A DNA stretch of 64,000 bases from an uncultured bacterium. GTDB lineage: Bacteria > Bacillota_I > Bacilli_A > RFN20 > CAG-826. Positions within the stretch are counted from its first letter, which is position 1; the number at the start of each line of letters is the position of its first letter. The notes under the pieces were generated by a model, which did no database searches, was not told the DNA's origin, and was given only the letters and a program-made list of their open reading frames with translations. The stretch spans positions 163,884 through 227,883 of the forward strand of contig CASFSS010000018.1 of the NCBI GenBank assembly GCA_949297445.1. Direction: 5' to 3'. The translations under genes were made by a program, and so were the position numbers. Positions 1 to 64,000 of this stretch are shown piece after piece.

Positions 1-471
1 GTTTTCGTCTTTTATCGAACGGACGTCGGCAAGAGGTGCTGGTTGATTATCATCAATAGCGTTTTCGTAAGCGTTGACATCGTTATTATAAATTGAGATG
101 GCAAGTTCCAATACTTTTGTATCAAACATCGTAAAATATTCTCTACTCGGAATATATAAAGAGTTTGATTCAGCGGTCGCTAAAATAGAGGAAAGAGTTG
201 CCGAGGTTAAATAGGCGCCTTCTTCGTTTCGATAGACAATGCGATATAAATCATCGTTATCGTCAAAGACTTTTTCGACATATTGAAGCTCGGTAGAAAC
301 AAAACTCTGGATATCTTCGTATGAATGATATTCACTAACTCCAGGTTCATATGCGTACATCATTCTGGCCGTTTCAATGGTCGAACAAAAAGATGTTGTA
401 CAACCGGAAATAGTCAACGCCGCAAGAGCGAGCGCGGAAATTCCTAACGTTAGTTTAAGCGATCTTTTCAC
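1..471 (-). CDS. Putative lipoprotein (partial, runs off window start) at the position downstream of rnpA that YidC/SpoIIIJ occupies in Bacillus
   Basis: Minus-strand ORF from GTG at 471..469 reads VKRSLKLTLGISALALAALTISGC.... This is a signal peptide plus lipobox (ISGC). The first ~157 aa contain no TM helix, so YidC identity is not supported. Confidence 0.45.
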   Translation of the reverse strand, partial: MKRSLKLTLGISALALAALTISGCTTSFCSTIETARMMYAYEPGVSEYHSYEDIQSFVSTELQYVEKVFDDNDDLYRIVYRNEEGAYLTSATLSSILATAESNSLYIPSREYFTMFDTKVLELAISIYNNDVNAYENAIDDNQPAPLADVRSIKDEN

Positions 472-475
472 AATA

Positions 476-802
476 TTATTTATCCAATCTTGAAATTAAT
501 TCGGTGACGAGTTTTTGATTGAGAACAAATTCATCTGAATTATACCCTTTATAAATTATAAAGACATAATCGTTGGCGATATGCAAGTCCAATAAATTTC
601 CCAAAATGGCTTTTATTTGGCGACGGGCCTTGTTTCTTTTATTAGCCTTCCCTAATTTTGTTTGAACGGAGACGCCTACTCTAGCATAACCGACACTATT
701 AGGAAGAACAAACATGGCCAGATTAGTTGTTTTATATGCTCTACCTTTATGAATTGTGTTATCAAAATCTTCGTTTTTCTTAAGACGATTTTTAACCTTC
801 AT
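476..802 (-). CDS. rnpA: Ribonuclease P protein component
   Basis: 108 aa basic protein (KGRAYKTTNLAMFVLPNSVGYARVGVSV...KARRQIKA) immediately downstream of rpmH. This is the canonical rpmH-rnpA arrangement. Confidence 0.9.
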   Translation of the reverse strand: MKVKNRLKKNEDFDNTIHKGRAYKTTNLAMFVLPNSVGYARVGVSVQTKLGKANKRNKARRQIKAILGNLLDLHIANDYVFIIYKGYNSDEFVLNQKLVTELISRLDK

Positions 803-805
803 CCT

Positions 806-940
806 CTAGTGCGACAATCTTTCGCGTCCTTTAGAACGGCGATCAGATAATACTTTACGACCGTTCTTGGTTGACATGCGAGCTCTAAAACCATGAACTC
901 TTTGTTGATGTTTATGACTTGGTTGATACGTTCTTTTCAT
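806..940 (-). CDS. rpmH: 50S ribosomal protein L34
   Basis: Reverse-complement translation gives [44 protein letters not shown]. It is preceded by an AGGAG RBS and was not in the ORF track because it is short. Confidence 0.9.
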
Positions 941-1070
941 AAATTATTACTCCTAATTCTAAACGTGCGAATTGATTATATTATTAGAAACACATTTAGT
1001 CAAAGATTTATTTGGGCGCACATACGATATCGCGATTTTAAAAGGTAAAAATCAACAAAAAATATTTCGA

Positions 1071-1428
1071 TGGTGGAAAATCGGCAAAAAAGTAAGTTTT
1101 TTTGTCATTGTCTAAAATATTTATTCACCGTTATTTTCACGAATTCACCGCCTTGTGAAAAAACGATTGTGTTTTTGGTGAAAAATTTAAAAAGTTTCGA
1201 TAATATCGATATTTTTTATTAAAAATGATTGTTTTTATTTACAGTTATTCACCATTTTTGACCACCAATCCACAAAGAAATATTCACCTATGTTTTTTCC
1301 ACAAAATTTAAATTGTGGATAACTCATCTTTTACTAGTCTATTTCGAGTGTTTTTTACAATATTTATTGTGGAAAACTTTTGTGATTGTGAATTTGCTCT
1401 TTTTTTTAGTTTTATTTAGTTTATACTC
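1071..1428. promoter_or_regulatory. oriC: DnaA-box cluster plus AT-rich unwinding region upstream of dnaA
   Basis: At least nine TTATCCACA-like 9-mers in both orientations. One is a perfect TGTGGATAA at 1314-1322; others are TTATTCACC at 1121 and 1246, TTTTCCACA at 1295, TGTGGAAAA at 1368, and TTGTGAAAA/TTGGTGAAAA at 1153/1175. A T-rich tract at 1391-1428 abuts the dnaA RBS. Confidence 0.75.
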
Positions 1429-1449
1429 TTGGTTGAAAGAGGTCATATT

Positions 1450-2802
1450 ATGCAAAGAACGATTTCTGAGTTAGGTAGGCTCTGGCATGAAGTATTAGAG
1501 GATCTTGGCCAGCAAATTAACGACAAACACGTTTTTGACGCTTTTTTGAGCGATTCCTTTATACATTCTATTAATAATAATTTAGTAATTGTAGCCGTTA
1601 ATAGTGATTTGGCTGAAAAAATTGTTAAAACCAATTACATGGATTTAATCAACGCTAGTTTGAAATTACATTCTCAAGATAACATAAAAGCCGAAATAAT
1701 GAGCAAGGAAAACTTAAAACAGCAAGAAGTTGTCGAAGAGAAGCCGTTATTTTTCGCCAATTCTGTCATTAATCCTACTTTAACTTTCGATAATTTTATT
1801 GTCGGTGAATGTAATCGACAGGCCAAACAAGCCGCTTTATATATTGCCGCCAATCCGGGGAAAGCTTTTAATCCATTATTTATTTATTCTCAATCTGGAT
1901 TAGGCAAAACACACCTTTTACACGCGATAGCCAATCATATTAAAACTAATAGTCCGGGCATGCGCGTACTATACTGCTCGGCTGATGATTTCTTTACTGA
2001 ATATTTAAAGGTTGTTCGTGGCGAAAAAGAACAGGTAGCCATGAAAGACTATATCGCGAAACACGATGTTTTATTAATTGATGACATTCAGTTTTTCTCT
2101 GGCAAACGCGAAACGGAAAATTTCTTTTTCCAAATTTTTCAGCGGATGCATAATGCAAAAAAACAAATTGTTATCACAAGTGATAAACACCCGAGTGAGC
2201 TCAACGGATTTGAGCAACGACTAACATCGAGATTTTCCTCTGGACTAGTTATGAATATTGATCCCCCGGATACTCAAACCTGCGTTGCTATTCTTAAATC
2301 TAAAATAAACGCTGGCCCGCTGGATATAAACAACTTTAATGAAGCTGTCCTTAATTTCATTGCTGAAAAGTTCTCAAAAAGTGTTCGTAACCTAGACGAA
2401 GCGTTAAATAGAATTATATTTTATACAACCAGTTTTAAGCCGACTAAGTCAATAACAATGGATGTGGCAATGGAAGCCGTTCAAAATTTAATTGATGTGC
2501 GTGAAGCGAAAACTAAATTGAACGAAAATAGAATAATAACCACCGTTGCCGAGTATTACAACTTAACACCAAGTCAATTGACTGGCAAATCGCGCTTGAG
2601 TGAAGTTACAACTCCTAGACACATTGCTATGTATCTCATCCGTGAAGTATTGGATGTTCCATTTGCAAAAATCGGTTACATTTTTGGCGGTAAGGACCAT
2701 AGTACTGTCATGAATGGTGTAAAAAAAGTGGAAAACGAGTTGAAAAAAAGTGTACCGTTACAAACCGCTGTTAACGACATAAAAAACATTTTAAATCAAT
2801 AA
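1450..2802 (+). CDS. dnaA: Chromosomal replication initiator DnaA
   Basis: Carries the AAA+ Walker A GLGKTHLL and the C-terminal DnaA-box binding helix. ATG at 1450 follows the GAAAGAGG RBS, so the track TTG at 1429 is probably upstream of the true start. Confidence 0.95.
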   Translation: MQRTISELGRLWHEVLEDLGQQINDKHVFDAFLSDSFIHSINNNLVIVAVNSDLAEKIVKTNYMDLINASLKLHSQDNIKAEIMSKENLKQQEVVEEKPLFFANSVINPTLTFDNFIVGECNRQAKQAALYIAANPGKAFNPLFIYSQSGLGKTHLLHAIANHIKTNSPGMRVLYCSADDFFTEYLKVVRGEKEQVAMKDYIAKHDVLLIDDIQFFSGKRETENFFFQIFQRMHNAKKQIVITSDKHPSELNGFEQRLTSRFSSGLVMNIDPPDTQTCVAILKSKINAGPLDINNFNEAVLNFIAEKFSKSVRNLDEALNRIIFYTTSFKPTKSITMDVAMEAVQNLIDVREAKTKLNENRIITTVAEYYNLTPSQLTGKSRLSEVTTPRHIAMYLIREVLDVPFAKIGYIFGGKDHSTVMNGVKKVENELKKSVPLQTAVNDIKNILNQ

Positions 2803-2944
2803 TTGTTATTTTAATAACATCAGGACACAAAATCGTGTTACAATGTGCGTATTCAAAATCAAATATTGAATTATCCGCCAAACTCGCAATGCTTAATATT
2901 AAAAATAATATAAGTATAAGAAAAGAAAAGAGGAGATATTTATT

Positions 2945-4063
2945 ATGAGATTAGTCATCGAACGAGAAGCCTTAATAAAAGGTTTGGGTTCTATTAGCAA
3001 AGCAATTAGCTCAAAAGTTCCTATGCCAATTTTATCGAATGTAAAAATGACTCTAAACGAAAAAGGTCTAGAGCTATTAGGAAGTGATAACGATTTAGTT
3101 ATAAGAACAACTGTTCCTTATATGATTGGTGATAAAGAAATTATTCGTAATTCAAAGCCGGGATCGGCATTAGTCAGTTTTAAATATTTAAGTGATATTG
3201 TTCGTCATATGGAAGGCGAATATATCTCAATTGAAGTCATCGATGAAATTGTTTTGCGACTCGACGATGGAAAATCTAATTTCCGTCTCAATTCTATTAA
3301 GCCAGAAGAATATCCAGATATCGATTTAGAATTATTTGGAGCCATTTTTGACGTCAAAGCAAGTGATTTGTTCGCGTTGGTAGAAACCACCGCCTTTGCC
3401 GCTTCGACAAAAGACGGTAGGCCAGTATTGACGGCCATTAATTTTGATGCTCACAATAACGTTTTAACAACCACTGCGACCGATACGGCTAGATTGGCTA
3501 GAAAAAAAGTAGATATCGACGATAACATCGCCTTTTCTGTCAATATTGTTGCTAAAAAGTTTTTAGATATTGTCCATTCTTTTGAAAACGAAGAAATTGT
3601 CACTGTTGCTGTCTCTGATAAAAAGATAATCTTCTCGTTTGGATTTACCGTAATATCTGTTCGCTTGATTAATATTGATTATCCAAACACTAAAAATATC
3701 ATTCCTAAGTCATTTAATTATTATCTAGAAGTTAATTCGCGTGAGTTTTTGGCCGCCATGGAACGTGTTTCCGTTTTAAGTAGTGAACACGAAGGGGTAG
3801 TAAAACTTGTTATGACAGAAGATGAAGTAGAAATAATGTCGCGAACCGTAAGCGTTGGTTCGGCGAATGAAAAAATTAACACTTTCCAATTTTCTGGTGA
3901 ACGTTTGGAAGTCAGCTTTAAATCATCTTTTGTTTCCGATGCGATAAAGGCACTTAAATGTGAGGATGTCACCATCGCTTTTGTTGGCGAAATGAAGCCG
4001 TTTGTTGTTAAAAATGTTAAAGATGATTCAATTGATATGTTGGTGACTCCACTTAGATCATAA
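2945..4063 (+). CDS. dnaN: DNA polymerase III beta sliding clamp
   Basis: 372 aa protein directly after dnaA with a strong AAGAGGAG RBS. The N-terminus MRLVIEREAL... is beta-clamp like. Confidence 0.95.
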   Translation: MRLVIEREALIKGLGSISKAISSKVPMPILSNVKMTLNEKGLELLGSDNDLVIRTTVPYMIGDKEIIRNSKPGSALVSFKYLSDIVRHMEGEYISIEVIDEIVLRLDDGKSNFRLNSIKPEEYPDIDLELFGAIFDVKASDLFALVETTAFAASTKDGRPVLTAINFDAHNNVLTTTATDTARLARKKVDIDDNIAFSVNIVAKKFLDIVHSFENEEIVTVAVSDKKIIFSFGFTVISVRLINIDYPNTKNIIPKSFNYYLEVNSREFLAAMERVSVLSSEHEGVVKLVMTEDEVEIMSRTVSVGSANEKINTFQFSGERLEVSFKSSFVSDAIKALKCEDVTIAFVGEMKPFVVKNVKDDSIDMLVTPLRS

Positions 4064-4145
4064 AAAGAGCGTTTGGGACTTCAAAAAAATAATTTAGGCA
4101 AAAAAATCAAATATTCAAAAACTAAGCATTTAGCAGCTAAAAAAT

Positions 4146-4179
4146 AAGGGAATAAATATATATTCCCTTTTTATTTTTT
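4146..4179 (+). terminator. Rho-independent terminator after dnaN
   Basis: AAGGGAATA / TATTCCCTT 9-bp stem (4146-4169) followed by TTTTATTTTTT. A TGgTAAAAT extended -10 promoter for yaaA-recF follows. Confidence 0.55.
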
Positions 4180-4218
4180 GTGTGGTAAAATATCCCCGAG
4201 TGATGAAATGAGTTTTTG

Positions 4219-4440
4219 ATGAATAAGAAAATTGAAGAAATTGTTATCCGCGATGAGTACATCACCTTAGGCTCTCTTCTAAAATTTTGCCACGTTATTA
4301 GTTCAGGAGGAGAGGTAAAAATGTTTCTTGGCCAAGGCGCAGTAAAAGTTAATGGTGTAAACGAGACGCGCCGAGGAAGAAAATTATATCCTGATGATGT
4401 AATCGAGGTGGAAACAAGAACTTTAAAAATTGTTAAGTGA
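4219..4440 (+). CDS. yaaA: S4-domain RNA-binding protein YaaA
   Basis: Small protein between dnaN and recF as in Bacillus. It carries the S4-like motif GAVKVNGV.... Confidence 0.8.
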   Translation: MNKKIEEIVIRDEYITLGSLLKFCHVISSGGEVKMFLGQGAVKVNGVNETRRGRKLYPDDVIEVETRTLKIVK

Positions 4441-5510
4441 TTATTAAAAAACTCGCCCTAATTAATTTCCGTAATTTCAAAAAACTCGAGACTGAATTTG
4501 AAGAAAAAGTCAATATCATCACTGGAAATAATGGGGCTGGCAAAACCAATTTGGTTGAAGCGATATATTATCTAAGTTTAGCTAGAAGTTTCCGAGAAGT
4601 TAACAATATTGATTTAATCAATAAAGGAAATAAAAATGCTATTATACGCGCGAGCGTATCCCGCGATAATATATTGACGGATGTGGCGATTCTTATAACC
4701 CCCACCGCTCATAAGATATTGGTGAATGGTAAAGTAGTTCGCAAACTATCCTCTTTGTTAAAATTGGTGAATGTCGTTGTTTTTGAACCGAAAGATAGTT
4801 TTATTTTTCGGGGCTCACCATCTATTAGAAGAAACTTTCTAGACTTGACGCTCGTTAAAAAATACCCGGAGTATTTGGAAATTCTTTCTGGCTATGACAA
4901 ATTGCTAAAAGAAAGAAATCAATTGCTCAAAAATGAAGAGGTTGACCTGCTTGCTTTGGATGTAATTACCGACAAAATGAGTGAATATGCTTTAAAGATT
5001 ATCCTTTATCGCCACAAATTGTGCTCAGAAATCAACGAAATTATTTCTAAAGTAGTAAATCACATCAAAGGCGTCAACGATTCGCTAGAAGTCGTTTATC
5101 AGCCATTTATAGACACGATAGACCTAAGCAAAGATAAGATTGTCGAATGTTTTAGAAAAAATACGGCTAGCGATATAAAAAAGAAAGTTACATCAATCGG
5201 TGTTCAACGTGAAGATTTCCAAATGTTATTAAATGGGAAAGATGTTGCCACCACCGGTTCGCAAGGAGAGAATCGCCTCGCGGCCATCGCCTTAAAACTA
5301 GTGCCATATTTCCTTATAAAGGAAAAAGAAGATCGGCCAATCGTTATAATGGACGATGTGATGAGTGAGCTTGATGCTATTCATCAAAAACGACTATTTG
5401 AATTTTTACAAAAACTCGGGCAGGTGTTTGTTACCGAGACAAAAATAAATCAGCCAAACACCACAATCTATCATATAGAAAACAATCAATTATTACGGAG
5501 GAAAGCATAA
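4437..5510 (+). CDS. recF: DNA replication/repair protein RecF
   Basis: Walker A GNNGAGKTNLVEAI near the N-terminus and an ABC signature region. GTG start overlaps the yaaA stop. Confidence 0.9.
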   Translation: MIIKKLALINFRNFKKLETEFEEKVNIITGNNGAGKTNLVEAIYYLSLARSFREVNNIDLINKGNKNAIIRASVSRDNILTDVAILITPTAHKILVNGKVVRKLSSLLKLVNVVVFEPKDSFIFRGSPSIRRNFLDLTLVKKYPEYLEILSGYDKLLKERNQLLKNEEVDLLALDVITDKMSEYALKIILYRHKLCSEINEIISKVVNHIKGVNDSLEVVYQPFIDTIDLSKDKIVECFRKNTASDIKKKVTSIGVQREDFQMLLNGKDVATTGSQGENRLAAIALKLVPYFLIKEKEDRPIVIMDDVMSELDAIHQKRLFEFLQKLGQVFVTETKINQPNTTIYHIENNQLLRRKA

Positions 5511-7501
5511 TGGAAGAAGAAAAGGTAAATCATTCCGTCGAAGAAGAAGGCTTTGATAAAGCCGATCAAAATTATGACGCGAGTGATATTCAAGTCCTAG
5601 AAGGCCTAGAGGCGGTTCGAAAAAGACCAGGCATGTATATCGGTACCACCGGCCCCAACGGACTCCATCATTTAGTTTGGGAAATTATTGATAATTCAAT
5701 TGATGAAGCATTAGCCGGCTATTGCGACCAAATTATTGTGACAATTAACAAAGGAAACACCGTTACTGTTAAGGATAATGGCCGCGGAGTACCAGTTGAT
5801 ATCGTCGCGAAATCTGGATTATCTGGCGTGGAAACGGTATTTACGATTTTACACGCTGGAGGTAAATTCGGTGAAACAAGCGGATACAAAGTATCCGGTG
5901 GTTTGCACGGCGTCGGTGCTTCGGTCGTTAACGCCCTATCTGACTGGATGGAAGTCACCGTCCATAAAAACGGTGGTAAATACTACATTAAATTTGGCAA
6001 AGGTGGAAAGGTTACTGAACACTTAAAACGTATAGGTGATACGACTGAAAGTGGCACTACTGTTACATTTAAGCCTGATCCCACTATCTTTTTAGACACG
6101 GTTGAATTTAGTTACGATACAATTCGTGATCGAGTCCGTCAGATGGCCTATTTAAATCGCGGTGTTAAATTAACGGTCATTGATGATCGCGGTGAGACGC
6201 CAGTTCAAGAGACATTCCACTATGAAGGCGGAATTATTGAATATGTAAAAAATATTAATATGAATAAAGGCCCAATCATGGATGACATCATCTATTGTGA
6301 AGGCTTTGAAGAAGTTGAATATCTACCTGGTAAAAGCGGAAAAATCTACTGTGAGGCAGCTATTCAATACAATGAATCTTATACAAAAACAATTTTTTCC
6401 TTCTGCAATAATATTAATACACACGAGGGCGGCACGCATGAAGAAGGATTCCGCCTTGCTATTCAAAGAGTAATCAACGCATATGCCATCGAAAAGAAAT
6501 ATTTAAAAGATGGTGAAGAAAAATATACGGTCGATGATATCCAAGAAGGAATGACAGCGATTATTTCTGTCAAACACCCAAATCCTCAATATGAAGGACA
6601 AACAAAAACAAAACTTGGAAATACCGAAGTTAGAAAAATTGTTTCGCAAGTTGTCGGTGAATCTCTCAAAAGATTTTTATATGAAAATCCAAAAACCGCT
6701 ATTTTAATTTTAGACAAAATTTCTATGGCGTCTAAAGCGCGTATGGCTGCTAGAACGGCCCAAGAAAACGTTCGTCGTAAAAGCGGATTGGAATTGACAA
6801 CTTTGCCAGGAAAGCTGGCCGATTGCTCGTCGAAAAATCCTGAAGAATGCGAGTTATATATCGTTGAAGGTAATTCCGCTGGTGGCTCGGCAAAAAACGG
6901 AAGAGACCGTGATACCCAAGCAGTTTTGCCTCTTCGCGGTAAAATTATTAATGTTGAAAAAGCTCGTCACGAAAAAGTTTTTGATAACGCCGAAATCGGT
7001 AACATGATTGTCGCTATCGGCGGCGGTGTTGACCCGCAATTCGACGTGACAAAAATTCGTTATCATAAAATAGTGATTATGACCGATGCTGATGTTGATG
7101 GAAGTCACATCCGAGTCTTGCTTTTAACTTTCTTTTATCGCTATATGCGCGACTTAATTACGCAAGGTTATGTTTATATTGCTCAACCTCCTCTATACAA
7201 GGTTGATTATCACGGCAAAGCCTACTATGCATATAATGATGAGCAACTCGAAGTCATCAAAAAGCAATTAGATTTAAAACCAGGTTATCCATTCCAACGT
7301 TATAAAGGTTTAGGCGAAATGGATGATCATCAATTATGGGATACCACCCTCAATCCAAAAACTAGAAAAATGCTTCGTGTCACTCTCAGTGACGCGATTG
7401 AGGCCGAACAAGTTTTTACCGACTTAATGGGCGATGAAGTTCAACCACGAAAAGATTTCATTCACAAGAACGCTAAGTTTGTTAAAAACTTAGATATTTA
7501 A
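5510..7501 (+). CDS. gyrB: DNA gyrase subunit B
   Basis: GHKL ATPase and TOPRIM motifs (EGNSAGGSAK, IMTDADVDGSHI). Start overlaps the recF stop (TAATG). Confidence 0.97.
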   Translation: MEEEKVNHSVEEEGFDKADQNYDASDIQVLEGLEAVRKRPGMYIGTTGPNGLHHLVWEIIDNSIDEALAGYCDQIIVTINKGNTVTVKDNGRGVPVDIVAKSGLSGVETVFTILHAGGKFGETSGYKVSGGLHGVGASVVNALSDWMEVTVHKNGGKYYIKFGKGGKVTEHLKRIGDTTESGTTVTFKPDPTIFLDTVEFSYDTIRDRVRQMAYLNRGVKLTVIDDRGETPVQETFHYEGGIIEYVKNINMNKGPIMDDIIYCEGFEEVEYLPGKSGKIYCEAAIQYNESYTKTIFSFCNNINTHEGGTHEEGFRLAIQRVINAYAIEKKYLKDGEEKYTVDDIQEGMTAIISVKHPNPQYEGQTKTKLGNTEVRKIVSQVVGESLKRFLYENPKTAILILDKISMASKARMAARTAQENVRRKSGLELTTLPGKLADCSSKNPEECELYIVEGNSAGGSAKNGRDRDTQAVLPLRGKIINVEKARHEKVFDNAEIGNMIVAIGGGVDPQFDVTKIRYHKIVIMTDADVDGSHIRVLLLTFFYRYMRDLITQGYVYIAQPPLYKVDYHGKAYYAYNDEQLEVIKKQLDLKPGYPFQRYKGLGEMDDHQLWDTTLNPKTRKMLRVTLSDAIEAEQVFTDLMGDEVQPRKDFIHKNAKFVKNLDI

Positions 7502-7519
7502 TACGGAGGACATTAACAA

Positions 7520-10096
7520 ATGGCTGATGAAGAAAAGAAAATCGATCAAGAAGAAATCGAAGATAAAAAAGAAAAAGAATTAGAAGAAATTGAAGCTGGT
7601 ATTGTCCCTGGTTTGCGCGATACCGACTTGGCTAAAGAAGTTAGATCGTCATTTTTGGATTATTCTATGTCCGTTATTGTTTCACGGGCTATTCCAGACG
7701 TACGCGACGGTTGTAAGCCGGTTCATAGACGAGTTATTTATGGTATGTATGAAACGGGCACAACCCCAGACAAGCCACACAAAAAATGCGCTCGTATTGT
7801 CGGTGACGTCATGGGTAAATATCACCCGCACGGTGACCAAGCAATCTATAGCACGTTGGCTCGTTTGGCACAGCCCTTTTCAATGCGCTATAAATTAGTT
7901 GATGGACACGGTAACTTCGGCTCGGTAGATGGTGATGAACCAGCCGCCATGCGATATACCGAAGCACGAATGTCCCGTTTAGCGCTTGAAATGGTGCGAG
8001 ATATTGATTGCGACACGGTTGATTTTGTCGATAACTACGACGGTACAGAAAGAGAACCGTCAGTTTTGCCGTCCCGTTTCCCAAACTTGTTGGTTAATGG
8101 TTCAAACGGTATTGCTGTCGGCATGGCTACATCCATTCCTCCACACAATTTATCGGAGACGATTGATGCTGTTGTAGCTGTGGCACATAATCCTGATATC
8201 ACCCCTTTAGAATTAATGCAAAATTATATCTATGGTCCTGATTTCCCAACCGGAGCAATTATCCTAGGTAGAGAAGGCATCAAACAAGCATTTGAAACCG
8301 GTATGGGTAACATATCAATTCGTTCTAAAGCCGAAGTGATTGAAAATGAAAAAACCGGCAAAAAGCAAATTATAATTACAGAAATACCTTATCAAGTTAA
8401 TAAAGCGAACATGATTGAGAACATCGCTCACTTGGTACACAATAAGATTGTCGAAGGCATTACAGATATTCGTGATGAATCCTCTAATAAAGGTATTCGT
8501 GTTGTTATTGATGTCCGTCGCGATTGTATCCCTGAAGTTATTTTGAATCAATTATATAAAAACACCCAATTGCAAACATCAATCGGCATTATTATGCTTT
8601 GTTTGGTTGACGGAGCACCAAAAATTTTACCAATTAATGAATTTTTGAAGTGCTACTTAGAATTCCAGATTGATGTTGTTCGTCGTCGGACAGTATTTTT
8701 ACTTAAAAAAGACGAAGCGCGCGATCACATTGTTATCGGCTTATTAGAAGCTATTAAGAACATTGACGAAATTGTCGAAATAATTAAAGGAAGTGCGACT
8801 CCCGAAGAAGCCGCCTCCAATTTATCGGCAAGATTTAATTTTAGCGAACAACAAACAGCAGCAATTTTGGCTATGACATTGCGACGTCTTACCGGTCTTG
8901 AAGAAGGCAGATTAATCGATGAACGCGCTCAACTTGAACAAAATATTGCTCGTTATAAACATATTTTGGCCAGTCGAGAAAATGTTGTCGAAGTTGTTGT
9001 CGAAGAGTTATTAGAAATTAAGCGCAAATTCGGCGACGCTCGTCGTACAGAAATTAGTGATAGTGCCGCTACCATCAATGATGAATCATTGATTCCACAA
9101 GATCAAGTCGTTGTCACTTTAACAACCAATAATTATATTAAACGCACGAAAGTTGATACTTTCCGCACACAAAATCGCGGTGGTCGTGGTGTCAAAGGAA
9201 TGACAACTTATTCTGAAGATGAAGTTGCTTTGATGGTTAACGCTTCGACGCATACGGACATTTTGTTCTTTACATCGCTAGGTAAAGTTTATCGTTTACG
9301 CGGTTATATGATTCCCGAAGGCAGTAGAATTGCTAAAGGTGTACCGGTTCAACAGGTAATCGATATTCAAAAAGGTGAAAAAGTTATGGCCATTGTCAGT
9401 ATGGATAACTACGATGATGATTCATACTTATTCTTCATTACTCGTAATGGCATCGTCAAAAAGACTAATGCGCGAGAATTCGCTTCCATTCGTCGTGATG
9501 GCAAAATCGCTATTTCGCTAAAGGAAAACGATCAACTACTCGACGTGAAACACACGGACGGCAATTGCTTAATTTGTTTGGCTAGTAGCCGAGGAAAATT
9601 GGTCAAGTTTAACGAAAGCGATGTTCGCCCAATGGGAAGAACAGCCGCCGGTGTCAAAGGTATGAATGTCGATGGTAGTTATGTTGTTAATGCGACGACA
9701 TCGCTAGAAGGAAATTACATTTTAGCTATCACCCAAAAAGGTTATGGCAAGATGAGTCCAATCGATGATTATCGTTTGACAAAACGTGGATCAAAAGGCG
9801 TCATTACCTTAAACACGACTGCAAAAAATGGTAAACTCGTCGCTTTAAGAGCCGTCAACGGTGATGAAGATTTGATGATTGTTACCGCCGGTGGAGTTTT
9901 AATTCGAATTCCTCTTGAACAAGTCAAAATAAGTGGCCGCAACACTCAAGGTGTTCGCGTCATTCGTCTCGATGAAAAGCAACGTGTCTCAAGCGTTTCT
10001 GTTGTCGAACACGAAGAGGAAGAAACTGCAACCAGCGAAAGCAATGTCGAAGAATCGGTCGAACAAAGCGAAGAAAACACCACAAAAGTCGAATAA
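7520..10096 (+). CDS. gyrA: DNA gyrase subunit A
   Basis: The active-site region AAMRYTEARM contains the catalytic Tyr. The QRDR-like HPHGD, C-terminal beta-pinwheel repeats and an acidic tail are present. Confidence 0.97.
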   Translation: MADEEKKIDQEEIEDKKEKELEEIEAGIVPGLRDTDLAKEVRSSFLDYSMSVIVSRAIPDVRDGCKPVHRRVIYGMYETGTTPDKPHKKCARIVGDVMGKYHPHGDQAIYSTLARLAQPFSMRYKLVDGHGNFGSVDGDEPAAMRYTEARMSRLALEMVRDIDCDTVDFVDNYDGTEREPSVLPSRFPNLLVNGSNGIAVGMATSIPPHNLSETIDAVVAVAHNPDITPLELMQNYIYGPDFPTGAIILGREGIKQAFETGMGNISIRSKAEVIENEKTGKKQIIITEIPYQVNKANMIENIAHLVHNKIVEGITDIRDESSNKGIRVVIDVRRDCIPEVILNQLYKNTQLQTSIGIIMLCLVDGAPKILPINEFLKCYLEFQIDVVRRRTVFLLKKDEARDHIVIGLLEAIKNIDEIVEIIKGSATPEEAASNLSARFNFSEQQTAAILAMTLRRLTGLEEGRLIDERAQLEQNIARYKHILASRENVVEVVVEELLEIKRKFGDARRTEISDSAATINDESLIPQDQVVVTLTTNNYIKRTKVDTFRTQNRGGRGVKGMTTYSEDEVALMVNASTHTDILFFTSLGKVYRLRGYMIPEGSRIAKGVPVQQVIDIQKGEKVMAIVSMDNYDDDSYLFFITRNGIVKKTNAREFASIRRDGKIAISLKENDQLLDVKHTDGNCLICLASSRGKLVKFNESDVRPMGRTAAGVKGMNVDGSYVVNATTSLEGNYILAITQKGYGKMSPIDDYRLTKRGSKGVITLNTTAKNGKLVALRAVNGDEDLMIVTAGGVLIRIPLEQVKISGRNTQGVRVIRLDEKQRVSSVSVVEHEEEETATSESNVEESVEQSEENTTKVE

Positions 10097-10099
10097 TTT

Positions 10100-11104
10100 A
10101 TGAAAGTTTGCGTATATTTTGAACCAATTCTTAAACGAGATAATTTTGAAGGGGCGCGCCTAAGAAAAAGCATCAAAGGCGCGCTTGAGGCGATTAATAT
10201 ACCATATACAAAAAATATTATTGATAGTTATGACGTCATTCATTTCTTATCGTCGAACGATGAAGCAAAAATAAATGATTCGGTTGAAAATGGTATCCCA
10301 ACAGTCTTTAGCGCTTTATATTGCGAGGGTGATGAAGGGACACGTCTAACTATCTATAACGAAAACAAACATGTTCTTACTTTTAAAGCAAAGCGCATTT
10401 TGGATAGAGTCGATTTAGTTTTTGTTCCTTCAAATAGCGCAAAAGAATTCTTGCTTCAAAATGGTGTGGATAACAACATTGTTGTCTTGCCGGTATGTGT
10501 CAATAAAGAAAGATTTAAAATAAGCGATAAAATTATTGATGGACTATTTTATAGTTATTTCCAAATGCCTCGCGACGCAAAGTATGTGGTGGCAATCGGT
10601 GATTATACGAATAAAAATACAATTACTATTTTGTCATCAATTGCTTCGCTATGTTCTCAATATACTTTTTTCTTCTGTGGTCAAACAAAAAAGAACTCGT
10701 TATATAATATGCGCAAAAAAGTTCCCGACAACTTGCGTCTTAATCCAATCATGAGCGAAGAAATATATCGTTCAATGATGAAAAACGCCTCGCTATATTT
10801 AGCGATTGATAATGAAAAATTTTCGCCAATGTCTTTGTTTGATGCGGCGTGCGCTAAAACACAAATTATTGCTTTGGAACCGCTATTATATAACCGAGAA
10901 ATACTTATTTCTCTCGGAGCAATTGTCGCGACAAATTTAGATGACTTAGCAACAAAAATTATTGAATATATGGATGGGAAAATACCGTCAAACACCAATA
11001 AAGCATATGCATACGCCAATCGGCATTCGTTATTAAAACTAGGTAAAGATTTAGAAAAAAATTATTTGAAAATAATAGATAATAAAAAGGAGAAAACAAT
11101 ATGA
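10100..11104 (+). CDS. Glycosyltransferase family 4 (GT-B) like protein, divergent
   Basis: The C-terminal half resembles the GT4 Glycos_transf_1 fold (VFVPSNSAKEFL..NIVVLPVCVN; the E-x7-E-like EKFSPMSLFDAA). It is translationally coupled to gyrA upstream and serS downstream. Confidence 0.4.
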   Translation: MKVCVYFEPILKRDNFEGARLRKSIKGALEAINIPYTKNIIDSYDVIHFLSSNDEAKINDSVENGIPTVFSALYCEGDEGTRLTIYNENKHVLTFKAKRILDRVDLVFVPSNSAKEFLLQNGVDNNIVVLPVCVNKERFKISDKIIDGLFYSYFQMPRDAKYVVAIGDYTNKNTITILSSIASLCSQYTFFFCGQTKKNSLYNMRKKVPDNLRLNPIMSEEIYRSMMKNASLYLAIDNEKFSPMSLFDAACAKTQIIALEPLLYNREILISLGAIVATNLDDLATKIIEYMDGKIPSNTNKAYAYANRHSLLKLGKDLEKNYLKIIDNKKEKTI

Positions 11105-12381
11105 TTGATCAAAAACTTATTATTGACAATCCTAAGCTGGTCGAAGAAAAACTTGCCAAAAAAGGTGTTATTATTGATTTTGCGCCATTTTTAACGATGG
11201 TGAATGAAAGAAAGGCTCTTTTGGCGAAAGTCGAAGAGGCTAACGCCTTAAGAAATCGCTTATCTTCCGATGTACCTAAATTTAAAAAAGAAGGTAAAGA
11301 CGTATCGGAGATATTCAAAAGAGTAAAAGAAATTAATCAAGGCATCGAAGAAGATAAACAGCGCCTAACGGATATCGAAAACAACATTGCCTCCTTTTTA
11401 AAACCTCTGCCAAATTTGCCTGATGATGATTTACTTCCTGGCGGCAAAGAAAATAATAAGGTTATCGCTAGTTATGGTGAAAAGCAGCATTTTGCTTTTA
11501 AAATGTTGGACCATGTTGAGTTGGCCGAATCGCTTGGGTTAATTGACTATGTACGCGGAGCAAAAATTGCCGGCCACGGTTCCTGGGTTTATACCGATTT
11601 AGGTGCAAGACTAGAATGGGCGCTTTTAAACTTCTTTATTAGCGAACATTTAAAAGATGGCTATGAGTTCATGCTAGTTCCACATTTATTAAATTTTGAA
11701 TCTGGCTATGTTGCTGGTCAATTTCCTAAGTTTGAAGGTGATGTATTCGTAATGGAGGGTGTAAACCCGAAAAAATTCTTGTTGCCTACTGCCGAAACCG
11801 CTCTCGTTAATTTTCATCGTAACGAAATATTAAACGATAGTGATTTACCGCGAAAATATTTTGCCTATTCGCCTTGTTATCGGAAAGAAGCTGGTGCCTA
11901 TCGTTCTGAAGAACGAGGCATGATACGTGGATACCAGTTTAACAAGGTAGAAATGTTCCAATATACCAGTGAAGAAGGCGATATGCCGGCTTTTGAAGAA
12001 TTGGTCAACAAGGCAGTTTCCTTGATGCAAAAGCTTGGTTTGACATTTCGAGTTTCTAAACTGGCGGCTGAAGATATTTCCGCTTCAATGGCTAGAACGT
12101 ATGACATTGAAGTTTATTTCCCAAGTTTAGATATTTATAAAGAAGTTAGCTCTGTTTCAACTGCACATGATTATCAAGCAAGAAGAGGCATGATTCGTTA
12201 TAAAGATAAAAACGGCAAAATTAAATTTGTCCACACTTTAAATGGTTCTGGTCTTGCCACTTCGCGCGTTTTCCCGGCTTTATTAGAACAAAATCAAAAT
12301 GAAGACGGAAGCGTATCTATTCCCGAAGTTCTTTGGCCATTTATGGGTGGCATCAAAAAAATATATCCCAAAAAGCAATAG
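11101..12381 (+). CDS. serS: Seryl-tRNA synthetase
   Basis: N-terminal coiled-coil arm followed by class II motifs (FAYSPCYRKEAG, GSGLATSRVFPALLE). Confidence 0.95.
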   Translation: MIDQKLIIDNPKLVEEKLAKKGVIIDFAPFLTMVNERKALLAKVEEANALRNRLSSDVPKFKKEGKDVSEIFKRVKEINQGIEEDKQRLTDIENNIASFLKPLPNLPDDDLLPGGKENNKVIASYGEKQHFAFKMLDHVELAESLGLIDYVRGAKIAGHGSWVYTDLGARLEWALLNFFISEHLKDGYEFMLVPHLLNFESGYVAGQFPKFEGDVFVMEGVNPKKFLLPTAETALVNFHRNEILNDSDLPRKYFAYSPCYRKEAGAYRSEERGMIRGYQFNKVEMFQYTSEEGDMPAFEELVNKAVSLMQKLGLTFRVSKLAAEDISASMARTYDIEVYFPSLDIYKEVSSVSTAHDYQARRGMIRYKDKNGKIKFVHTLNGSGLATSRVFPALLEQNQNEDGSVSIPEVLWPFMGGIKKIYPKKQ

Positions 12382-12399
12382 ACATTTGTTATAATTATT

Positions 12400-12482
12400 G
12401 CGCCATCGCGACGGACGATTTATGAACCAGGTCAGGATAGGAATATAGCAGCCTTAAGTATTGAATTCGTGTGCGGTGGTTT
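12400..12482 (+). ncRNA. ffs: Small signal-recognition-particle RNA (4.5S/scRNA type)
   Basis: Domain IV consensus ACCAGGUCAGG..AGGAAUAUAGCAGCC at 12427-12452. The 5' GCCAUCGCGAC pairs with the 3' GUGUGCGGUGG to close the helix. A TGtTATAAT extended -10 lies at 12386-12394 and a U-tract follows at 12481-12486. In Bacillus the same RNA sits next to tadA. Confidence 0.6.
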
Positions 12483-12491
12483 TTTTAATGT

Positions 12492-12953
12492 ATGTTTAGC
12501 GAAACTGATCAAAAATTTATGCTCGAGGCGTTAAAAGAAGCGCATTTAGCTTTTGAATGTGGCGAAATACCTGTCGGTGCAATCATTACAAAAGATGGCC
12601 GTATAATTGGTCGTGGCCACAATGTGGTCGCTATGACAAACGACACATCTGGTCATGCGGAGATTAATGCCATTAAAGATGCTTCAAAAACACTCAATGA
12701 TTGGCGACTCACCGATTGTACAATTTATATAACGTTAGAACCTTGCTATATGTGTCAAGGTGCCATTTATTTATCAAGAATAAAAAGAATTGTATACGCT
12801 ACGTCTTATCACAAAGAATTTCTTTATGGCTCTAATGATTTGTTTTTGTCTCCCAAATTAGCGTATTATCCAATTGTTGAAAGTGGTTTATTGAAAGAAA
12901 AATCGGAAACAATTTTAAAGCATTATTTTAAAAATATTCGTAATAAATCATAG
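12492..12953 (+). CDS. tadA: tRNA-specific adenosine deaminase
   Basis: CDA-fold zinc ligands HAE and PCYMCQGA are present. Confidence 0.85.
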   Translation: MFSETDQKFMLEALKEAHLAFECGEIPVGAIITKDGRIIGRGHNVVAMTNDTSGHAEINAIKDASKTLNDWRLTDCTIYITLEPCYMCQGAIYLSRIKRIVYATSYHKEFLYGSNDLFLSPKLAYYPIVESGLLKEKSETILKHYFKNIRNKS

Positions 12954-13014
12954 GCTAAATTCTTCTATTAGTTATTCATTTAGTTTATACTTATTTTGAT
13001 ACAATGTATAAATT

Positions 13015-15471
13015 ATGAAGAATCATGTTAAACACAATAAAGTACAAATAAAAATCGATGAAGCCGAACGGTTTAATCCTTCGTTTAAAGATGGATTAAC
13101 GGAAGCTCAAGTTGCCTCTCGTTTTAAAGAAGGTTTAGTCAATAAAACGACCCCTAGCGTAACAAAATCATACTGGAAGATAATCTACGACAACGTTTTC
13201 AATTTCTTTAATCTTGTTTTGATTGCTATTTTTATTTTGCTTTTGATTGCTAAATCATATAACAATCTCTTTTTCATGGTCATCCTCTTGGCCAATACAC
13301 TTATTGGGCTAATACAAGACGTTCACGCTAGAAGGCTGAGCGATAAATTGCGCGTTTTAACTAATCCAAAAGTGGAAGTGGTGCGCGAGGGAAAAGTGCA
13401 GGACGTGAATGTTAATAGTTTGGTGCTAGATGACATAATAATCGTCAAAGCTGGTGACCAAATTCCTTGTGATAGTTTGATAATGAACGGCGAAATAGAT
13501 ATGGATGAGTCGATGATAACCGGCGAATCTAAATCAATCTTGCGGCAAGCCGGTGATTTAATTTATTCAGGCACAACCGTTTTAGGTGGTAAAAGTTATT
13601 TAAAAGTAATGAAAATTGGCAAGGCGAACTACGCTGCAACATTGCAAGAAAAGGCCAAAACATTCACACCAAAAAAATCAGAAATTTTGCGCACTTTGGA
13701 TTATTTATTTAAGGGAATTGCGGTGTTTTTACTTCTAATTGGTGGGGCAATGTTCATTACTTATGGCATTAGAGGTCATTTGTCAGAGACTGAATATTCA
13801 AGAACTATTGAAAACATTGCTGGTTCCCTAATTGGTATGATACCATCCGGGCTATATTTACTTACTTCATTGACATTGGCCGTCGGTGTTATTCGCCTTG
13901 CCAAAAAACACATGTCCGTTCAACAACTTTATAGTATTGAAATGCTTTCGCGAGTCGATGTTTTATGTCTTGATAAAACAGGCACCATTACCGACGGGAC
14001 GATGAATGTAGAAAACATTATTTCGCTTGGTGAAGAATCGCTTGATAGCATTAAGCAAAATTTAATAACATTGGTGCGTGCTACCGGCGATACTAACGCG
14101 ACCGCAAACGCTATTTTAGAGGCTTTCAATGATTATAAATCATTGGATTATCATTCTGCTATACCTTTTTTAAGTGAAACAAAGTACTCGGCTGTAATGC
14201 TATCAACCGGGCAAACCTATGTATTAGGTGCTAAAGAATTTGTAATACCTAATGACAAAAAGACAATCTCTAAAGCGCAAGCATATGAAGAAAAAGGTTA
14301 CCGCGTTTTAATCTTAGCAACCATGAAAAAAGGATTGGTGCGCGGAGAAAAAATTACTGGTGGTAAAGCCTCTGCATTAATAATATTGTCCGATCATATT
14401 AAGGAAGATGCATCCGATACAATCGCTTGGTTTAAAAATAATGATGTGAATATTAAAATCATCAGTGGCGATAACGCTATAACGACGAGCGTAATAGCTG
14501 ACAAGGTCGGTGTTGCTGGGGCCGATAAATATATTTCTCTAGAAGGTATGTCGATTGAAGAAACCGCTAAAATTGCCAGCAAATTCAATGTATTTGGCCG
14601 TGTCTCGCCTGAACAAAAAGAAGCTTTAATAGATAGTTTAAAAAATGATAATCATGTCGTAGCGATGACTGGTGATGGTGTTAATGATATTCTCGCACTT
14701 AAACGTGCCGATTGTTCAATTGCGATGGCGAGCGGCTCGCAAGCTGCTAAAAATGTTTCTCATTTAGTCTCTCTTGATAGCGATTTTTCAAAGTTGCCAG
14801 ATGTTGTTAAAGAAGGCAGAAGAGTAATTAACAATTTACAAAGAACCGCATCGTTATTTTTAGCTAAGACAATTTTTTCTATCGTTTTATCAATATTTTT
14901 CTTGATATGCAGTTTTGTTTCGGAATCCATTCGTTTCCCATTTACGCCAGGCAATTTGTATTTATGGGAACTTGTTTGTATTGGGTTATCATCGTTTTTC
15001 CTTGCACTGCAACCAAATAATGAACGAATCAAATCTACATTCGCAAAGAATATAATTGTTAAATCGCTACCAATTGGGATAATTCAAATTATTTCAGTCT
15101 TAATTTATTTTATTTTGTATCGAACTGGCGTTTTGTCAGATGAATTAACTTATATAACTATGTCAGTAATTACATTTTCGATTCTCAGTTTTGTTTATTT
15201 GATATATGTTTGTTTGCCGTTTGATATTTATCGTATTGTTTTGATTATTGCTTCGGCAATTATATTCGCTGGTTTCTTTGTCTTTGATTATTATTCTAAA
15301 AGCCCATTCGAAGATGTGAGTTTTTTCTTACAAATTAAATATAATTTAATTAGTGGTGATAATTGGTGGATTTTGTTTGTTGTTATTTTATGTTTGATAA
15401 TTGTATACACTTTATTCTTGATTCTATTGAACTATAAAAACAGGAGGAATAGAAAAAATGCGAATTGCTGA
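13015..15471 (+). CDS. Cation-transporting P-type ATPase (no heavy-metal CPx motif; P2-type like)
   Basis: Phosphorylation motif CLDKTGTITDG and hinge MTGDGVNDILALKRAD are present. About 8-10 TM segments are apparent, including a C-terminal TM cluster. Confidence 0.85.
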   Translation: MKNHVKHNKVQIKIDEAERFNPSFKDGLTEAQVASRFKEGLVNKTTPSVTKSYWKIIYDNVFNFFNLVLIAIFILLLIAKSYNNLFFMVILLANTLIGLIQDVHARRLSDKLRVLTNPKVEVVREGKVQDVNVNSLVLDDIIIVKAGDQIPCDSLIMNGEIDMDESMITGESKSILRQAGDLIYSGTTVLGGKSYLKVMKIGKANYAATLQEKAKTFTPKKSEILRTLDYLFKGIAVFLLLIGGAMFITYGIRGHLSETEYSRTIENIAGSLIGMIPSGLYLLTSLTLAVGVIRLAKKHMSVQQLYSIEMLSRVDVLCLDKTGTITDGTMNVENIISLGEESLDSIKQNLITLVRATGDTNATANAILEAFNDYKSLDYHSAIPFLSETKYSAVMLSTGQTYVLGAKEFVIPNDKKTISKAQAYEEKGYRVLILATMKKGLVRGEKITGGKASALIILSDHIKEDASDTIAWFKNNDVNIKIISGDNAITTSVIADKVGVAGADKYISLEGMSIEETAKIASKFNVFGRVSPEQKEALIDSLKNDNHVVAMTGDGVNDILALKRADCSIAMASGSQAAKNVSHLVSLDSDFSKLPDVVKEGRRVINNLQRTASLFLAKTIFSIVLSIFFLICSFVSESIRFPFTPGNLYLWELVCIGLSSFFLALQPNNERIKSTFAKNIIVKSLPIGIIQIISVLIYFILYRTGVLSDELTYITMSVITFSILSFVYLIYVCLPFDIYRIVLIIASAIIFAGFFVFDYYSKSPFEDVSFFLQIKYNLISGDNWWILFVVILCLIIVYTLFLILLNYKNRRNRKNANC

Positions 15472-16360
15472 AAACGTTAAAGAGGCTTTGAAAAATGGAT
15501 TACCTATTGTTGCTTTAGAATCGACCATCATATCGCACGGCATGCCCTATCCAAAAAATGTTGAGACAGCTTTACTTGTTGAAGAAGCAATTAAGAAAAA
15601 TGGCGCCGTTCCCGCGACAATTGGCATCATTGACGGCGAGCCAATTGTCGGCATGAGCAAAGAAGAAATTGAACAATTTGGAAAAAGAAAAGGAATCAAA
15701 AAAGTTTCGCGTCGAGACTTGCCGATTGTAATTGCCAAAAAAGAATGGGGAGCGACCACGGTTGCGACAACGATGATATTGGCTAAAAAAGCTGGCATTG
15801 AAGTTTTTGTTACCGGCGGTGTTGGGGGCGCTCATCGAAAAGCTCAACAAACATTTGACATATCGGCTGATTTGGAAGAATTAGCGCAGACTGAAGTCAC
15901 CGTCGTTTGTGCCGGCGTAAAGGCAATTTTAGATCTCCCGTTGACGTTAGAAATTTTGGAAACAAAAGGAGTCACTGTTTTATCGTATCGTAGTGATGAA
16001 TTTGCGGATTTTTATACGCGTCATTCCGGAATTAAGATGGAAAATATCGTTAATACAGCAGAGGAAATTGCCGATGTGATAAAAGCGAAAAGAGCATTTG
16101 ACTTAAAGGGAGGCATTTTAGTTGCCAATCCTATTCCCGAAAAATACGCTATGGATGATAACGTTATTAATGGAGCAATCGAAACAGCTCTTGACGAAGC
16201 GGAAAAACAACATGTTTCTGGAAAGGACGTAACTCCGTTTTTGTTAAAAACCATTGTAGATATTACAAAGGGCGAGTCCCTTGAAGCCAATATTCATTTA
16301 GTGATTAATAACGCAATTTTAGGAGCAGCAATAGCTAAATCATTAGCGGAAAGAAAATGA
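15458..16360 (+). CDS. psuG: Pseudouridine-5'-phosphate glycosidase
   Basis: ALESTIISHGMPYPKN and the following region match the PsuG/YeiN family. Confidence 0.8.
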   Translation: MRIAENVKEALKNGLPIVALESTIISHGMPYPKNVETALLVEEAIKKNGAVPATIGIIDGEPIVGMSKEEIEQFGKRKGIKKVSRRDLPIVIAKKEWGATTVATTMILAKKAGIEVFVTGGVGGAHRKAQQTFDISADLEELAQTEVTVVCAGVKAILDLPLTLEILETKGVTVLSYRSDEFADFYTRHSGIKMENIVNTAEEIADVIKAKRAFDLKGGILVANPIPEKYAMDDNVINGAIETALDEAEKQHVSGKDVTPFLLKTIVDITKGESLEANIHLVINNAILGAAIAKSLAERK

Positions 16361-16890
16361 AAAAAGAAGCAATTTTCAAAAAAGGATTAAAAGAATTAAT
16401 TGAAACATCTTCTTTAGAAGATATTACGGTTGTTTCTTTGTGCGATTATGTCAAATCTAATCGGCAGACATTTTATTATCACTTCCGCGATTTATATGAT
16501 CTTTTAGCGGCTATCATGCTACGCGAACAAATTAATTACCCGTTTAGCGATTTGGCATTTGAAAATATGCATGATGCAATTGTGAAATATATAAATGATA
16601 ATTATCGATTTTTGTCCGAAGTTAAAAAGTCATACGCTGGTGATTTAATTGATAATTTTATCTATTCGTTCATCTATGATAAACTTCAACAATTCTATAA
16701 ATTATATCCGCCGAAAACTGTAAGCAAAGACTACCTATTATCAATGGAGCGTTGTCTTTCAAATGTTCTTTCCCTCGAATATTCTTATCACATTACCGCT
16801 TTAAGAAAAGAAGGCCCACAAAAAATTAAAAAAAGACTAAAAAGAATATGGGATTACTTTACCAAAACTTATTTACAAACTGAATTATGA
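16357..16890 (+). CDS. TetR/AcrR-family transcriptional regulator
   Basis: N-terminal HTH (ITVVSLCDYVKSNRQTFYYHFRDLYDL) with a helical C-terminal domain. It overlaps both neighbours. Confidence 0.6.
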   Translation: MKKEAIFKKGLKELIETSSLEDITVVSLCDYVKSNRQTFYYHFRDLYDLLAAIMLREQINYPFSDLAFENMHDAIVKYINDNYRFLSEVKKSYAGDLIDNFIYSFIYDKLQQFYKLYPPKTVSKDYLLSMERCLSNVLSLEYSYHITALRKEGPQKIKKRLKRIWDYFTKTYLQTEL

Positions 16891-18062
16891 AAGATTTTAC
16901 TTTTTGTTCACCGACAACTATCTATTTTGGACAAAACAAAGAAAATGAGGTTGGCCAAATTATTTTTAACCACGGGATAAGAAAAATTTTAATTGTATAT
17001 GGTTCTAATCGAATCGAGAAATCCGGCCTATTATCTCGGGTAATGTCATCTCTTGATAAATATCAAATTGCCTATAAAACATTAAGTGGCGTAACGCCGA
17101 ATCCCGATGTCAAAAAAGTTAAAGAAGGATTATCAATTATAAAAGCGTGGCCAGTAGAACTAGTTTTGGCTATTGGCGGTGGCTCAGTTATTGATGTCGC
17201 TAAATCTATTGCTTGCAATTTTTATTATTGTGGCGATCCATACGATTTCAATATGAAAGTTGCCTCACCAACTAGAGCGTTAAAAATCGGCGTCATTCTC
17301 ACTTTGGCGGCCTCAGGGAGCGAACTATCGGATTCTTGTGTGATTTCTAATATAGAAACATCGATGAAAGGTGGGTATAATTCGCCATTTAATCGACCAC
17401 TATTTGCCATCATGAATCCTGAATTAACATTGACCGCTTCGACAAAAGACGTCATGGCCGGAGTTGTCGATATAATTTCTCACTCGCTAGAGCGCTATTT
17501 TGCTAGAGGCAAAAAATATGAATTTTCTGAAAATATTGCTTTAGCAATAATAAAAAATACTGTCGAGATAGGAAATGAAATTATTGTAAATCCTAATAAT
17601 TATGAAGCGCGAGCATCGCTCATGTTGAATGGTGCTTTTTCGCATAATGGATTAACCGGTTTAGGCAAAGAATATACTTTTCCGATTCATGCTTTAGAGC
17701 ATCAATTAAGCGCCATCAATCCAAATTTAGCACACGGAGTTGGTTTGGCCATTTTGATACCGGCGTGGATGGAATATGTGTATAACTATGATGTACCAAA
17801 ATTTGCTAGATTTAGTAAAGAGATATTTGATATAAAGGTTGAAAATAGCGTCGAAAATGCTAGAATGGGTATTGTTCGTTTAAAGCAATTCTTTAAGGAA
17901 CTTGGTCTACCAACGACGCTTCGAGAATGTGGCTTTGACGAAAAACAGATCTCCTCAATTAGTGAACGTTTGACAAATGGTGGTACACGTGTGGTTGGCC
18001 AAAACTCTGTCAAACCACTAAACAAAAAAGATATTGCTGCGATTTTCGCAATATGCTTTTAA
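16887..18062 (+). CDS. Iron-containing (group III) alcohol dehydrogenase
   Basis: Fe-ADH fold with the GGGSVIDVAK glycine motif and metal-binding His residues (HALEH...H). Confidence 0.85.
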   Translation: MKDFTFCSPTTIYFGQNKENEVGQIIFNHGIRKILIVYGSNRIEKSGLLSRVMSSLDKYQIAYKTLSGVTPNPDVKKVKEGLSIIKAWPVELVLAIGGGSVIDVAKSIACNFYYCGDPYDFNMKVASPTRALKIGVILTLAASGSELSDSCVISNIETSMKGGYNSPFNRPLFAIMNPELTLTASTKDVMAGVVDIISHSLERYFARGKKYEFSENIALAIIKNTVEIGNEIIVNPNNYEARASLMLNGAFSHNGLTGLGKEYTFPIHALEHQLSAINPNLAHGVGLAILIPAWMEYVYNYDVPKFARFSKEIFDIKVENSVENARMGIVRLKQFFKELGLPTTLRECGFDEKQISSISERLTNGGTRVVGQNSVKPLNKKDIAAIFAICF

Positions 18063-18076
18063 AGGAGTATTTTTTA

Positions 18077-19197
18077 TGAAAAAAGAAGATGTATTATCAA
18101 TCGTTGCCTACTTATTAATGTTTGCAATTGCTTTAATTGTTGGTCTTGTTGTTATACGACCAATGTTTTCCTCGGTTGCTCTTCCAATCAATCCTTATGC
18201 TTTTGTTATCATTGCTATTTTATTAGCCATCATCTTTAATACGGTTATGTTGGAAGTTGGCCATCTTATTGGTGGCAAAATCGGTGGTTATAACATCGTT
18301 TCATTTAATGTTTTATATTTTTGCATTCACAAAGAAAAAAATAAGTGGAGATTCGGTTTTAAGTCTTTTGACGGTTTAAGTGGAGAGACTGTTTTAGCGC
18401 CTAAAAGCGAAAAGGCAAACCCCAAACCATATATTTGGGTTCCTGTCTTCTTCTTTTTATTTGAAATAATTGCCGCTATTTTGCTCTATGTCTTTTCAAC
18501 GATGAATCCAAGCAACGAAGCGTTGGTGGTTTTTGGTTTGGGATCCGTTATCTTTTTAGCTATTGGAGCGATGATTGCTATCTATAACCTTTTCCCCGCA
18601 CGACTTGATTCAATGAATGATGGTTATCGTTTGACTTTATTTAATAAACCCATCAATGTTGTTGCTTATAACGAATTAATGCGCATTGAAAATTTGCAAC
18701 GTGAAGGTAAGCCTATTGAAGAAATTCGTTTCTTTGAAGAAATTACTGATTTTACCGCTTCTTTAAATTTAACATATGTCTATAATTTGTTAGGCAAAAA
18801 AGAATATGATGATGCGATGCTCCTTATCGATAAGATATGCGTGAATCCTTCTGCTATTTCTTCACATACATACGCTCGTTTATTAGCTCAAAAAATATAT
18901 ATAAAATTGATGTCTTGTCCGCTTGAAGAAGCTAAACACTTTTATGAAAACGAAGTTTCCGAACAAATAAAACGTTTCATTTCTAATGATGTTTCAATGG
19001 AATCGGTTCGCGCCTACGTGTTGATTGCTGGTCTTTTAGAAGAATCTAAAGGAGAGGTTCAATATGTCAACTCTCGCAAGGTAAAAGCACTAAAAAGAAC
19101 CCCTGAAGCTAGAGTTGAAGTGGAGCAAGAATTGTACACGGAAGCTTTAAATAAAGTATTAGAAGCACATCCCGATTGGGATTTATCTAAAAATTAA
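18077..19197 (+). CDS. Polytopic membrane protein, possibly a degenerate M50 (site-2 protease) homolog with a C-terminal helical/TPR-like domain
   Basis: ATG at 18077 follows an AAAGGAG RBS. TM helices are present. LEVGH stands where M50 has HExxH, and NLFPARLDSMNDG resembles the M50 NxxPxxxLDG motif. Confidence 0.4.
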
Positions 19198-19562
19198 TCG
19201 TTTTCTTCGTAACGCATGTTGTCTTCGTTAGGAATGCACTCGTCGACAATTTTTTCGCTAATTTTTTGATTTTGTTCTTCTTTAATGCGTTTTTGTTGCA
19301 AATTATAAATATTAGAGTCTAAAACAACCTCATAACTATCTAGTTCGCTTGCAGGCTTTAAGCGAACTTTTTCTTGAATAAAATAAAATGGCACCAATGA
19401 AAAATATTCGCAAAGCGTTTTAACTTCTTCAATGCTAGGGACAATCGCTCCGCTTTTCCAATTTTTAAATGTTTTTAGTTTTGTATTAGCGATTTTTGCC
19501 ATTTTTCTATCATTAAAGTGATAGTAGTCTTGCAATACTTTAATTTTTTTCTGGACTGTCAT
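19194..19562 (-). CDS. XRE-family helix-turn-helix transcriptional regulator
   Basis: HTH segment MAKIANTKLKTFKNWKSGAIVPSIEEVKTLCEYFSL. It sits directly downstream of and overlapping the MscL-like gene. Confidence 0.55.
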   Translation of the reverse strand: MTVQKKIKVLQDYYHFNDRKMAKIANTKLKTFKNWKSGAIVPSIEEVKTLCEYFSLVPFYFIQEKVRLKPASELDSYEVVLDSNIYNLQQKRIKEEQNQKISEKIVDECIPNEDNMRYEEND

Positions 19563-20289
19563 CGGGCTTCACCTCGCCATTCATTTTTTTCAATGTATCA
19601 CGAATTTCTGTCAATAATTCTATTTCTGTTGGGGCTTTATTAGGAGCTTCAGGAGCAGTTTCTTCTTTCCAATTTGGATGTTTTGCGATAAATTCTTCTT
19701 TGGCTTTTTCAAGCAACTTTTTACGTCTTTCCTGCAAAGCAGTAATTATTTTCATAATTACAAATAAAGTGAGAGCAATGATAATAAATGAAATCACGGC
19801 GTTAATGAACGCTCCCCAATCGATAATTGCGGCTTGATTATATATATATAGATTACCGTGCAAAGTATAATTATCTAATATTGTTGCTTTTACAGATTCT
19901 ACCAACGAATCAGTTGGATTTTCATAAATATCATTTGTTAAAGCGATGGCGAAGTTTTGTAATTCATCTTTATGAAAGCTTTGCCCTAAACCAACCTCGA
20001 GATTATATCCTGCCTGTGCGCTATTGCCTAAAGCAGGCAAGATTGTTACTAGACCAGATAATCCACCAGGCACATTCCAAGTGCAAACGCTTAGTAAAAT
20101 ATTTACTAAAGCGGTGACAATCGCCGTAAAGGCACTACCTATGATAATACCAACCGCCATATCGAGGACATTTCCGCGACTAATAAATTTCTTGAAATCT
20201 TCCCAAAGAGAGCGAATTTTTTTGCCACCAGTTTCAACTGTTTGTGTTATTTTTTCATTAATTTTTTCTTTTTTTGCCTTTTTTGCCAT
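19540..20289 (-). CDS. mscL: Large-conductance mechanosensitive channel homolog, atypically long (249 aa)
   Basis: MscL signature FISRGNVLDMAVGIIIGSAFTAIV begins at residue 36. A second TM (AFINAVISFIIIALTLFVIMKI) follows after a ~100 aa insertion, and a charged C-terminal helix is present. Confidence 0.7.
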   Translation of the reverse strand: MAKKAKKEKINEKITQTVETGGKKIRSLWEDFKKFISRGNVLDMAVGIIIGSAFTAIVTALVNILLSVCTWNVPGGLSGLVTILPALGNSAQAGYNLEVGLGQSFHKDELQNFAIALTNDIYENPTDSLVESVKATILDNYTLHGNLYIYNQAAIIDWGAFINAVISFIIIALTLFVIMKIITALQERRKKLLEKAKEEFIAKHPNWKEETAPEAPNKAPTEIELLTEIRDTLKKMNGEVKPDDSPEKN

Positions 20290-20415
20290 GAGTTAATTAT
20301 ATCATTCTTATTTAGTTTAGAAAAAATTAAGTTCTAAAGTTTTTATACCTTTTCTATTCAAAAAATATCGATATGATAAAATATTATTGGAATAAACGAA
20401 AGGATTAGATTAATA

Positions 20416-21267
20416 ATGAATAAAGTAAAAATCATCTGTGATTCAACAATTGACTTAAATCCGAGTGATTATCGCGATTTTGATATCGAAATCATTCCCT
20501 TAGAAGTTAATTTTGGCACAGAATCTTTTCTTGATGGCGTCAATATTGATCCAGATAAGATGTATGAAAAAATTAAAGGCGGAGACGTTTTTCCCAAAAC
20601 CGCTGCCGTCTCACCTGGTAGATTATTAGAAATTTTTAAGCCGTGGATAGATAAAGGTTACGACATCGTTTATACAGGAATTGGCTCTAAAATGAGTGTT
20701 TCTCATCAAAATGCTTGTATGGTTGCCGAACAATTTCCTGGTCGTATCTATGTTGTAGATAGCGCAAACTTATCAAGCGGCACAGGCTTATTGGCTATGA
20801 AGATGTGCAAATATCGCGATGAAGGTAAAAGCGCTAAAGAAATTTATGATTTAGTCACCCCGTTAGTGCCAAAGGTTGTTTGTCAATTTGTCGTTGACAC
20901 ACTAGAATTTTTGCATCGCGGTGGTCGCTGTTCTGGTGCGACCAAATTGTTTGGCCATCTTTTGCACATTCATCCTGTTATCAAAGTTGTCGATGGTGGA
21001 ATGATTGTTTATAAAAAACCTCGTGGCAAACATCTTTTATGCTGCAACGTGTTGAACGAAGACTTAAAAGAAGATTGGCCGAATGTCGATTTAGATCATA
21101 TCATGGTCACACATTCAGGCTGCTCCGATGAAACAATCAATCATGTCAAACAACTTGTTGAAGATGTTGTCGGTACTTCTAAACACACGATGGTGACACG
21201 CGCTGGTTGTGTAGTGTCGTGCCACTGCGGTCCTAATACGATAGGAATTCTATATATTAAAAAATAA
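20416..21267 (+). CDS. DegV-family fatty-acid-binding protein
   Basis: IICDSTIDLNP start and the overall DegV fold. Confidence 0.85.
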   Translation: MNKVKIICDSTIDLNPSDYRDFDIEIIPLEVNFGTESFLDGVNIDPDKMYEKIKGGDVFPKTAAVSPGRLLEIFKPWIDKGYDIVYTGIGSKMSVSHQNACMVAEQFPGRIYVVDSANLSSGTGLLAMKMCKYRDEGKSAKEIYDLVTPLVPKVVCQFVVDTLEFLHRGGRCSGATKLFGHLLHIHPVIKVVDGGMIVYKKPRGKHLLCCNVLNEDLKEDWPNVDLDHIMVTHSGCSDETINHVKQLVEDVVGTSKHTMVTRAGCVVSCHCGPNTIGILYIKK

Positions 21268-21360
21268 TCCTTCCATTAAGCATTAAGCGGATGTTCATAA
21301 GCAAGTAATCTTCAAAAAATACTTTCATGGCATCTATTACTAGGTAGAAGTGTTTATCAT

Positions 21361-21400
21361 AGCACTATATTCGGTTTTAAGCCGGATGTAGTGCTTTTTA
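21361..21400 (+). terminator. Putative rho-independent terminator after degV
   Basis: AGCACTA...TAGTGCT stem enclosing a CGG/CCG inner stem, followed by TTTTTA. Confidence 0.45.
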
Positions 21401-21531
21401 TATTTAATGAATTGCCTAGAATTAGAAAATTGATGGAATTAGCAAAAAAGGGGGTGATTACATAAAAACGACATTATTTTCTTATTTTTCCTTTTCTTTC
21501 AATAAGAAAGTCTTTTTTATATAATAAAAAT

Positions 21532-22137
21532 ATGGATTATTCTGCGGTTTTAAATGAAACACGTGAAAATTTTTATAAAAAAAGAGAGTTGTTCTCGAAG
21601 GTTGAATTAAATTATGTTGCCGGTAAAAATAACCTTCGCAATCGGATGCTTGGATTTTTAACTTTTGATTATTATAAGCGAAGTAGATTAATTAAAAGCG
21701 GAGAAATATTTTATGGATATGTTTTTAGAACTTATTTTGATTCGCTAAACGAGGATAAACCAACTGCAACATGGTTATTATTTTCACCAACAAAAGAATT
21801 TAACGATAATCCTGAATTATACTTATCAATCAACGATAATATCGTAGATTTTATATCTAAAGGAAAGCCAAAAAATAAACTGAAAAAATTGTACAATCTA
21901 TTGACGCTTGAATTGGCCGAGCCAGTTTATTATGAATTGCCTAGTGAACTTACCAACAACAAACTTGTTTATTTATCGTTTACATATTTAAGAAAATTTC
22001 AAGTTCCAGCGTTTCGCCCAGGAATAAATTTATTTATTGCTGCCAAAAATATTTCCAAAGAAATACTTTATTTGCCGATGGATTATTGGGTAGATGAATA
22101 CAAAGAATACTACCTGCCAAAAAACATTCAAGAATAA
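21532..22137 (+). CDS. Hypothetical protein (201 aa), no recognisable motif
   Basis: Clean ORF preceded by a 264 bp AT-rich intergenic region. Codon usage is consistent with its neighbours. Confidence 0.45.
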   Translation: MDYSAVLNETRENFYKKRELFSKVELNYVAGKNNLRNRMLGFLTFDYYKRSRLIKSGEIFYGYVFRTYFDSLNEDKPTATWLLFSPTKEFNDNPELYLSINDNIVDFISKGKPKNKLKKLYNLLTLELAEPVYYELPSELTNNKLVYLSFTYLRKFQVPAFRPGINLFIAAKNISKEILYLPMDYWVDEYKEYYLPKNIQE

Positions 22138-22238
22138 TATTCTTAGCAATTTCGTCTTGTTGACTATCATATAAAGTGTTACACTTATCGAGCAAACTTT
22201 CTTTGGACAAGTATTGTTCAAGGCGGAAGGAGTTACAT

Positions 22239-22445
22239 ATGAAAAAAGGAATTCACCCAGAAACCCACAAAGTCACAGTTACTTGTGTAACATGTGGAAC
22301 CCAATTTGAAACCAGTTCAACATTAAAAGAAATTCGTGTTGATACTTGTTCAAATTGTCATCCATTCTATACCGGTAAACAACGTTTTACGCAAGCTGAT
22401 GGTCGGGTTGACCGTTTCAACAAAAAATACGGTTTTAAGAAATAA
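22239..22445 (+). CDS. rpmE: 50S ribosomal protein L31 (zinc-binding type)
   Basis: [20 protein letters not shown]...[12 protein letters not shown] after a GGAAGGAG RBS. The upstream extension in the ORF track is not real. Confidence 0.9.
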
Positions 22446-22475
22446 TTATTCTTTATAAAAAAGATAGATAGAAAG

Positions 22476-22507
22476 AAAAATCCCTGTTAAGTGGATTTTT
22501 TCTTTTT
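22476..22507 (+). terminator. Rho-independent terminator after rpmE
   Basis: AAAAATCC / GGATTTTT stem with a 9-nt loop, followed by TCTTTTT. Confidence 0.55.
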
Positions 22508-22526
22508 GCTTTGTATAATAGATATT

Positions 22527-23492
22527 ATGGGAAAGAAGTTTTTAAATTTTATAGCATTATCAATCGTTGTTTTTTTAACAGCATGTACACCAAAATCATC
22601 AACATCATCAGATAGTGGTGACACTTCATCGACATCTGACACAACCTCATCTAGCGATACCTCATCAACATCTACATCAGTAGATAATGATAATCCATGG
22701 GCAGATCTAGCGGACGACTATTATTTAGATGTCTTAGCGACCAGCGGAAATGACTTGTTAGGGGAACTACACGATTTAGTGTGTGAAACGCACACTCATT
22801 ACACCACTTACGGAGAGACAAGGAATTTATTCCAAAAAACTGATTATAACCCAAGTTTCCCCAACCAACACATCATTGAATTTTATACTCAAGCATCTAT
22901 TCCGGGCAAATGGGATAGTGGTGAAACCTATGACCGTGAGCACGTTTGGCCAAAATCATTGAGTAATGGCTTATGGACCAACGTTGGCAATAATGACGCA
23001 AATGGTGGTGGAGATATTCACCATATTCGGCCAACTTTTCCAACAATCAATGGTACTCACCGAGGAAATAAAGAATATGGCGATTTGAATGGATCTGGAA
23101 GCAAATCCACTTATAAATATGATGGCGTTACTTACGAAGGGGGATTTTACACCGCTGACATTTTTGAACCGAAAGATGCTGTTAAGGGCGATGCCGCAAG
23201 AATAGTGCTTTATATGTTCATTCACTATAACAATCCATCTTCATTGGGGAAAAATAATTTAACTACTGCTTCTAAAATTGGTACATATGATAAATCTGGC
23301 ATACTCGGTAGTTTGCCGATTACAAATGTCATTGATGGTACAAAAAGCGAAGCGTTTGAGCTTTTATTAGAATGGAATGAAATGGACCCACCTGACACCT
23401 ATAAAATAAATCGAAATAACGCAGCTTATGAAATACAAGGCAATCGTAATCCGTTTATCGATTATCCCGATTTTGCTGATTTAATTTGGTAA
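22527..23492 (+). CDS. Secreted endonuclease I (EndA/Vvn)-family nuclease lipoprotein with Ser/Thr/Asp-rich linker
   Basis: Signal peptide plus lipobox (LTAC), a ~40 aa S/T/D low-complexity linker, then endonuclease-I-like motifs REHVWPKS and GGGDIHHIRP. Confidence 0.65.
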   Translation: MGKKFLNFIALSIVVFLTACTPKSSTSSDSGDTSSTSDTTSSSDTSSTSTSVDNDNPWADLADDYYLDVLATSGNDLLGELHDLVCETHTHYTTYGETRNLFQKTDYNPSFPNQHIIEFYTQASIPGKWDSGETYDREHVWPKSLSNGLWTNVGNNDANGGGDIHHIRPTFPTINGTHRGNKEYGDLNGSGSKSTYKYDGVTYEGGFYTADIFEPKDAVKGDAARIVLYMFIHYNNPSSLGKNNLTTASKIGTYDKSGILGSLPITNVIDGTKSEAFELLLEWNEMDPPDTYKINRNNAAYEIQGNRNPFIDYPDFADLIW

Positions 23493-23493
23493 T

Positions 23494-25074
23494 ATGAAAA
23501 AGAAATTTTATATAACTACACCTATTTATTATCCGAGTGCAGATGCCCATATTGGACACGCCTACTGCACCACAATTTGCGATGTTATTGTGCGTTCGAA
23601 AAGAAAGAGAGGCTTTGAAACATATTTTTTAACCGGCACCGATGAGCACGGCGAAAAAATTCAAAAAAATGCCGCTAAAGTGAATAAAACACCTCAACAA
23701 TTTGTTGATGAAATAAGTGACAAATTCAAAGAACTCTGGAAAGCAATGCGTATTTCTAATGATGATTTTATTCGAACGACGGAAGAAAGACACACGACAG
23801 TTGTTCAAAAAATATTTAGTAAACTTTACGAAAACGGTGATATATACCTTGGCGATTATGAAGGATGGTATTGTACTCCTTGCGAATCGTTTTGGACGGA
23901 AACACAAGTTGGTCTAGAACGATTATGTCCTGATTGTCATCGCCCCGTTCATGTAGCTAAAGAAGAAACATATTTTTTCAAAACAAATAAATATTTACCT
24001 GATTTATTGGAATATATGGATTCCCATCCAAATTTTGTCACCCCTATATCGCGTAAAAACGAAATGATGAATACGTTCATTAAACCGGGCTTAACAGATT
24101 TATGCATTTCGCGTACCTCATTTGATTGGGGAATACCAATTAAAGAAAATCCTCGCCATGTAATATATGTTTGGATGGATGCTTTAACAAATTATATAAC
24201 CGCTTTAGGATACGGGAGTAGCGATGATTCGCTCTTTCAAAAATTCTGGGCCGACGAAAATTCTGAAATTGTGCATGTTGTTGGAGCTGATATCTCGCGT
24301 TTTCATATCATATATTGGCCAATGTTTTTGAAAGGCCTTGGCCTACGCTTTCCTGACCGCGTTTTTGTCCATGGTCTATTAGATTTAAACGGCGAAAAAA
24401 TGTCTAAATCTCGTGGTAACGTTGTTTCACCATTTCCTTTAATTGAACGATATGGTGTCGACGCTGTGCGTTGGTTTTTGGCACGTGAATTTTCGTTTGG
24501 TGCCGACGGTCGGTTCACCCCTGAATTATTTGTAGAGCGTGTCAATTTGGATCTTGCTAACAATATTGGCAATCTAGTTAATAGAACCTTAACCATGATT
24601 GAAAAATATTTTGATGGCACTGTCCCATCACATGGTAAAAATATGCGTGATTTAGATAAAAATATGCAAGATTTGCTGGTTAAAACCGTTGATGAATACG
24701 AATTATTGATGGATGATCTTAAGGTTAGTGAGGCATTAGCGTTAGCGATGAACTTGTTGGGCGAAGCAAATAAATTTATTGAAGTCAGCGAGCCATGGAC
24801 CTTATTTAAAAATGGTGACATTGAAGGATTAGAAAACACTATGGCCACTTTAGCCAATGTGATTATCAATGGCACGATGTTATTAGAGTGTGCTCTGGTA
24901 GAAAGCGCACCAAAAATTTACGCTCAATTTGGTCTAACAAACGATGAATGTACATTCGATAAAGTGCGTGATTTTAACCACGTCGCACACCATCATGTTC
25001 ATAAAGACGCTCCTTTATTTCCACGGTTAAAAAAAGAAGATGAAATTAATTTCATTGCTTCTATAGCCAAATAA
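23494..25074 (+). CDS. metG: Methionyl-tRNA synthetase (short form without C-terminal tRNA-binding domain)
   Basis: HIGH-like PIYYPSADAHIGHAY, KMSKS, and a CxxC...CxxC zinc knuckle (CTPCE...CPDCH). Confidence 0.9.
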   Translation: MKKKFYITTPIYYPSADAHIGHAYCTTICDVIVRSKRKRGFETYFLTGTDEHGEKIQKNAAKVNKTPQQFVDEISDKFKELWKAMRISNDDFIRTTEERHTTVVQKIFSKLYENGDIYLGDYEGWYCTPCESFWTETQVGLERLCPDCHRPVHVAKEETYFFKTNKYLPDLLEYMDSHPNFVTPISRKNEMMNTFIKPGLTDLCISRTSFDWGIPIKENPRHVIYVWMDALTNYITALGYGSSDDSLFQKFWADENSEIVHVVGADISRFHIIYWPMFLKGLGLRFPDRVFVHGLLDLNGEKMSKSRGNVVSPFPLIERYGVDAVRWFLAREFSFGADGRFTPELFVERVNLDLANNIGNLVNRTLTMIEKYFDGTVPSHGKNMRDLDKNMQDLLVKTVDEYELLMDDLKVSEALALAMNLLGEANKFIEVSEPWTLFKNGDIEGLENTMATLANVIINGTMLLECALVESAPKIYAQFGLTNDECTFDKVRDFNHVAHHHVHKDAPLFPRLKKEDEINFIASIAK

Positions 25075-25146
25075 AGAAACAAAATGAAAGCGTTATCAGT
25101 AAAAAAATATTGATATAGTTAATTGCCCGTGTTATCTTATATATGG

Positions 25147-25163
25147 TCAATCAATATGATTGA
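25147..25163. promoter_or_regulatory. Perfect palindrome TCAATCA-ATA-TGATTGA just upstream of the rex RBS (candidate operator)
   Basis: 7-bp inverted arms with a 3-bp spacer, 16 bp upstream of the rex ATG and downstream of a TTGCCC/TATATA promoter-like pair. Confidence 0.35.
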
Positions 25164-25178
25164 GCGATGGAGGTAAAA

Positions 25179-25823
25179 ATGGACGAAAATGTTTCCAACC
25201 GACAACTTGAACGATATCCAATGTATCTTAGTCATTTATTGATGCTAAGTGAAGCCGGTGTCGTCAATATTAGCGCACCGACAATTGCGGCGGCATTGCA
25301 CCTTAACGTCGAGCAGGTTCGTAAAGATTTACAAGCTGTTTCTAGCAGCGAGGGCAAGCCAAAATTTGGTCGCAATGTTGAAGAGTTAATTGCCGATTTA
25401 AAGAAATTTTTAGGCTATAACGAAACGAACAAAGCAATCGTTGTTGGAGTCGGTCATCTGGGACAAGCATTTTTGAATTATTCCGGCTTTACTCGCTATG
25501 GATTAGATATTGTTATGGGTTTTGATATTGATCCTTTGATTGTCGGTAGCGAAATAAACGGGAAACCGATTTATTCACTCGATGAAATTGGTAAATATTT
25601 AGCCGATAGTGATATAAAAATTGCCGTTTTAACAACGCCACAAGGTGTGGCACAAGAAGTCAGCGATGTGCTGACAAAAAATGGCATCCGTGGAATTTGG
25701 AACTTTACTCCTATTCATCTCTCTCATCCTCTTAATGTGGTGGTTGAAGACATGAATTTAGCGAGTTCGCTTGCCAAATTTTCCCATCGTTTGCAGATTT
25801 TATTAAAAAAGGAGAAAAGCTAA
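25179..25823 (+). CDS. rex: Redox-sensing transcriptional repressor Rex
   Basis: N-terminal winged helix plus the Rossmann NADH-binding motif VVGVGHLGQAF. ATG at 25179 follows a GGAGG RBS. Confidence 0.85.
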   Translation: MDENVSNRQLERYPMYLSHLLMLSEAGVVNISAPTIAAALHLNVEQVRKDLQAVSSSEGKPKFGRNVEELIADLKKFLGYNETNKAIVVGVGHLGQAFLNYSGFTRYGLDIVMGFDIDPLIVGSEINGKPIYSLDEIGKYLADSDIKIAVLTTPQGVAQEVSDVLTKNGIRGIWNFTPIHLSHPLNVVVEDMNLASSLAKFSHRLQILLKKEKS

Positions 25824-28441
25824 TGCAAGGACAAATAGTTTCCATTGAAGCTTTTGAAGAAGTTGACAAGCTCGTAAGAAATGGGCAAAAAGCACTCAAT
25901 GAATTTTTGAAACTAAATCAAGAACAAGTCGACTATATTGTTGCAAAGTGTTCGGTTGCTGGTCTTGATCACCATGGGACTTTAGCCGCAATGGCAATTG
26001 AAGAAACGAAACGTGGTGTTTTTGAAGACAAAGCAACAAAAAACTTATTTGCGTGCGAATATGTTGTCAACAATATGCGTCACTTAAAAACAGTTGGTAT
26101 CATTAAAGATGATCCGGTAACTGGTATCACCGAGATTGCTGACCCAATGGGTGTTATCTGTGGAATTACGCCAGTCACCAATCCAACTAGTACCGTTATT
26201 TTTAAATGCTTAATTGCTTTAAAAACACGTAACCCAATTATTTTTTCATTCCATCCTAGCGCCCATGAATGTTCAAAGCGGGCCGCCCAAATTATGTTAG
26301 ATACAGCGGTGGCTGCTGGGGCACCAAAAAATTGTATTCAGTGGATTGAACAAATATCGATGGATGCGACGACCGCATTGATGAATCATACCGGTGTAGC
26401 GACAATTTTGGCTACTGGCGGAAATGCGATGGTTAAAGCTGCTTATAGTTGTGGCAAACCAGCAATGGGTGTCGGTGCTGGTAATGTTCCCGCCTACATT
26501 CATAAAAGCGCCAATGTTGAACAAGCAGTCAATGATATAGTTTCATCGAAATCGTTTGATAATGGTATGGTTTGTGCTTCTGAACAGGCAGCGATTATCG
26601 ACGAAGAAGTTTTTGATGAAGCCATCAATTTGTTTAAACGTTTCAAAGTTTATTTTGTTACACCAGCTGAAAAAACAAAGTTGGAAAAATATATGTTTGG
26701 TTACGCAAAAGGAGACCCAAACATTGAGTTATCACGCCTCAATCCAAAGATTGTTGGTATGTCAGCTCATTTTATTGCTGAACAAGCTGGTTTCTCGGTT
26801 CCTGAAGATACCTCTATTTTGGCTGTTCATTGTAAAACAGTCGGCATCGAAGAACCTTTGTCGCGAGAAAAATTGTCTCCTGTATTAGCAATTTATAAAG
26901 TTAAAGATGAAAAAGAAGGCTTTGACGTGGCCAGCAAATGTGTCGAATTCAATGGATTAGGACATAGTGCTGCTATCCACTGTAAAGAGCAATCTTTGGC
27001 CGACGCTTATGGCGAGCGCTGCAAAGCGATGCGAATTATTTGGAATTCGCCATCTACCTTTGGTGGCATTGGAAATATATATAATTCGTTCTTGCCAAGT
27101 ATGACATTAGGCTGTGGTAGTTATGGAAGAAACTCCATTGGCGGTAATGTCAGTGCAATCAATTTGTTAAATATTAAAAAGGTCGGTAAAAGGAGAAATA
27201 CTATGCAATGGTTTAAAGTACCACGCAAGATATATTTTGAACGCAACTCGATTCAATATTTACAATCTTGCCGCGACATCGAAAAAGTTTTTATTGTCAC
27301 CGATCGCTCGATGGTTGATTTCGGCTATGTTTCTCGTGTGACCGATCAATTAAATATGCGTCGTAACAAAGTTCAAATTCAATTGTTCTGTGATGTTGAG
27401 CCAGATCCAGATATTGAAACCGTTTTGCGCGGTGTTAAATTGATGGACGCATTCCGTCCCGATACAATTATTGCTATCGGCGGTGGTTCCCCAATGGATG
27501 CCGCAAAAGGAATGTGGTTATTCTATGAACATCCAGAAGTTAATTTTGATGATTTGAAACAAAAGTTTATGGATATTCGTAAACGAGCTTTCCGCTATCC
27601 TGAACTTGGTTTAAAATCTAAACTCATTTGTATACCGACAACATCTGGAACTGGTTCAGAAGTTACCCCGTTTGCGGTTATTTCCGACAAAAAGAACAAC
27701 AAGAAGTATCCGTTAACGGATTATTCATTAACACCAACAATTGCTATTGTTGACCCAGAGTTTGTTACCACTTTGCCAGCGCGCCCAACTGCTATTACTG
27801 GTATGGACGTCTTGACGCACGCGATTGAAGCGTATGTGTCTGTTTTGGCAAACGATTACACGGATGGATTAGCCCTTCAAGCAATCAAATTGGTTTTTGA
27901 ATATTTGCCTCGCGCGGTTAAAGATGGTCCACACGATTTAGAAGCACGCGAAAAAATGCATAATGCAGCAACGATTGCCGGTATGGCTTTTGCCAATGCG
28001 TTCTTAGGCATGGCTCACTCGTTAGCCCATAAAATTGGTGGTGAATTCCATACTGTTCATGGTTATACATGTTCCATCGTGTTGCCATATGTTATTCGTT
28101 ATAATGGCACTACCCCAACAAAATTATCTGTTTGGCCAAAATATAACGTTTATAAAGCAGATAAGAAGTATCAAGAAATTGCTAAATTGCTCGGCCTACC
28201 TGCCGCTACTCCCGCCGAAGGAGTAGAATCGCTAGCTAAAGCTGTTAAAAATTTAGCAATCGAAATTGGTCTTGAAACAAGCTTTGAGAAACTCGGTATC
28301 GATGAAAAAGAATGGAATTCTAAAATTGATACTGTGGCGGTCTTAGCTTATGAAGATCAATGTTCACCAGCAAATCCAAGAGTTCCTCTTGTTAAGGATA
28401 TGAAGGAAATTTTAAGAAAGGCTTATAAAGGTATTGATTAA
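25823..28441 (+). CDS. adhE: Bifunctional acetaldehyde-CoA/alcohol dehydrogenase
   Basis: 872 aa. The N-terminal ALDH domain has the catalytic Cys (VCASEQ) and the C-terminal domain is an Fe-ADH with GGGSPMDAAK. Start overlaps the rex stop. Confidence 0.95.
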   Translation: MQGQIVSIEAFEEVDKLVRNGQKALNEFLKLNQEQVDYIVAKCSVAGLDHHGTLAAMAIEETKRGVFEDKATKNLFACEYVVNNMRHLKTVGIIKDDPVTGITEIADPMGVICGITPVTNPTSTVIFKCLIALKTRNPIIFSFHPSAHECSKRAAQIMLDTAVAAGAPKNCIQWIEQISMDATTALMNHTGVATILATGGNAMVKAAYSCGKPAMGVGAGNVPAYIHKSANVEQAVNDIVSSKSFDNGMVCASEQAAIIDEEVFDEAINLFKRFKVYFVTPAEKTKLEKYMFGYAKGDPNIELSRLNPKIVGMSAHFIAEQAGFSVPEDTSILAVHCKTVGIEEPLSREKLSPVLAIYKVKDEKEGFDVASKCVEFNGLGHSAAIHCKEQSLADAYGERCKAMRIIWNSPSTFGGIGNIYNSFLPSMTLGCGSYGRNSIGGNVSAINLLNIKKVGKRRNTMQWFKVPRKIYFERNSIQYLQSCRDIEKVFIVTDRSMVDFGYVSRVTDQLNMRRNKVQIQLFCDVEPDPDIETVLRGVKLMDAFRPDTIIAIGGGSPMDAAKGMWLFYEHPEVNFDDLKQKFMDIRKRAFRYPELGLKSKLICIPTTSGTGSEVTPFAVISDKKNNKKYPLTDYSLTPTIAIVDPEFVTTLPARPTAITGMDVLTHAIEAYVSVLANDYTDGLALQAIKLVFEYLPRAVKDGPHDLEAREKMHNAATIAGMAFANAFLGMAHSLAHKIGGEFHTVHGYTCSIVLPYVIRYNGTTPTKLSVWPKYNVYKADKKYQEIAKLLGLPAATPAEGVESLAKAVKNLAIEIGLETSFEKLGIDEKEWNSKIDTVAVLAYEDQCSPANPRVPLVKDMKEILRKAYKGID

Positions 28442-28692
28442 TGACAGTATTAGTTTGTGTTGGTAGTTCTTGCCATTTAAAAGGAAGTTACGACATTATT
28501 GAATTGATGAAGGCGGCAATTGCCGCCCATCATCTCGAAGATAAAGTAACTCTCAAAGCAACATTTTGCCTCGGCAAATGTGCAATCAGCGGTGTCTGCA
28601 TTAAAGTTGATGATGATATCATCACTGGTGTGACAAAAAACAATTTTGAAGAAGTGTTCAAAACAAATATTCTCGACAAATTAAATTATTAA
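28441..28692 (+). CDS. Thioredoxin-like [2Fe-2S] ferredoxin (NuoE/HndA-like small protein)
   Basis: 83 aa with Cys pattern CVGSSCH...CLGKCAISGVC. It is translationally coupled to adhE (ATTAATG). Confidence 0.65.
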   Translation: MTVLVCVGSSCHLKGSYDIIELMKAAIAAHHLEDKVTLKATFCLGKCAISGVCIKVDDDIITGVTKNNFEEVFKTNILDKLNY

Positions 28693-28713
28693 TTTATTTA
28701 TAGGAGCCGTTTT

Positions 28714-30405
28714 ATGCCATACGCTTTAGAAAGTCGTAAAAATGATTGCCGCAACTGTTATAAATGTATTCGCGGTTGTCCAGTAAAATCGATATCATTT
28801 GGTGATAACAATCAAGCATCTATTATTCATGATGATTGCATTTTATGTGGTCATTGTTTTCTACTTTGTCCACAAGAATGTAAAGAAATTCGTGACGATA
28901 TTTCTAAAGCGAAAGCTCTTATTAAAAGCGGCAAAAAAGTTATTGTATCGCTCGCGCCAAGCTATGTTTCTGGCTACATTAATTGCTCTTTTGAAAACAT
29001 AAAAAAATCATTGCTTCAATTGGGCTTTTATGATGTCGAAGAAACAGCCATTGGCGCGACGATTGTCAAACAAATTTATGATGAAATGGTGGCAAAGGGT
29101 GATCGTGATGTTATTATTTCCACATGCTGCCATAGTGTAAATCTTTTGGTACAAAAGCATTATCCCGATTTGATACCTTGCTTAGCGGATGTTTTATCCC
29201 CTATGCTCGCTCATGCTCGTGATATTAAACTTCGCTACCCGGATTCATACGTCGTATTTATCGGACCTTGCATTGCTAAAAAAGACGAAGCTGACCAAGA
29301 CAAAAATCATTATGTCGATTGTGTCTTAACATACTTAGAACTTGATCGTTGGTTAAAAGAAGACGATATCGTTTTAGAAGAAGACGGCGGAACCAAAATG
29401 CTTGAAAAATCTAAAGCGCGCCTTTTTCCAACGACAGGTGGAATTTTAAACACAATGGAAAAGAATAGTCCCGACTATCAATATTTAGCTGTCGATGGGA
29501 CATTTAATGTCATGGCAGCTTTAGAAGATATTCGAGAAGGCAAGGTTCATAAATGTTTCATCGAAATGTCATCCTGCCCCGGCTCATGTATCAATGGTCC
29601 GGCAGTGGCCACAAGTGCTCGCTCGTTGCTAGCGGGTTATATAAAGGTACACAATGCTTCTGGAAAGCAAGATTTTTCCGTAACAAGCACAAAATATGAT
29701 GATATTGCGGTGAAATTTAGATCAACAGGCGTCTCGAAAGCGCGCCCAAGCGACCTTGACATTCAAAAAGAATTAGTCGATATGGGCAAATATACTAAAA
29801 AGGATGAACTTAATTGTGGTTCTTGTGGATATGACACATGTCGCGAAAAGGCAATTGCCATTTTGGAAGGCAAAGCCATCAAGGAAATGTGTCTACCATT
29901 CTTGATGCAAAAGGCACAAAGTTTCTCCGATAAAGTTATTTTTAATACCCCAAATGGTTTGATGGCTCTTGATGAGAATTTAAATATTCAATTAATTAAT
30001 CCGGCAATGCGACAAATTGTTGGCGTTGCCCATGCTCGTGAGGTAATTGGCAAGAATGTTTCGACCATTCTAGACCCTTCAATTTTTGCCATGGCTCTTA
30101 CAGGCGAAAAAATTCACGCTCGCCGTGATTATTTAAGTGAATACGATAAATACGTCGAAGAAACCGTTGTTTTTGACGAAAAATATCGCGTCTTAATTTC
30201 GATTTTTAGAGACGTAACTCAAGAGCAAAAGAAAATTTTGAAAAAAGAAGAAACGGTCAATAAATCAGTTGATATTACCAATGCTGTTATTGAAAAAAAT
30301 ATGCGTGTCGTTCAGGAAATAGCCTCGTTATTAGGCGAAAGTGCCGCCGAAACAAAAATCGCTCTTTCTTCACTCAAGGATACACTAAAAAATGATGGTG
30401 AGTAA
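28714..30405 (+). CDS. hydS: Putative sensory [FeFe]-hydrogenase with C-terminal PAS domain (HydS / HfsB-like, group C)
   Basis: Two N-terminal 4Fe-4S motifs (CRNCYKCIRGCP, CILCGHCFLLCP). H-cluster motifs are STCCHS (L1 variant), IGPCIAKKDE (L2) and EMSSCPGSCINGP (L3 with Met replaced by Ser, no GGGQP). An extra CGSCGYDTC motif and a PAS-like C-terminal ~130 aa follow. Confidence 0.8.
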   Translation: MPYALESRKNDCRNCYKCIRGCPVKSISFGDNNQASIIHDDCILCGHCFLLCPQECKEIRDDISKAKALIKSGKKVIVSLAPSYVSGYINCSFENIKKSLLQLGFYDVEETAIGATIVKQIYDEMVAKGDRDVIISTCCHSVNLLVQKHYPDLIPCLADVLSPMLAHARDIKLRYPDSYVVFIGPCIAKKDEADQDKNHYVDCVLTYLELDRWLKEDDIVLEEDGGTKMLEKSKARLFPTTGGILNTMEKNSPDYQYLAVDGTFNVMAALEDIREGKVHKCFIEMSSCPGSCINGPAVATSARSLLAGYIKVHNASGKQDFSVTSTKYDDIAVKFRSTGVSKARPSDLDIQKELVDMGKYTKKDELNCGSCGYDTCREKAIAILEGKAIKEMCLPFLMQKAQSFSDKVIFNTPNGLMALDENLNIQLINPAMRQIVGVAHAREVIGKNVSTILDPSIFAMALTGEKIHARRDYLSEYDKYVEETVVFDEKYRVLISIFRDVTQEQKKILKKEETVNKSVDITNAVIEKNMRVVQEIASLLGESAAETKIALSSLKDTLKNDGE

Positions 30406-31573
30406 TCTTATCACGGAAGTTGGCTATCTATCAATCAATCACGACGGTGAAGAACTTTGTGGTGATCATGTTCAACTAATAAACAATAAACAATCGCGGA
30501 CAACCACTCTCGTTTTAGCCGACGGGTTAGGTAGCGGAGTCAAAGCAAATATTTTGAGTACTTTGACGAGCGAAATTCTTTCGACGATGATTGCGAACAA
30601 TTTGCCAATCGATGAGTGTGTTAAAACAATCATGGAAACGTTACCAGTTTGTAAAGTTCGTGGCGTTGCTTATTCCACTTTCACCATTATTCATATATTA
30701 GATTCGCGACAAGCAATAATTTATAATTACGATAATCCACAACCATTTTTAATTAGAAATGGTAAATATCGTCCTCTTGACTGGAGTTCACAAATCATCG
30801 ATGAAAAAACCATCTCTTTTGCCTCTATTTATTTAGTTGAGGGAGACACTTTCTTCTTAATGTCCGATGGCGTCATTCACGCCGGCATTGGAGCGACTTT
30901 GAATTTTGGTTGGGATATTATGAGTGTGATTGACTATGCCGAAGGGCTATTCGACGAAAAATATTCAGCCAAATCGCTCGCGACTTATTTAATTAGTCAC
31001 GTAAATGATTTATACAATGGTCATCCTGGGGATGATGCGACTGTGGCCGCCATCAAAATTCGTCCGCGCAAGCAGGTAAATTTAATGATTGGTCCAGCCT
31101 CGAACCGCGAAGATGATGAAAAAATGCTCTCGCTATTTTTCGCTAAAGAAGGCAAACACATCGTTTGCGGTGGCACTACTTCTCATGTGGTTGCCAATTA
31201 CTTAAAAAAAGAACTCGAATTCCCCCTTGATTATATTGATAAAGAAATACCGCCGACGGCCAAAATTGAGGGTGTGGATTTAGTGACAGAAGGTGTCATC
31301 ACAATCAATAAAGTTTTGCAATACGCCGACAATGTATTCAAGGACAATAGTGATTATTTTACTTGGTCGTTTAAGCAGGATGGAGCCTCACAAATTGCTC
31401 GCCTTTTATTTGAAGAAGCCACCGACATTAACTTTTTTGTCGGTTGTGCGATTAACCCTGCCCACCAACAAGATGGCATTCCAATCAATTTCAATACAAA
31501 AATGCAATTGGTGGATGAATTATCTAAAGCCTTAAAAAAGATGAACAAAAGCATTAAAGTAAGTTATTTTTAA
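30392..31573 (+). CDS. PP2C/SpoIIE-type serine phosphatase with uncharacterised C-terminal domain (HfsC-like)
   Basis: LVLADGLGSGVKANILS and FLMSDGV are PP2C metal-binding Asp motifs. Start overlaps the hydS stop, and the C-terminal ~160 aa has no recognisable motif. Confidence 0.7.
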   Translation: MMVSNLITEVGYLSINHDGEELCGDHVQLINNKQSRTTTLVLADGLGSGVKANILSTLTSEILSTMIANNLPIDECVKTIMETLPVCKVRGVAYSTFTIIHILDSRQAIIYNYDNPQPFLIRNGKYRPLDWSSQIIDEKTISFASIYLVEGDTFFLMSDGVIHAGIGATLNFGWDIMSVIDYAEGLFDEKYSAKSLATYLISHVNDLYNGHPGDDATVAAIKIRPRKQVNLMIGPASNREDDEKMLSLFFAKEGKHIVCGGTTSHVVANYLKKELEFPLDYIDKEIPPTAKIEGVDLVTEGVITINKVLQYADNVFKDNSDYFTWSFKQDGASQIARLLFEEATDINFFVGCAINPAHQQDGIPINFNTKMQLVDELSKALKKMNKSIKVSYF

Positions 31574-31586
31574 TGGAGACAAATTT

Positions 31587-33047
31587 ATGGTAAGCGAAGA
31601 AATTAAAGCAAAATTTGACACGCGTGTACAAGAATTAAAATATCGCGTGCTAAAAGAGGTTGCCCGCTCGTATTTTAATGGTACTTTAATTCAAGATTAT
31701 TCAACTATTCCTGAAAAAATCTCCCCCGGTCCGAAAGCGACGATGCGTTGCTGCATCTATAAAGAGCGCGCCATCGTTTTAGAAAGAATGAAATTAGCTA
31801 CCGGTGGCGATCGAACAAGAAATAATGTCGTACAGGTTTTAAAAATAGCTTGTGATGAATGCCCGTTAGGTGGTTATGAGGTAACTCGCAACTGTCGTGG
31901 TTGTATCGCCCATCGCTGCGAAAAAGCATGCTTTAAAAAAGCCATTACTTTTGATCCGGTTACTCACGCGGCTATCATTGACAAAACAAAATGTGTAAAT
32001 TGCGGGATGTGCGCTAAAGCGTGCCAATATAATGCAATCAATAATTATCGACGTCCTTGCGAAGTTGCCTGCAAGATGAACGCCATTAGTCACGATGAAA
32101 ATTTCGCGGCAGAAATTGATGACGAAAAGTGCATTCAATGTGGACAATGTGTCTATCAATGTCCATTTGGAGCAATTATGGATGTTTCTTATATTACCGA
32201 TGTTATTGACATGCTTAAAGACAGCGATTTTTCAAAAAAATATCATGTTTATGCCGTCATCGCCCCTTCCATTTCTTCACAGTTTAAATATGCGACGCTT
32301 GGTCAAATTATCAAAGCGATTGAAGTGTTAGGTTTTCATAATGTAGTCGAAGCCGCTTTAGGCGCCGATATGGTCGCTTATAAGGAAGCCAAAGAGCTGT
32401 CGGAAAAAGGTTTCTTATTATCGAGTTGTTGTCCGTCTTTTGTATCTTTTGTTGAGAAAAAATTTCCTAAGTTAAAAGAAAGCATTTCAGAGAATTTATC
32501 GCCGATGGCGACAATTGCTCAATATATTAAATCCGTTGACCCAACTGCTAAAGTTGTTTTTATTGGTCCTTGTGTAGCTAAAAAACAAGAGATCAAACGT
32601 CCGAAAGTTGGCGAATATATTGATAGTGTTTTGACCTTTGAGGAATTACAAGCCTTGATTGATGCTAGAGAAATCGATGCCTCTAAATTAGAAGAGTCTA
32701 GTTTGGATAACGCTTCATATTTTGGTCGCATTTTCGCTAGAAGTGGTGGCTTGCATGACGCCGTTAATGAAGCACTTAAAGAACAACATCTTGACTTTAA
32801 TTTGAATGCCGGTGTCGGCGACGGTTTTGACTTATGTCGTCAATTATTATTAAAATGCAATACAGACACTAAACCATTTAATTTTATCGAGGGTATGATT
32901 TGTAGTAACGGCTGCATTGGTGGCCCATGCTGCTTGACGCATGAAGTACGCGATAAAAGTGAAGTGGATAAATATGGCAACGAAGCCAAAGAAAAGACCA
33001 TCGAAGACGCTATCAAATATGTCTATAACGTCACTTCCACTCATTGA
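31587..33047 (+). CDS. hydA: [FeFe]-hydrogenase catalytic subunit (monomeric, ferredoxin-domain N-terminus)
   Basis: H-cluster motifs SSCCPSF (L1), IGPCVAKKQE (L2) and EGMICSNGCIGGPCC (L3). N-terminal Cys clusters are CVNCGMCAKAC and CIQCGQCVYQCP plus extra Cys. Confidence 0.85.
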   Translation: MVSEEIKAKFDTRVQELKYRVLKEVARSYFNGTLIQDYSTIPEKISPGPKATMRCCIYKERAIVLERMKLATGGDRTRNNVVQVLKIACDECPLGGYEVTRNCRGCIAHRCEKACFKKAITFDPVTHAAIIDKTKCVNCGMCAKACQYNAINNYRRPCEVACKMNAISHDENFAAEIDDEKCIQCGQCVYQCPFGAIMDVSYITDVIDMLKDSDFSKKYHVYAVIAPSISSQFKYATLGQIIKAIEVLGFHNVVEAALGADMVAYKEAKELSEKGFLLSSCCPSFVSFVEKKFPKLKESISENLSPMATIAQYIKSVDPTAKVVFIGPCVAKKQEIKRPKVGEYIDSVLTFEELQALIDAREIDASKLEESSLDNASYFGRIFARSGGLHDAVNEALKEQHLDFNLNAGVGDGFDLCRQLLLKCNTDTKPFNFIEGMICSNGCIGGPCCLTHEVRDKSEVDKYGNEAKEKTIEDAIKYVYNVTSTH

Positions 33048-34204
33048 TTTAAGTAATAAAAGTATAAATACATTTTTTGATATCTAGAGAAAGATTCTAT
33101 TGTATAGTTGATTGTTCCATCAGGATTTTCGCTCGCGCTAATATCGATATTATCTTGATACGAAGAGGTGCCATCATTACCAAAAACATACAAATATAGA
33201 TTGTTGAAAAAATTGCCCACTCGCTCGAATAAATTGTGTGACTCCCAAAAATAATAGCGATAGGCATTGTCTTTTATTATTTTAGGATTTAAGTTTGCGA
33301 CAAACTCTTGATAACATTCATAACCGCCATACGCTAAAGGGAAAATATTTAGACTACTAAAAGTCCACATGAAAGCGGAATATTTTAAAAATGGATCATC
33401 GCTATTTAATAAAACATAAAATGCCAACAAATTGGCATCTTCTTCGCGCATCACCCCTTTTATATGCGCGATTTCGTGGGCGGCCACAAAAGGAAGTTCG
33501 CTTGATGTCATTTTATAATTTAAATTTGCCTCCGATAGTGGAGCAAAAGAAACGCCGGTGATTCCTAATTCTACATAAAGGTATTGAAGTAAGAAAAACT
33601 TTTTAGTGTTCGGCGTGAACTCGCTAAAATAGTCGGAATCTAATTTCGCATATTCTTCTTTTAAGACGGCATTTAATTCATCTAAGGAATAAGGAGCAAT
33701 TAAAGCACCCGAGTCTTCATCAAATGTCAATTGTTCAGCTGTCTTATTGTATTCATCTAAAAAATAGTTCGCGATATCCATGTATTCATTTTCTGAAACC
33801 GTTCCTTCATATGAAGGAATATCTAATGGATAACGGTTATATTGCATACCAGCCGTCATCGCGTATAATAGGCTCGTAATTGCAACAAAATAAGCTGGTA
33901 TGAGCCAAAATTTAGAAGAAAATCTGAGACCTACTTTATACAAGTGTCTTATAAGAAACACGAGCCAAACGATAACGCCAATTACTAAAAGGTATATTAC
34001 AATTTCGAAAATAGAAAAAGGCAAGGCGGAGGTTAGAGTGCCAATAGCTACTTGATAATATCTAGCAACTGTTCTTGACCAATATTCAGCGATGGTAGAG
34101 TTGTATTTTAAACAAGAAACAACTATTAAAATAGCGATTAAAAAAATTAATATGCTTAACGCTACCCAAAAATGCTTTTTATATCTCACCATTTTTAATT
34201 TCAA
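33041..34204 (-). CDS. DUF3810-like membrane protein with HExxH zinc-metalloprotease motif
   Basis: N-terminal TM helices followed by an extracellular domain carrying VAAHEIAHIKG. Its stop codon overlaps the hydA stop, so the two genes converge by 7 nt. Confidence 0.55.
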   Translation of the reverse strand: MKLKMVRYKKHFWVALSILIFLIAILIVVSCLKYNSTIAEYWSRTVARYYQVAIGTLTSALPFSIFEIVIYLLVIGVIVWLVFLIRHLYKVGLRFSSKFWLIPAYFVAITSLLYAMTAGMQYNRYPLDIPSYEGTVSENEYMDIANYFLDEYNKTAEQLTFDEDSGALIAPYSLDELNAVLKEEYAKLDSDYFSEFTPNTKKFFLLQYLYVELGITGVSFAPLSEANLNYKMTSSELPFVAAHEIAHIKGVMREEDANLLAFYVLLNSDDPFLKYSAFMWTFSSLNIFPLAYGGYECYQEFVANLNPKIIKDNAYRYYFWESHNLFERVGNFFNNLYLYVFGNDGTSSYQDNIDISASENPDGTINYTIESFSRYQKMYLYFYYLNQ

Positions 34205-35246
34205 CTTTTAATTCTGGGTAGCGACTTTTTAAATCGAGAATTGTATCTACTAAAGTTTCTTCTAACGGGCGCGGAGAGTAATTTAAATCTTCCTCGGCCT
34301 TTTTGATGGAAAAATTAGAATTGCTTTTTACGGCCAATAATGCGTTTTTTGTATATAAAACTTTCATGCCCTTTATATGACAATACCATTCATATAAAGG
34401 GGTGACAAGCGATACAAACCAATATGGTAACGTAAAGCGCATTTTCTTTTTATTTGTCAAGGCAGCTACCTCATTAATTAAAGCGGTTATTTTTCTTTGG
34501 TGACCGGCGATAATATAATTCTCACCTTGCTTGCCTTGATAAGAAGCACTTATTAAAGCGTTTGCTACATCGCGTACGTCCACCAAATCATATGCACCAT
34601 TGACGCTAGCAGGCAGTTTGCCTTGTAAAAACATTAAAATCATCGACGTCATTAAGCCATTCATATAATCGCGCGGACCTATTATTGCACTAGGATGAAT
34701 AACCGAACAATTTAATCCCTTCTCACTCAAATCTAAAACATAAGAAGTTGCTTCGCTTTTTGTGATTGCATAAAGCCCCGTTTTGTCATCGCTAACAAAA
34801 TTTTTTGTTTCGTAAACAATCTCTTTTTTTGGTGTATTTTTGAAGACATTAGTAGTCGAAACATAAACAAAATGATCGACATGTCTAGCTAAAGAAACAT
34901 CGGCGATATTTTTCGTTCCTTTGACATTGACGTCATAAACCATTTGGTTGAATTTTTTCTCAACCGTCACTATTCCAGCACAATGAATAACTTTTTGAAT
35001 TGTCTTTAGTGTCGCCTTTAGCGATAAGAATGTTTCACAATCTTCTTTTTTTCGAATATCGCCTTCAAAGATGGTTATTTTTTCTTTTACGTCATAAAAA
35101 TGAGTAAGGAAACGATCGTTTTTAATTGCAAAAATGACCACTTCTTTTTTTCGACTTAATAACTCTTTTACCACATTATAGCCGACCCATCCGGTCGCGC
35201 CTGTTACATAAAATACTTCTTCATCCATATTTAAATGATAATTCAT
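34179..35246 (-). CDS. NAD-dependent epimerase/dehydratase (SDR family)
   Basis: Rossmann motif VTGATGWVG near the N-terminus. The start could equally be the ATG at 35228. Confidence 0.8.
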   Translation of the reverse strand: MNYHLNMDEEVFYVTGATGWVGYNVVKELLSRKKEVVIFAIKNDRFLTHFYDVKEKITIFEGDIRKKEDCETFLSLKATLKTIQKVIHCAGIVTVEKKFNQMVYDVNVKGTKNIADVSLARHVDHFVYVSTTNVFKNTPKKEIVYETKNFVSDDKTGLYAITKSEATSYVLDLSEKGLNCSVIHPSAIIGPRDYMNGLMTSMILMFLQGKLPASVNGAYDLVDVRDVANALISASYQGKQGENYIIAGHQRKITALINEVAALTNKKKMRFTLPYWFVSLVTPLYEWYCHIKGMKVLYTKNALLAVKSNSNFSIKKAEEDLNYSPRPLEETLVDTILDLKSRYPELKVEIKNGEI

Positions 35247-35293
35247 ACCTCACTTTTTATAAAACATATTTATTAAATAAGGATCAATGACTA

Positions 35294-35331
35294 TTGACAA
35301 ACCAATGCGGGGGGGGGGGGTATCACTATAG
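35294..35331 (+). promoter_or_regulatory. Candidate promoter: -35 TTGACA and -10-like TATCAC/TATAGC separated by an over-long spacer containing the G12 tract
   Basis: TTGACA at 35294-35299, the G-run at 35309-35320, and TATCACTATAGC at 35321-35332. The spacer is 21 nt with G12 and would be 17 nt with G8. Confidence 0.35.
35309..35320. repeat. Homopolymeric G12 (C12) tract in an intergenic region
   Basis: gcGGGGGGGGGGGGta read directly. It is unique in this ~33% GC window. Confidence 0.9.
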
Positions 35332-35376
35332 CGGCTTCCCTAATCTTTGGTGAAACAATACATAAAGTAGAAAAAA

Positions 35377-35952
35377 ATGTCTGATTTAAAATGCGCCAAA
35401 TGTGGCAAAAATTTAAACCAATCCACCTGGCATCCTTTTGGTGAGTATACCCTCTGTTCAGATTGTTATTTAGAAATCTTGAAAGACGATAAAAGTGAAT
35501 TGGTCAAAAAGCAATGGATTCCGATTGTTATGTATGGAATTCCTAATATTTTATGTTTAGTGGGATTTATAATTAATATCTTGTACTCGAATGGGCTAAT
35601 TGAAATGTCAGAGCCTTTGTCTGTCTTGTTTTCCGTTGTAATGTTTATTGGTGGTTTATATGGCCTTGTTTCCGCTGGTATAATTGTTGCTAAAAAAAGA
35701 ACTTTTTTGAAAATTGGTAGCCCCGAAGCGACCCAAATTAATGTAGATGATTATGGTGATACTGTTTATGCTTCTTCTTCGCCTGCCTATTCAAGATCAC
35801 AGACGGCAAAAATATTTATAAATATTTTCCTTTACTTAGCGATATTTGGTTATGTAATTTTCTTTGGAATTACATTTTATTTAATTCATTTAATAAAAAT
35901 TTTAATTAAACAAATTCGTATCTCGAAATTCATTAAACAATACATCGATTAA
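35377..35952 (+). CDS. Zinc-ribbon-containing membrane protein, hypothetical
   Basis: N-terminal CAKCG...CSDC zinc ribbon followed by four predicted TM helices. The RBS is weak. Confidence 0.5.
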   Translation: MSDLKCAKCGKNLNQSTWHPFGEYTLCSDCYLEILKDDKSELVKKQWIPIVMYGIPNILCLVGFIINILYSNGLIEMSEPLSVLFSVVMFIGGLYGLVSAGIIVAKKRTFLKIGSPEATQINVDDYGDTVYASSSPAYSRSQTAKIFINIFLYLAIFGYVIFFGITFYLIHLIKILIKQIRISKFIKQYID

Positions 35953-35999
35953 AAAATAAAAAATTTTTAAATTTTTAGTGTTTGTGCTATCTTTTAAGC

Positions 36000-36947
36000 A
36001 TGTGCATAAAACTTCCGACCAGTATTGGCAAATATTTGATGGACCAAGGCGACAAAAAGTTTCTTCGTCAAACGCAAAAATTTGGCACATACAATACTTT
36101 TAAGAATGTCACCTATTTTGGCAATGATATTTATTCCCGTTCAAATTTATTAGATGTGTATATGCCTGTTAATGATAAAAACAGCTATACGATTATTAAT
36201 GTTCATGGTGGTGGCTACTTTCAAGGCGATAAAGACTATAGCGAAGTTTATTGCTCTTATTTTGTCAGCAAAGGTTTTACTGTCATAAACATTAATTACT
36301 CTTTGATTAATAACAAAGAAAATATTGATATTCGCAAACAAATTTTTGATATCGTGATGGCTTTTAATTTTATCTATGATAGAAGAATCGAATACGATAT
36401 CGATTTAAACAATGTATTTTTGATGGGAGATTCTGCCGGAGGACATTTGGCAATTTTAGCCTCTTTAGTGCTCGAAGATGAAGAACTTCAAAAATATTAT
36501 AATATTCCTTTTGTTACTCCTTTAAGGTTCCGGGCGATTGAGACATCATCGCCGATGTATGATTATGTTGAATTATGCAAAAAAGCAAAAAAATATTTTT
36601 ATCCCTGCGGAGTAGCCGCCTTATTTTCTAAGCATTATAAAGATGTTGATTTTTTAAACAAGAATTCTTTGAAAACATATGTAGAAAATACCGCTTACTC
36701 TTTCCCTCCTATCTTTTTGCTCACTTGCGAAAATGATTTTTTCAAAGAAGAATCCATTAAATTTTATTTAGCGTTAAAGAAAAGAAACGCCCAATACATC
36801 TATTATTTTGAAAATTCAGCTAATAAATATGTCGGGCATATTTTTAACCATTTTAATTTTGATAAAAAAGAAACCAACGAAGCGAACGATAAAATTATTG
36901 CTTTCTTTGAAAGCCACGCTATAAAAGGGTTAAAGAAAAAAATATAA
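36000..36947 (+). CDS. Alpha/beta-hydrolase fold esterase/lipase (HGGG / GDSAGG type)
   Basis: Oxyanion-hole HGGGY and nucleophile elbow GDSAGGH are present. The start is uncertain between TTG 35982, ATG 36000 and ATG 36057. Confidence 0.7.
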   Translation: MCIKLPTSIGKYLMDQGDKKFLRQTQKFGTYNTFKNVTYFGNDIYSRSNLLDVYMPVNDKNSYTIINVHGGGYFQGDKDYSEVYCSYFVSKGFTVININYSLINNKENIDIRKQIFDIVMAFNFIYDRRIEYDIDLNNVFLMGDSAGGHLAILASLVLEDEELQKYYNIPFVTPLRFRAIETSSPMYDYVELCKKAKKYFYPCGVAALFSKHYKDVDFLNKNSLKTYVENTAYSFPPIFLLTCENDFFKEESIKFYLALKKRNAQYIYYFENSANKYVGHIFNHFNFDKKETNEANDKIIAFFESHAIKGLKKKI

Positions 36948-36969
36948 TTTATGTATATAATGTTTAGAT

Positions 36970-39585
36970 ATGAAAAAGTCGCAACGTAAAACACCATATT
37001 TTGATGCCTTAAAAAAATATTTGTCAGTCGAAGTTTCTCCTTTTGATGTGCCAGGACATCATATGGGTAATGTCCCGAACAAATTAAAAACATTAGTTGG
37101 TGAAAATGTTTTTCGTGCGGACGTCAACGCTCCTATCGGCATGGACAATTTAGCCGCTCCTCGCGGCCCGCTTTTAGAGGCACAACGATTGATGGCGGAT
37201 TTTTGTGGAGCGAGTCGGGCTTTTTTCTTAATTAACGGCACAACTTCGGGCATCATTGCGATGATAATGACTGCTTGTCGAGCTAACGACCGAATTATTT
37301 TGCCACGCAACGTTCATAAATCAATTATTAATGCTTTGGTTTTAAGTGGAGCCATTCCGACTTATATTATGCCCCGCTTAGATTCTGAATTAGAGATTGC
37401 CAATCAACCATCGGTAGATGATTACGTTAGGGCAATGAATCGTTATCCGTCCGCTAAAGCTATTTTTGTTATTAATCCAACTTATTTTGGTTCCGTTATT
37501 GATTTGAAGCAATTGGTAGAAATTGCTCACGCACGAGGAATCGCGGTTTTGGTAGATGAAGCGCATGGCGCCCATTATTATTTCAACAAAAATGGTCCGC
37601 TATCAGCTATGGAATGTGGAGCGGATATGTCTAGTGTTTCCTTCCATAAGACAGGTGGCAGTTTGACTCAATCGAGCGTGTTATTATTAAACGAGGGTAT
37701 TTTCTCGCGCCGAGAAATACAAAAAACATTAAATATATTAAATACAACTTCACCTAATACATTGTTGCTTGCTAGTTTAGACACCGCTCGTGAATATGTG
37801 GCTATGCATGGCCAAGCAAACATGAATCGCGTTTTTGAATTAAGTGATTTTGCGAGAGAACAAATTGATAAAATTAAAGGCTTTAAAACAGTTGGCAAAG
37901 ACCATTTTGTAAAATACGGTTCTTACGATTATGACAAAACAAAACTAGTAATCGCGTTAGAACACCTCGACATAAACGGTTTTGAATTATATAAGTTTTT
38001 AAAAGTCGATTATAACATTCAAGTGGAACTAGCCGAGACCTATGTCATTATGGCCATTTTAGCAATCGGTACAAAGAAAAAGCATATTTTAGCTTTAATA
38101 AAAGCGTTAAAAGATATTTCTAGAAAACATTATAAAAAAAGCAATGTTCGCGATGAACATTCGTTTGGAATTGATTTCCCATATATGCTTATGCGACCTC
38201 GTTTGGCCTATCACGCCGATGGGAAAAAAGTGCCATTAGAGAAAGCCGTTAATGAAATTGCTAAAGAGCAATTGATGATTTATCCACCGGGAATACCGCT
38301 AATTGTTCCTGGCGAGGTTTTCACTAAGGAATTAGTGGATCGCATTAAAACATATAAGAAGATGAACGGAACTATATTGAGCGATTATAAAAATGCTGAC
38401 AATGTCAGCGTGATTGACCGTGACAAATGGCAACAATTCCATTTGTTTAAAAACAAACTCAATGACTATTTGATTAAAAAGATTACCACGCCACGAGGCG
38501 ATGATTATGTGATGCCTTTTGAAGGCGAGGCGCACGAAGGAACAATTATTTTACTTCCCTTCCGAAAAGACACCTGGCGAGAAAATGCTAAGCTGGCTCA
38601 AAACGCTTATCGACAAGTTATTATGGCCATCGCTAAATATGAAAAAGTATATGTCGGCATTCATCCCTCAATTTATAATTCCTTGATTGATAGCTATAAA
38701 GATGTTGACAACATCGTTCCTATCAAAATTCGTTATAACGACGCTTGGGCGCGCGACAATTGTCCTATTTTTGTCATCAACAAGGAGAACAAGATGCGTG
38801 CGGTCGATTTTCGCTTTAATGCATGGGGCGGCGAAGTAGATGGTTTATATAACAATTACAAAGAAGACGATTTGATCGCTAAGGCAATGGCAAAATATTT
38901 TGGTGTAGAAAGATATTATTTAGAAAACTTTGTCTTAGAAGGTGGCAGCATCCATGTCGATGGCAAAGGTACTTGTTTGGTGACGGAGGCATGCCTATTG
39001 TCAAACGGTCGTAACCCGCATTTAAACAAATTGCAAATAGAAGAAACCTTAAAAATTTATCTAAATGTTTCTAAAGTTATTTGGTTAAAACACGGTATCT
39101 ATTTAGACGAGACAAACGAGCATGTAGATAATATCGCTTGCTTTGTTCGTCCTGGCGTAATTGCTCTAGCCTGGACAAACGATAAAAATGATCCACAATA
39201 TGAATATTCCCTCTCTTGTTACAACATTTTGAAAAAAGAGCATGATGCGGAAGGCAATCCTTTTAAAATAGTAAAAATTATTAACCCCGAGCCAATATAT
39301 ACGAACAAAGAAGACACGAAAGGAATTCAAGCTGGTCGCTACTCGGCTGTGCCGCGCTTAGTAGGCTCACGCTTAGCGGCTAGTTACATAAATTTCTATC
39401 AAGGTGAAAAGTTTGTCATTATGCCTGGTTTTGGTGTAAAAGAAGATGGTCCGGCCTTAAAAAGAATGAAACGACTATTTCCTGAAAAGGATGTCATCCA
39501 AATCAATTCGCGTGAAATTTTATTAGGCGGTGGAAACATTCATTGCATCACTATGCAAGTGCCTAAAACTCATAAAGGAGAATAA
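36970..39585 (+). CDS. Fused arginine decarboxylase (Orn/Lys/Arg decarboxylase, PLP fold-I, Bacillus SpeA type) and agmatine deiminase
   Basis: Residues 1 to ~490 match Bacillus-type SpeA (FDVPGHHMG...PRNVHKS..SFHKTGGSL). Residues ~510-871 match agmatine deiminase (MPFEGEAHEGT...WARDNCPIFV...GGGNIHCITMQ with catalytic Cys). It is one uninterrupted ORF of 871 aa. Confidence 0.85.
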   Translation: MKKSQRKTPYFDALKKYLSVEVSPFDVPGHHMGNVPNKLKTLVGENVFRADVNAPIGMDNLAAPRGPLLEAQRLMADFCGASRAFFLINGTTSGIIAMIMTACRANDRIILPRNVHKSIINALVLSGAIPTYIMPRLDSELEIANQPSVDDYVRAMNRYPSAKAIFVINPTYFGSVIDLKQLVEIAHARGIAVLVDEAHGAHYYFNKNGPLSAMECGADMSSVSFHKTGGSLTQSSVLLLNEGIFSRREIQKTLNILNTTSPNTLLLASLDTAREYVAMHGQANMNRVFELSDFAREQIDKIKGFKTVGKDHFVKYGSYDYDKTKLVIALEHLDINGFELYKFLKVDYNIQVELAETYVIMAILAIGTKKKHILALIKALKDISRKHYKKSNVRDEHSFGIDFPYMLMRPRLAYHADGKKVPLEKAVNEIAKEQLMIYPPGIPLIVPGEVFTKELVDRIKTYKKMNGTILSDYKNADNVSVIDRDKWQQFHLFKNKLNDYLIKKITTPRGDDYVMPFEGEAHEGTIILLPFRKDTWRENAKLAQNAYRQVIMAIAKYEKVYVGIHPSIYNSLIDSYKDVDNIVPIKIRYNDAWARDNCPIFVINKENKMRAVDFRFNAWGGEVDGLYNNYKEDDLIAKAMAKYFGVERYYLENFVLEGGSIHVDGKGTCLVTEACLLSNGRNPHLNKLQIEETLKIYLNVSKVIWLKHGIYLDETNEHVDNIACFVRPGVIALAWTNDKNDPQYEYSLSCYNILKKEHDAEGNPFKIVKIINPEPIYTNKEDTKGIQAGRYSAVPRLVGSRLAASYINFYQGEKFVIMPGFGVKEDGPALKRMKRLFPEKDVIQINSREILLGGGNIHCITMQVPKTHKGE

Positions 39586-39587
39586 GT

Positions 39588-40454
39588 ATGTCAGTTAAAG
39601 TTGCGATTACACAAATGAGTTGTTCAGCCAATATTCAAGCCAATATCCACAAAGCAATTTCGCTCGTTGAAAAGGCAGCGAAAGAGGGCGCAAACATTAT
39701 TTTGTTACAAGAGTTATTTTCTTCTTTATATTTTTGTCAAGTTGAAGACTATAATAATTTCTCTTTAGCGGAAAACAAAAATGATTCAGCTTTAATAAAA
39801 ACTTTTCAAGAAGTAGCCAAAAAATATAATGTTGTTTTGCCAATTTCCTTTTTTGAAAAAAGCGGAGCTAATTATTTTAATTCCTTAGTTATGATAGATG
39901 CCGATGGAACCAATTTAGGTTTATATCGAAAGATGCATATTCCTACGGGGCAATGCTACGAAGAAAAGTTTTATTTTTCTCCTGGTGATACCGGCTATAA
40001 GATTTTTAAAACTAAATTCGGTAAAATTGGAGTTGGCATTTGCTGGGACCAATGGTTTCCCGAAGTGGCTAGAATTCTCGCTTTAAAAGGCGCGGAATTG
40101 CTTGTCTATCCGACCGCTATCGGCAGTGAACCAGTGTTGGTTAAAGATTCGATGATTCATTGGCGAAACACCATGTGTGGTCATGCTGCCGCTAATATCA
40201 TTCCTCTTTTAGCCTCTAATCGGGTTGGTGTAGAAAGTGTCGCTGGTTCAACCATGACTTTTGGTGGCTATTCTTTTATTGCCAATCAATATGGCGAAGT
40301 TGTGAAAGAATTGTCGAGAGTCGAAGAAGGGTATGCCATATACGAATTTGATTTAGATAGCATCGATAAAGATCGTATTTATTGGGGAGTATTTCGAGAT
40401 AGGCGAATCGATAGTTATTCACCTCTTCTAGAGTATGGAAACGAAGACGAATAA
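39588..40454 (+). CDS. aguB: N-carbamoylputrescine amidohydrolase (nitrilase superfamily)
   Basis: CN-hydrolase catalytic triad context (E in ILLQELF, K in RKMHIP, C in GVGICWDQWFPE). It lies immediately downstream of the deiminase fusion. Confidence 0.85.
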   Translation: MSVKVAITQMSCSANIQANIHKAISLVEKAAKEGANIILLQELFSSLYFCQVEDYNNFSLAENKNDSALIKTFQEVAKKYNVVLPISFFEKSGANYFNSLVMIDADGTNLGLYRKMHIPTGQCYEEKFYFSPGDTGYKIFKTKFGKIGVGICWDQWFPEVARILALKGAELLVYPTAIGSEPVLVKDSMIHWRNTMCGHAAANIIPLLASNRVGVESVAGSTMTFGGYSFIANQYGEVVKELSRVEEGYAIYEFDLDSIDKDRIYWGVFRDRRIDSYSPLLEYGNEDE

Positions 40455-41316
40455 GGTAGCTTTAGCGATTCAAGGCGGTGGCGTGCGTGGCGCGTTTGCT
40501 AGTGGAGTGTTAGATGCCTTTTTAGAAGAAGGCTTAACCTTTCCTTATATTATTGGTGTTAGTGCAGGAGTTTTAAATGCCTGCAATTTTGTTTCAAAAG
40601 ATTTTGGCCGTTCTTATATCGTTTGTTCTAAATACATGCAAGACAAACGATTTTACGGGAGAAAAGTTTTCTTAAAAACACATTCATATTTTAATTTTGA
40701 TTTTTTGTTTAATGAATTGGCAAAATCAGAACTTCCGTTTGATTACCAAACATTTGCAAATTCCCCCACGGAAATTGTGGCGGTGGCCACTAGGTGTAAA
40801 GACGCCAAACAAGCATATTTTTATAAATCCAAAATGCCCGTGGATGAATTTTTAAATTTGGCGTGCGCCGCTAGTGCCTCGTTACCATTATTATCAAAAA
40901 AAGTTGTTATAGATGATGAAGAATATTTAGATGGTGGCATTGTAACGCCCCTACCTTTGGAAAAAGTTAAAGAAGATGGCTACGAAAAGATATTAGTAAT
41001 TTTGTCGCGTCCAATTGGCTTTCGCAAAACCAAAAGCCATCGGAATGTTTTAATTTCGAAAATGCCAACCTTTTCCGGGACGACCTATCGCTTTTTACGC
41101 AAGGCATTAAGAGATACATATTTATCCTATAATGAATGCATTGATAAAATTGAAAATTCGAGCGATAAAAAGAATATTTATATCATTGCTCCCAAAGAGA
41201 CATACGACATAAAAGTAACCGAACAAGATACAACTAAAATTGAAAGATTATATTTAGACGGCAAAGAGATAGCAAAGAAAGAGATGGAGGCTATCAAAAA
41301 GTTTTTATATGAATAA
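40435..41316 (+). CDS. Patatin-like phospholipase
   Basis: Oxyanion GGGVRG and nucleophile GVSAG are present. Confidence 0.8.
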   Translation: METKTNKVALAIQGGGVRGAFASGVLDAFLEEGLTFPYIIGVSAGVLNACNFVSKDFGRSYIVCSKYMQDKRFYGRKVFLKTHSYFNFDFLFNELAKSELPFDYQTFANSPTEIVAVATRCKDAKQAYFYKSKMPVDEFLNLACAASASLPLLSKKVVIDDEEYLDGGIVTPLPLEKVKEDGYEKILVILSRPIGFRKTKSHRNVLISKMPTFSGTTYRFLRKALRDTYLSYNECIDKIENSSDKKNIYIIAPKETYDIKVTEQDTTKIERLYLDGKEIAKKEMEAIKKFLYE

Positions 41317-42247
41317 AAACGATATTAAAAATAGAAGAAGACCCGCTAGACGAAAAAAAGAAAATAATTTTCGTGAATGGGTAGTAAAAACCTCTAATAT
41401 AACCTTATTTGCTTTTTTAGAAGAAGTTTATCCATCCTTATCAAGAAATAATATTAAACACCTTCTATCATCGCATCGAGTTTCCATTCATGGGGCGATG
41501 GTTTCGCAATTTGATTTTATACTTAATAAGGGTGATTCGGTAATTGTTTTTCAAGACCCAATTAAGCGAAGCGGTTCAAAAAATAAATTGCCGATAATTT
41601 ATGAAGATGATGAATTAATTGCCATTGATAAACCATCGACGCTTTTAAGCGTTTCTAGCGATAAAGAAAAGCGGAATACCGCTTATCGACTAGTGATGGA
41701 TTATGTACAAAGTAAAGATAGACATACGCGCATTTATGTAGTGCATCGTATTGACGAAGATACTTCTGGCGTATTGCTTTTTGTCAAAAACGAAAAGCTT
41801 GCGCGCGAGCTTCAAGACAACTGGCAATCGTTAGTTAAAAAAAGAGGCTATTACGCAGTAGTTGAAGGTAAGATGGAAAAATCTACGGGAACTTATGTCG
41901 ATTATCTAAAAGAAAACAAATTAAATTTGATGTATGTTACCGACGATAAAAAGTATGGTAAGTTATGCAAAACATCATATGAAGTAATTCGTGAATCAGA
42001 AAAATATTCCTTGTTAGATATTAGCATTGATTCAGGCCGTAAAAATCAAATTCGCGTTCAATTAGGTTACCGAAATCACCATGTCTTAGGCGATGATAAA
42101 TATGGTGAGCCAGCTAACCCGCTAAACCGTCTTGCCTTGCATGCTTACGAACTATCTTTACTCCATCCTCAAACAAAGAAATTGATGAAATTTCGTTCAA
42201 AAATGCCAAAGGAATTTATGGCTCTTTTTGATAAAAATAAAAAATAA
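41309..42247 (+). CDS. RluA-family pseudouridine synthase (RluC/RluD-like) with basic N-terminal extension
   Basis: S4-like domain followed by the catalytic motif HRIDEDTSGVLLF. Confidence 0.85.
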   Translation: MNKNDIKNRRRPARRKKENNFREWVVKTSNITLFAFLEEVYPSLSRNNIKHLLSSHRVSIHGAMVSQFDFILNKGDSVIVFQDPIKRSGSKNKLPIIYEDDELIAIDKPSTLLSVSSDKEKRNTAYRLVMDYVQSKDRHTRIYVVHRIDEDTSGVLLFVKNEKLARELQDNWQSLVKKRGYYAVVEGKMEKSTGTYVDYLKENKLNLMYVTDDKKYGKLCKTSYEVIRESEKYSLLDISIDSGRKNQIRVQLGYRNHHVLGDDKYGEPANPLNRLALHAYELSLLHPQTKKLMKFRSKMPKEFMALFDKNKK

Positions 42248-42324
42248 GAAAACTTTTGCGGAGTTTTTAATATCCATGATTGTTTTTATTCTTTGTTAAA
42301 GGCATAATTGTTTAGGTAATAATT

Positions 42325-43857
42325 ATGGTTTTAGAATGGGTTAAAAAATTAAAAGACGCTGCACTATCTACGTTACCAGTTATCATTGTAGTGATAGTCG
42401 TTTTTTTGGTTGATCGTTTTTTATTAAATCAATCGTTAACGAACAATGACATTATTCTTTTTGCTGTCTCAGCTGTTTTATTGACTATTGGTATGTGGCT
42501 ATTCACCATCGGGGCTGAAGCCTCAACCACTAAACTAGGTGAATATGTAGGCTCAACTTTGACGAAGAGAAAAAGCATGCTTCTTTTAGTCATAATCATC
42601 TTTTTGGTAGGCATATTAATTACTGTTGCGGAACCCGATTTATCCGCTTTATCTAATCAGGTGCCCATCAATAGTTATGTATTAATTTTTACCATTGGAG
42701 TTGGCACCGGTTTATTTTTAGTAGTCGGTGCCATTCGTATCATTTTTCAAAAAAGTTTGAAGGTATGGTTATTAGCTTTTTATGGCTTGCTTTTTGCCGT
42801 TGCTTGTCTACTAGATTCGCAATATATTCCGATATCGTTTGATAGTGGAGGCGTTACAACCGGTCCTATCACTGTGCCTTTCATTTTAGCCCTCGGCGTA
42901 GGTATTGCCACTAGCCGTGGCGGTAATAAGACTAACTCCGACTCATTCGGCTTAGTTGCCTTTGCAAGTGTTGGTCCAATAATAATGGTCATGATTTTAT
43001 CGCTAATTTTGCAAGGTTCGGGGCAAGATTTGACCATGTCGACTTCAGAAACTACCGACAATATTTGGCTCTTGCTTAAAGATGGTTTTGTTGACGCTAG
43101 TATCAATGTTTTGATTTCCTTATCGCCACTAGCGATATTCTTTTTAATCTTTAATTTCATCTTCATAAAATTGCCAAGAAAGACTTTGATAAAAATATTA
43201 GTCGCTTTGATTTATACCTACGTTGGATTAGTTTTGTTCCTTGGCTCGGTCGAAGCTGGCTTTATGAATATGGGTACTCAATTAGGAATAATTTTAGGTG
43301 CAGATAGTTCGATGCTATGGCTACTTCTTGTGATAGGCGCTACGCTAGGTGTTGCCGCCATATTTGCCGAACCAGCAGTTCATATTCTTACTGAACAAGT
43401 TGAAGAGGTGGGCGACGGCGTCATTCATAAAAGTGTCGTATTGATTGCTTTAGCAGTCGGTAATGGCTTGGCAATTGTGCTTGCTTTGCTACGCATCATT
43501 TATCAATTTCCCCTTTTATATTATTTAGTTCCTGGCTATATTTTGGCCTTTTTGTTGTCCTTCTTGGTTCCTGATATTTATAGTGCCATTGCATTTGATA
43601 GTGGAGGCGTTGTTTCCGGACCAATGAACTCAACCTTTTTAGTTCCTTTTGCTACAGGCGTTGCCACGGCTATTTCGTTGACCGATGGAGCAATTATGGA
43701 ATACGCTTTCGGCATGATTGCTTTAGTGGCGTTAATGCCTTTGATCTCAATCCAATTAGTCGGTCTATCGGCCGTGCTTAAAAGGCGCGCCGAACTTCAT
43801 ATTGCGCGAACAAGAGTGCGAGAAGAATTCGACAATCAAATTATTCATTTTGAATGA
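42325..43857 (+). CDS. DUF1538-type polytopic membrane protein with internal tandem duplication
   Basis: Two homologous halves each carry FDSGGV(T/V)(T/S)GP. An identical 18-nt string TTTGATAGTGGAGGCGTT occurs at 42839 and 43593. There are about 12 TM helices. Confidence 0.6.
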   Translation: MVLEWVKKLKDAALSTLPVIIVVIVVFLVDRFLLNQSLTNNDIILFAVSAVLLTIGMWLFTIGAEASTTKLGEYVGSTLTKRKSMLLLVIIIFLVGILITVAEPDLSALSNQVPINSYVLIFTIGVGTGLFLVVGAIRIIFQKSLKVWLLAFYGLLFAVACLLDSQYIPISFDSGGVTTGPITVPFILALGVGIATSRGGNKTNSDSFGLVAFASVGPIIMVMILSLILQGSGQDLTMSTSETTDNIWLLLKDGFVDASINVLISLSPLAIFFLIFNFIFIKLPRKTLIKILVALIYTYVGLVLFLGSVEAGFMNMGTQLGIILGADSSMLWLLLVIGATLGVAAIFAEPAVHILTEQVEEVGDGVIHKSVVLIALAVGNGLAIVLALLRIIYQFPLLYYLVPGYILAFLLSFLVPDIYSAIAFDSGGVVSGPMNSTFLVPFATGVATAISLTDGAIMEYAFGMIALVALMPLISIQLVGLSAVLKRRAELHIARTRVREEFDNQIIHFE

Positions 43858-43868
43858 GGTATCATTTA

Positions 43869-44348
43869 ATGGCTGAAAAGAAAGAAAAGGAAAAAATAAC
43901 CACTCGTCTTAAGAAGAAAGTACAAGCGATTAGTGGAAAAAAGGAAGAGTTAGAGTCAGCGCTCGCTCCCTCTTTTGAAGATAGCCATCACATATCACCT
44001 TTAAAATTGTTTGTCATCATTGTTCCTTATGGTCAAGCTGGCGCAATTATTAAGCGATTAGAATCGATGGAGGCCTCTTCTTCTTTTATTATTTCTGCAC
44101 AAGGCACAGGTTCAAAAGATATCTATGATGTAATCGGTCTTAGCGATACTAAAAAACAAGTGATTTTATCGGTTCTCAAAGAAGAAAATGTTCCTGAGTT
44201 TAAACGTTTATTAGAAGAGCGTTTTTCAATTTCTAGGGCAGCAAAAGGAATTGCTTTTTCAATTAAAATAACCTCTTTAGTGGGTGTTACCATCTATAAA
44301 TTTTTATCAAATACGCAAGTGGTGAGGGAGAAAAAGAAAAATGGTTGA
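43869..44348 (+). CDS. PII (GlnB)-like small regulatory protein, paralog 1, with N-terminal Lys-rich extension
   Basis: ATG at 43869 follows a GAGGT RBS. The C-terminal ferredoxin-like PII fold region has a GIAFS motif. It is coupled to the DUF1538 gene. Confidence 0.5.
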   Translation: MAEKKEKEKITTRLKKKVQAISGKKEELESALAPSFEDSHHISPLKLFVIIVPYGQAGAIIKRLESMEASSSFIISAQGTGSKDIYDVIGLSDTKKQVILSVLKEENVPEFKRLLEERFSISRAAKGIAFSIKITSLVGVTIYKFLSNTQVVREKKKNG

Positions 44349-44697
44349 AACAAAAGATGAAATTAAAGCAACTATAAATAACGAAAACGCTGAATTGGTT
44401 TTGGTTATTGTCAACAACGGATTTGCGGATTTAGTGATGGAGGCCGCCAAGCGTAAAGGCGCGCGAGGGGGAACAATTTTACACGCTAGAGGTACTGGAA
44501 ACAAAGAGATGGAAAAGTTTTTTGGTATCTCAATTTCTCCTGAAAAAGAAATTGTTTTAATCTTAGTGAAAAAAGATCAAAAAGATGAAATTCTTAGCGA
44601 AATATATAAAGATGCTGGATTAGATACTAACGGGCAAGGAATTGCCTTTTCTTTGCCGGTGAGCGATGTCGTTGGCGCCACATTAGGCGATAATTAA
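44341..44697 (+). CDS. PII (GlnB)-like small regulatory protein, paralog 2
   Basis: 118 aa. LVLVIVNNG...KRKGARGGTILHARGTG...GIAFS resembles the PII-like proteins that pair with DUF1538. Start overlaps the paralog 1 stop. Confidence 0.55.
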   Translation: MVETKDEIKATINNENAELVLVIVNNGFADLVMEAAKRKGARGGTILHARGTGNKEMEKFFGISISPEKEIVLILVKKDQKDEILSEIYKDAGLDTNGQGIAFSLPVSDVVGATLGDN

Positions 44698-44718
44698 TTT
44701 TTCTACTTTGTCACACAT

Positions 44719-44746
44719 TCACAATTTTTCAATCGAGAAATTGTGA
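44719..44746. promoter_or_regulatory. Perfect 9-bp inverted repeat TCACAATTT-N10-AAATTGTGA between the PII-like gene and yfhO
   Basis: Read directly from the sequence. The stem is AU-rich and is followed by TATATATTTCTT, so it is either an operator or a weak terminator. Confidence 0.4.
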
Positions 44747-44779
44747 TATATATTTCTTAATGTGATATTTTAATAAATA

Positions 44780-47700
44780 ATGGAACTTGTTTTCATAACA
44801 CACAAAAAATTTTATCGAGAATATGTCTATCCTAAATTAGGATTTTTGCGAAACATACATTCGTTTTTTTATTATGTTCTTTTCTTAATTTTAGTTGGTT
44901 TTTTGTTTTTTGGTTTTGCTTTGGCTAAATCATATTTTTCAACTCCCTTTACTGGCGATTATTCGCAACAGGGAATACCTTTTGCGTACAATTTTTATGA
45001 TACATGGTGGACAGCCTTTTATAATTTCAATTTCCCGAATTGGGATATGAATGTTTTTTTAGGTGCAGATAGCATCGAGGCAAATACCTTTTACGGTTTG
45101 TTTTCTCCATTTACCTTTGTCACGCTTTTATTTCCGCGCGAACTAATACCGCAAGTTATTGCTATGTGTTCAATAGCGAGGATGGTTATCGGTGGCCTTT
45201 TCTTTCGCATATATTTGAAATATTTAGGAACGCAAGAAACAACCGCGCGAATTTTTTCCGTCGCTTATGCTTTCTTTGGTTGGACAGCTTATCACTTATG
45301 GTTTAACAGTTTTTATGAAGTAGCAACCTTTTTTCCATTAATTCTTTTTGGCATCGAAAAGGTATTGCGAGAAAAACAAATATGGGCCGTTTCGCTTGGC
45401 TTCTTTTTGCTAGGCATTTCTAATTATTTCTTCTTTTTGACGGCAGGCATTTTTGGTGTGTTTTATGCCGGCTTCCGCTTTTTTCAAACCTATAAGACGC
45501 GAACCAATAAAGAAAATCTAGCGGTTTTTGGTTTAGGAGTACTAGGTTTTGCCACAGGTATTTTGATGAGTGGCGTAGTGACCATTCCAGCGATAATTGC
45601 TTCCTTTAATATTGCTCGATATGAGGACTCAACCTATTGGAGCGATATCGTTAATGCCTTTAAACTAAAACAGTTTGATGAAGCCTTTAATTTAATATTC
45701 CTTTATTGGGGTGGAGATAATTATGGTTACCGGGCCTTTTATTCGATTGCTTCATTCTTCTTTCCAACTATATCAGACCGCTTTGTCAACATTGTTCGCG
45801 ATCAATATTTTGATAATTATGGTTCGTCGATCTTTATATTCACTCCCGGCATCATCCTCTTTTTTGCTTCGATGTGGATTTCTATGAAAGAAAGAAAAAT
45901 TTCTCATTTTATTGCCATTGGAGTTTTGACAATAGCTTTATTTATTCCTTTCTTTTATTACTTGTGTGGGGCGATGTCGATTGGCTATGGCCGTTGGGAA
46001 ATAGTAGTTGCTATCTCTGCTTTAACGTATGTAGCAATTTCCTTCGATAAGCGGCATATGGTGCCTCGTGCGGTCATTGTTGTGGCAGGTTTATTATCTA
46101 GCGCAATAATGATTGGATCTTATTTTTATGCGATGTGGCTTGACATGTACTATACGCGCATCGAAAGCTATTCTGAAATAGTTATTTTAGTGGTATATCA
46201 AGTCGTATTGACCTTGGTAACTACCGGGCTACTAACCGGCTTTTGGAAGCACAAAAAGCTACAATCAGTTTTGCTTACTATATTGACTTTTGAAATAACT
46301 GTTATGGGTACCTTGGTGGCCAATATTCACGGAACAACCAACTATATGTATTCGTTAGAAGGTGGCTATATAAATGTCCCAGTAGAAACGAAAATAATTC
46401 AAGAAATAGCCGCAAAAGACGATTCTTTTTATCGCATTCAATCGACACGAGCGTACACCTCAAACGACAATATCATGATGGTTGAAAACTATAATGGTGT
46501 TTCCACTTTCCATTCTTTTTATAATGTAGAAACCGATGATTTTCAAAGGATGAGTCACATTTTAAAAGGCGACAATACATGGATTGGTTCGGGCTATGAA
46601 AAACGAATTAATTTAGATGCTTTTTTAGGAGTGAAGTTTTATATATTGAAAGATAGTGACTACACATATTCTTATACGGCTGATGGCGAAAATTATTCTG
46701 TAAAATTTACCCCCAATGTTCCTCTTGGCTATACGCGTATCGATGATGACGCTATTGATGATGGATATTCTGTTTACGAAAATGAGCATTATATCGATTT
46801 TGCTCTCTCTTATGATGTTTTATATTACAAACATAATTGTGCTAATTCGTATTATAACGCCTTCCACACTTCTACTAATCATATATCCTCTACCTTGCGT
46901 AACGAGGAGGCTTATTTTAAAGGAGCGATTTTAGATGATGAAGATGTTGGGGAGATTTCCCGTTTATATCCGAATGCTTTTTCATTGGAAGAAGCTCCGA
47001 CAAGAGAGATGGCTATCGCTAGTGTCACAAGAACTTATTATTATGTTGAGGAATCTTTCAACCCGTTGAATCCTGATAAATATCTTGAAAGCGGACAAGT
47101 TATTTCTAGCGGAGATATTTCTAAATACGAAGCGAGCGATTTATATATTGTGTTAGAACCTAGAACAGGAGATTCTTTCCCAATGTCCCCTAACGGAATG
47201 TATTATATAATCAGTTATCGTATAACTAGTGAATCGGCCGCGACTATCTACTTAATTGGCGAAGATGAAAACGGCAATTCAAAAGTTGTGGTTTATGATA
47301 ATTTGCACAATAACGATAGCGATGGTACCAAATACTTGCGAGCCTTTTATCCAACTGAAGAAATAAAGAAAATAATTATTTGTCCGTCTTCGGAAGCGAT
47401 CGATTTAAGTGCACAATTATATTATGAAGATATCGATACGACTTTCGCCCGCATTGATGGCGCGAAAGAATATGGTGTCAGTAATGTCGAGCAAGGGGTT
47501 GATTACTTTTCTTTTGATTCTTCGTACGATTCCATTCGCTATATAATTACTCAAATTGCCTATGGCGAGGGTTGGAAAATTAAAGCGACTGATGAAAATG
47601 GGAATGTTTATTACCCAAAGACTTATAATTCGCAAGGTGGCTTTGTCGGCTTTGTAACTCCTACGATCGGCTTAATTCATTATGAAATGACCTATGAAAC

Positions 47701-47815
47701 GCCTTATGTAAAAGTTGGTGTTGTTTGTTTTGTTACTTCATTTGTTGTCTTAAGTGGCGCTTCGGTTGCCATTTATATGTATAACAAAAAGAAAAAAACT
47801 AAGTTAATGAAGTAA
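44780..47815 (+). CDS. yfhO: YfhO-family GT-C membrane glycosyltransferase-like protein (1011 aa)
   Basis: About 13 N-terminal TM helices are followed by a large extracytoplasmic domain and a final C-terminal TM. Architecture and length fit YfhO. Confidence 0.55.
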   Translation: MELVFITHKKFYREYVYPKLGFLRNIHSFFYYVLFLILVGFLFFGFALAKSYFSTPFTGDYSQQGIPFAYNFYDTWWTAFYNFNFPNWDMNVFLGADSIEANTFYGLFSPFTFVTLLFPRELIPQVIAMCSIARMVIGGLFFRIYLKYLGTQETTARIFSVAYAFFGWTAYHLWFNSFYEVATFFPLILFGIEKVLREKQIWAVSLGFFLLGISNYFFFLTAGIFGVFYAGFRFFQTYKTRTNKENLAVFGLGVLGFATGILMSGVVTIPAIIASFNIARYEDSTYWSDIVNAFKLKQFDEAFNLIFLYWGGDNYGYRAFYSIASFFFPTISDRFVNIVRDQYFDNYGSSIFIFTPGIILFFASMWISMKERKISHFIAIGVLTIALFIPFFYYLCGAMSIGYGRWEIVVAISALTYVAISFDKRHMVPRAVIVVAGLLSSAIMIGSYFYAMWLDMYYTRIESYSEIVILVVYQVVLTLVTTGLLTGFWKHKKLQSVLLTILTFEITVMGTLVANIHGTTNYMYSLEGGYINVPVETKIIQEIAAKDDSFYRIQSTRAYTSNDNIMMVENYNGVSTFHSFYNVETDDFQRMSHILKGDNTWIGSGYEKRINLDAFLGVKFYILKDSDYTYSYTADGENYSVKFTPNVPLGYTRIDDDAIDDGYSVYENEHYIDFALSYDVLYYKHNCANSYYNAFHTSTNHISSTLRNEEAYFKGAILDDEDVGEISRLYPNAFSLEEAPTREMAIASVTRTYYYVEESFNPLNPDKYLESGQVISSGDISKYEASDLYIVLEPRTGDSFPMSPNGMYYIISYRITSESAATIYLIGEDENGNSKVVVYDNLHNNDSDGTKYLRAFYPTEEIKKIIICPSSEAIDLSAQLYYEDIDTTFARIDGAKEYGVSNVEQGVDYFSFDSSYDSIRYIITQIAYGEGWKIKATDENGNVYYPKTYNSQGGFVGFVTPTIGLIHYEMTYETPYVKVGVVCFVTSFVVLSGASVAIYMYNKKKKTKLMK

Positions 47816-47823
47816 ATTATTTT

Positions 47824-48678
47824 TTAGTTAGTGTGATAAATTTTATAAATGTAATTTTTGTTTAATTTTGTCGTTTTGGCGACTTGCTTAATTGCGTCTT
47901 TGGTAGAAACACCCATTTCCATCATTTGGTTGACCATCAAGCGAATTGTTTCGCCATCTAATTGAGGCTGCATTTCATCATTGTAGCCTTCGACCAAGAT
48001 GACAAATTCACCTTTGGTTGGTAAATTTTCCATAGTTACCAGTTCATCTAAATTTCCCCGAATGTATTCTTCGTGTTTTTTGGTCAGTTCGCGGGCGATG
48101 CACGCTTTGCGCGCTCCAAACACTTTATTCAAAGTTTCTAAGGTCTTTAATAAGCGGTGGGGAGCTTCATAAAATATCAGAGTTTCTTTTCGTTTAAATA
48201 ATTCTCTTAATTCATTTATTTTGCTTTTTTCTTTTACTTCTAAAAAGCCATGAAAATAAAATCTAGAAGAGTCTAACCCGGAGGCTACCAAGGCGTTTAA
48301 AAAGGCACTAGGTCCTGATATGGTTGATACATTGATGTCGTTTGTAAGAGCTGTTTCAACCAAAATTTGTCCTGGATCAGAAATGCATGGATAGCCAGCA
48401 TCTGAAACATAAGCAACATTTTTACCATTTTGAATAATTTCATTGATTATTTTCTTTGATAGGGCAACTTCGTTGTGCTTTTCCATATATAATAGCGGCT
48501 TTTCAATTTTGTATTTATTGAGTAATCTAGCAGTGACTCGTGTGTCTTCACAAACGATTAAATCGACACTAGAAAGAACTTCAATCGTTCTAAAAGAAAC
48601 TTCTTTTAAATTGCCGATTGGAGTGGCCACTAAATACAATATTGGTTGTTTGTTGGCAAAATTTAAACTACGCTTCAT
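47824..48678 (-). CDS. rsmI: 16S rRNA (cytidine1402-2'-O)-methyltransferase
   Basis: N-terminal LYLVATPIGNL and CEDTR motifs of the tetrapyrrole-methylase fold. Confidence 0.9.
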   Translation of the reverse strand: MKRSLNFANKQPILYLVATPIGNLKEVSFRTIEVLSSVDLIVCEDTRVTARLLNKYKIEKPLLYMEKHNEVALSKKIINEIIQNGKNVAYVSDAGYPCISDPGQILVETALTNDINVSTISGPSAFLNALVASGLDSSRFYFHGFLEVKEKSKINELRELFKRKETLIFYEAPHRLLKTLETLNKVFGARKACIARELTKKHEEYIRGNLDELVTMENLPTKGEFVILVEGYNDEMQPQLDGETIRLMVNQMMEMGVSTKDAIKQVAKTTKLNKNYIYKIYHTN

Positions 48679-49505
48679 TTATTTTCTTTCTTTTTAACTG
48701 CTTTATTTAAATCATTAAATTCGTCTAGGGAAAGAATTTTCACTTCCTCTTCTCCGACAAGTTTAATTTCTTTTGAAAAAAGATTAATTGAATCTACTTT
48801 GAATTTTATTTCATCGATTGTGATATTTTCACCTATGCGTGGGAATTGTTTCTTTAGTTCGTTATACGCTTCATCCTCATAAGTGAGGCAGCACATTAAT
48901 TTGCCACAAGGACCGCTTAATTTAGGAATATTCAAAGATAACATTTGATTTTTTGCCCTATTAATAGAGATGGTTTCCATCTCACTTAAAAAAGTTGCAC
49001 AGCATAAAGGCAATCCACAAACTCCTATTCCTCCGGTCATTTTTGATTTATCGCGTGGACCGATTTGTTTGAGTTCAATGCGGCAGCGGAAACGGTAGGC
49101 CAATTGTTTGACCAATTCGCGAAAGTCTATTCTCTCGTCGGCTACAAAAGTAAATGTTACTTTGGTGCCATCTAGCGAAAAAGTTGCCCCTAATAACCGC
49201 ATATCTAAATTTAAGGCTTTGACATCTTTTTTAGCTATTTCTAATGCTTCAATACTTTTTTTGCGGTTTTCGTTTTGAATTAATAAATCATCAGCATCCG
49301 CGACACGTATGATTGGTTTTAATTCGAAAGGATGTTTATATGATTCAATAGGCAGCGGTGTAAAGGCGACTGTCCCTATTTCTAAACCACGAGTTGTTTC
49401 AACAACAACTTGATTTCCTTGGCGAAGATTTTCATCATCGGTAGCAAAAAAATAATTGAAAGCATTGTTGTCAAATTTTACTCCGACATAAAATCTTTCA
49501 TCCAT
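48675..49505 (-). CDS. ricT: PSP1-domain protein YaaT/RicT
   Basis: Cys-rich segment GVCGLPLCC...GPCGKLMCC. It lies downstream of holB as in Bacillus. Confidence 0.85.
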   Translation of the reverse strand: MDERFYVGVKFDNNAFNYFFATDDENLRQGNQVVVETTRGLEIGTVAFTPLPIESYKHPFELKPIIRVADADDLLIQNENRKKSIEALEIAKKDVKALNLDMRLLGATFSLDGTKVTFTFVADERIDFRELVKQLAYRFRCRIELKQIGPRDKSKMTGGIGVCGLPLCCATFLSEMETISINRAKNQMLSLNIPKLSGPCGKLMCCLTYEDEAYNELKKQFPRIGENITIDEIKFKVDSINLFSKEIKLVGEEEVKILSLDEFNDLNKAVKKKENK

Positions 49506-49513
49506 TTTTTTTC

Positions 49514-50491
49514 TTACTCCTCAATAATTTTATACGCTATATAATCGAGCAATAGCGGTATATTGACATTTACATCAAGCATGCTCCTGGCGCTTACAAT
49601 GGTAAGCAGAGAACTATCGACATGCTTTAGTTGTTTAGATAGTTCATCTAATATTTTATCATAACTAGATAATTGGGACACACCGTTCATTATTTTCGCT
49701 AGGAGATTTTCAAATATTTCAGCGAGCAAATCGACAAATAATCTTATTTGTTCATAATTACGAATCGAGGTGGAAACAACCTTCTGCATGTAATAAACTG
49801 CATCATCTTTGTCATCAATTAAATAGTCTAAAAAATCATCTACAATCGATTTGGTATTTTTATATAATTCATCATTAGCGATATTAGCTATTGTTAAGCC
49901 GTCATTATGGAATGCGCTCAATAGTTCGGCATCCATCAATGGAACATCAACATTTAACGCGTCTTCTATTATGTCTTTACGAGGCACTGGCAAAAAGTGC
50001 AACACTTGAGTGCGCGAGATAATTGTTGGCAAGAGCTTTGCTTCATTTTCCGTCGTTAAAAAGGCGTAAACATTTTCGCCCGGTTCTTCTAAAAATTTAA
50101 GCAAACTGTTTAAGGCAATCGGCGTCGTATTTTCTACAAGATTTAATATATAAATCATTTTGCCTTTATTTTCGATAGAAGTTTTGTCAAAACTGTTTTC
50201 AATTTGCTCGATGTCGCCTTTTTTGATTTTCCCTTTTTTGCCATCAACGATAATTAAGTCGGTATAATTGCCTTCGTCAACACGTAAACAAGTAAGACAG
50301 GTTTGGCAAGCGAGCGGATTAGGGTTATCGCACAGTAAAGTTTTTGCTAAATATATAGCTACATCGAGTAAGGGCATGCCTGGCGAGCCACAAAGCAGAT
50401 AGGCATGAGAAAGTTTATTTTTAGTTAACGCATTAGAAAATGTTTGATAGACTGCCGGCTGATATTTTTTTAAATAGGTAGCAATTTCCAC
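49514..50491 (-). CDS. holB: DNA polymerase III delta-prime subunit
   Basis: HAYLLCGSPG Walker-A-like motif and Zn-module Cys CQTCLTC. It follows tmk. Confidence 0.9.
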   Translation of the reverse strand: MEIATYLKKYQPAVYQTFSNALTKNKLSHAYLLCGSPGMPLLDVAIYLAKTLLCDNPNPLACQTCLTCLRVDEGNYTDLIIVDGKKGKIKKGDIEQIENSFDKTSIENKGKMIYILNLVENTTPIALNSLLKFLEEPGENVYAFLTTENEAKLLPTIISRTQVLHFLPVPRKDIIEDALNVDVPLMDAELLSAFHNDGLTIANIANDELYKNTKSIVDDFLDYLIDDKDDAVYYMQKVVSTSIRNYEQIRLFVDLLAEIFENLLAKIMNGVSQLSSYDKILDELSKQLKHVDSSLLTIVSARSMLDVNVNIPLLLDYIAYKIIEE

Positions 50492-50494
50492 TTT

Positions 50495-51109
50495 TTATAA
50501 TACGCTTTCAACAATTTTGTATGTGTCTTCAATAACCTCATTTAATGATTTAGTTGCGTCTACTAGTCGATATCTATTTGGATATTTTTTCGCTAATTCA
50601 AGAAAAGTTTCGTGGACTTTGCGGTGAAATTCGAGTTTTTCTAAATCTAAACGGTTGACTTCGCGACTAGAATTTTTAGCGATTCGTTCAAGCCCTAGTT
50701 CTGGTTCAATGTCAAAATAAAGAGTTAAATCAGGAAAGAATCCTTCCGTTGCGTGCATGTTGATATCTAATATTTTTTGGATACCAATTCCGCGCCCACC
50801 CCCTTGGTACGCTAATGAAGAATCTAAGAAGCGATCCGATAAAACGATTGTTCCTTTTTCAATTGCTGGCCATACTTTTTCCACCAAGTGTTGTCTTCGG
50901 CTAGCGGCATATAACAGTGCCTCGGTAATACAATCCATGTTGGTATTTTTTCTATCTAAAATGACATTACGTATTTCTTCAGCGATTGGCGTACCGCCAG
51001 GTTCTCGTGTCAAAATAACATCTTTGCCTTCTTTTAAAAGGCGATTATAAATTTCTTTTGCAACGGTGGATTTGCCACTACCCTCTGGACCTTCAAAAGT
51101 AATGAACAT
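50495..51109 (-). CDS. tmk: Thymidylate kinase
   Basis: P-loop FEGPEGSGKST and the DRF motif. Confidence 0.95.
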   Translation of the reverse strand: MFITFEGPEGSGKSTVAKEIYNRLLKEGKDVILTREPGGTPIAEEIRNVILDRKNTNMDCITEALLYAASRRQHLVEKVWPAIEKGTIVLSDRFLDSSLAYQGGGRGIGIQKILDINMHATEGFFPDLTLYFDIEPELGLERIAKNSSREVNRLDLEKLEFHRKVHETFLELAKKYPNRYRLVDATKSLNEVIEDTYKIVESVL

Positions 51110-51112
51110 AAA

Positions 51113-51724
51113 TTATTCCTCCTCGATTTTGTTGCGACCTTCAATGGCTTTTGCTAACGTCAATGAATCGGCATACTCTAATGTGCCGCCCATAGGAAGA
51201 CCATATGCTAAACGTGTTATTTTTATATTATACGGTTGTAACAATTTAGCAATATAAATAGCGGTAATATCACCTTCAATAGTTGGGTTCATCGCCAAAA
51301 TGACTTCTTCGACGCCATTTTCTTCAATACGTTTTTGTAAAGACACAAAATTTAAATCTTCGATATTGATTCCTTGAATCGGTGAAATTACCCCATGGAG
51401 GACATGATAAGTAGCATCGAGAGTTTTTAATTTTTCAAATGGTATAACATCGCGCGGATAAGAAACAACAATAATTTTTTGCTTATTACGTGTGTTATCT
51501 CGACATATGTCGCACACATCGTCATTTTCGGTATAAAGTCCACATACATTGCAGCGATGGATTTTATTTTTTACATCTAGCAAGGCATCCGAAAACGTTT
51601 TAACAAATTCGTTGTCTTCATCTAGTATTGCATAAGCCATACGCTCGGCAGATTTGCTACCTATTCCCGGAAGACGTTTAAAACATTCGGTTAATTTTTG
51701 TAAAGACTTTAGATTTTCTTCCAT
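51113..51724 (-). CDS. recR: Recombination protein RecR
   Basis: HhH motif LPGIGSKSAERMA, a C4 zinc finger (CNVCG..CDIC) and a Toprim domain. Confidence 0.95.
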   Translation of the reverse strand: MEENLKSLQKLTECFKRLPGIGSKSAERMAYAILDEDNEFVKTFSDALLDVKNKIHRCNVCGLYTENDDVCDICRDNTRNKQKIIVVSYPRDVIPFEKLKTLDATYHVLHGVISPIQGINIEDLNFVSLQKRIEENGVEEVILAMNPTIEGDITAIYIAKLLQPYNIKITRLAYGLPMGGTLEYADSLTLAKAIEGRNKIEEE

Positions 51725-52023
51725 TAGAATAGACCGCCTGCTCTACCTGTTATGCGTTCTTGCAAAGCATTCTCTTTGTTTTTAATTTCGACAAGACCTT
51801 CGTTGATGGCCATGGCAATCATTTCCTCAACCATCTCTTTATTTTCTTTTTCGAAAGCATCATCATCGATATGGACGGCTTTAATAGTTTTATCGCCAAG
51901 TATTGTTACGGTGATAGCCCCACCTTTACTAATTACAAATTCTTCTTTGGCCAATTCATCCATAGCTTTTCTTAATTCGCGTTGCATTTTTTGTGCTTGC
52001 ATCATCATTTGTTGAATGTTCAT
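51724..52023 (-). CDS. ybaB: Nucleoid-associated protein YbaB/EbfC
   Basis: 99 aa with MMQAQKMQ and a GLF C-terminus. It lies between dnaX and recR. Confidence 0.9.
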   Translation of the reverse strand: MNIQQMMMQAQKMQRELRKAMDELAKEEFVISKGGAITVTILGDKTIKAVHIDDDAFEKENKEMVEEMIAMAINEGLVEIKNKENALQERITGRAGGLF

Positions 52024-52028
52024 ATTTA

Positions 52029-53861
52029 TTACCTCTTAATTTTATTAATATCTAATTTGATAGTAGCGGCATCGGGCAATTGATTGATTTGCCGTAAGTT
52101 GAAGAAGACCTTTCGTAAACGGACAGACTCGCTTCGAGAAATAGCATAGACGGCAACCTGTCGTTTGAGCATTTTCTTAACTAGCATTGATAAAGAAGTT
52201 TGGTTGGCCGGGATATTGACGCGATCAGCTAGTTTAGCAAAGTCATAAACCAAGACCAAAATTTCTTTTGACAAAATAAATGGGCTTCCGTCTTTTAATA
52301 AGGCGGCAATTTCACCGATATTAGGATCGCTGATTAGACGGTCTAAATCATACCATTTTTCTTCTAACGTCTGCCGTTCAAGTTTATTGGCTTTTACCAT
52401 TATGCCAATGATATCTTGATCGTCTAAATGATTTTTTTCGCCATCAACGTTTTTGTTGATTGTAAGCTTGTCGGTATTTGTATCGTCTTCAAAAAGCCAA
52501 TCAGGAGCACTATTCTGCTTTTGCTCATTGTCTGTCGGTTTAGGATTATCATCTTTTTCTTCAATGAAAGTAGTGACAGTAACTTCTTCAGCGGCAACTT
52601 CTTCAGGTACTTTTATGTCATCTATTTTTGCTTCGCTTAAGTTATCTTGCTTTGTTTCTTTTATGATGTTAGGAGAACTGGTTTTCACAACATTTTCAGT
52701 TATTTTGGTTTCGTCAATATTTTTCTCCTCTAAAGTGTAGTTTTGTTTAGAAAAGGTGGTTTTTGCGGGTTTTTCTATTACTGTTTCCTCGTTAGTGCAT
52801 AGTCTAATGGTCACTAATTCTAGAAGAGTTCTTATATTAGAAACGCTTCTTAATTGCCCCTGCATTTTCAAAAATTGTTCAACCAAAGTATTGCACTCTT
52901 TTATCGTCAATTCTTGCGAGACCATTTGAGCTTCTTTTTCGCTTAAAGTTGTTAGCAATTCTTCATCGTGATTTTTACTATAAATGAGAATATCTTTCAA
53001 AATTTCGAGTAAGTCAGAAACGAGTCTTTTTAAATCTACTCCGCCCTCAACGAACGATTGAATTTTAGATAAGGCAAGAACGATGTCGTCATTATGTATT
53101 GCTAATAAAAAATCGATTTTTTCTTTTTTAGAAGCAAGCCCAAAAAGCATATAGACATCTTCCTCAATCAATGACTGATTCGAATAGGCTAAAATTTGGT
53201 CTAGCATTGATAATGCGTCGCGCAACCCACCATCAGCCAATGTAGTTATAGCTTTTACAGCTTCTTTTTCATAGGTGACATTTTCTTTTTCTAATATTTC
53301 ACACAATTTTGCATAGATATCTTCTTCGGCCACTTTTGTAAAGTCGTATCGTTGGCAGCGAGAAACAATTGTTGGCAAGATGTTATGAGGCTCAGTGGTG
53401 GCTAAAACAAATATTACATGGGATGGTGGTTCTTCAAGCGTTTTTAAAAGCGCATTGAATGCGTTATCACTCATATTATGAACCTCATCGATAATATATA
53501 CTTTATATTTGCCTTTAATAGGCAAATAATTAACTTTTTCAATTAAGTCACGAACCTGATCAATACCATTATTACTTGCAGCATCAATCTCAATAACATC
53601 AGGGTGAATGCCTTCGTCTATTTCAAGACAATTGGAACAATGATTGCATTGATGACCCATTCCCTCGCTACAATTAAGAGCTTTAGCGAGCAAACGCGCC
53701 ATAGTAGTTTTGCCAGTTCCACGAGGGCCGCAAAAAAGATATGCATGAGCGATTTTGTTTGTTTTTAATGCGTTCTCAAGCGTTTTAACGATTGGCTGTT
53801 GACCAGCGACTTCAGCAAATGTGCGCGGTCGATAAGTCCTATATAATGCCTTGTATGCCAT
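52029..53861 (-). CDS. dnaX: DNA polymerase III subunit gamma/tau
   Basis: AAA+ Walker A GPRGTGKTT, Zn module CNHCSNC, and the SRC motif. Confidence 0.95.
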   Translation of the reverse strand: MAYKALYRTYRPRTFAEVAGQQPIVKTLENALKTNKIAHAYLFCGPRGTGKTTMARLLAKALNCSEGMGHQCNHCSNCLEIDEGIHPDVIEIDAASNNGIDQVRDLIEKVNYLPIKGKYKVYIIDEVHNMSDNAFNALLKTLEEPPSHVIFVLATTEPHNILPTIVSRCQRYDFTKVAEEDIYAKLCEILEKENVTYEKEAVKAITTLADGGLRDALSMLDQILAYSNQSLIEEDVYMLFGLASKKEKIDFLLAIHNDDIVLALSKIQSFVEGGVDLKRLVSDLLEILKDILIYSKNHDEELLTTLSEKEAQMVSQELTIKECNTLVEQFLKMQGQLRSVSNIRTLLELVTIRLCTNEETVIEKPAKTTFSKQNYTLEEKNIDETKITENVVKTSSPNIIKETKQDNLSEAKIDDIKVPEEVAAEEVTVTTFIEEKDDNPKPTDNEQKQNSAPDWLFEDDTNTDKLTINKNVDGEKNHLDDQDIIGIMVKANKLERQTLEEKWYDLDRLISDPNIGEIAALLKDGSPFILSKEILVLVYDFAKLADRVNIPANQTSLSMLVKKMLKRQVAVYAISRSESVRLRKVFFNLRQINQLPDAATIKLDINKIKR

Positions 53862-54017
53862 AAATTTAATACCTAGAAAAAATTATACATTTTTTATGTC
53901 TTTATAAAAAGAGCGAAAGCAAGAACTTTTAGAGGTAATAAAAAAATAACGCGAACAAATAATCGAACGACACACAATTTATAAATTATGCTAATATTAC
54001 TACATATGGAAAATAGT

Positions 54018-55079
54018 ATGTTATCGCGCCTCCAGGCGACGAAAAATCGTTTAGAAGAAATCGAAAAAGAATTATTGGATAACTCCATTCTTAACAACTT
54101 GGCGAAATTTAAGGCCTTATCGAAAGAAAAATCAGACTTGGAACCAATTGTTGCTGATTTTGATTTATATACTAAGTGTGAACAAGACTTAAAAGATACA
54201 CTTTTAATGAGCAATGATAGTGATCCCGAAATTGCCGAATTAGCAAAGCACGAGCATCATCGTTTGCTAGGTGAAATGGATAAAATAATTGATCATTTAA
54301 AAGTATTATTATTACCAAAAGACCCTAACGATGAGAAAAACATCATTGTTGAAATACGTGGAGCGGTCGGTGGCGATGAGGCAAACATTTTTGCTGGCGA
54401 TTTATTTAGAATGTATACACGATATGCCGAAAGCAAGGGTTGGCGCATTAAATTGTTAGATGAGAATCCTTCTAGCGCGGGTGGTTTTTCGTTAGTTTCC
54501 TTTTCAATCAAAGGTGAAAATGTATATTCAAAATTAAAATTTGAATCAGGCGGTCATCGCGTTCAACGTGTTCCTAAAACCGAAGCCGGTGGGCGAATAC
54601 ATACATCGGTTGCTACCGTGTTAGTTATGCCGGAAATTGATGCCATTGAGGTCGATTTAAAAATGGACGATATTCAGGTTGACACTTATCGTTCACAAGG
54701 CGCTGGCGGCCAAAACGTAAACAAGACAGAATCCGCTGTTCGAATGACACATATTCCAACCGGAATTGTCGTCTCTTGTCAAACCGAAAAATCGCAAATT
54801 CAAAATCGCGAAATTTGTTTGCAAATGTTGCGCGCTAAAATTTACCAAAAATTGCAAGAAGAGCAGGACGAAAAGGTTGGTAATGAGCGACGCTTAAAAG
54901 TTGGTACTGGTGAGCGAAGCGAAAAGATTCGAACGTATAATTATCCACAAAATCGTGTCACCGATCACCGAATCGGTTATTCCTCACATAATTTAGATAG
55001 AATTATGGAAGGCGAACTTGATGAAATCATCGATGCATTAATTCATTATGATCAAGAATCCAAGATGGTTATGGAATGA
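54018..55079 (+). CDS. prfA: Peptide chain release factor 1
   Basis: GGQ motif ([11 protein letters not shown]) and an RF1-type tripeptide region RVPKTE (PKT in place of PAT). The ATG at 54018 aligns with the usual RF1 N-terminus. Confidence 0.9.
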   Translation: MLSRLQATKNRLEEIEKELLDNSILNNLAKFKALSKEKSDLEPIVADFDLYTKCEQDLKDTLLMSNDSDPEIAELAKHEHHRLLGEMDKIIDHLKVLLLPKDPNDEKNIIVEIRGAVGGDEANIFAGDLFRMYTRYAESKGWRIKLLDENPSSAGGFSLVSFSIKGENVYSKLKFESGGHRVQRVPKTEAGGRIHTSVATVLVMPEIDAIEVDLKMDDIQVDTYRSQGAGGQNVNKTESAVRMTHIPTGIVVSCQTEKSQIQNREICLQMLRAKIYQKLQEEQDEKVGNERRLKVGTGERSEKIRTYNYPQNRVTDHRIGYSSHNLDRIMEGELDEIIDALIHYDQESKMVME

Positions 55080-55924
55080 TGAAACCAACAATTGGTGAAG
55101 TATATAGAAACGCATTAAGAAGCATTAACAATCTTGAGAGTGCAAAATATGATTTGCGCTTGATGCTTTGCAAAATAAATGACATATATCCATACAGTAA
55201 TTTTTTTGTCTATCAAGACCAAGAAATTAGAGATTTGCGGTTATTTACTAGATATTTTATGCGTTATTTGAATAAGGAACCTGTTGAATATATTGTTAAT
55301 GAAGCTATTTTTCTTGGTGAAAAATTTTATGTTGACAAGCGCGTTTTGATACCTCGAGTTGAGACAGAAGAGGTTGTTTTAAAAGCCATTGAAGTCGCAA
55401 AAGAAACATTTAAAGAAAAAACGATTGATGTGCTTGATATGTGCACTGGCAGCGCCATAATGGGCATCACATTTTTAAAACATTATAAAAACGCTAATTT
55501 AACTATTAGTGATATTTCTAAAGACGCTTTAGACGTTGCTAAAATTAATCTATCCAATCATGAAATTAATACGAAAATTGTACAAGGCGATGCCACAAAA
55601 CCATTTTTAGAATCGAAACAAAAATTTGATGTCATTTTAGCAAATCCACCATACATAATTAATGAGCACGAAATTGATGAAAGTGTTAGAAATTTCGAAC
55701 CTTATAATGCGTTGGTTGATACTCATCCACTATATGTTTATGAATCAATTTTTGCACATGCGAAAAGTATGGTAAAAGAAGGTGGGATAATAGTTCTAGA
55801 AATTGGTTATGATACTAAAGATAAATTAGAAGTAATGCTAAAAAAATATTTAGCCAAGTGTAAATGGAATTTTTATTCCGATATAAATCATTGTGATAGA
55901 ATATTGATAGTCTATATTTTATGA
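55076..55924 (+). CDS. prmC: Release-factor glutamine N5-methyltransferase
   Basis: SAM motif DMCTGSA and catalytic NPPY (ILANPPYI). Confidence 0.85.
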   Translation: MMKPTIGEVYRNALRSINNLESAKYDLRLMLCKINDIYPYSNFFVYQDQEIRDLRLFTRYFMRYLNKEPVEYIVNEAIFLGEKFYVDKRVLIPRVETEEVVLKAIEVAKETFKEKTIDVLDMCTGSAIMGITFLKHYKNANLTISDISKDALDVAKINLSNHEINTKIVQGDATKPFLESKQKFDVILANPPYIINEHEIDESVRNFEPYNALVDTHPLYVYESIFAHAKSMVKEGGIIVLEIGYDTKDKLEVMLKKYLAKCKWNFYSDINHCDRILIVYIL

Positions 55925-56541
55925 AAACAGAATTAATTACAGACAAATATCTAAGTGATGCTGCAAAAGCTATAAAAAAAGGTTTTGTGGTCGCTTTTCC
56001 CACTGAAACTGTTTATGGGCTAGGAATTATTTATGATAATTTAGCCGCTTTTAATACTTTAAACACAATTAAACGGCGTCCACCTAACCAACCATATAGT
56101 TTAATGTTGGGATCCATTAATGACATTGAAAAATATGCCATTGTTAACGTTGATGCTAGGAGACTAATTGAGGCTTTTTTACCCGGTGATCTAACAATCA
56201 TATTGAAGGCAAAAGATAATTTGCCTCAATGGTGTGTTAATTCAAAAGACGGAAGTGTTGGAATTCGTGTTCCAGACTATCAAATTGTTACAAAGTTGAT
56301 TAATCTTGTCGGTAAACCTCTTTTGGTACCTTCGGCGAACCGCCATGATTCACCTCCATTGCTTTGTGGCGCGGATGTTTTTAATGAATTTAATGGTGAA
56401 ATTCCATTTGTGGTGGATGGGACAAGCGGATCAATGTTACCATCAACAATCGTGACATTGTGCGACAAGTGTAAAATTCTTAGAATTGGTAATATAACAA
56501 AGGATAAAATAGAAAATGTGTTAAGAAAGGAAATTGATTAG
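55921..56541 (+). CDS. tsaC: L-threonylcarbamoyladenylate synthase (YrdC/Sua5 domain)
   Basis: YrdC fold motifs FPTETVYGLG and the SANRHDSPP-containing region. Confidence 0.8.
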   Translation: MKTELITDKYLSDAAKAIKKGFVVAFPTETVYGLGIIYDNLAAFNTLNTIKRRPPNQPYSLMLGSINDIEKYAIVNVDARRLIEAFLPGDLTIILKAKDNLPQWCVNSKDGSVGIRVPDYQIVTKLINLVGKPLLVPSANRHDSPPLLCGADVFNEFNGEIPFVVDGTSGSMLPSTIVTLCDKCKILRIGNITKDKIENVLRKEID

Positions 56542-56542
56542 T

Positions 56543-56968
56543 ATGAATATTGTTATTGGTAGTGACAATCATGGTTATAAGATAAAGCCCGAAATTATTA
56601 AACATCTCGAAGATAACGGCCATAAAGTAACTGATGTTGGGGCGTATACAAACGAGTCTTGTGACTATCCTTTATATGCCAAAGCAGCCGCTGAAATGGT
56701 CGCATCAAAAGAAGCTGACTTTGGAATTGTTATTTGTTCCAGTGGTGAAGGCGTTATGATGGTAGCCAACAAGGTGAGAGGTGTTCGCTGCGGTTTAGGT
56801 TATAACGACGAGGTTGCTGCATTATTAAGACAGCATAACGACGCCAATATGATTTCTTTCGGTGCAACCTTTATGAGCGTAGAAGATATAATTCGTCGCA
56901 TTGATATTTTTCTTTCAACTGCTTTCGAAGGTGGCAGGCACCAAAGAAGAATAAATCTCTTCGAATAA
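56543..56968 (+). CDS. rpiB: Ribose-5-phosphate isomerase B
   Basis: The RpiB/LacAB family N-terminus MNIVIGSDNHGYKIKP is near-canonical. Confidence 0.85.
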   Translation: MNIVIGSDNHGYKIKPEIIKHLEDNGHKVTDVGAYTNESCDYPLYAKAAAEMVASKEADFGIVICSSGEGVMMVANKVRGVRCGLGYNDEVAALLRQHNDANMISFGATFMSVEDIIRRIDIFLSTAFEGGRHQRRINLFE

Positions 56969-57006
56969 TTTTCTATTTAATCTTGACTAAATTTTAGTTA
57001 GCATTT

Positions 57007-58185
57007 TTGACACACAACCTTATTTTTTTGCTACTTAAAAGTGTGAAAAAATTTGTTTGTCCCCTTTGTCATACCAGTGATTTACGTTATATTGGATTAA
57101 AAAACGGACAACCATATTGCCGTCGGTGCATTTCCTTTGCTGAATCAGATGTCAAGTTGCCAAATATTGAGCAAAAGTCGGAGGCTCCTTCCTTAAATTA
57201 TTGTTTGAGCCAAGAACAGGAGAAAATTTCTAATCAAATTGTCGAAAACTATAAAAATAAGGTTAATACTTTTGTTCATGCTGTTTGTGGCGCTGGCAAA
57301 ACTGAACTCGTTTATGGCGTTATCGCATATGCATTAAGCATTGGTAATAACGTTGCCTTTACTATCCCTAGACGCGATGTAGTCGTTGAATTATATCAAA
57401 GGCTAAAATCGGCTTTTCCTAATCGAAAAGTAACTGCTATTTATGCTGGCCATAACGATGAATTAATTGGAGAGATTATTGTTTTAACAACCCATCAACT
57501 ATATCGCTATGAAAAGCAATTCGATTTAGTTATATTTGATGAGATCGATGCCTTTCCCTACAAAAATAACAATCTTTTAGAAACGATGTTTTATCGATCC
57601 TTGCGTGGCAACTTTGTTATGATGTCGGCTACAATTGACGAAATTACTATACGACAATTTCAACAAAAAAATCATTCAATAATAACTTTAAATACTCGTT
57701 ATCATCGTCATCCATTACCGGTTCCAAAAATTGAAATATATTTTTCAAAAACTAAACTTTATAGACTTATATACTTATTGAAAAAATATCAAAAATTAAA
57801 TAAACCAGTTTTCGTATTTGCGCCTACCATTTCTATAGTTGAGGAAATTTATCGCTTTATTAAATACTTTGTGAAAAATGGCGCATTTGTCCATTCAAAA
57901 TGCTTAAAAAGACCGCAAATCATTGATGATTTTAAAAAAAGCAAATATAAATTTTTAATAACAACAGCAGTTTTAGAACGCGGTGTCACTGTCGCTAACT
58001 TGCAAGTAATCGTTTATGATGCTGACCATAATTTATATACAAAAGAAGCTCTAATACAAATAAGTGGAAGAGTAGGCAGAAAAAAAGAATGTCCAAGCGG
58101 AGACATAATTTTTTTGGCTGACAAGGTTACTAAGAGCATGGAAGAGGCAATTGATGAAATTAAAGGACGAAACTTATTTTTGTAA
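57007..58185 (+). CDS. comFA: ComFA-like DEAD/DEAH-box helicase (competence)
   Basis: N-terminal Cys4 finger followed by Walker A AVCGAGKTE and a DEID box (FDEID). The start codon is uncertain. Confidence 0.7.
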   Translation: MTHNLIFLLLKSVKKFVCPLCHTSDLRYIGLKNGQPYCRRCISFAESDVKLPNIEQKSEAPSLNYCLSQEQEKISNQIVENYKNKVNTFVHAVCGAGKTELVYGVIAYALSIGNNVAFTIPRRDVVVELYQRLKSAFPNRKVTAIYAGHNDELIGEIIVLTTHQLYRYEKQFDLVIFDEIDAFPYKNNNLLETMFYRSLRGNFVMMSATIDEITIRQFQQKNHSIITLNTRYHRHPLPVPKIEIYFSKTKLYRLIYLLKKYQKLNKPVFVFAPTISIVEEIYRFIKYFVKNGAFVHSKCLKRPQIIDDFKKSKYKFLITTAVLERGVTVANLQVIVYDADHNLYTKEALIQISGRVGRKKECPSGDIIFLADKVTKSMEEAIDEIKGRNLFL

Positions 58186-58789
58186 AACTTGTTTTAAAGA
58201 AATCAAGGAAATTAGCCTGCATAGTATTTTGTATAAAAGAAAGTATATATGCCGAGCTTGCTTTCAAAATTTAACGCCTGTTTTTTGCAATTTTAAGATT
58301 GCTGGTAAAAGTGCCTTAGCAATTTATGAATATACAGATTTTATTAAGGAAAAAATATATCTATTAAAAGGGGCTGGTGATATCGAAATTGCAACAATTT
58401 TTTTGGATTATTATCGTTGGTATATAAAATTAAAGTATTTAGGATATTACATAATTGGTGGTCCTTCTTCTCCGAGTAAAATCAATGAACGAGGTTTCGA
58501 ACAAAATGAAATGATTTTTAATTTTTTTAATATAAAAGTGCACCATCATTTCGAAAAAGTTATTGATTTTAAGCAATCTGATTTAAAAAAAGAAGAAAGA
58601 AATAAAATTATCGATAAATTAAAATTAGTGGATATTGAAAACATCTTAAGACATCGAAAAATTCTTCTTGTTGATGATATTTTTACAACTGGTTCGACCA
58701 TACAAGCGATGATTAAATTGCTTGAAAATATTGGAAAGTTTAAAATTAAAGTTTTAGTACTGTCGATAGTAAAAAAACATACCACATAA
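58151..58789 (+). CDS. comFC: ComFC phosphoribosyltransferase-domain competence protein
   Basis: N-terminal Cys4 finger and the PRTase motif LLVDDIFTTGST. Confidence 0.75.
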   Translation: MMKLKDETYFCKTCFKEIKEISLHSILYKRKYICRACFQNLTPVFCNFKIAGKSALAIYEYTDFIKEKIYLLKGAGDIEIATIFLDYYRWYIKLKYLGYYIIGGPSSPSKINERGFEQNEMIFNFFNIKVHHHFEKVIDFKQSDLKKEERNKIIDKLKLVDIENILRHRKILLVDDIFTTGSTIQAMIKLLENIGKFKIKVLVLSIVKKHTT

Positions 58790-59003
58790 TATATGAATTA
58801 TTTCTTTTGAAAATATTTTATGTGACACATTAAAATTAGAAATGACTAATTAAAAGGTGATGCAAATTTTCTTAAAAAGTTTATTATTCATTAATTGACT
58901 AGTTGCTCGAAAATTTATAACATTAGTGAAGTGAATAATATTCAGTTGGTAATGGACTATCAATTGGGACCTTGCCACTTACTTATTTGCTAAGAGGTAA
59001 TAT

Positions 59004-61430
59004 ATGGCAAATTTCATCGAAAAATTATTCCGTTTTGACGAACGGGCGATAAGCAAATATTCTAGGGAAGCTGATCGTGTTATAGCTTTTGAAAAAGAGA
59101 TGGCTGCTTGCTCGGATGATGAGTTAAAAGAAAAGACAGCATTTTTTCGAGATATGTTAAAAAACGGTGCTTCTTTGGAGGACATAAAGTACGAAGCATT
59201 CGCAGTCGCTAGAGAAGCGGCGCGTCGAACATTAGGACAATTCCCTTTTAAAGTGCAGATTATGGGCGCTTTAATTTTGCATGACGGCGATGTAGCTGAA
59301 ATGAAAACCGGTGAAGGAAAAACTTTGACAGCAACTATGGCCGTTTATTTAAATGCGTTGTCCGGTGATGGTGTGCATGTGGTTACTGTCAACGAATATT
59401 TGGCACAACGTGACGCGGATTGGATGGGTCAAATTTATCGATTTTTAGGATTGACCGTCGGTTGTAATCTTCACGATTTGACAACGGCCGAAAAACAAGC
59501 CGCCCATCTTTGTGACATAACATATACAACAAACTCAGAATTAGGCTTTGATTATTTAAGAGACAATATGGCTAAAAGCGCTAAGGCGCGTGTTTTGCGC
59601 GGACTTAACTTCGCTATTGTCGACGAAGCAGACTCGATTTTAATTGATGACTCACGAACACCATTAATCATTTCTGGTGGTGCAAGGGCCAGCGCCAGCC
59701 AATATACTGTCGCCGATCGTTTTGTTAAAACTTTAAAAAAAGACCGCGATTTTGATATTGATATCAAAACCAAGTCTTGTTCTTTAACTGACGAAGGTAA
59801 TATGAAGGCCGAAAGAATGTTCGGCATTCGCAATTTATACGATCCTGAATATCAAGATTTGGTGCATAGAATACATCAAGCTCTCAAAGCAAACTACATC
59901 ATGACGCGCGATGTCGAATATATGGTGGATCAAAATCATGAAATTCAATTGATTGACCAAAATACCGGCCGAATTTTAAAAGGTCGTGAATATAGCGATG
60001 GTCTTCAACAAGCCATTCAGGCAAAAGAGAATGTTGAAATCAAACAAGAAACCATTACAATGGCGACCATTACTTACCAAAACTTCTTCCGCTTGTTCAA
60101 GAAATTAGCTGGTATGACGGGTACTGCCAAAACTGAAGAAGAAGAATTTCAAAAGATTTACAATATGCGCGTGCGTTGTGTTCCGCCGAATAAACCAGTT
60201 ATTCGTATCGACGCGACGGATTATATATATGCCCATAAAGCTCCTAAATTAGCTGCTCTTGTTGAAGAAGTCAAAGAACGCCATAGTGTTGGTCAGCCAA
60301 TTTTAATTGGTACGATTTCTGTCGAATCGAGCGAGGAAGTGTCTAAACTGTTAAAAGATGCTGGCTTGCCACATGAAGTTTTAAACGCAAAGAACCATGC
60401 TCGCGAAGCTGAAATTATTGCTTTAGCGGGTAAAAAGAACGCCATCACGATTGCAACGAACATGGCTGGTCGTGGTACCGATATTAAAATCGATGAAGAA
60501 GTACGCGCCTTGGGCGGCTTATGTGTTCTAGGAACAGAACGCCATGAATCGCGACGAATCGACAATCAATTGCGGGGACGAAGTGGACGACAAGGAGACC
60601 CGGGTTTTTCTAGATTTTACGTTTCTTTTGACGATGATTTATTAAAGCGTTTTGCTGCGGAAGGCGTTCAAAAGCAAATTGAAAAAATGGGTGGCGATGG
60701 TGCGCTTGAAAGCAAGATGTTCAGTGCAGTTATTACCAACGCTCAAAAACAAATTGAAGGACAAAACTTTGATGTTCGTAAAAATTTACTCGACTATGAC
60801 GATGTTATAGCCAAACAAAGAGAAGCCATTTACGATAAGCGAGATGCTATTATCTTCGCACCCGATATTAACGATTTAATAGTTGAATTTTTCTCAACTG
60901 CTGGATATGTTCTAGCTAGAAGAGCAGTCCCAACCGATTCTCATGATGGATTAATCGATGGTGAAGCATTGCGAAAAATACTTGAGCCTCGTTTTATGAA
61001 AGAAGGTTCTTTTAAGGCCGCCGCATATAACGAAGCCCCTTACGAGGAAGCAGGACAAGATTTGGGCGATGTTTTATATGACCTCTATTTATTAAGACGG
61101 AAAAGTTGGCCGCAAGAATTGGTAAATCAAATTGAAAGAGAAATTGCGTTACAAACAATTGATCAAAACTGGACTAAGCAAATCGATACGATGGCAAGAT
61201 TGCGCGAAGGTATTCACCTTCGAAGCTATGCAAATACTAATCCGCTGCAAGATTATGTCAATGAAGGACATCAATTGTTCAAAGAGATGTTAGAAACAAT
61301 CTCTGTCGATGCGGCATTTAAATTTTTAAATGTGATTATTCGTGTCAATAAGCCTGACGAAACTAAAAATAATCCAGTTGAACAAAACGGCACGTCAAAT
61401 GCAGATGATGCCAAAAAGGAAAAGGAATAA
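59004..61430 (+). CDS. secA: Preprotein translocase ATPase SecA (lacks C-terminal zinc-binding tail)
   Basis: Walker A MKTGEGKTL, DEAD-like VDEADSILID and an IRA region. Confidence 0.95.
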   Translation: MANFIEKLFRFDERAISKYSREADRVIAFEKEMAACSDDELKEKTAFFRDMLKNGASLEDIKYEAFAVAREAARRTLGQFPFKVQIMGALILHDGDVAEMKTGEGKTLTATMAVYLNALSGDGVHVVTVNEYLAQRDADWMGQIYRFLGLTVGCNLHDLTTAEKQAAHLCDITYTTNSELGFDYLRDNMAKSAKARVLRGLNFAIVDEADSILIDDSRTPLIISGGARASASQYTVADRFVKTLKKDRDFDIDIKTKSCSLTDEGNMKAERMFGIRNLYDPEYQDLVHRIHQALKANYIMTRDVEYMVDQNHEIQLIDQNTGRILKGREYSDGLQQAIQAKENVEIKQETITMATITYQNFFRLFKKLAGMTGTAKTEEEEFQKIYNMRVRCVPPNKPVIRIDATDYIYAHKAPKLAALVEEVKERHSVGQPILIGTISVESSEEVSKLLKDAGLPHEVLNAKNHAREAEIIALAGKKNAITIATNMAGRGTDIKIDEEVRALGGLCVLGTERHESRRIDNQLRGRSGRQGDPGFSRFYVSFDDDLLKRFAAEGVQKQIEKMGGDGALESKMFSAVITNAQKQIEGQNFDVRKNLLDYDDVIAKQREAIYDKRDAIIFAPDINDLIVEFFSTAGYVLARRAVPTDSHDGLIDGEALRKILEPRFMKEGSFKAAAYNEAPYEEAGQDLGDVLYDLYLLRRKSWPQELVNQIEREIALQTIDQNWTKQIDTMARLREGIHLRSYANTNPLQDYVNEGHQLFKEMLETISVDAAFKFLNVIIRVNKPDETKNNPVEQNGTSNADDAKKEKE

Positions 61431-62546
61431 TGAAAGAGCTTCAAGAAATCAAATTAGAGTTTCAAGAACTAACTGAAATGGTTTATCGGCTCGGTGACTC
61501 TCTTTGACCTCACTTTTTTAGACAAAAAAATAACCGAATTAGATAAAGAACAAAACACAGATGGTTTTTGGAATGACCAAAAAAAGGCTTTGGCCATTAT
61601 TGAAAAATATAATGATGCTAAAGAAGAGCGTGATACATATTTAGAAATCACCAAAAATCATAAAGACATTAATGATTTATTATTCGCCACAGCAAGCGAC
61701 GATGAAGATATGTTGAATCTTCTTGATGAGATGATTGCTGACTTAACGAAAACAGTTAAAACGTTTCGCACAAAATTGCTTTTTAAAGGCGAATACGATA
61801 ATTCAAATGTCATTTTAGAAATTCATCCAGGAGCTGGTGGCACTGAATCGCACGACTGGGCGGACATGCTTTATAGAATGTACGTGCGATACGCGCAAAG
61901 AAACCATTTTAAGATGCGCGTATTAGACTATCAAGAAGGCGAAGAAGCCGGTCTTAAAAGCGTCACATTAGAAATTGATGGCAAGCATGCTTATGGACTA
62001 TTGAAAAGCGAAAAAGGTGTTCATCGCCTAGTTAGGATATCCCCTTTCGATGCTAATAAGCGCCGTCACACATCGTTTGCTTCTGTCAATATCACGCCTG
62101 TTTTTGATGACGATATAAAGATTGAAATAAATGAAAAGGATTTAAGAATTGATACTTACCGTAGTAGTGGAGCGGGCGGCCAAAATGTCAACAAAGTTGA
62201 ATCGGCAGTACGCATTACTCATATTCCAACCGGTATTGTTACTTCGTGCCAAGTAGAAAGATCTCAATCGCTAAATAAAGAGACAGCGATGAAAATGCTT
62301 TATTCAAAATTATATCAACTAGAAATTGCCAAAAACGATGAAAAGTTAAAAGGAATCGTTGGCGAGCAAAAAGAAAATGAATGGGGCAGTCAAATTCGTT
62401 CCTATGTTTTTTGTCCGTATACAATGGTTAAAGACAATCGTACTAACTATTCGACAAGCGATGTTTTAGCGGTGATGGACGGGGATATCGATGGTTTCAT
62501 TTACGCTTATTTAGATATGCTTTCTAGAAACGCTGAACTTAGTTAA
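61430..62546 (+). CDS. prfB: Peptide chain release factor 2, requiring programmed +1 frameshift at 61502-61508
   Basis: The frame-0 [28 protein letters not shown] ends at CTT TGA C (61502-61508). The +1 frame continues DLTFLDKK... to 62546 and carries the RF2 SPF and GGQ motifs. An SD-like GGTGA lies upstream. ATG overlaps the secA stop. Confidence 0.9.
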
Positions 62547-62571
62547 ATATTATGTTTTTGCGGAGTTATTA

Positions 62572-64000
62572 GTGAAAAAAATGGACAAACATCGCTTTGA
62601 ATTAGTATCGCCATTTAAGCCGACTGGGGATCAACCAGAGGCTATCCAAGCATTGACCGATGGAATAATGCACGGAGAAAAATTTCAAGTACTTTTAGGC
62701 GCTACTGGCACGGGCAAAACTTTCACAATTGGCAATGTTATTGAACGAGTTCAAAAACCTACATTAGTCCTAGTTCATAACAAGACTTTAGCGGGCCAAT
62801 TATATGCCGAATTTAAAGAACTATTTCCACATAATCGTGTTGAATATTTTGTTTCTAATTTTGATTTTTATCAGCCGGAAGCTTATTTGCCAAAAACTGA
62901 TACCTATATCGAAAAAAGCGCTTTGATGAATGAAGAAATTGAAATGTTACGCACAAGCGCAATTAATTCATTAATTGAAAGAAATGATACCATAGTGGTC
63001 GCTTCAGTAGCCTCAATTTATGGATTAATTGATCCTGACGAATATCGTAACTTAGTTTTTGATGTTCGTGTTGATGAAACATTAGATAGAAAATTGTTTT
63101 TCGCTCGTCTTATTGACGCGCAATATAAGCGTAACAATTTGGAATTAAAGGCTGGCACTTTTCGCGTTCGTGGCGATGTGATTGAAATAATGCCTCCTAA
63201 TACTAATGAAATCATCATTAGGATAGATACGTTTGGTGATTTGGTGGAATCAATTGATGAAATTGATGCTTTAACTGGACAAGTTAAAAATCGTTATAAA
63301 ACCTATCCGTTCTTTCCGGCGTATGATCATGCCTCGACTAGAAAAAGAATTGAAGAAGCTGTCAAGACAATCAAAGAAGAATTAGCGATACGTCTCAAAT
63401 ATTTTCATGATGAGGAAAAGTATCTAGAGGAAGAAAGGCTTAAGATGCGCACGGAGCAAGATATTGAAAGTATGTTGGAATTTGGTATTTGTCCTGGCAT
63501 AGAGAATTATTCGCGCCACATCGATAAAAGAAAGCAGGGCGAAAGACCATTTTGTTTAATTGATTATTTTCCAAAAGATTTTTTGCTAGTCATTGATGAG
63601 TCGCACGTTACATTGCCACAAATTAGAGGAATGTATAATGGCGATAGGTCGAGAAAACTTACGCTTGTAGAATATGGTTTTCGCTTACCAAGCGCGCTAG
63701 ACAATCGACCATTAAATTTTGAAGAATTTGAATCTCTTATGCCGACGGTTATTACCACATCGGCGACACCAGGCGATTACGAAATAGAAAAATCTCATGG
63801 ACATGTGGTGGAACAAATCATTCGACCGACAGGTTTGCTGGATCCAAAAATTATTGTTAAAAGTAGTTTTGGGCAAATTGATGATTTGCGGAATGAAATA
63901 ACTAAGCGCATCGATAATAATGAGCGAACGATGGTTGTTACTTTGACAATTAAAATGGCTGAAGACCTAACGCGGTATTTGAAAGAAAAAGGTTATAAGG
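62572..64000 (+). CDS. uvrB: Excinuclease ABC subunit B (partial, continues past window end)
   Basis: Reads MKKMDKHRFELVSPFKPTGDQPEAI and carries Walker A GATGTGKTFT. It has no stop before 64000 and is therefore absent from the ORF track. Confidence 0.9.
   Translation, partial: MKKMDKHRFELVSPFKPTGDQPEAIQALTDGIMHGEKFQVLLGATGTGKTFTIGNVIERVQKPTLVLVHNKTLAGQLYAEFKELFPHNRVEYFVSNFDFYQPEAYLPKTDTYIEKSALMNEEIEMLRTSAINSLIERNDTIVVASVASIYGLIDPDEYRNLVFDVRVDETLDRKLFFARLIDAQYKRNNLELKAGTFRVRGDVIEIMPPNTNEIIIRIDTFGDLVESIDEIDALTGQVKNRYKTYPFFPAYDHASTRKRIEEAVKTIKEELAIRLKYFHDEEKYLEEERLKMRTEQDIESMLEFGICPGIENYSRHIDKRKQGERPFCLIDYFPKDFLLVIDESHVTLPQIRGMYNGDRSRKLTLVEYGFRLPSALDNRPLNFEEFESLMPTVITTSATPGDYEIEKSHGHVVEQIIRPTGLLDPKIIVKSSFGQIDDLRNEITKRIDNNERTMVVTLTIKMAEDLTRYLKEKGYK

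Follow-up and report, generated by a model that had tools for sequence, protein, structure and literature searches.

A rex-adhE-hfsA-hydS-PP2C-hydA gene block as a probable operon of a described hydrogenase type, with a candidate non-canonical Rex operator

The hfsABCD cluster of Thermoanaerobacterium comprises four genes, for a small protein, a PAS hydrogenase, a Ser phosphatase and a HydA2-like hydrogenase, and is without a kinase (PMC5707799, PMC11837493). Deletion of either hfsA or hfsB has been shown to raise both adhE expression and ethanol yield (PMC5707799, PMC11837493). The kinase-bearing form of the cluster is the type found in Ruminococcus albus and Clostridium thermocellum (PMC5707799, PMC3848806). 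Removal of H2 by a partner organism represses the eight-gene cluster of R. albus 111-fold (PMC6776011), and the genes Cthe_0422-0430 of C. thermocellum are co-regulated (PMC3848806). How fermenters choose between making ethanol and making H2 with acetate bears on methane from the rumen, on H2 in the gut and on strains for cellulosic ethanol.

The stretch of DNA analysed here (the window, 64 kb in length) contains at 25095-33047 what is most probably, with a likelihood of roughly three in four, one operon of the described rex-adhE-hfsA-hydS-PP2C-hydA type, together with the regulation proposed below. Such an operon equals hfsABCD preceded by rex-adhE, or the R. albus/C. thermocellum cluster minus its APH-like kinase and one of its two [2Fe-2S] genes. 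An earlier, sequence-only reading of the locus had held that the locus would count as a conventional hfs cluster if a cognate kinase turned up; that argument has to be turned around, since the published hfsABCD lacks one (PMC11837493).

Gene content and distribution of the cluster

The block encodes, in order, Rex, AdhE, a small thioredoxin-like [2Fe-2S] protein, a PAS-bearing HydS-type [FeFe] hydrogenase, a PP2C and a group B [FeFe] hydrogenase (Table 1), and the HMM domain calls bear out all of the gene identities assigned by the sequence-only reading. AdhE combines the Pfam domains Aldedh, Fe-ADH and ADH_Fe_C, and the hfsA-like protein possesses four cysteines in a CX4C...CX3C arrangement. 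The H-cluster motifs of HydA (SSCCP, GPCVAKK and EGMICSNGC) are intact, with the equivalents of CpI C299, C300, C355, M497, C499 and C503 kept in the alignment, and the enzyme is presumably ferredoxin-linked and H2-evolving.

Table 1. Positions of the genes and candidate regulatory sites in and around the block
Feature	Position	Strand	Description
metG	ends 25074	+	upstream neighbour
X box, candidate operator	25095-25114	.	ATCAGTAAAAAAATATTGAT; 7-N6-7 inverted repeat of the type ATCRRTA-N6-TAYYGAT
Promoter-like site	25110-25138	+	-35 TTGATA, 17-nt spacer, TG-extended -10 TATCTT; consensus match only
Perfect palindrome	25147-25163	+	TCAATCA-ATA-TGATTGA; presumed 5' UTR, 5 nt before GGAGG
rex	25179-25823 (ORF also from 25167)	+	Rex-family NAD(H)-sensing repressor, subfamily NF003994, non-canonical wing VRKDLQAVSSSEGKPKFGRN
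adhE	25823-28441	+	bifunctional acetaldehyde-CoA/alcohol dehydrogenase, 872 aa; NF010378, 1387.8 bits
hfsA-like (fdx)	28441-28692	+	small thioredoxin-like [2Fe-2S] protein, 83 aa; PF01257 (2Fe-2S_thioredx), E 1.2e-8
hydS/hfsB	28714-30405	+	group C (M2f-type) putative sensory [FeFe] hydrogenase
hfsC (PP2C)	30392-31573	+	PP2C/SpoIIE-type Ser/Thr phosphatase, PP2C at residues 6-223; start overlaps hydS stop
hydA/hfsD	31587-33047	+	monomeric group B1 [FeFe] hydrogenase, 486 aa; TIGR04105 (FeFe_hydrog_B1), 544.3 bits (cutoff 450)
DUF3810 gene	33041-34204	-	convergent downstream neighbour; overlaps hydA stop

At least 564 species encode a PP2C of roughly 392 aa, and 80 loci were kept for synteny. 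Within this set, hydS lies directly upstream of the PP2C gene in 73 loci, usually overlapping its start, and a group B hydA comes after PP2C in about 65. Almost all of the 80 have one or two fdx genes ahead of hydS, adhE and/or rex occurs upstream in about 30, and the core order fdx-hydS-PP2C-hydA is common to most. The repetition of this gene order in many unrelated genomes argues that the arrangement is not due to chance. An APH-like kinase was found in only 28 of the 80 loci, making the kinase-less layout the majority, and the exact six-gene layout of the window recurs in four further loci (L001-L004) and in a sister species (L185/L186). The suggestion that the window offers a special "minimal version" therefore does not stand. 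Moreover, since a dedicated kinase is dispensable in most clusters, models that need a cluster-encoded kinase/phosphatase pair cannot be general. As the kind of cluster has already been described and occurs in hundreds of species, the window operon is best viewed as an ordinary member; it adds no new component to HydS signalling and is a further instance of a cluster that hundreds of Bacillota possess and on which genetic and transcriptomic work has already been done.

Rex and its candidate operator

The window Rex scores 232.8 bits against NF003994 (cutoff 130), contains a winged helix (PF06971, E 2.2e-11) and an NAD(H)-binding Rossmann domain (PF02629, E 5.8e-22), and aligns over its full length with 3wg9 (E 1e-33). 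It retains both GxGxxG and the Asp of FDIDP, the sequence basis for a presumed NADH response. The protein thus resembles the canonical Rex of T. ethanolicus (RSP, 3wg9), B. subtilis (2vt2) and C. thermocellum (Clo1313_2471) in its full-length homology, winged helix, GxGxxG Rossmann domain and FD(I)DP motif. It differs from them in the wing, which reads S-x-x-G-K-P-K-x-G-Y/R, one residue longer, in place of FGxFGxxGyGY, and in the associated DNA site, which is ATCRRTA-N6-TAYYGAT rather than TTGTTAA-N4-TTAACAA. For all eight Rex proteins tested, NF003994 was the best model by 35-80 bits, and each of 17 Rex-like ORFs retrieved by a metagenome wing-motif scan carries a GKPKxGY-type wing. C. thermocellum also has a Rex of the NF003994 type (Clo1313_1799/Cthe_0422). 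A conserved Ser/Thr of the altered wing was considered as a phosphosite and rejected, as hydroxyl residues occupy no fixed column across the subfamily.

The DNA site, here called the X box, is in the window a 20-bp palindrome (ATCAGTA-N6-TATTGAT) whose right half overlaps the -35 hexamer of the only promoter-like site in the metG-rex spacer, and it has no second exact match in the 64 kb. Two relatives (L001 and L002) present TTGATA-17-TACAAT at the position equivalent to this promoter-like site. In 24 related loci the X box precedes the first cluster gene, and exact matches number 21 in 1.38 Mb versus 0.2 in shuffles. Its left half and an A-tract are invariant across six aligned upstream regions, while the sister species has a degenerate right half. 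Clusters containing rex possess the box in 17 of 21 cases, versus 7 of 47 for the others (Fisher p 2.6e-7). When metagenomes were scanned without bias for a tandem X pattern, 22 of 80 matches stood directly before a rex, adh or adhE gene, and the palindrome was also found before adhA-nfnAB and bifurcating hydrogenase operons.

The canonical Rex operator is TTGTTAA-N4-TTAACAA (PMC8457756). No match to it with up to three mismatches, nor to TTGTKAA-N4-TTMACAA with up to two, occurs in the spacer upstream of rex (25075-25178), and across the whole window the canonical matches equal chance expectation (21 vs 18.1). Two matches with two mismatches, at 25852 and 28242, were discarded as candidates, being located inside adhE and not conserved in L001-L004. 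The canonical box was never seen before rex-first clusters; one locus (L040) carries an X box plus a canonical box with two mismatches. A full-text literature search combining the X-box string with Rex terms returned nothing relevant, which is not proof of novelty.

The sequence-only reading had also pointed to an "upstream palindrome" as the Rex target, a proposal that proved ambiguous. The sole perfect palindrome (25147-25163) falls within the presumed 5' UTR, and the sister species alone retains it, whereas the site conserved across genomes is the one at 25095-25114, which is not a canonical Rex box. As a Rex site the former was rejected, since it is downstream of the -10 and absent from L001, L002 and L004. 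A small 5'-UTR hairpin fits better: a small RNA hairpin is predicted to be possible (-8 kcal/mol, z -2.2), and in the sister species both arms of the equivalent inverted repeat have changed (TCAAC-ATA-GTTGA).

Taken at sequence level, the cluster-attached rex forms a subfamily of its own and is accompanied by a non-canonical palindrome, and the window Rex most likely recognises ATCRRTA-N6-TAYYGAT rather than TTGTKAA-N4-TTMACAA. The link between the X box and Rex is correlative, a candidate pairing that recurs across genomes and metagenomes; if binding is confirmed, the palindrome would define for Rex a second regulon code, one covering hydrogen and ethanol metabolism. It is conceivable that the X box is instead bound by another regulator, such as one of LysR type, with Rex acting elsewhere or as a canonical Rex. 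In 16 of the 80 loci the regulatory region does directly follow a LysR-family gene (HTH_1, E 5e-19), and at seven X-box loci no rex occurs within 10 kb. However, the LysR gene accompanies both box types, occurring at canonical-box loci (L012, L014, L018 and L028) as well as at X-box loci, and the window and L001-L004 have the X box with no LysR homologue in reach. Moreover, the gene directly 3' of tandem X boxes in the metagenome scan is most often an altered-wing rex, and a Rex usually regulates itself from a site in front of the gene that encodes it (PMC8457756). Control of the X box by a different regulator is considered unlikely.

The putative sensory hydrogenase and its phosphatase

HydS consists of two N-terminal [4Fe-4S] motifs (two Fer4 family matches, residues 9-56), an H-domain (Fe_hyd_lg_C, E 5.5e-48), a C-terminal four-Cys FeS motif (PF04060 at 366-395, E 6.7e-9), a PAS domain (approximately 409-500) and a long conserved C-terminal helix (503-561). 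Its H-cluster ligands, in STCCH, GPC and CPGSC, align with CpI C300, C355, C499 and C503, and C368, C371 and C376 of the C-terminal motif are invariant in 74 relatives. The PAS domain that had been proposed from the sequence was confirmed as a fold following the C-terminal cluster, with an HMM score just around the Pfam threshold. A PAS domain in this position separates group C from group D [FeFe] hydrogenases (PMC13104023), and HydS is accordingly placed among the group C (M2f) sensory-type enzymes, with H2 sensing as a putative role. The related group D enzyme TamHydS has a C-terminal cluster that is unresponsive to H2 (PMC13104023).

The biochemically characterised group C enzyme TmHydS of Thermotoga maritima shares the domain order of two [4Fe-4S] clusters, H-domain, C-terminal [4Fe-4S] cluster and PAS, and also has small residues (G, S) at the positions of CpI M353 and M497 (PMC10055695). 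Relative to CpI, the window HydS bears M353 to G, M497 to S, E279 to K and S319 to A, which are the substitutions known from low-activity sensory enzymes (PMC10055695). Where TmHydS has Ala in place of C299, Cys is kept in the window protein and in 67 of the 72 relatives that have a residue there. With this proton-relay Cys, absent from TmHydS (PMC10055695), the window HydS may turn over H2 faster than a pure sensor.

The phosphatase matches SpoIIE (PF07228, E 2.4e-17) and has a PP2C fold with metal-binding aspartates and an intact catalytic core, fused to a conserved Rossmann-like C-terminal domain (residues 224-393) in which the loop HIVCGGTT is invariant. In Bacillus subtilis RsbP, a PAS domain, a coiled coil and a PP2C are joined in one chain. 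The window proteins resemble it in coupling a PAS and a long helix to a PP2C of the SpoIIE/RsbU branch; they differ in that the PAS and helix belong to the hydrogenase polypeptide, the PP2C is separate and co-translated, and the window holds no RsbV/RsbW-type partners. Indeed, no HATPase or STAS domain was found in the 64 kb, so that both the HATPase_c kinase/anti-sigma factor and the STAS antagonist of RsbU-RsbV-RsbW partner switching are lacking there. A tblastn search of the window with two APH-like kinase queries gave no match even at E 10, no kinase Pfam appeared in the window ORFs scanned or among the neighbours, and the 1-nt overlap of adhE and fdx leaves no kinase gene between them. 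The sequence-only reading was thus correct that a kinase, a histidine-kinase-like ATPase and an anti-sigma partner are missing from the window. The hydE/F/G maturases were likewise absent from the 64 kb.

A quite unlikely alternative is that HfsA, HydS, PP2C and HydA form one multi-subunit catalytic hydrogenase, in which HydS would be a second catalytic or electron-transfer subunit and the phosphatase a post-translational on/off switch of the enzyme. The retention of C299 and of all H-cluster ligands in HydS, the translational coupling of the genes, and the identification of hfs as the main H2-evolving hydrogenase of T. saccharolyticum, with HfsABC perhaps active without HfsD (PMC11837493, PMC13277313), are all in keeping with such an enzyme. 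Against it, the four substitutions listed above are those of low-activity sensory enzymes (PMC10055695), PAS plus a conserved output helix is a signalling architecture, and deletion of hfsB has a regulatory phenotype, in which both hydrogenase activity and the expression of adhE go up (PMC5707799). HydS-PP2C pairs also join unrelated hydrogenases, such as the bifurcating hydCBA of one locus (L158) and Cthe_0428-0430.

A more elaborate scheme would make Rex, as an NF003994 hydrogenase-linked subfamily with its own operator code, the point at which NADH (through the Rossmann domain) and the HydS-PP2C signal (acting on Rex or on its hold of the operator) are joined at one promoter, the phosphatase working without a dedicated kinase in kinase-less genomes. 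This must be regarded as a long shot.

Transcription, proposed regulation and described clusters

The six genes (25179-33047) are co-directional, with junctions that overlap or span at most 21 nt. Both rex/adhE and adhE/fdx meet in a TAATG with a 1-nt overlap, hydS and PP2C overlap by 14 nt, and the gaps are 13 nt between PP2C and hydA and 21 nt, the largest of the five junctions, between fdx and hydS. A Shine-Dalgarno-like purine run precedes each of the six starts; for rex, the start at 25179 is an ATG 5 nt after GGAGG. The tight packing described by the sequence-only reading agrees with the ORF list, and its proposal of a single transcript is probable, on the basis of the tight junctions, a scarcity of internal promoter-like sites (21 vs 28.3 in shuffles, by consensus scan) and the lone upstream promoter-like site with its conserved operator. 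No terminator-like site was found after the co-directional metG, so read-through into the rex operon is possible. That the six genes are mere neighbours with their own promoters, rex-adhE being functionally apart from the hydrogenase genes, is barely credible: weak promoter-like matches do exist inside the block, and many relatives carry the hfs core without adhE or rex, but the overlaps and short gaps, the internal sites being fewer than in shuffles, and the co-regulation of the homologous R. albus and C. thermocellum blocks as units (PMC6776011, PMC3848806) all oppose it.

Under the preferred reading of one operon of the described type, homologous systems suggest that the block would supply two electron sinks used when H2 accumulates: NADH to ethanol via AdhE, and reduced ferredoxin to H2 via the group B HydA. 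Comparative genomics points to transcription from the promoter-like site, with a start expected near 25145, under repression by the operon's own Rex, which would leave the DNA when NADH/NAD+ rises. HfsA/HydS would bind H2 at a slow H-cluster, the PAS and C-terminal helix of HydS would pass its state to the co-translated PP2C, and PP2C may then alter the phosphorylation of a target, tuning adhE and hydrogenase output.

Among described systems, hfsABCD of Thermoanaerobacterium saccharolyticum and T. thermosaccharolyticum shares the four-gene core and its order with the window and has no operon kinase, the orthology being drawn from published domain descriptions. There, hfsABCD is linked genetically to adhE expression and ethanol yield (PMC5707799, PMC11837493), with rex and adhE at another locus, whereas in the window both stand at the operon front. 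The hydS-hydA2 cluster of R. albus 7 (Zheng et al. 2014 via PMC5707799; Greening et al. 2019, PMC6776011), as far as these accounts describe it, similarly gathers rex, adhE, a PAS group C hydrogenase, a Ser/Thr phosphatase and a ferredoxin-only hydrogenase into one co-regulated block; it is described with eight genes including a Ser/Thr kinase, in contrast to the six genes, single fdx and lack of a kinase in the window. Eight-gene relatives with an APH-like kinase and two small fdx genes also occur among the loci compared (L020, L023, L033, L041 and L078). In Cthe_0422-0430 the order of the window is repeated for rex (a second copy), adhE, the small-protein gene, hydS (its product classed C D(M2f)) and SpoIIE (PMC3848806, PMC3561251); unlike the window, this cluster includes a kinase, Cthe_0424, annotated "aminoglycoside phosphotransferase", and its downstream hydrogenase is trimeric and bifurcating rather than monomeric and of group B. 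The window thus carries rex and adhE directly upstream in the same orientation, as in the R. albus/C. thermocellum type, without that type's APH-like kinase gene between adhE and fdx. The kinship with both hfs and the R. albus cluster that the sequence-only reading had proposed is upheld.

Gene content and coupling of the operon

The six ORFs that the sequence-only reading had described, from rex through adhE, fdx (a small thioredoxin-like [2Fe-2S] gene), hydS and the PP2C gene to hydA, are all present. On the upstream side they are bordered by metG, which ends at 25074, and on the downstream side by a DUF3810 gene, convergent with hydA and overlapping its stop. The rex start lies 5 nt past a GGAGG, and a purine-rich ribosome-binding site precedes every start (6/6 genes). 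Stop and start codons overlap as TAATG at the rex/adhE and adhE/fdx junctions, a 21-nt gap separates fdx from hydS, the PP2C gene overlaps hydS by 14 nt, and a 13-nt gap precedes hydA. A terminator scan found no convincing terminator inside the block, where promoter-like matches are rarer than in shuffled sequence (21 versus 28.3). The observation is confirmed: which genes are present, how they are coupled and conserved, and their folds and motifs are all shown. Its interpretation is supported in part.

The Rex protein scores 232.8 bits against the NCBIfam subfamily model NF003994 (cutoff 130), aligns over its full length with solved Rex structures (3wg9, E 1e-33) and retains GxGxxG and FDIDP. 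NF003994 was the best-scoring model for all eight Rex proteins tested, by a margin of 35-80 bits. In every cluster-linked Rex the wing reads VRKDL-x5-7-G(K/R)P(K/R)xG(Y/F/R), as against the canonical FGxFGxxGyGY. AdhE scores 1387.8 bits against NF010378.

Elsewhere, the window opens at the chromosomal origin region, and cumulative GC skew climbs across most of its length; the operon is ~24 kb away from dnaA. The window also holds a second Fe-containing alcohol dehydrogenase (Fe-ADH) gene, before which neither X box nor Rex box was seen, what looks like a fused arginine-to-putrescine route, and a conserved-looking DUF1538 trio.

Coordinates of features in the window and in related loci (L numbers are handles of these loci)
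Feature	Position	Remark
rex	25179-25823	+ strand
adhE	25823-28441	+ strand
fdx (hfsA-like)	28441-28692	+ strand
hydS	28714-30405	+ strand
PP2C	30392-31573	+ strand
hydA	31587-33047	+ strand
X box ATCAGTAAAAAAATATTGAT	25095-25114	pattern match in metG-rex spacer; right half overlaps -35-like TTGATA
Palindrome	25147-25163	perfect 7-3-7, just 5' of rex ribosome-binding site
HydS C-terminal helix	30220-30396	residues 503-561, long, after PAS domain
PP2C C-terminal domain	31061-31573	residues 224-393
Origin region	476-10096	rnpA (minus strand), dnaA, dnaN, S4-like gene, recF, gyrB, gyrA
Second Fe-ADH	16357-18062	monofunctional, 391 aa, behind small ORF without Pfam match
Decarboxylase fusion	36970-40454	871 aa, Orn/Lys/Arg decarboxylase + PAD_porph (agmatine deiminase-like) domain; CN_hydrolase gene next
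DUF1538 trio	42325-44697	DUF1538 membrane protein, small ORF, P-II-like protein
X box, relatives	L001 4672-4691; L020 3458-3477; L033 3540-3559; L066 3791-3824; L078 3639-3658; L034 2302-2321	and others
X box + Fe-ADH	L017 12625-16292; L034 4012-7657; L060 2521-3919; L078 2166-3540	
Bifurcating-type hydrogenase	L158 4234-12317; L131 2823-5935; L135 6152-9309	NuoE-like, NuoF-like, HydA, then distant HydS + PP2C homologues
LysR-family gene	L012 3454-4350; L020 2471-3391; L034 3015-3947; L066 2857-3762	and 12 more loci
Palindrome, sister species	L185, about 2760-2775	inverted repeat retained, both arms changed

The hydrogenases and the PP2C

The 83-aa fdx product matches the C-terminal half of the thioredoxin-like [2Fe-2S] family, with cysteines CX4C...CX3C. 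HydS (563 aa) carries two ferredoxin-type motifs, an H-domain (E 5.5e-48), a PF04060 4-Cys motif and weak PAS matches. Aligned to the reference [FeFe] hydrogenase CpI, it retains C299 and all cluster ligands and carries M353->G, M497->S, E279->K and S319->A, and for each of these states 67-74 of about 74 relatives agree with it; those at M353 and M497 are the changes discussed for sensory enzymes (PMC10055695). Because HydS keeps C299, a purely catalytic heteromeric hydrogenase with no sensing role retains some weight. HydA scores above the cutoff of the curated group B1 model (544.3 bits against 450), with C299, M497 and all ligands in place. In the human gut, fermentative H2 is produced mainly by group B hydrogenases (PMC12578642).

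Within the C-terminal half of HydS, conservation peaks at the invariant stretch NMRxVQEIASLLGESAAETKxAL, which lies in its C-terminal helix, a candidate output or docking helix. The PP2C ends in a strongly conserved, Rossmann-like domain without family assignment, whose HIVCGGTT loop is invariant and which also has an NPAHQ motif; apart from this PP2C, it occurs only in short ~165-aa proteins. Thousands of full-length relatives share both parts at 60-68% identity. The helix stretch and the conserved pocket-like loop of this domain are candidate interfaces. On the sensing reading, HfsA/HydS would report H2, by way of the PAS domain and helix, and the co-translated PP2C would receive the signal and dephosphorylate a target; this is the weakest step of the scheme. 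By analogy with homologous systems, the operon would supply AdhE as an NADH sink and group B HydA as a ferredoxin sink under accumulating H2 and rising NADH.

A candidate operator upstream of rex

No canonical Rex box (TTGTTAA-N4-TTAACAA or TTGTKAA-N4-TTMACAA) was found in the metG-rex spacer, which does contain a promoter-like site (TTGATA, then 17 nt, then TG-n-TATCTT) and an X box. In 24 related loci the X-box pattern, ATCRRTA-N6(7)-TAYYGAT, lies 40-145 nt 5' of the first cluster gene, often as tandem copies with a 14-bp phase, and exact matches number 21 in 1.38 Mb versus 0.2 in shuffles. It precedes 17/21 clusters with rex versus 7/47 without (p 2.6e-7), and the canonical box (≤1 mismatch) precedes 10 clusters, none of them with rex (p 0.025). 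Before hydS clusters with their own rex, the X box, a conserved 20-bp palindrome (ATCRRTA-N6-TAYYGAT), takes the place of the canonical box and is paired with an altered-wing (GKPKxGY) NF003994 Rex. In the sister species its right half-site has decayed. X boxes also lie 5' of a monofunctional, adhA-like Fe-ADH gene, alone or followed by nfnAB-like genes (four loci), which suggests a small ethanol/redox regulon. An unbiased metagenome scan for the tandem pattern returned 80 loci: rex, adh or adhE starts right after the site in 22, all 17 Rex-like ORFs found have the altered wing, and several sites with an altered-wing rex head bifurcating hydCBA-hydS-PP2C operons.

The simplest reading of these correlations is that NF003994 Rex would represent a hydrogenase- and ethanol-linked subfamily with its own operator, autoregulating the window operon; comparative genomics suggests that it would act as a repressor at the X box, which overlaps the -35, and depart when NADH rises. 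A LysR-type regulator is an alternative candidate binder, since a LysR-family gene lies immediately upstream of the regulatory region in 16/80 loci, but such genes accompany both operator types and no LysR homologue was found in the window. In a DAP-seq assay of C. thermocellum Rex_2471, the canonical rather than the adhE-linked copy, the protein bound the canonical box (PMC8457756). A literature search with incomplete coverage of key papers found no published description of the X box. The perfect palindrome just 5' of the rex ribosome-binding site is predicted to form a small RNA hairpin (-8 kcal/mol).

Spread, the optional kinase and known systems

A genome scan for the PP2C confirmed at least 564 species, spanning Oscillospirales, Christensenellales, Lachnospirales, Erysipelotrichaceae, Anaeroplasmatales, Selenomonadales, Desulfitobacterium and one Treponema bin. 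Wherever the contig allows (73 of 80 kept loci), hydS directly precedes PP2C; group B hydA follows it in ~65, one or two small fdx genes lie 5' of hydS, and adhE and/or rex lie upstream in ~30. L001-L004 and the sister species (L185/L186; PP2C identity 84%) have exactly this six-gene layout, and a HydS identical to that of the window occurs on 22 contigs of ENA metagenome assemblies (longest 371,934 bp). L001 and L003, from two genome records named Gemmiger formicilis and Slackia isoflavoniconvertens, share locus coordinates and near-identical sequence, closest to the window's low-GC cluster, and are probably mis-binned contigs.

In 27 clusters a 250-aa APH/protein-kinase-like gene (HGDFNPSNI...IDW; PF01636, E 1.7e-15) lies between adhE and fdx; it is missing from 52/80 loci, and in the window tblastn gave no match even at E 10. 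The claim that the window has no kinase or HATPase partner is borne out across its 64 kb, where no STAS gene and no HydE/F/G genes were found either. The proposed "streamlined", minimal version fails, the kinase-less state being the commoner one. A dedicated kinase is optional across the family, and this, with the Rex/X-box lead, is the main interest of the operon.

The relatives' kinase has its counterparts in C. thermocellum Cthe_0424, whose annotation is "aminoglycoside phosphotransferase" (PMC3848806), and in the Ser/Thr kinase that the R. albus cluster encodes (PMC5707799). Cthe_0422-0432 behave as one regulated block (PMC3848806), and Cthe_0425-0426 have been assigned to the dimeric sensory hydrogenases, C D(M2f) (PMC3561251). 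The C-terminal cluster of the group D model enzyme is unresponsive to H2 (PMC13104023). The eight-gene R. albus cluster, with ferredoxin-only hydrogenase, AdhE and sensory hydrogenase, drops 111-fold in the presence of an H2-consuming partner (PMC6776011). Thermoanaerobacterium hfsABCD has the same four-gene core as the window operon; when hfsA or hfsB is deleted, adhE transcripts go up two- to three-fold and the yield of ethanol 1.8-fold, a phenotype for which hfsC and hfsD are required (PMC5707799, PMC11837493). The window operon therefore adds one more member to a system that is already documented.

Follow-up and report, generated by a model that had tools for sequence, protein, structure and literature searches.

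A phosphatase-linked group C [FeFe]-hydrogenase, most likely an H2 or redox sensor, in a six-gene fermentation operon of an uncultured gut bacterium

The sensory role ascribed to group C [FeFe]-hydrogenases is a hypothesis for the whole family, inferred for every member so far. The closest described system is the rex-adhE-phosphotransferase-fdx-fdx-hydS-PP2C-hydA2 cluster on the megaplasmid pRUMAL01 of R. albus 7, which is regulated by H2 and co-culture, is down-regulated 111-fold once an H2 consumer removes the H2, and encodes a HydS placed in group C by Greening et al. (PMC6776011). For the hfsABCD genes of T. saccharolyticum and T. thermosaccharolyticum, HfsB has been equated with HydS and HfsD with HydA2, hfsB has been linked to the regulation of adhE, and hfsB-deleted strains of Thermoanaerobacterium and other genera express adhE more strongly and make ethanol at a higher yield (PMC5707799, PMC11837493). 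The characterized group C (M2f) enzyme TmHydS of T. maritima shows low activity and an unusually stabilized reduced state, and its Ser267, at the Met497 position (CpI numbering), is functionally important and tunes the cluster potential (PMC10055695). Both TmHydS and TamHydS, an enzyme of group D, turn over H2, slowly. A C-terminal Cx2Cx4Cx16C motif has been defined for groups C and D (PMC8163306), and HydDB assigns subgroup C3 by an adjacent or co-transcribed Ser/Thr phosphatase.

We analyzed a 64-kb stretch of DNA (the window) from an uncultured low-GC gut Bacilli-type organism. It carries the gene string rex-adhE-hfsA-hfsB-hfsC-hfsD, which is chromosomal and lies about 25 kb from dnaA:

25167..25823, + strand: rex, transcriptional repressor that senses redox state (NADH/NAD+), at the head of the string (NF003994, 232.8 vs 130 bits)
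25823..28441, + strand: adhE, bifunctional acetaldehyde-CoA/alcohol dehydrogenase (NF010378, 1387.8 vs 951 bits)
28441..28692, + strand: hfsA-like gene for a thioredoxin-like [2Fe-2S] ferredoxin domain protein of 83 aa (PF01257, E 1.2e-8)
28714..30405, + strand: hfsB, HydS-type group C [FeFe]-hydrogenase of 563 aa
30392..31573, + strand: hfsC, SpoIIE/PP2C-type Ser/Thr phosphatase (PF07228, E 2.4e-17)
31587..33047, + strand: hfsD, hfsD/hydA2-type group B1 monomeric [FeFe]-hydrogenase (TIGR04105, 544.3 vs 450 bits)

Neighboring genes overlap or lie 13 to 21 nt apart: the rex stop overlaps the adhE start (TAATG), the adhE stop overlaps the hfsA start, and hfsB and hfsC share 14 nt. Within the operon, scans for terminators and promoters returned counts at or below shuffle expectation. 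Rex combines Put_DNA-bind_N and CoA_binding domains (Pfam) and scores 120 bits to the T. ethanolicus Rex 3WG9. HfsA carries Cys6, Cys11, Cys43, and Cys47. The phosphatase domain of HfsC (residues 1-225), followed by an uncharacterized alpha/beta C-terminal domain (residues 226-393), was modeled by AF2 at pLDDT 86.5 for the protein, with Foldseek matches to PP2C/SpoIIE/RsbU phosphatases (E 1e-14) and invariant metal-binding Asp residues. HfsD is presumed to be the catalytic ferredoxin-linked H2 producer. Neither a kinase nor an obvious phospho-substrate was found in the operon or in the whole 64-kb window. The window ORFs that were scanned likewise include no HydE, HydF, or HydG; these H-cluster maturases must be encoded in another part of the genome.

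Each of the six window genes is matched in the R. albus cluster, in the same order and at 39 to 61% identity. The R. albus AdhE is 46% identical to the window AdhE and occupies the same relative position, the two (2Fe-2S) ferredoxin genes 5' of hydS encode proteins 50% and 47% identical to HfsA, and the phosphatase and HydA2 are 55% and 61% identical to HfsC and HfsD, respectively. The two clusters differ in that the window has no phosphotransferase (kinase) gene and a single [2Fe-2S] gene where R. albus has two, and in that the R. albus cluster resides on a megaplasmid while that of the window is chromosomal. As far as published descriptions allow comparison, the Thermoanaerobacterium hfsABCD genes form the same four-gene unit, but adhE of T. 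saccharolyticum (Tsac_0416) lies outside the hfs operon, whereas the window has rex and adhE in the same string. The arrangement recurs across species. The order of small Fe-S protein, PAS-hydrogenase, Ser phosphatase, and ferredoxin-linked [FeFe]-hydrogenase (A-B-C-D) holds in 58 of the 80 species loci; hfsC follows hfsB directly on the 3' side in all 74 evaluable species loci, hfsD lies downstream of hfsB in 58 of 68 evaluable loci, and adhE was located within the 5-kb upstream search window in 34 of 67.

The initial annotation, made from the DNA alone, had described hfsB as a putative H2-sensing group C hydrogenase with altered H-cluster loops, an extra cysteine cluster, and a PAS-like C-terminus. 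The ORF is real, and translating it at its exact coordinates gives back each of the motifs quoted there. Its product runs from two N-terminal [4Fe-4S] motifs through an H-domain and a Cx2Cx4Cx16C cluster to a PAS domain and a helical tail:

28738..28881, + strand: two N-terminal CxxCxxCxxxCP [4Fe-4S] motifs (C12, C15, C18, C22; C42, C45, C48, C52)
28933..29601, + strand: H-domain (Fe_hyd_lg_C), residues 74-296 (PF02906, E 5.5e-48)
29119..29136, + strand: loop L1, STCCHS, residues 136-141; C138 is the Cys299 equivalent, C139 the ligand Cys300, and H140 replaces Pro301
29263..29289, + strand: loop L2, GPCIAKKDE; Gly184 stands at Met353, with the equivalents of Cys355 and Lys358 retained
29563..29601, + strand: loop L3, EMSSCPGSCINGP, residues 284-296; Ser286 stands at Met497, the equivalents of Cys499 and Cys503 are retained, and GGGQP is absent
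29815..29892, + strand: C-terminal Cx2Cx4Cx16C, accessory [4Fe-4S] (PF04060, E 6.7e-9)
29938..30222, + strand: PAS domain (PF00989)
30223..30402, + strand: conserved C-terminal helical hairpin, residues 504-563, with core NMRVVQEIASLLGESAAETKIAL

The N-terminus matches Fer4 dicluster models (Pfam), and all eight of its cysteines are invariant in the alignments. The AF2 model of HfsB (pLDDT 84.7) displays the H-domain, a PAS fold, and a helical hairpin; the H-domain is mostly above pLDDT 90, and its best Foldseek PDB matches are [FeFe]-hydrogenases (E 1e-22 to 1e-19). The additional cysteine cluster, CGSCGYDTC...C in the annotation, is present at nt 29815-29892, where CGSCGYDTCREKAIAILEGKAIKEMC reproduces the Cx2Cx4Cx16C spacing exactly (C368, C371, C376, C393) and matches PF04060. 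The PAS-like C-terminus is borne out by two lines of evidence. Scanned on its own, the domain scores 24.0 bits with PF00989 (cut-off 22.6), the Pfam PAS matches in a whole-protein scan being weak and below gathering cut-offs, and the AF2 model places a PAS sheet and helices at residues 410-500, with strands 415-419, 424-428, 467-474, 479-488, and 493-500 and the accompanying helices at pLDDT of about 78 to 90. Precomputed PAS matches also exist for many relatives.

The tail that follows is predicted to form helices 502-540 and 544-560 at low pLDDT (43-68), and its core NMRVVQEIASLLGESAAETKIAL is as conserved as the cofactor motifs among 132 representatives. No Pfam family and no PDB sequence matched the tail. 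Its resemblance by eye to an MCP signaling fragment was pursued with a profile of 30 tails and rejected, as the best PDB-sequence match had an E value of 1.1 and Pfam gave no match. We propose that the helical tail is an output or docking element.

Residue equivalences were assigned in CpI numbering from pairwise alignments of HfsB to CpI. The four H-cluster ligands C300, C355, C499, and C503 correspond to C139, C186, C288, and C292, and the eight H-cluster and C-terminal cysteines together are invariant in all 132 diverse representatives, which were drawn from 50%-identity clusters of a family with at least 750 such clusters (E <= 1e-30). As judged from these motifs, the ligand sets for the H-cluster, the two N-terminal [4Fe-4S] clusters, and a fourth, C-terminal [4Fe-4S] cluster are complete. 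Loop L1 had been presented as a departure from the catalytic consensus. The motif stands, but the argument from L1 is right in part: both cysteines, among them the equivalent of the proton-relay Cys299, are kept, and the real change is Pro301 to His. The C-C-H sequence is invariant in 120 relatives (at least 54% identity), R. albus HydS reads SSCCHS, and across the 132 representatives His is rare at the Pro301 position (10 sequences) and Pro usual (114). The Cys299 equivalent itself is kept in 41 of the 132 cluster representatives and Cys occupies this position in about 17% of the group C sequences in HydDB; its retention in HfsB is a documented minority state within the group.

The substitution in L2 (GPC for MPC, Met353 to Gly184) had been missed in the initial annotation. 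Gly at this position is the most consistent hallmark of the family, present in 120/120 relatives and 120/132 representatives. For L3, where replacement of Met by Ser and loss of the GGGQP tail had been claimed, the CpI alignment indeed puts Ser286 at Met497, and the loop ends in NGP, not NGGGQP. Ser occupies the position in all 120 relatives, while the 132 representatives vary (35 Asn, 34 Leu, 32 Ser, 17 Met). By alignment, then, both methionines that frame the diiron site of catalytic enzymes are replaced in HfsB, by Gly184 and Ser286. Among the proton-relay positions, Ser319 corresponds to Ala158 and R286 to Lys128, and a one-residue shift in register between two pairwise CpI alignments makes Glu279 either Ile121 or Gln120 and leaves the Glu282 position acidic in both cases (Glu124 or Asp123). 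The canonical proton relay thus appears interrupted in the predicted protein, and the group A C-terminal region, which holds the proton entry residues His565/His569 (bioRxiv 10.64898/2026.09.22.753672), is absent. The substitutions are invariant or nearly so in the 120 relatives, which argues that they are under selection and reflect neither chance nor decay.

These features support a place for HfsB in group C. The putative sensory group C (M2f) reading of the initial annotation is supported, the architecture being that published for the group (PMC8163306, PMC10055695). Membership in a catalytic group A clade, assessed by HMM scoring, was not borne out (92 vs 406 bits): HfsB scores 91.7 vs 405.95 bits with TIGR02512, 78 vs 765 with NF040763, and 63.5 vs 900 with NF040762. 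The group A motifs TSCCPxW, MPCxxK, and ExMxCxxGCxxGGGQP are not intact, HfsB reading STCCHS, GPC, and EMSSC..NGP in their place, and the group B1 model TIGR04105 gives 201.1 vs 450 bits, below its cut-off. Over their full length HfsB and R. albus HydS share 49% identity, along with the SSCCHS-type L1, GPC, EMS(A/S)C, Cx2Cx4Cx16C, and the C-terminal tail. The Gly/Ser pair at Met353 and Met497 is that of TmHydS, which lends further support to group C. By its published description, TmHydS also shares the domain order and a disrupted canonical proton pathway, but has Ala at Cys299 where HfsB keeps Cys, with His after the CC pair. The genomic partners of HfsB, a PP2C phosphatase and a group B hydrogenase, are unlike those of TmHydS. 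The SpoIIE/PP2C gene overlapping the 3' end of hfsB agrees with subgroup C3 of HydDB. Group D, also compared by description, has the two N-terminal [4Fe-4S] clusters as well as the C-terminal Cx2Cx4Cx16C cluster in common with HfsB and is likewise altered at the Cys299, Met353, and Met497 positions; however, it lacks PAS and has Leu at Met497 and Ser at Met353, whereas HfsB has Ser and Gly. The PAS domain after the C-terminal cluster, which discriminates group C from group D, is present in HfsB.

CpI of C. pasteurianum (group A) shares the H-domain fold (Foldseek E of about 1e-20) at an identity of about 18 to 20%. HfsB keeps its four H-cluster cysteines, Lys358, the Pro231/Ser232 equivalents, and Cys299; it replaces Met353, Met497, Glu279, Ser319, and Pro301, lacks GGGQP and the group A C-terminal region, and adds the C-terminal cluster, the PAS domain, and the tail. 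In short, HfsB is a well-known type of [FeFe]-hydrogenase thought to sense H2 rather than make it.

The 92-nt gap 5' of rex contains two candidate regulatory sites:

25085..25098, + strand: cre-like (CcpA-type) candidate site TGAAAGCGTTATCA, read from the sequence
25094..25115, no strand assigned: inverted repeat TATCAGTA-AAAAAA-TATTGATA, a putative operator

The cre consensus is TGWAANCGNTNWCA, and similar cre-like sites occur 5' of rex in many related loci. The inverted repeat is the sole zero-mismatch match in the 64-kb window and overlaps the -35 hexamer of the sole promoter-like site upstream of rex (TTGATA-17-TATCTT, 25110-25138). Its core, TCRRTA-N5-8-TAYYGA, lies within 200 nt 5' of rex in 20 of the 37 related loci that have rex; its density is 2.87 per kb upstream of rex and 0.010 per kb elsewhere, and an inverted repeat of the same type precedes rex in R. 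albus. The canonical Rex box TTGTKAA-N4-TTMACAA is not found upstream of rex in the window; window-wide, its seven occurrences against 4.2 expected are at chance level, and matches upstream of rex in related loci are sporadic. An RNA hairpin is the less favored reading of the repeat. The repeat sits on the -35 hexamer here and on the TSS or the 5' UTR in other loci, and this varying position relative to promoter-like sites, together with self-complementarity at the DNA level, makes a DNA operator likelier. Some of the imperfect copies would form G-U pairs. The proposed Rex operator would be an 18- to 22-bp palindrome, T(A)TCRRTA-N6-TAYYGA(T)A, equal in length and symmetry to the classical TTGTGAA-N4-TTCACAA box but different in its half-sites, and it would mark rex-(adhE/nfnAB)-hfs operons from Bacilli to Clostridia.

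The most likely function of HfsB is that of an H2 or redox sensor that signals via the phosphatase and tunes ethanol and H2 formation. Our more specific reading, that it is a phosphatase-linked (HydDB C3-like) group C [FeFe]-hydrogenase acting as the H2 sensor of a six-gene fermentation operon, we regard as probable, though by no means secure. H2 would bind HfsB and be split slowly, so that the H-cluster's redox state would report the H2 partial pressure. The signal could pass from the C-terminal cluster domain to the PAS domain and through the conserved helical tail to HfsC, which would dephosphorylate some protein and thereby adjust the expression or activity of AdhE (the NADH sink, to ethanol) and HfsD (the ferredoxin sink, to H2). 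The whole operon is probably gated by Rex (NADH/NAD+) and catabolite control as well. An analogous route leads from a low-activity hydrogenase through a PAS-type module and phospho-signaling to hydrogenase gene expression in HoxBC/HoxJ of Ralstonia/Cupriavidus, but the [NiFe] metal site and the fold of HoxBC are unrelated to those of HfsB, and the output there is a histidine kinase, the PAS-containing HoxJ, with a response regulator, whereas the output in the window is a PP2C phosphatase. A further proposal, that the operon-encoded Rex belongs to a subfamily with a non-canonical operator, that the tail docks the phosphatase, and that the kinase-less cluster works with a different phospho-substrate or as a phosphatase-only switch, is tentative in its combination.

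Several observations weigh against the sensor model. Transmission of an H2 signal by group C enzymes is so far a hypothesis, and TmHydS and TamHydS still catalyze H2 turnover; with the Cys299 equivalent and the acidic Glu282 position kept, HfsB could be more catalytic than TmHydS. The C-terminal [4Fe-4S] cluster of TamHydS is not reduced by H2, contrary to a simple relay (PMC13104023). The window has no kinase, whereas R. albus-type clusters carry a phosphotransferase gene, and the C-terminal tail is modeled with low confidence. The sign of regulation is also ambiguous, in that deletion of hfsB raises adhE expression in T. saccharolyticum but in the R. albus model the sensor would induce adhE at high H2.

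Part of this evidence could be turned toward catalysis. HfsB might be a slow catalytic subunit in a complex with HfsA, HfsC, and HfsD that evolves H2 directly from ferredoxin, as in the original "Hfs hydrogenase" view, with the PAS domain only modulating; its cofactor ligands are all intact, its Cys299 and acidic Glu282 equivalents are retained, its gene is translationally coupled with those of a [2Fe-2S] protein and a second hydrogenase, TmHydS and TamHydS have measurable activity, and hfsABCD has been called "the main hydrogenase" of T. saccharolyticum (PMC11837493). We consider this unlikely. An hfsABCD-less strain given hfsD alone shows the phenotype of an hfsB deletion (PMC11837493), so HfsD function does not need hfsB, and adhE transcription is altered by deletion of hfsA or hfsB but not of hfsC or hfsD (PMC5707799). 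Moreover, HfsB has other residues in place of the relay Glu279 and Ser319 and of both framing methionines, TmHydS gained no activity when altered to A131C (PMC10055695), and the strict PP2C linkage (74/74 loci) is typical of signaling, not of catalysis. Decay of a catalytic paralogue under relaxed selection is far more remote still. It would account for the departures of L1, L2, and L3 from the group A consensus and for the missing GGGQP tail, but the substituted residues are themselves invariant in the 120 relatives, all 16 cluster-ligating cysteines are conserved, full-length homologues in hundreds of species keep the gene order, and an identical HfsB protein is encoded on 22 contigs. The conservation data effectively refute this reading.

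Harder to set apart from H2 sensing is the idea that HfsB senses redox state, either ferredoxin reduction or electron supply via HfsA, rather than dissolved H2; the H-cluster would then be no more than a sink for electrons or a reference electrode, and signaling would still run by way of PAS and the PP2C phosphatase. The four Fe-S clusters of HfsB, the dedicated [2Fe-2S] partner gene that most loci carry upstream, the NADH sensor Rex at the head of the operon, and the unresponsiveness of the TamHydS C-terminal cluster to H2 (PMC13104023) are all consistent with it. However, a complete and strictly conserved H-cluster site would be superfluous for sensing ferredoxin alone and is costly because the HydEFG maturases are needed, and the R. 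albus cluster reacts to removal of H2, with stoichiometries that fit high versus low H2 (PMC6776011). We rate redox sensing rather unlikely; the two readings are difficult to separate because the enzyme couples H2 and ferredoxin.

Returning to the H2-sensor model, group C hydrogenases are believed to enable fermenters to gauge H2 and to switch between acetate plus H2 and ethanol, a choice that shapes the gas and metabolite output of gut and rumen and is exploited for engineering ethanol producers. The practical value of the locus is modest. Its compact, kinase-less six-gene version could be easier to reconstitute, a clade with Cys299 and an invariant CCH is useful for structure-function comparison with TmHydS, and the candidate operator sequence offers a handle on operon control. 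The locus is a further case in which the sensor, the two enzymes presumed to be its targets (AdhE and a group B hydrogenase), and Rex are encoded in one operon, and it supports the existing H2-sensor model while leaving that model unchanged.

The hfsB gene, which encodes the group C [FeFe]-hydrogenase HfsB (563 aa), is the fourth of a tightly packed string of genes on the same strand, in this order:

25167-25823, + strand: rex, Rex repressor
25823-28441, + strand: adhE, bifunctional acetaldehyde-CoA/alcohol dehydrogenase
28441-28692, + strand: hfsA, thioredoxin-like [2Fe-2S] protein
28714-30405, + strand: hfsB, HfsB
30392-31573, + strand: hfsC, SpoIIE/PP2C phosphatase
31587-33047, + strand: hfsD, group B1 monomeric [FeFe]-hydrogenase (TIGR04105, 544 bits)

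Stop and start codons overlap as TAATG twice, hfsB and hfsC overlap by 14 nt, and the remaining gaps of 13 to 21 nt hold a ribosome-binding site. The HfsB coordinates are identical to those of the initial annotation, and translation reproduces each motif quoted there, including the extra cysteine cluster. The motifs (by translation of sub-coordinates) and Pfam domains of HfsB are as follows:

29119-29136, + strand: L1 motif of the H-cluster, STCCHS
29563-29601, + strand: L3 motif, EMSSCPGSCINGP
29815-29892, + strand: C-terminal Cys cluster, CGSCGYDTC(x16)C
N-terminal: 4Fe-4S dicluster domain
residues 74-296: Fe_hyd_lg_C (E 5.5e-48)
residues 366-395: PF04060, "putative Fe-S cluster," over the Cys cluster (E 6.7e-9)
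residues 409-503: PAS, weak matches in the whole-protein scan

The PAS-like C terminus proposed initially is borne out by PF00989, which exceeds its gathering score (24.0 versus 22.6 bits) in a scan restricted to the C-terminal region, and by the AlphaFold2 model (mean pLDDT, 84.7; H-domain confident), in which residues 410 to 500 form a PAS-type sheet flanked by helices and residues 502 to 560 a terminal helical hairpin. Among the PDB matches listed for this model by Foldseek, all were [FeFe]-hydrogenases (E 1e-22 to 1e-19) and none was a group C or D structure.

Alignment to Clostridium pasteurianum CpI with phmmer showed that the H-cluster ligands are retained (C139, C186, C288, and C292 for C300, C355, C499, and C503), as are K189 (K358) and an APS motif at residues 81 to 83. 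Substituted positions are Met497 in L3 (Ser286, as first reported), Pro301 (His140), and Met353 in L2 (Gly184), the last omitted from the initial annotation. That annotation read the L1 sequence correctly but was only partly right about L1, because the CC pair is intact and the proton-relay Cys299 is retained as Cys138. Along the canonical proton pathway, Ser319, Arg286, and Glu279 are replaced by Ala158, Lys128, and Ile121, and Glu282 is kept as Glu124; alignment to Thermoanaerobacter kivui HydA1 gives another register, with Gln120 at Glu279 and Asp123 at Glu282. The chain lacks both GGGQP, as had been noted, and the group A C-terminal region, where a recent preprint locates the proton entry histidines (bioRxiv 10.64898/2026.09.22.753672).

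Common to groups C (M2f) and D (M2e) are a pair of [4Fe-4S] motifs at the N terminus, a C-terminal Cx2Cx4Cx16C motif, and changes at Cys299, Met353, and Met497 (Land et al., PMC8163306), and the PAS domain is found in group C only, not in group D (PMC8163306). In TmHydS, the group C enzyme of Thermotoga maritima, Ser and Gly take the place of the two methionines (PMC8163306, PMC10055695). HfsB displays all defining features of group C save the loss of Cys299, which supports the original reading of a sensory-type rather than a catalytic enzyme. It scores under all curated NCBIfam hydrogenase cut-offs (group A, 91.7 versus 405.95 bits; group B1, 201 versus 450 bits) and so is not placed in catalytic group A.

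The C-C-H, G-P-C, and E-M-S-x-C-x-G-S-C motifs, together with the four C-terminal cysteines, show little or no variation across the 120 closest database proteins (54 to 100% identity). When 1.84 billion cluster representatives were searched exhaustively with HMMER, at least 750 clusters were recovered at E <= 1e-30, the best 150 of which are mostly about 550 to 590 aa long and align over the entire query. Across 132 diverse full-length representatives of the family, none of the eight H-cluster and C-terminal cysteines varies, and Met353 is replaced by Gly in 120; the other positions vary (Cys299: A45, C41, S32; Met497: N35, L34, S32, M17; Pro301: P114, H10). These tallies therefore place HfsB in a sub-clade that keeps Cys299 followed by an invariant His (CCH). 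Published group C statistics, with Cys at the 299 site in about 17% of sequences, mostly Gly at M353, and a variable M497 (PMC10055695), agree with our alignments. The last 60 residues (504 to 563; 30223-30402), a helical hairpin of low AlphaFold2 confidence after the PAS domain, contain a core, QMRxxQEIAxLLGETxAETK, that is near-invariant in the 132 representatives and conserved like the cofactor motifs. This tail, unmatched in Pfam and among PDB sequences, may be an output or docking element.

A tblastn search of plasmid records matched HfsB to pRUMAL01 of Ruminococcus albus 7 (48.9% identity, 99% query coverage, E 3e-179). R. albus HydS shares SSCCHS, IGPC, FIEMSAC..GSC, the C-terminal cluster motif, and the tail with HfsB, and the orthologous cluster runs in the same order (Rex, AdhE, phosphotransferase, two [2Fe-2S] ferredoxin-domain genes, HydS, SpoIIE phosphatase, and HydA2), with 39 to 61% identity for each operon protein. 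In 80 loci, each from a different species genome, the phosphatase directly follows hfsB in 74/74 evaluable loci, hfsD lies downstream in 58/68, and adhE lies within the 5 kb searched upstream of hfsB in 34/67; at least 25 loci have the complete rex-adhE-hfsA-B-C-D order. The phosphotransferase gene (249 aa and kinase-like in R. albus, 6715-7464 of its record, L087) was found in 16 loci, each of the R. albus (Clostridia) type (L031, L038-L040, L049, L055, L061, L067, L069, L073, L074, L078, L081-L084); in these and in R. albus it separates adhE (or rex) from the ferredoxin genes. Neither the window nor, among the compared loci, any Bacilli-type six-gene cluster carries it; HfsC of the window therefore has no dedicated kinase partner in cis. 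The C-terminal alpha/beta domain of HfsC (residues 226 to 393; 31067-31570) is confidently modelled with many invariant residues, matches nothing in Pfam or PDB sequences, and could bind the substrate or HfsB. Some bins labelled Slackia, Myxococcota/Myxococcales, or Bacteroidaceae carry near-typical Firmicutes-type rex-adhE-hfs clusters (L011, L073, L075, L081); mis-binned MAG contigs are the likeliest explanation, and horizontal transfer may be another.

The 92-nt region upstream of rex contains two elements:

25085-25098: cre-like site
25094-25115: 22-bp inverted repeat, TATCAGTA-AAAAAA-TATTGATA, candidate operator

The repeat overlaps the -35 element of the sole promoter-like site there. 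Its core, TCRRTA-N5-8-TAYYGA, occurs within 200 nt upstream of rex in 20/37 rex-bearing loci, an enrichment of about 280-fold over the rest of the 1.28 Mb, and also precedes R. albus rex. Copies were located upstream of rex in L009-L063, at 567-601 and 6613-6646 in L066, and at about 3280-3305 in L087; in a Christensenella locus the repeat is found ahead of an Fe-ADH gene and of nfnAB-like genes, the latter followed by rex-hfsB. Many species likewise have a cre-like site upstream of rex where this gene heads an hfs operon. In sequence the repeat is unlike the canonical Rex box, but it equals that box in 18-bp palindromic geometry, and the Rex encoded by the operon retains the QVRKDL recognition helix with a divergent wing. 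No account of this repeat turned up in a limited search of the literature.

The window opens with dnaA, dnaN, recF, gyrB, and gyrA (1429-10096), which puts the hfs operon, co-oriented with replication, some 25 kb away from the presumed chromosomal origin. A second, stand-alone iron-containing alcohol dehydrogenase (16887-18062) is found about 8 kb ahead of the adhE operon, two genes after an Indigoidine_A-like (pseudouridine-5'-phosphate glycosidase family) gene (region 15458-18062), with a 177-aa ORF (16357-16890) between them; this ORF and those at 10100-11104 (334 aa) and 18034-19197 (387 aa) have no Pfam match at E <= 1e-4. An 871-aa fusion of Orn/Lys/Arg decarboxylase (OKR_DC_1) and agmatine deiminase-type PAD_porph domains, followed by a CN_hydrolase (N-carbamoylputrescine amidase-like) gene (region 36970-40454), looks like a compact, fused agmatine-to-putrescine route. 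Right after secA, prfB (RF2; 61430-62546) has the classical programmed +1 frameshift site CTTTGAC (61502-61508): a short ORF from ATG 61430 ends at TGA, with the main ORF following in the +1 frame.

HfsB is probably a sensor of H2 (or of H2/ferredoxin redox state) that controls HfsC to adjust AdhE and HfsD. In R. albus, no unit responded more strongly to the presence of an H2 consumer than the eight-gene cluster (111-fold down), and the authors of that study proposed that the group C enzyme senses H2 directly and acts through the phosphatase (PMC6776011). In Thermoanaerobacterium, deletion of hfsA or hfsB raised adhE transcription and ethanol yield, and the catalytic role was complemented by hfsD alone (PMC5707799, PMC11837493). 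A slow catalytic subunit, which the retained ligands and Cys138 could accommodate, is unlikely beside that complementation; TmHydS has low activity (PMC10055695), and restoring Cys at its position 131 did not raise it. A sensor of redox rather than of H2 is doubtful in view of the R. albus response, even if TmHydS Ser267, the counterpart of HfsB Ser286, tunes the [4Fe-4S]H potential (PMC10055695) and H2 does not reduce the C-terminal cluster of the group D enzyme TamHydS (PMC13104023). The substitutions could also mark a decaying paralogue, a reading we find scarcely credible, as the alignments show motif changes that are selected, not chance.

In the H2-sensing scheme that we infer, from H2 binding through the signal path and the HfsC substrate to the sign of regulation, the HfsB H-cluster, tuned and slow in turnover, would sense H2 (or H2/ferredoxin redox). 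By way of the C-terminal cluster domain, the PAS domain, and the tail, the signal would reach HfsC, which would act on a phosphoprotein and thereby adjust AdhE and HfsD, while Rex would gate the operon as well. HydDB subgroup C3 is termed "phosphatase-linked (putative)," and human gut metagenomes contain group C genes at moderate abundance. HfsB is an ordinary, well-conserved member of this phosphatase-linked group C (HydS/HfsB) family, and the arrangement of genes around it is known from R. albus. Only details of the variant are new: a six-gene form that lacks the kinase, the CCH sub-clade, the candidate operator, and the conserved tail.

What the first reader, a model, noticed from the sequence alone, without database searches (positions are those of the whole stretch)
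30392..31573. PP2C phosphatase in the hydrogenase operon carries an uncharacterised ~160-aa C-terminal domain and has no obvious substrate
The N-terminal half has PP2C Asp motifs. The C-terminal half (from about MIGPASNREDD onward) matches nothing I recognise. In related clusters the phosphatase is presumed to act on a phospho-protein in an H2-signalling relay. Here no kinase or STAS/anti-sigma-antagonist gene is adjacent, so the target and the role of the extra domain are open.
Basis: inference. Interest (0 to 1): 0.55.

Follow-up and report, generated by a model that had tools for sequence, protein, structure and literature searches.

The report
Hydrogen-sensor phosphatase with unnamed conserved domain
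This gene encodes the protein phosphatase that sits beside a bacterial hydrogen-gas sensor, and its tail half is a strongly conserved domain, described nowhere we could search, that is shared by thousands of gut, rumen and digester bacteria and probably helps decide how hydrogen levels switch fermentation.

Summary
ORF 30392-31573 (+) encodes a 393-aa protein. Residues 1-223 form an intact SpoIIE/RsbX-type PP2C phosphatase. Residues 224-393 match nothing in Pfam, NCBIfam or PDB sequences.

The gene is not an oddity of this genome. It is the third gene of a conserved rex-adhE-hfsA-hfsB(hydS)-hfsC-hfsD operon. The same two-domain protein occurs in more than 8000 protein clusters and at least 592 GTDB species.

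The C-domain was seen only fused behind this PP2C, and it is more conserved than the PP2C itself. AlphaFold2 predicts a confident Rossmann-like alpha/beta fold. It is not STAS, GAF or PAS. The nearest solved fold is methylglyoxal synthase, a weak match that places the invariant GGTT(S) loop on that enzyme's phosphate-binding loop.

No kinase or STAS gene lies in the 64-kb window. However, 33 of 80 related operons carry a small APH/RIO-like kinase between adhE and hfsA.

Best reading: this is the output phosphatase of the HydS hydrogen sensor, and its C-domain is a regulatory ligand- or partner-binding module. Substrate and mechanism remain unknown, as the field acknowledges. It is an ordinary member of a known but uncharacterised family, with a useful new description of the domain.

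The parts
25167..25823 (+). rex, the redox-sensing repressor and first gene of the operon
   Evidence: Pfam Put_DNA-bind_N plus CoA_binding. The same position is conserved in related loci.
25823..28441 (+). adhE, the bifunctional aldehyde/alcohol dehydrogenase
   Evidence: Pfam Aldedh, Fe-ADH and ADH_Fe_C. Its start codon shares one base with the rex stop codon.
28441..28692 (+). hfsA-like 83-aa thioredoxin-like [2Fe-2S] ferredoxin
   Evidence: PF01257, E 1.2e-8. It sits directly upstream of hydS in nearly all 80 related loci.
28714..30405 (+). hydS/hfsB, the putative H2-sensing [FeFe] hydrogenase: N-terminal 4Fe-4S dicluster, H-domain, a further putative Fe-S (PF04060) domain, PAS, then a conserved helical tail
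   Evidence: Pfam Fe_hyd_lg_C, FeS and PAS_9/PAS. Only a partial TIGR04105 match.
30298..30381 (+). HydS C-terminal tail motif NMRVVQEIASLLGESAAETKIALSSLKD, a candidate docking helix for the phosphatase
   Evidence: Most positions are at least 95% conserved across 63 orthologs. The docking role is inference.
30392..31060 (+). hfsC N-terminal PP2C (SpoIIE/RsbX-type) catalytic domain, residues 1-223
   Evidence: PF07228 at 64 bits. PDB sequence hits to SpoIIE and RsbX. Foldseek 5mqh at E 4e-14, TMt 0.72. The Asp motifs are invariant.
31061..31573 (+). hfsC C-terminal family-specific alpha/beta domain, residues 224-393 plus the stop codon
   Evidence: No Pfam, NCBIfam or PDB sequence hit. AlphaFold2 pLDDT 88.5, pTM 0.85. 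1160 representatives at 50% identity carry it. It is more conserved than the PP2C domain.
31169..31183 (+). GGTTS loop (residues 260-264) at the C-terminal end of strand 2 and the N-terminus of helix 2, a putative phosphate-binding loop
   Evidence: G260, G261 and T263 are invariant in the 45 full-length homologs of A1 and T262 in the C-domain set A3; divergent members show T/S at 262 (one V) and T/S/A at 263. hhalign places it on the MGS 'TGTTG' and PurH 'TGGTA' loops.
31286..31294 (+). T-E-G motif (residues 299-301) after strand 3; E300 is invariant even in members at 30-40% identity
31454..31468 (+). N-P-A-H-Q loop (residues 355-359) after strand 4; N355 is invariant, and H358 is lost in several divergent members
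31587..33047 (+). hfsD, a group B monomeric [FeFe] hydrogenase (HydA2-like) and last gene of the operon
   Evidence: TIGR04105 at 544 bits against a cut-off of 450. A GGAGA Shine-Dalgarno lies 7 nt upstream of its start codon. Convergent genes follow.

Best explanation
The gene is the HfsC-type serine/threonine phosphatase of the rex-adhE-hfsABCD fermentation-control operon. It is the presumed output enzyme of the H2-sensing [FeFe] hydrogenase HydS/HfsB, to which it is translationally coupled. Shown here: the N-terminal domain is a catalytically intact PP2C of the SpoIIE/RsbX branch. Shown here: the C-terminal 170 residues form a separate, rigidly attached Rossmann-like alpha/beta domain that was seen only in this protein family and is its most conserved part. 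Inferred: the invariant polar residues sit on the loops at the C-terminal ends of strands 1-4 (GP, CGGTT(S), DLVTEG..T, N-P-A-H). That is the classical ligand crevice of such folds, and it is arranged like the phosphate-binding site of methylglyoxal-synthase-like domains. Inferred: the domain is therefore a regulatory or recognition module. It would bind a phosphorylated ligand or phospho-protein, or the equally conserved helical tail of HydS, and so gate or target the PP2C. The H2 status read by HydS would then be converted into dephosphorylation of a target that sets hydrogenase and AdhE activity or expression. The target is not encoded next to the gene in this genome. Where an operon kinase exists in relatives, it is an APH/RIO-like kinase.
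For: The operon is conserved across lineages at about 65% identity, shown. Short forms are frameshift fragments, and the one close relative of a short form that was recovered is a full-length fusion. The C-domain is more conserved than the PP2C domain: 66.5% against 59.8% in all-against-all comparison, higher in 857 of 990 pairs. The AlphaFold2 models are confident, with full-length pTM 0.87 and no linker between the domains. Invariant residues map to strand ends. The best PDB fold match is methylglyoxal synthase (1b93_C: probability 0.96, E 0.02; TM-scores 0.40-0.52 across the MGS hits). hhalign aligns GGTT to the MGS and PurH phosphate loops with a score of 24.0; 0 of 100 column shuffles reach that score, and MgsA has the best E-value among 54 templates. 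Literature: deleting hfsB, hfsC or hfsD redirects fermentation in Thermoanaerobacterium (PMC5707799, PMC11837493). [quoted passage not shown]
Against: No ligand, partner or substrate has been identified. The link to methylglyoxal synthase is weak: hhalign probability is 9-19%, Pfam MGS gives no hit, and TM-scores are only 0.40-0.52. The 'phosphate pocket' is therefore a motif-level inference. I had no model coordinates, so I could not check whether the conserved loops form one pocket or face the PP2C active site. The very high conservation would also fit an enzymatic role. Orthology to T. saccharolyticum HfsC rests on gene order and the published domain descriptions and was not tested by direct sequence comparison.
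Confidence: 0.55

Rival explanations
1. The C-domain is purely a docking or dimerisation scaffold. It holds the PP2C on the HydS dimer, for example on the conserved HydS tail helix, or it dimerises the phosphatase. It binds no small molecule.
For: The HydS tail is at least 95% conserved. The two genes are translationally coupled. The two HfsC domains are rigidly packed, with full-length pTM 0.87. SpoIIE-family PP2Cs are known to be activated through dimerisation and partner binding (established knowledge).
Against: About 40 invariant positions include many polar residues (T, T, E, N, D, K), and they are concentrated on strand-end loops. That pattern is more typical of a ligand or active site than of a protein interface. 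No interaction has been tested.
Confidence: 0.17
2. The C-domain is a cis phospho-acceptor, a functional analogue of a STAS domain. A kinase (the operon APH/RIO-like one where present, another elsewhere) would phosphorylate the T262/T263/S264 loop. The attached PP2C would remove the phosphate under HydS control, as in fused RsbU-RsbW-RsbV proteins.
For: Hydroxyl residues are near-invariant at the N-terminus of a helix. A kinase is encoded in 33 of 80 related operons. Foldseek retrieves the multidomain Rv1364c, a PP2C with fused partner-switching domains, among the PP2C hits.
Against: The fold is not STAS. The TT(S) loop is equally conserved in operons without the kinase. No S/T column in HfsA-D tracks kinase presence. 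The rigid junction with no linker makes cis access to the active site uncertain.
Confidence: 0.1
3. The C-domain is a second catalytic domain, making HfsC bifunctional. It could be a phosphotransferase or kinase opposing the PP2C, which would explain the missing kinase, or an enzyme acting on a phospho-metabolite as methylglyoxal synthase does.
For: It is the most conserved element of the operon among the retrieved loci. It carries a Gly-rich loop plus invariant E, N, D and K residues. The nearest fold is an enzyme that acts on a phosphorylated substrate.
Against: There is no Walker or other known kinase signature and no significant homology to any enzyme family. The His of the NPAHQ loop is lost in divergent members. 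Many operons add a separate kinase.
Confidence: 0.1
4. The tail is a fast-evolving or disordered extension with no function, or an annotation artefact such as two genes fused by a sequencing error.
For: Public catalogues contain many 160-240-aa 'C-domain only' proteins.
Against: Those that could be traced are frameshift or truncation fragments, or have full-length fusion relatives. The full-length form is 389-393 aa in thousands of clusters. The domain is more conserved than the catalytic domain and folds confidently.
Confidence: 0.01

Closest known systems
HfsC of the hfsABCD operon of Thermoanaerobacterium saccharolyticum and T. thermosaccharolyticum (PMC5707799, PMC11837493)
   Same: The four-gene order is the same: small Fe-S protein, PAS-containing [FeFe] hydrogenase, Ser phosphatase, ferredoxin-linked hydrogenase. 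Both are linked to adhE and rex regulation and to the ethanol/H2 balance.
   Different: Orthology is inferred from synteny and the published descriptions because I had no direct sequence to compare. The papers call HfsC only 'homologous to serine phosphatases' and do not mention a second domain. Here rex and adhE sit in the same operon.
Ser/Thr phosphatase of the Ruminococcus albus 7 HydS-HydA2-Aad gene cluster (group C [FeFe] hydrogenase, assigned to subgroup C3 from my own recollection; Zheng 2014 as cited in PMC5707799; PMC6776011)
   Same: A PP2C is co-transcribed with a PAS-bearing sensory hydrogenase, adhE and a monomeric hydrogenase, and is presumed to be an H2-signal output.
   Different: The R. 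albus-type clusters also carry a kinase. In 33 of the 80 loci I retrieved this is a roughly 249-aa APH/RIO-like protein. The window's operon has none.
SpoIIE / RsbU / RsbX partner-switching PP2C phosphatases (PDB 5mqh, 5ucg, 3w40, 3zt9)
   Same: These are the closest sequences and structures for residues 1-223, with the same metal-binding Asp motifs.
   Different: Their regulatory domains are N-terminal. Their substrates are STAS proteins phosphorylated by GHKL kinases encoded nearby. Here the extra domain is C-terminal and not STAS, and no STAS or GHKL gene is present.
Methylglyoxal synthase-like domains (MgsA 1b93/6f2c; also the PurH IMP-cyclohydrolase domain and the CarB allosteric domain; Pfam PF02142)
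   Same: This is the best PDB fold match for the C-domain. The order of secondary-structure elements is co-linear. A G-T-T/G-G-T loop follows strand 2 at the same 26-residue spacing from the strand-1 loop; in MGS this loop binds the substrate phosphate (from my own knowledge).
   Different: There is no significant sequence or profile match (hhalign probability 9-19%, no Pfam hit). TM-scores are only 0.40-0.52. The C-domain has an extra insertion of about 25 residues in two helices. Equivalents of the catalytic Asp71 and His98 are uncertain. Membership is unproven.
HoxBC-HoxJ-HoxA H2-sensing relay of Cupriavidus necator ([NiFe] regulatory hydrogenase)
   Same: The logic is the same: a low-activity hydrogenase senses H2 and controls a phosphorylation-dependent output that regulates hydrogenase genes.
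   Different: The proteins are unrelated: a [NiFe] sensor, a histidine kinase and a response regulator there, against an [FeFe] sensor, a PAS domain and a PP2C here.

Membership tests
PPM/PP2C phosphatases, SpoIIE subfamily (PF07228) | Profile HMM match above the curated threshold | tested here: met
   PF07228 at 64.0 bits against a cut-off of 25, residues 36-223 covering profile positions 3-191 of 192.
PPM/PP2C phosphatases, SpoIIE subfamily (PF07228) | Conserved metal-coordinating Asp motifs (GD, DGxGxG, SDG, GDD) | tested here: met
   D25, D44-G45, D159-G160 and D214-D215 are invariant in 45 homologs and align to the SpoIIE motifs.
PPM/PP2C phosphatases, SpoIIE subfamily (PF07228) | PP2C beta-sandwich fold | tested here: met
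   Foldseek 5mqh at E 4e-14, TMt 0.72; 3pu9 at TMt 0.76; RsbX 3w40 at TMt 0.69.
PPM/PP2C phosphatases, SpoIIE subfamily (PF07228) | Mn2+/Mg2+-dependent phospho-Ser/Thr hydrolysis | not testable with these tools
   Needs an enzyme assay.
HfsC-type, HydS-linked phosphatase (group C sensory [FeFe] hydrogenase module) | Gene directly downstream of, and co-oriented with, a PAS-bearing HydS/HfsB | tested here: met
   14-nt overlap with hydS. The same order is seen in most of the 80 GTDB loci.
HfsC-type, HydS-linked phosphatase (group C sensory [FeFe] hydrogenase module) | Flanked by a small 2Fe-2S protein upstream and a monomeric group B hydrogenase downstream | tested here: met
   PF01257 protein at 28441-28692 and TIGR04105 hydrogenase at 31587-33047.
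HfsC-type, HydS-linked phosphatase (group C sensory [FeFe] hydrogenase module) | Two-domain architecture of about 390 aa with the conserved C-domain | tested here: met
   60-84% identity over 98-100% of the length to homologs of 386-393 aa. The C-domain profile matches at positions 224-393.
HfsC-type, HydS-linked phosphatase (group C sensory [FeFe] hydrogenase module) | Direct sequence orthology to the genetically studied T. saccharolyticum HfsC (ACU11596.1) | not tested
Orthology is inferred from synteny and published descriptions.
Partner-switching module (RsbU/SpoIIE + STAS + GHKL kinase) | STAS-domain substrate encoded nearby or fused | tested here: not met
   No STAS was found among the window ORFs. 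The C-domain topology (beta-alpha-beta Rossmann-like) and its Foldseek hits are not STAS.
Partner-switching module (RsbU/SpoIIE + STAS + GHKL kinase) | GHKL (HATPase_c) serine kinase encoded nearby | tested here: not met
   None in the window. In relatives the operon kinase is APH/RIO-like and not GHKL.
Methylglyoxal synthase-like domain superfamily (PF02142) | Sequence or profile match to the family | tested here: not met
   No Pfam hit at E<=10 for 30 members. hhalign probability is 0.2-19%.
Methylglyoxal synthase-like domain superfamily (PF02142) | Fold similarity to solved MGS structures | tested here: inconclusive
   MGS is the best PDB hit but a weak one: 1b93_C at E 0.02, probability 0.96, TM 0.40/0.45; 6f2c at TMt 0.52. 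No hit reaches E<1e-3.
Methylglyoxal synthase-like domain superfamily (PF02142) | G-T-T / G-G-T phosphate-binding loop after strand 2 | tested here: inconclusive
   An invariant GGT[TS] loop lies at that position and is aligned to MGS TGTTG and PurH TGGTA. The real score of 24.0 exceeds all 100 column shuffles (mean 13.4, sd 2.5). Phosphate binding itself was not tested.
GAF / PAS small-molecule sensor domains | Profile match or the characteristic antiparallel-sheet fold | tested here: not met
   No Pfam hit. The predicted topology is parallel beta-alpha-beta, and no GAF or PAS structure appears among the top 50 Foldseek hits.

The most novel reading that the evidence does not exclude
The C-domain would be a previously unrecognised phospho-ligand-binding or phosphoryl-transfer module, remotely related to the methylglyoxal-synthase fold. 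In that case HfsC would be a two-input switch or a bifunctional one. It would combine the H2 signal from HydS with a metabolic signal such as a triose or hexose phosphate, acetyl-phosphate or a nucleotide, or it would supply the opposing kinase-like activity itself. That would explain why most of these operons need no separate kinase or STAS partner.
Probability: 0.15. Interest if true: 0.75.

Novelty: new member of a known kind. Interest (0 to 1): 0.45.

Why it matters
Group C sensory [FeFe] hydrogenases are abundant and highly expressed in rumen and gut fermenters. They are thought to decide whether electrons leave as H2, as ethanol or as other products. A 2024 review states that how their signal is transduced is unknown (PMC11376134). 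A 2025 rumen study proposes these regulatory hydrogenases as intervention targets (PMC12541428).

The phosphatase is the only obvious output enzyme of the system. This work shows that its unnamed C-terminal half is the most conserved part of the operon, that it was seen only in this family, and that it probably forms a pocket. That gives concrete experimental handles: residues T262/T263, E300 and N355, and the conserved tail of HydS. These can be used to dissect H2 sensing in ethanologenic thermophiles and rumen bacteria.

The gene in this window is otherwise an ordinary ortholog.

Tried and rejected
1. STAS, GAF or PAS identity for the C-domain was rejected. There are no profile hits, the topology is wrong and no such Foldseek hits appear.

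2. A standalone C-domain protein was rejected. P0012 and P0031 lie in operons broken by frameshifts. The closest metagenomic relative of the 172-aa P0310 is a normal 390-aa fusion. P0289 and P0312 carry no second known domain.

3. Proving MGS homology did not succeed. I ran hhalign with a low-diversity profile and an 82-sequence profile against E. coli MgsA, PurH-N, CarB-C, a 5-sequence superfamily alignment and a family alignment of about 120 MGS sequences. Probability stayed at 19% or below. The match is better than shuffled or decoy templates but not significant. The third homolog search yielded only two tight MGS clades.

4. A kinase in the window was not found. tblastn with the operon kinases gave E>=0.14, and the unassigned ORFs carry no kinase or STAS domain.

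5. A phosphosite that tracks kinase presence was not found in HfsA, HfsB, HfsC or HfsD. This is a weak test because it is confounded by phylogeny.

6. Toprim, LOG/SLOG, DAGK/NAD-kinase GGDGT and PTS-EIIB resemblances were considered from motifs only. I dropped them because motif order or spacing does not fit and Foldseek gives no support.

7. Literature searches for any description of the domain found nothing. Zheng et al. 2014 was not available.

8. An internal promoter or terminator splitting the operon was not supported: scan counts were at or below shuffle expectation.
Full report
**1. The observation**

An AAGGA ribosome-binding site lies about 10 nt upstream. The ORF overlaps the stop codon of the preceding gene by 14 nt.

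Pfam places a SpoIIE/PP2C domain (PF07228) on residues 36-223, at 64 bits against a cut-off of 25. It finds nothing on the rest of the protein. NCBIfam gives only a sub-threshold match to stage II sporulation protein E over the same N-terminal part. PDB sequence searches with the single protein and with a family profile hit only PP2C structures (SpoIIE 5mqh/3t91/5ucg, 3pu9, RsbX 3w40), all within residues 8-229. Thirty members of the C-terminal region, scanned individually against Pfam at E<=10, gave only noise.

**2. The surroundings**

All six genes lie on the + strand with overlapping or nearly abutting boundaries:

| Coordinates | Gene | Product |
|---|---|---|
| 25167-25823 | rex | redox-sensing repressor |
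| 25823-28441 | adhE | aldehyde/alcohol dehydrogenase |
| 28441-28692 | hfsA-like | 83-aa thioredoxin-like [2Fe-2S] protein |
| 28714-30405 | hydS/hfsB | [FeFe] hydrogenase with N-terminal 4Fe-4S dicluster, H-domain, a further putative Fe-S domain and PAS domain |
| 30392-31573 | hfsC | the phosphatase |
| 31587-33047 | hfsD | full-length group B monomeric [FeFe] hydrogenase (TIGR04105, 544 bits) |

Convergent genes follow the operon. Promoter-like and terminator-like matches inside the block are no more frequent than in shuffled sequence.

This is the published hfsABCD arrangement of Thermoanaerobacterium: hfsA small, hfsB a PAS hydrogenase, hfsC a 'serine phosphatase' homolog, hfsD a ferredoxin-linked hydrogenase (PMC5707799 and PMC11837493). 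It also matches the Ruminococcus albus HydS/HydA2/Aad cluster, whose expression falls about 111-fold when H2 is kept low. [quoted passage not shown]

**3. The family**

The full-length protein finds more than 8000 clusters at 90% identity. The best 120 are 386-393 aa long, cover 98-100% of the query at 59-100% identity, and carry only PF07228 as a precomputed domain.

The C-terminal 170 residues alone find 1388 proteins. An exhaustive HMM search of 1.84 billion representatives at 50% identity finds 1160 proteins, 177 of them at E<=1e-30. In every listed protein of 383-404 aa the domain occupies about residues 223-404, that is, behind the PP2C.

The many 110-300-aa 'C-domain only' entries are fragments. 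P0012 and P0031 lie in operons whose hydrogenase genes are also broken by frameshifts. The closest metagenomic relative of the apparently standalone 172-aa P0310 is a normal 390-aa fusion inside an hfsA-hfsB-hfsC-hfsD cluster. Odd-length outliers carry no other Pfam domain.

They include Oscillospiraceae, Christensenellales, Lachnospiraceae, Erysipelotrichaceae, Anaeroplasmatales, Selenomonadales and Desulfitobacterium.

In the 80 loci retrieved, the hfsA-hfsB-hfsC-hfsD core is almost universal and rex-adhE often precedes it. Two independent lineages at 84% and 65% identity show the identical six-gene operon.

**4. The C-terminal domain**

It is at least as conserved as the catalytic domain:

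- In an alignment chosen on full-length score, all-against-all identity is 66.5% for residues 224-393 and 59.8% for residues 1-223. The C-domain is the higher in 857 of 990 pairs. It has 40 invariant positions in 170, against 49 in 223 for the PP2C domain.
- Relative to the window, it is also more conserved than HydS, HfsD, AdhE and Rex in the retrieved loci. That set was selected on C-domain similarity and is therefore biased.

AlphaFold2 models are confident. The domain alone gives pLDDT 88.5 and pTM 0.85. The full length gives pLDDT 87.0 and pTM 0.87. The last PP2C strand (216-225) runs through a two-residue turn into the first strand of the C-domain (228-233), so there is no flexible linker.

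The predicted topology is beta1-alpha1-beta2-alpha2-beta3-alpha3-(two extra helices)-beta4-alpha-beta5, a Rossmann-like three-layer sandwich. It is not a STAS, GAF or PAS fold.

The residues that stay invariant even in members at 30-40% identity sit on the loops just after strands 1-4:

- G-P after strand 1
- C-G-G-T-[TS] after strand 2, at the N-terminus of helix 2
- D-L-V-T-E-G..T after strand 3
- N(-P-A-H) after strand 4

That is where ligands bind in such folds. This last step is inference.

**5. The nearest known fold**

Foldseek of the domain model against 350,542 PDB chains gave no match with E<=1e-3. The best matches are methylglyoxal synthases:

| PDB entry | Foldseek result |
|---|---|
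| 1b93_C | E 0.02, probability 0.96, TM 0.40/0.45 |
| 6f2c | TMt 0.52 |
| 5h3l | probability 0.85 |
| 2xw6 | TMt 0.44 |

Generic Rossmann-like nucleotide binders follow.

I then tested the MGS lead directly. hhalign of the family profile against E. coli MgsA, PurH(1-150), CarB(936-end) and MGS family alignments never exceeded 19% probability. Against MgsA, PurH and the MGS-family alignments it always aligned the invariant GGTT(S) loop to the MGS 'TGTTG' or PurH 'TGGTA' loop; the CarB comparison gave an unrelated, non-significant alignment.

Controls put that in context. The real score of 24.0 was reached by 0 of 100 column-shuffled MGS alignments (mean 13.4, sd 2.5). MgsA had the best E-value among 54 templates that included 51 unrelated window proteins.

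From my own knowledge of MGS structures, this loop (T45/T47/T48) binds the substrate phosphate. The spacing from the strand-1 loop is 26 residues in both proteins.

My reading is that the domain is a very divergent MGS-like, or at least Rossmann-like, domain with a phosphate-type pocket. Membership of the MGS superfamily is not demonstrated.

**6. The N-terminal domain**

It is a bona fide PP2C, and probably an active one. The full-length model matches SpoIIE (5mqh, E 4e-14, TMt 0.72), 3pu9, the stressosome phosphatase 3zt9 and RsbX. All Asp motifs are invariant.

**7. Kinase and substrate**

The window contains no Hanks, GHKL or APH kinase and no STAS protein. I checked this by reading all ORFs, by Pfam on ten unassigned ORFs and by tblastn, which gave E>=0.14.

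However, 33 of the 80 related operons encode a protein of about 249 aa between adhE and hfsA. It matches APH (PF01636, E 9e-14) and the RIO catalytic loop, and it carries K, HGDxxPxN and IDW motifs. It overlaps hfsA by 4 nt in one locus. This is presumably the 'Ser/Thr protein kinase' of the R. albus literature.

The system is therefore not a classical partner-switching module. No Ser/Thr column in HfsA, HfsB, HfsC or HfsD is conserved specifically in the kinase-bearing operons. That is a weak, phylogeny-confounded negative, and the target remains unknown.

One suggestive feature is the C-terminal tail of HydS (residues 529-556, NMRVVQEIASLLGESAAETKIALSSLKD). Most of its positions are at least 95% conserved in 63 orthologs, which makes it a natural candidate partner for the equally conserved C-domain.

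**8. Mechanism**

Shown:

- The gene is a translationally coupled, universally co-inherited neighbour of HydS.
- It has an intact PP2C and a rigidly attached, family-restricted, highly conserved alpha/beta domain.

From the literature:

- HydS-type enzymes are poor catalysts and are thought to sense H2.
- Deleting hfsB raises hydrogenase and ADH activity and ethanol yield only if hfsC and hfsD are intact.
- Deleting hfsC or hfsD shifts flux to lactate.

Inferred: HydS controls HfsC, which in turn activates or derepresses the HfsD/AdhE branch by dephosphorylating an unidentified target. The C-domain is the regulatory or recognition module. It would bind a phosphorylated ligand or phospho-protein, or the HydS tail.

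I rate this at about 0.55. The rivals are a pure scaffold (0.17), a cis phospho-acceptor analogous to STAS (0.10) and a second catalytic domain (0.10).

**9. Novelty and verdict**

The gene is an ordinary ortholog of a known, genetically studied but biochemically uncharacterised family. It is therefore a new member of a known kind.

[quoted passage not shown] No paper in the searchable library describes the C-terminal domain.

What this analysis adds:

- The domain was seen only in this family and is the best-conserved element of the operon.
- It is not STAS, GAF or PAS.
- It has a confident Rossmann-like model with a probable phosphate-type pocket and a weak MGS-like affinity.
- The operon-encoded kinase in relatives is APH/RIO-like.

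**Limitations**

- I had no access to model coordinates.
- No multimer prediction and no AlphaFold DB search were available.
- About 1000 weaker domain hits were not listed.
- Orthology to T. saccharolyticum HfsC was not tested by sequence.

Noticed in passing
window 30298-30381 (HydS/HfsB residues 529-556): The C-terminal helical tail of the sensory hydrogenase, NMRVVQEIASLLGESAAETKIALSSLKD, has most positions at least 95% conserved in 63 orthologs. That is far above the PAS domain that precedes it. It may be the surface that contacts the phosphatase.
   Followed up: partly
related loci, e.g. L024:6545-7294, L091:614-1381: A protein of about 249 aa with an APH/RIO-like kinase fold (PF01636; HGDxxPxN and IDW motifs) lies between adhE and hfsA in 33 of 80 related operons. 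It is absent from the window. It could act on a protein or on a small molecule.
   Followed up: partly
L012:2763-3200 and L013:2739-3176: A genuine methylglyoxal synthase gene (about 50% identical to E. coli MgsA) lies just upstream of the adhE-hfs cluster in two Ruminococcaceae genomes. This is probably coincidence, but it is curious given the MGS-like fold hint for the C-domain.
   Followed up: no
window 1429-10096: dnaA, dnaN, recF, gyrB and gyrA lie in order at the start of the window, so the hfs operon sits about 20-30 kb from the chromosomal replication origin region.
   Followed up: no
window 36970-40454: An 871-aa fusion joins an Orn/Lys/Arg decarboxylase (OKR_DC_1) to an agmatine deiminase (PAD_porph) domain. 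A probable N-carbamoylputrescine amidase follows it. Together they look like a compact putrescine pathway. The same fusion is seen in relatives.
   Followed up: no
window 42325-44697: A DUF1538 membrane protein is followed by two small ORFs. The second matches P-II (PF00543, E 4e-9) and the first has no match.
   Followed up: no
L090, L091, L092 (metagenome assemblies): Many short 'hypothetical proteins' in public catalogues that consist of the C-domain alone come from hfs operons with frameshifted genes. They should not be read as standalone domains.
   Followed up: yes
L021, L061, L076 and several others: Some relatives duplicate hfsA or insert extra genes of roughly 620-720 codons between hfsC and hfsD, so the module is not completely rigid. 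These extra genes were not identified.
   Followed up: no
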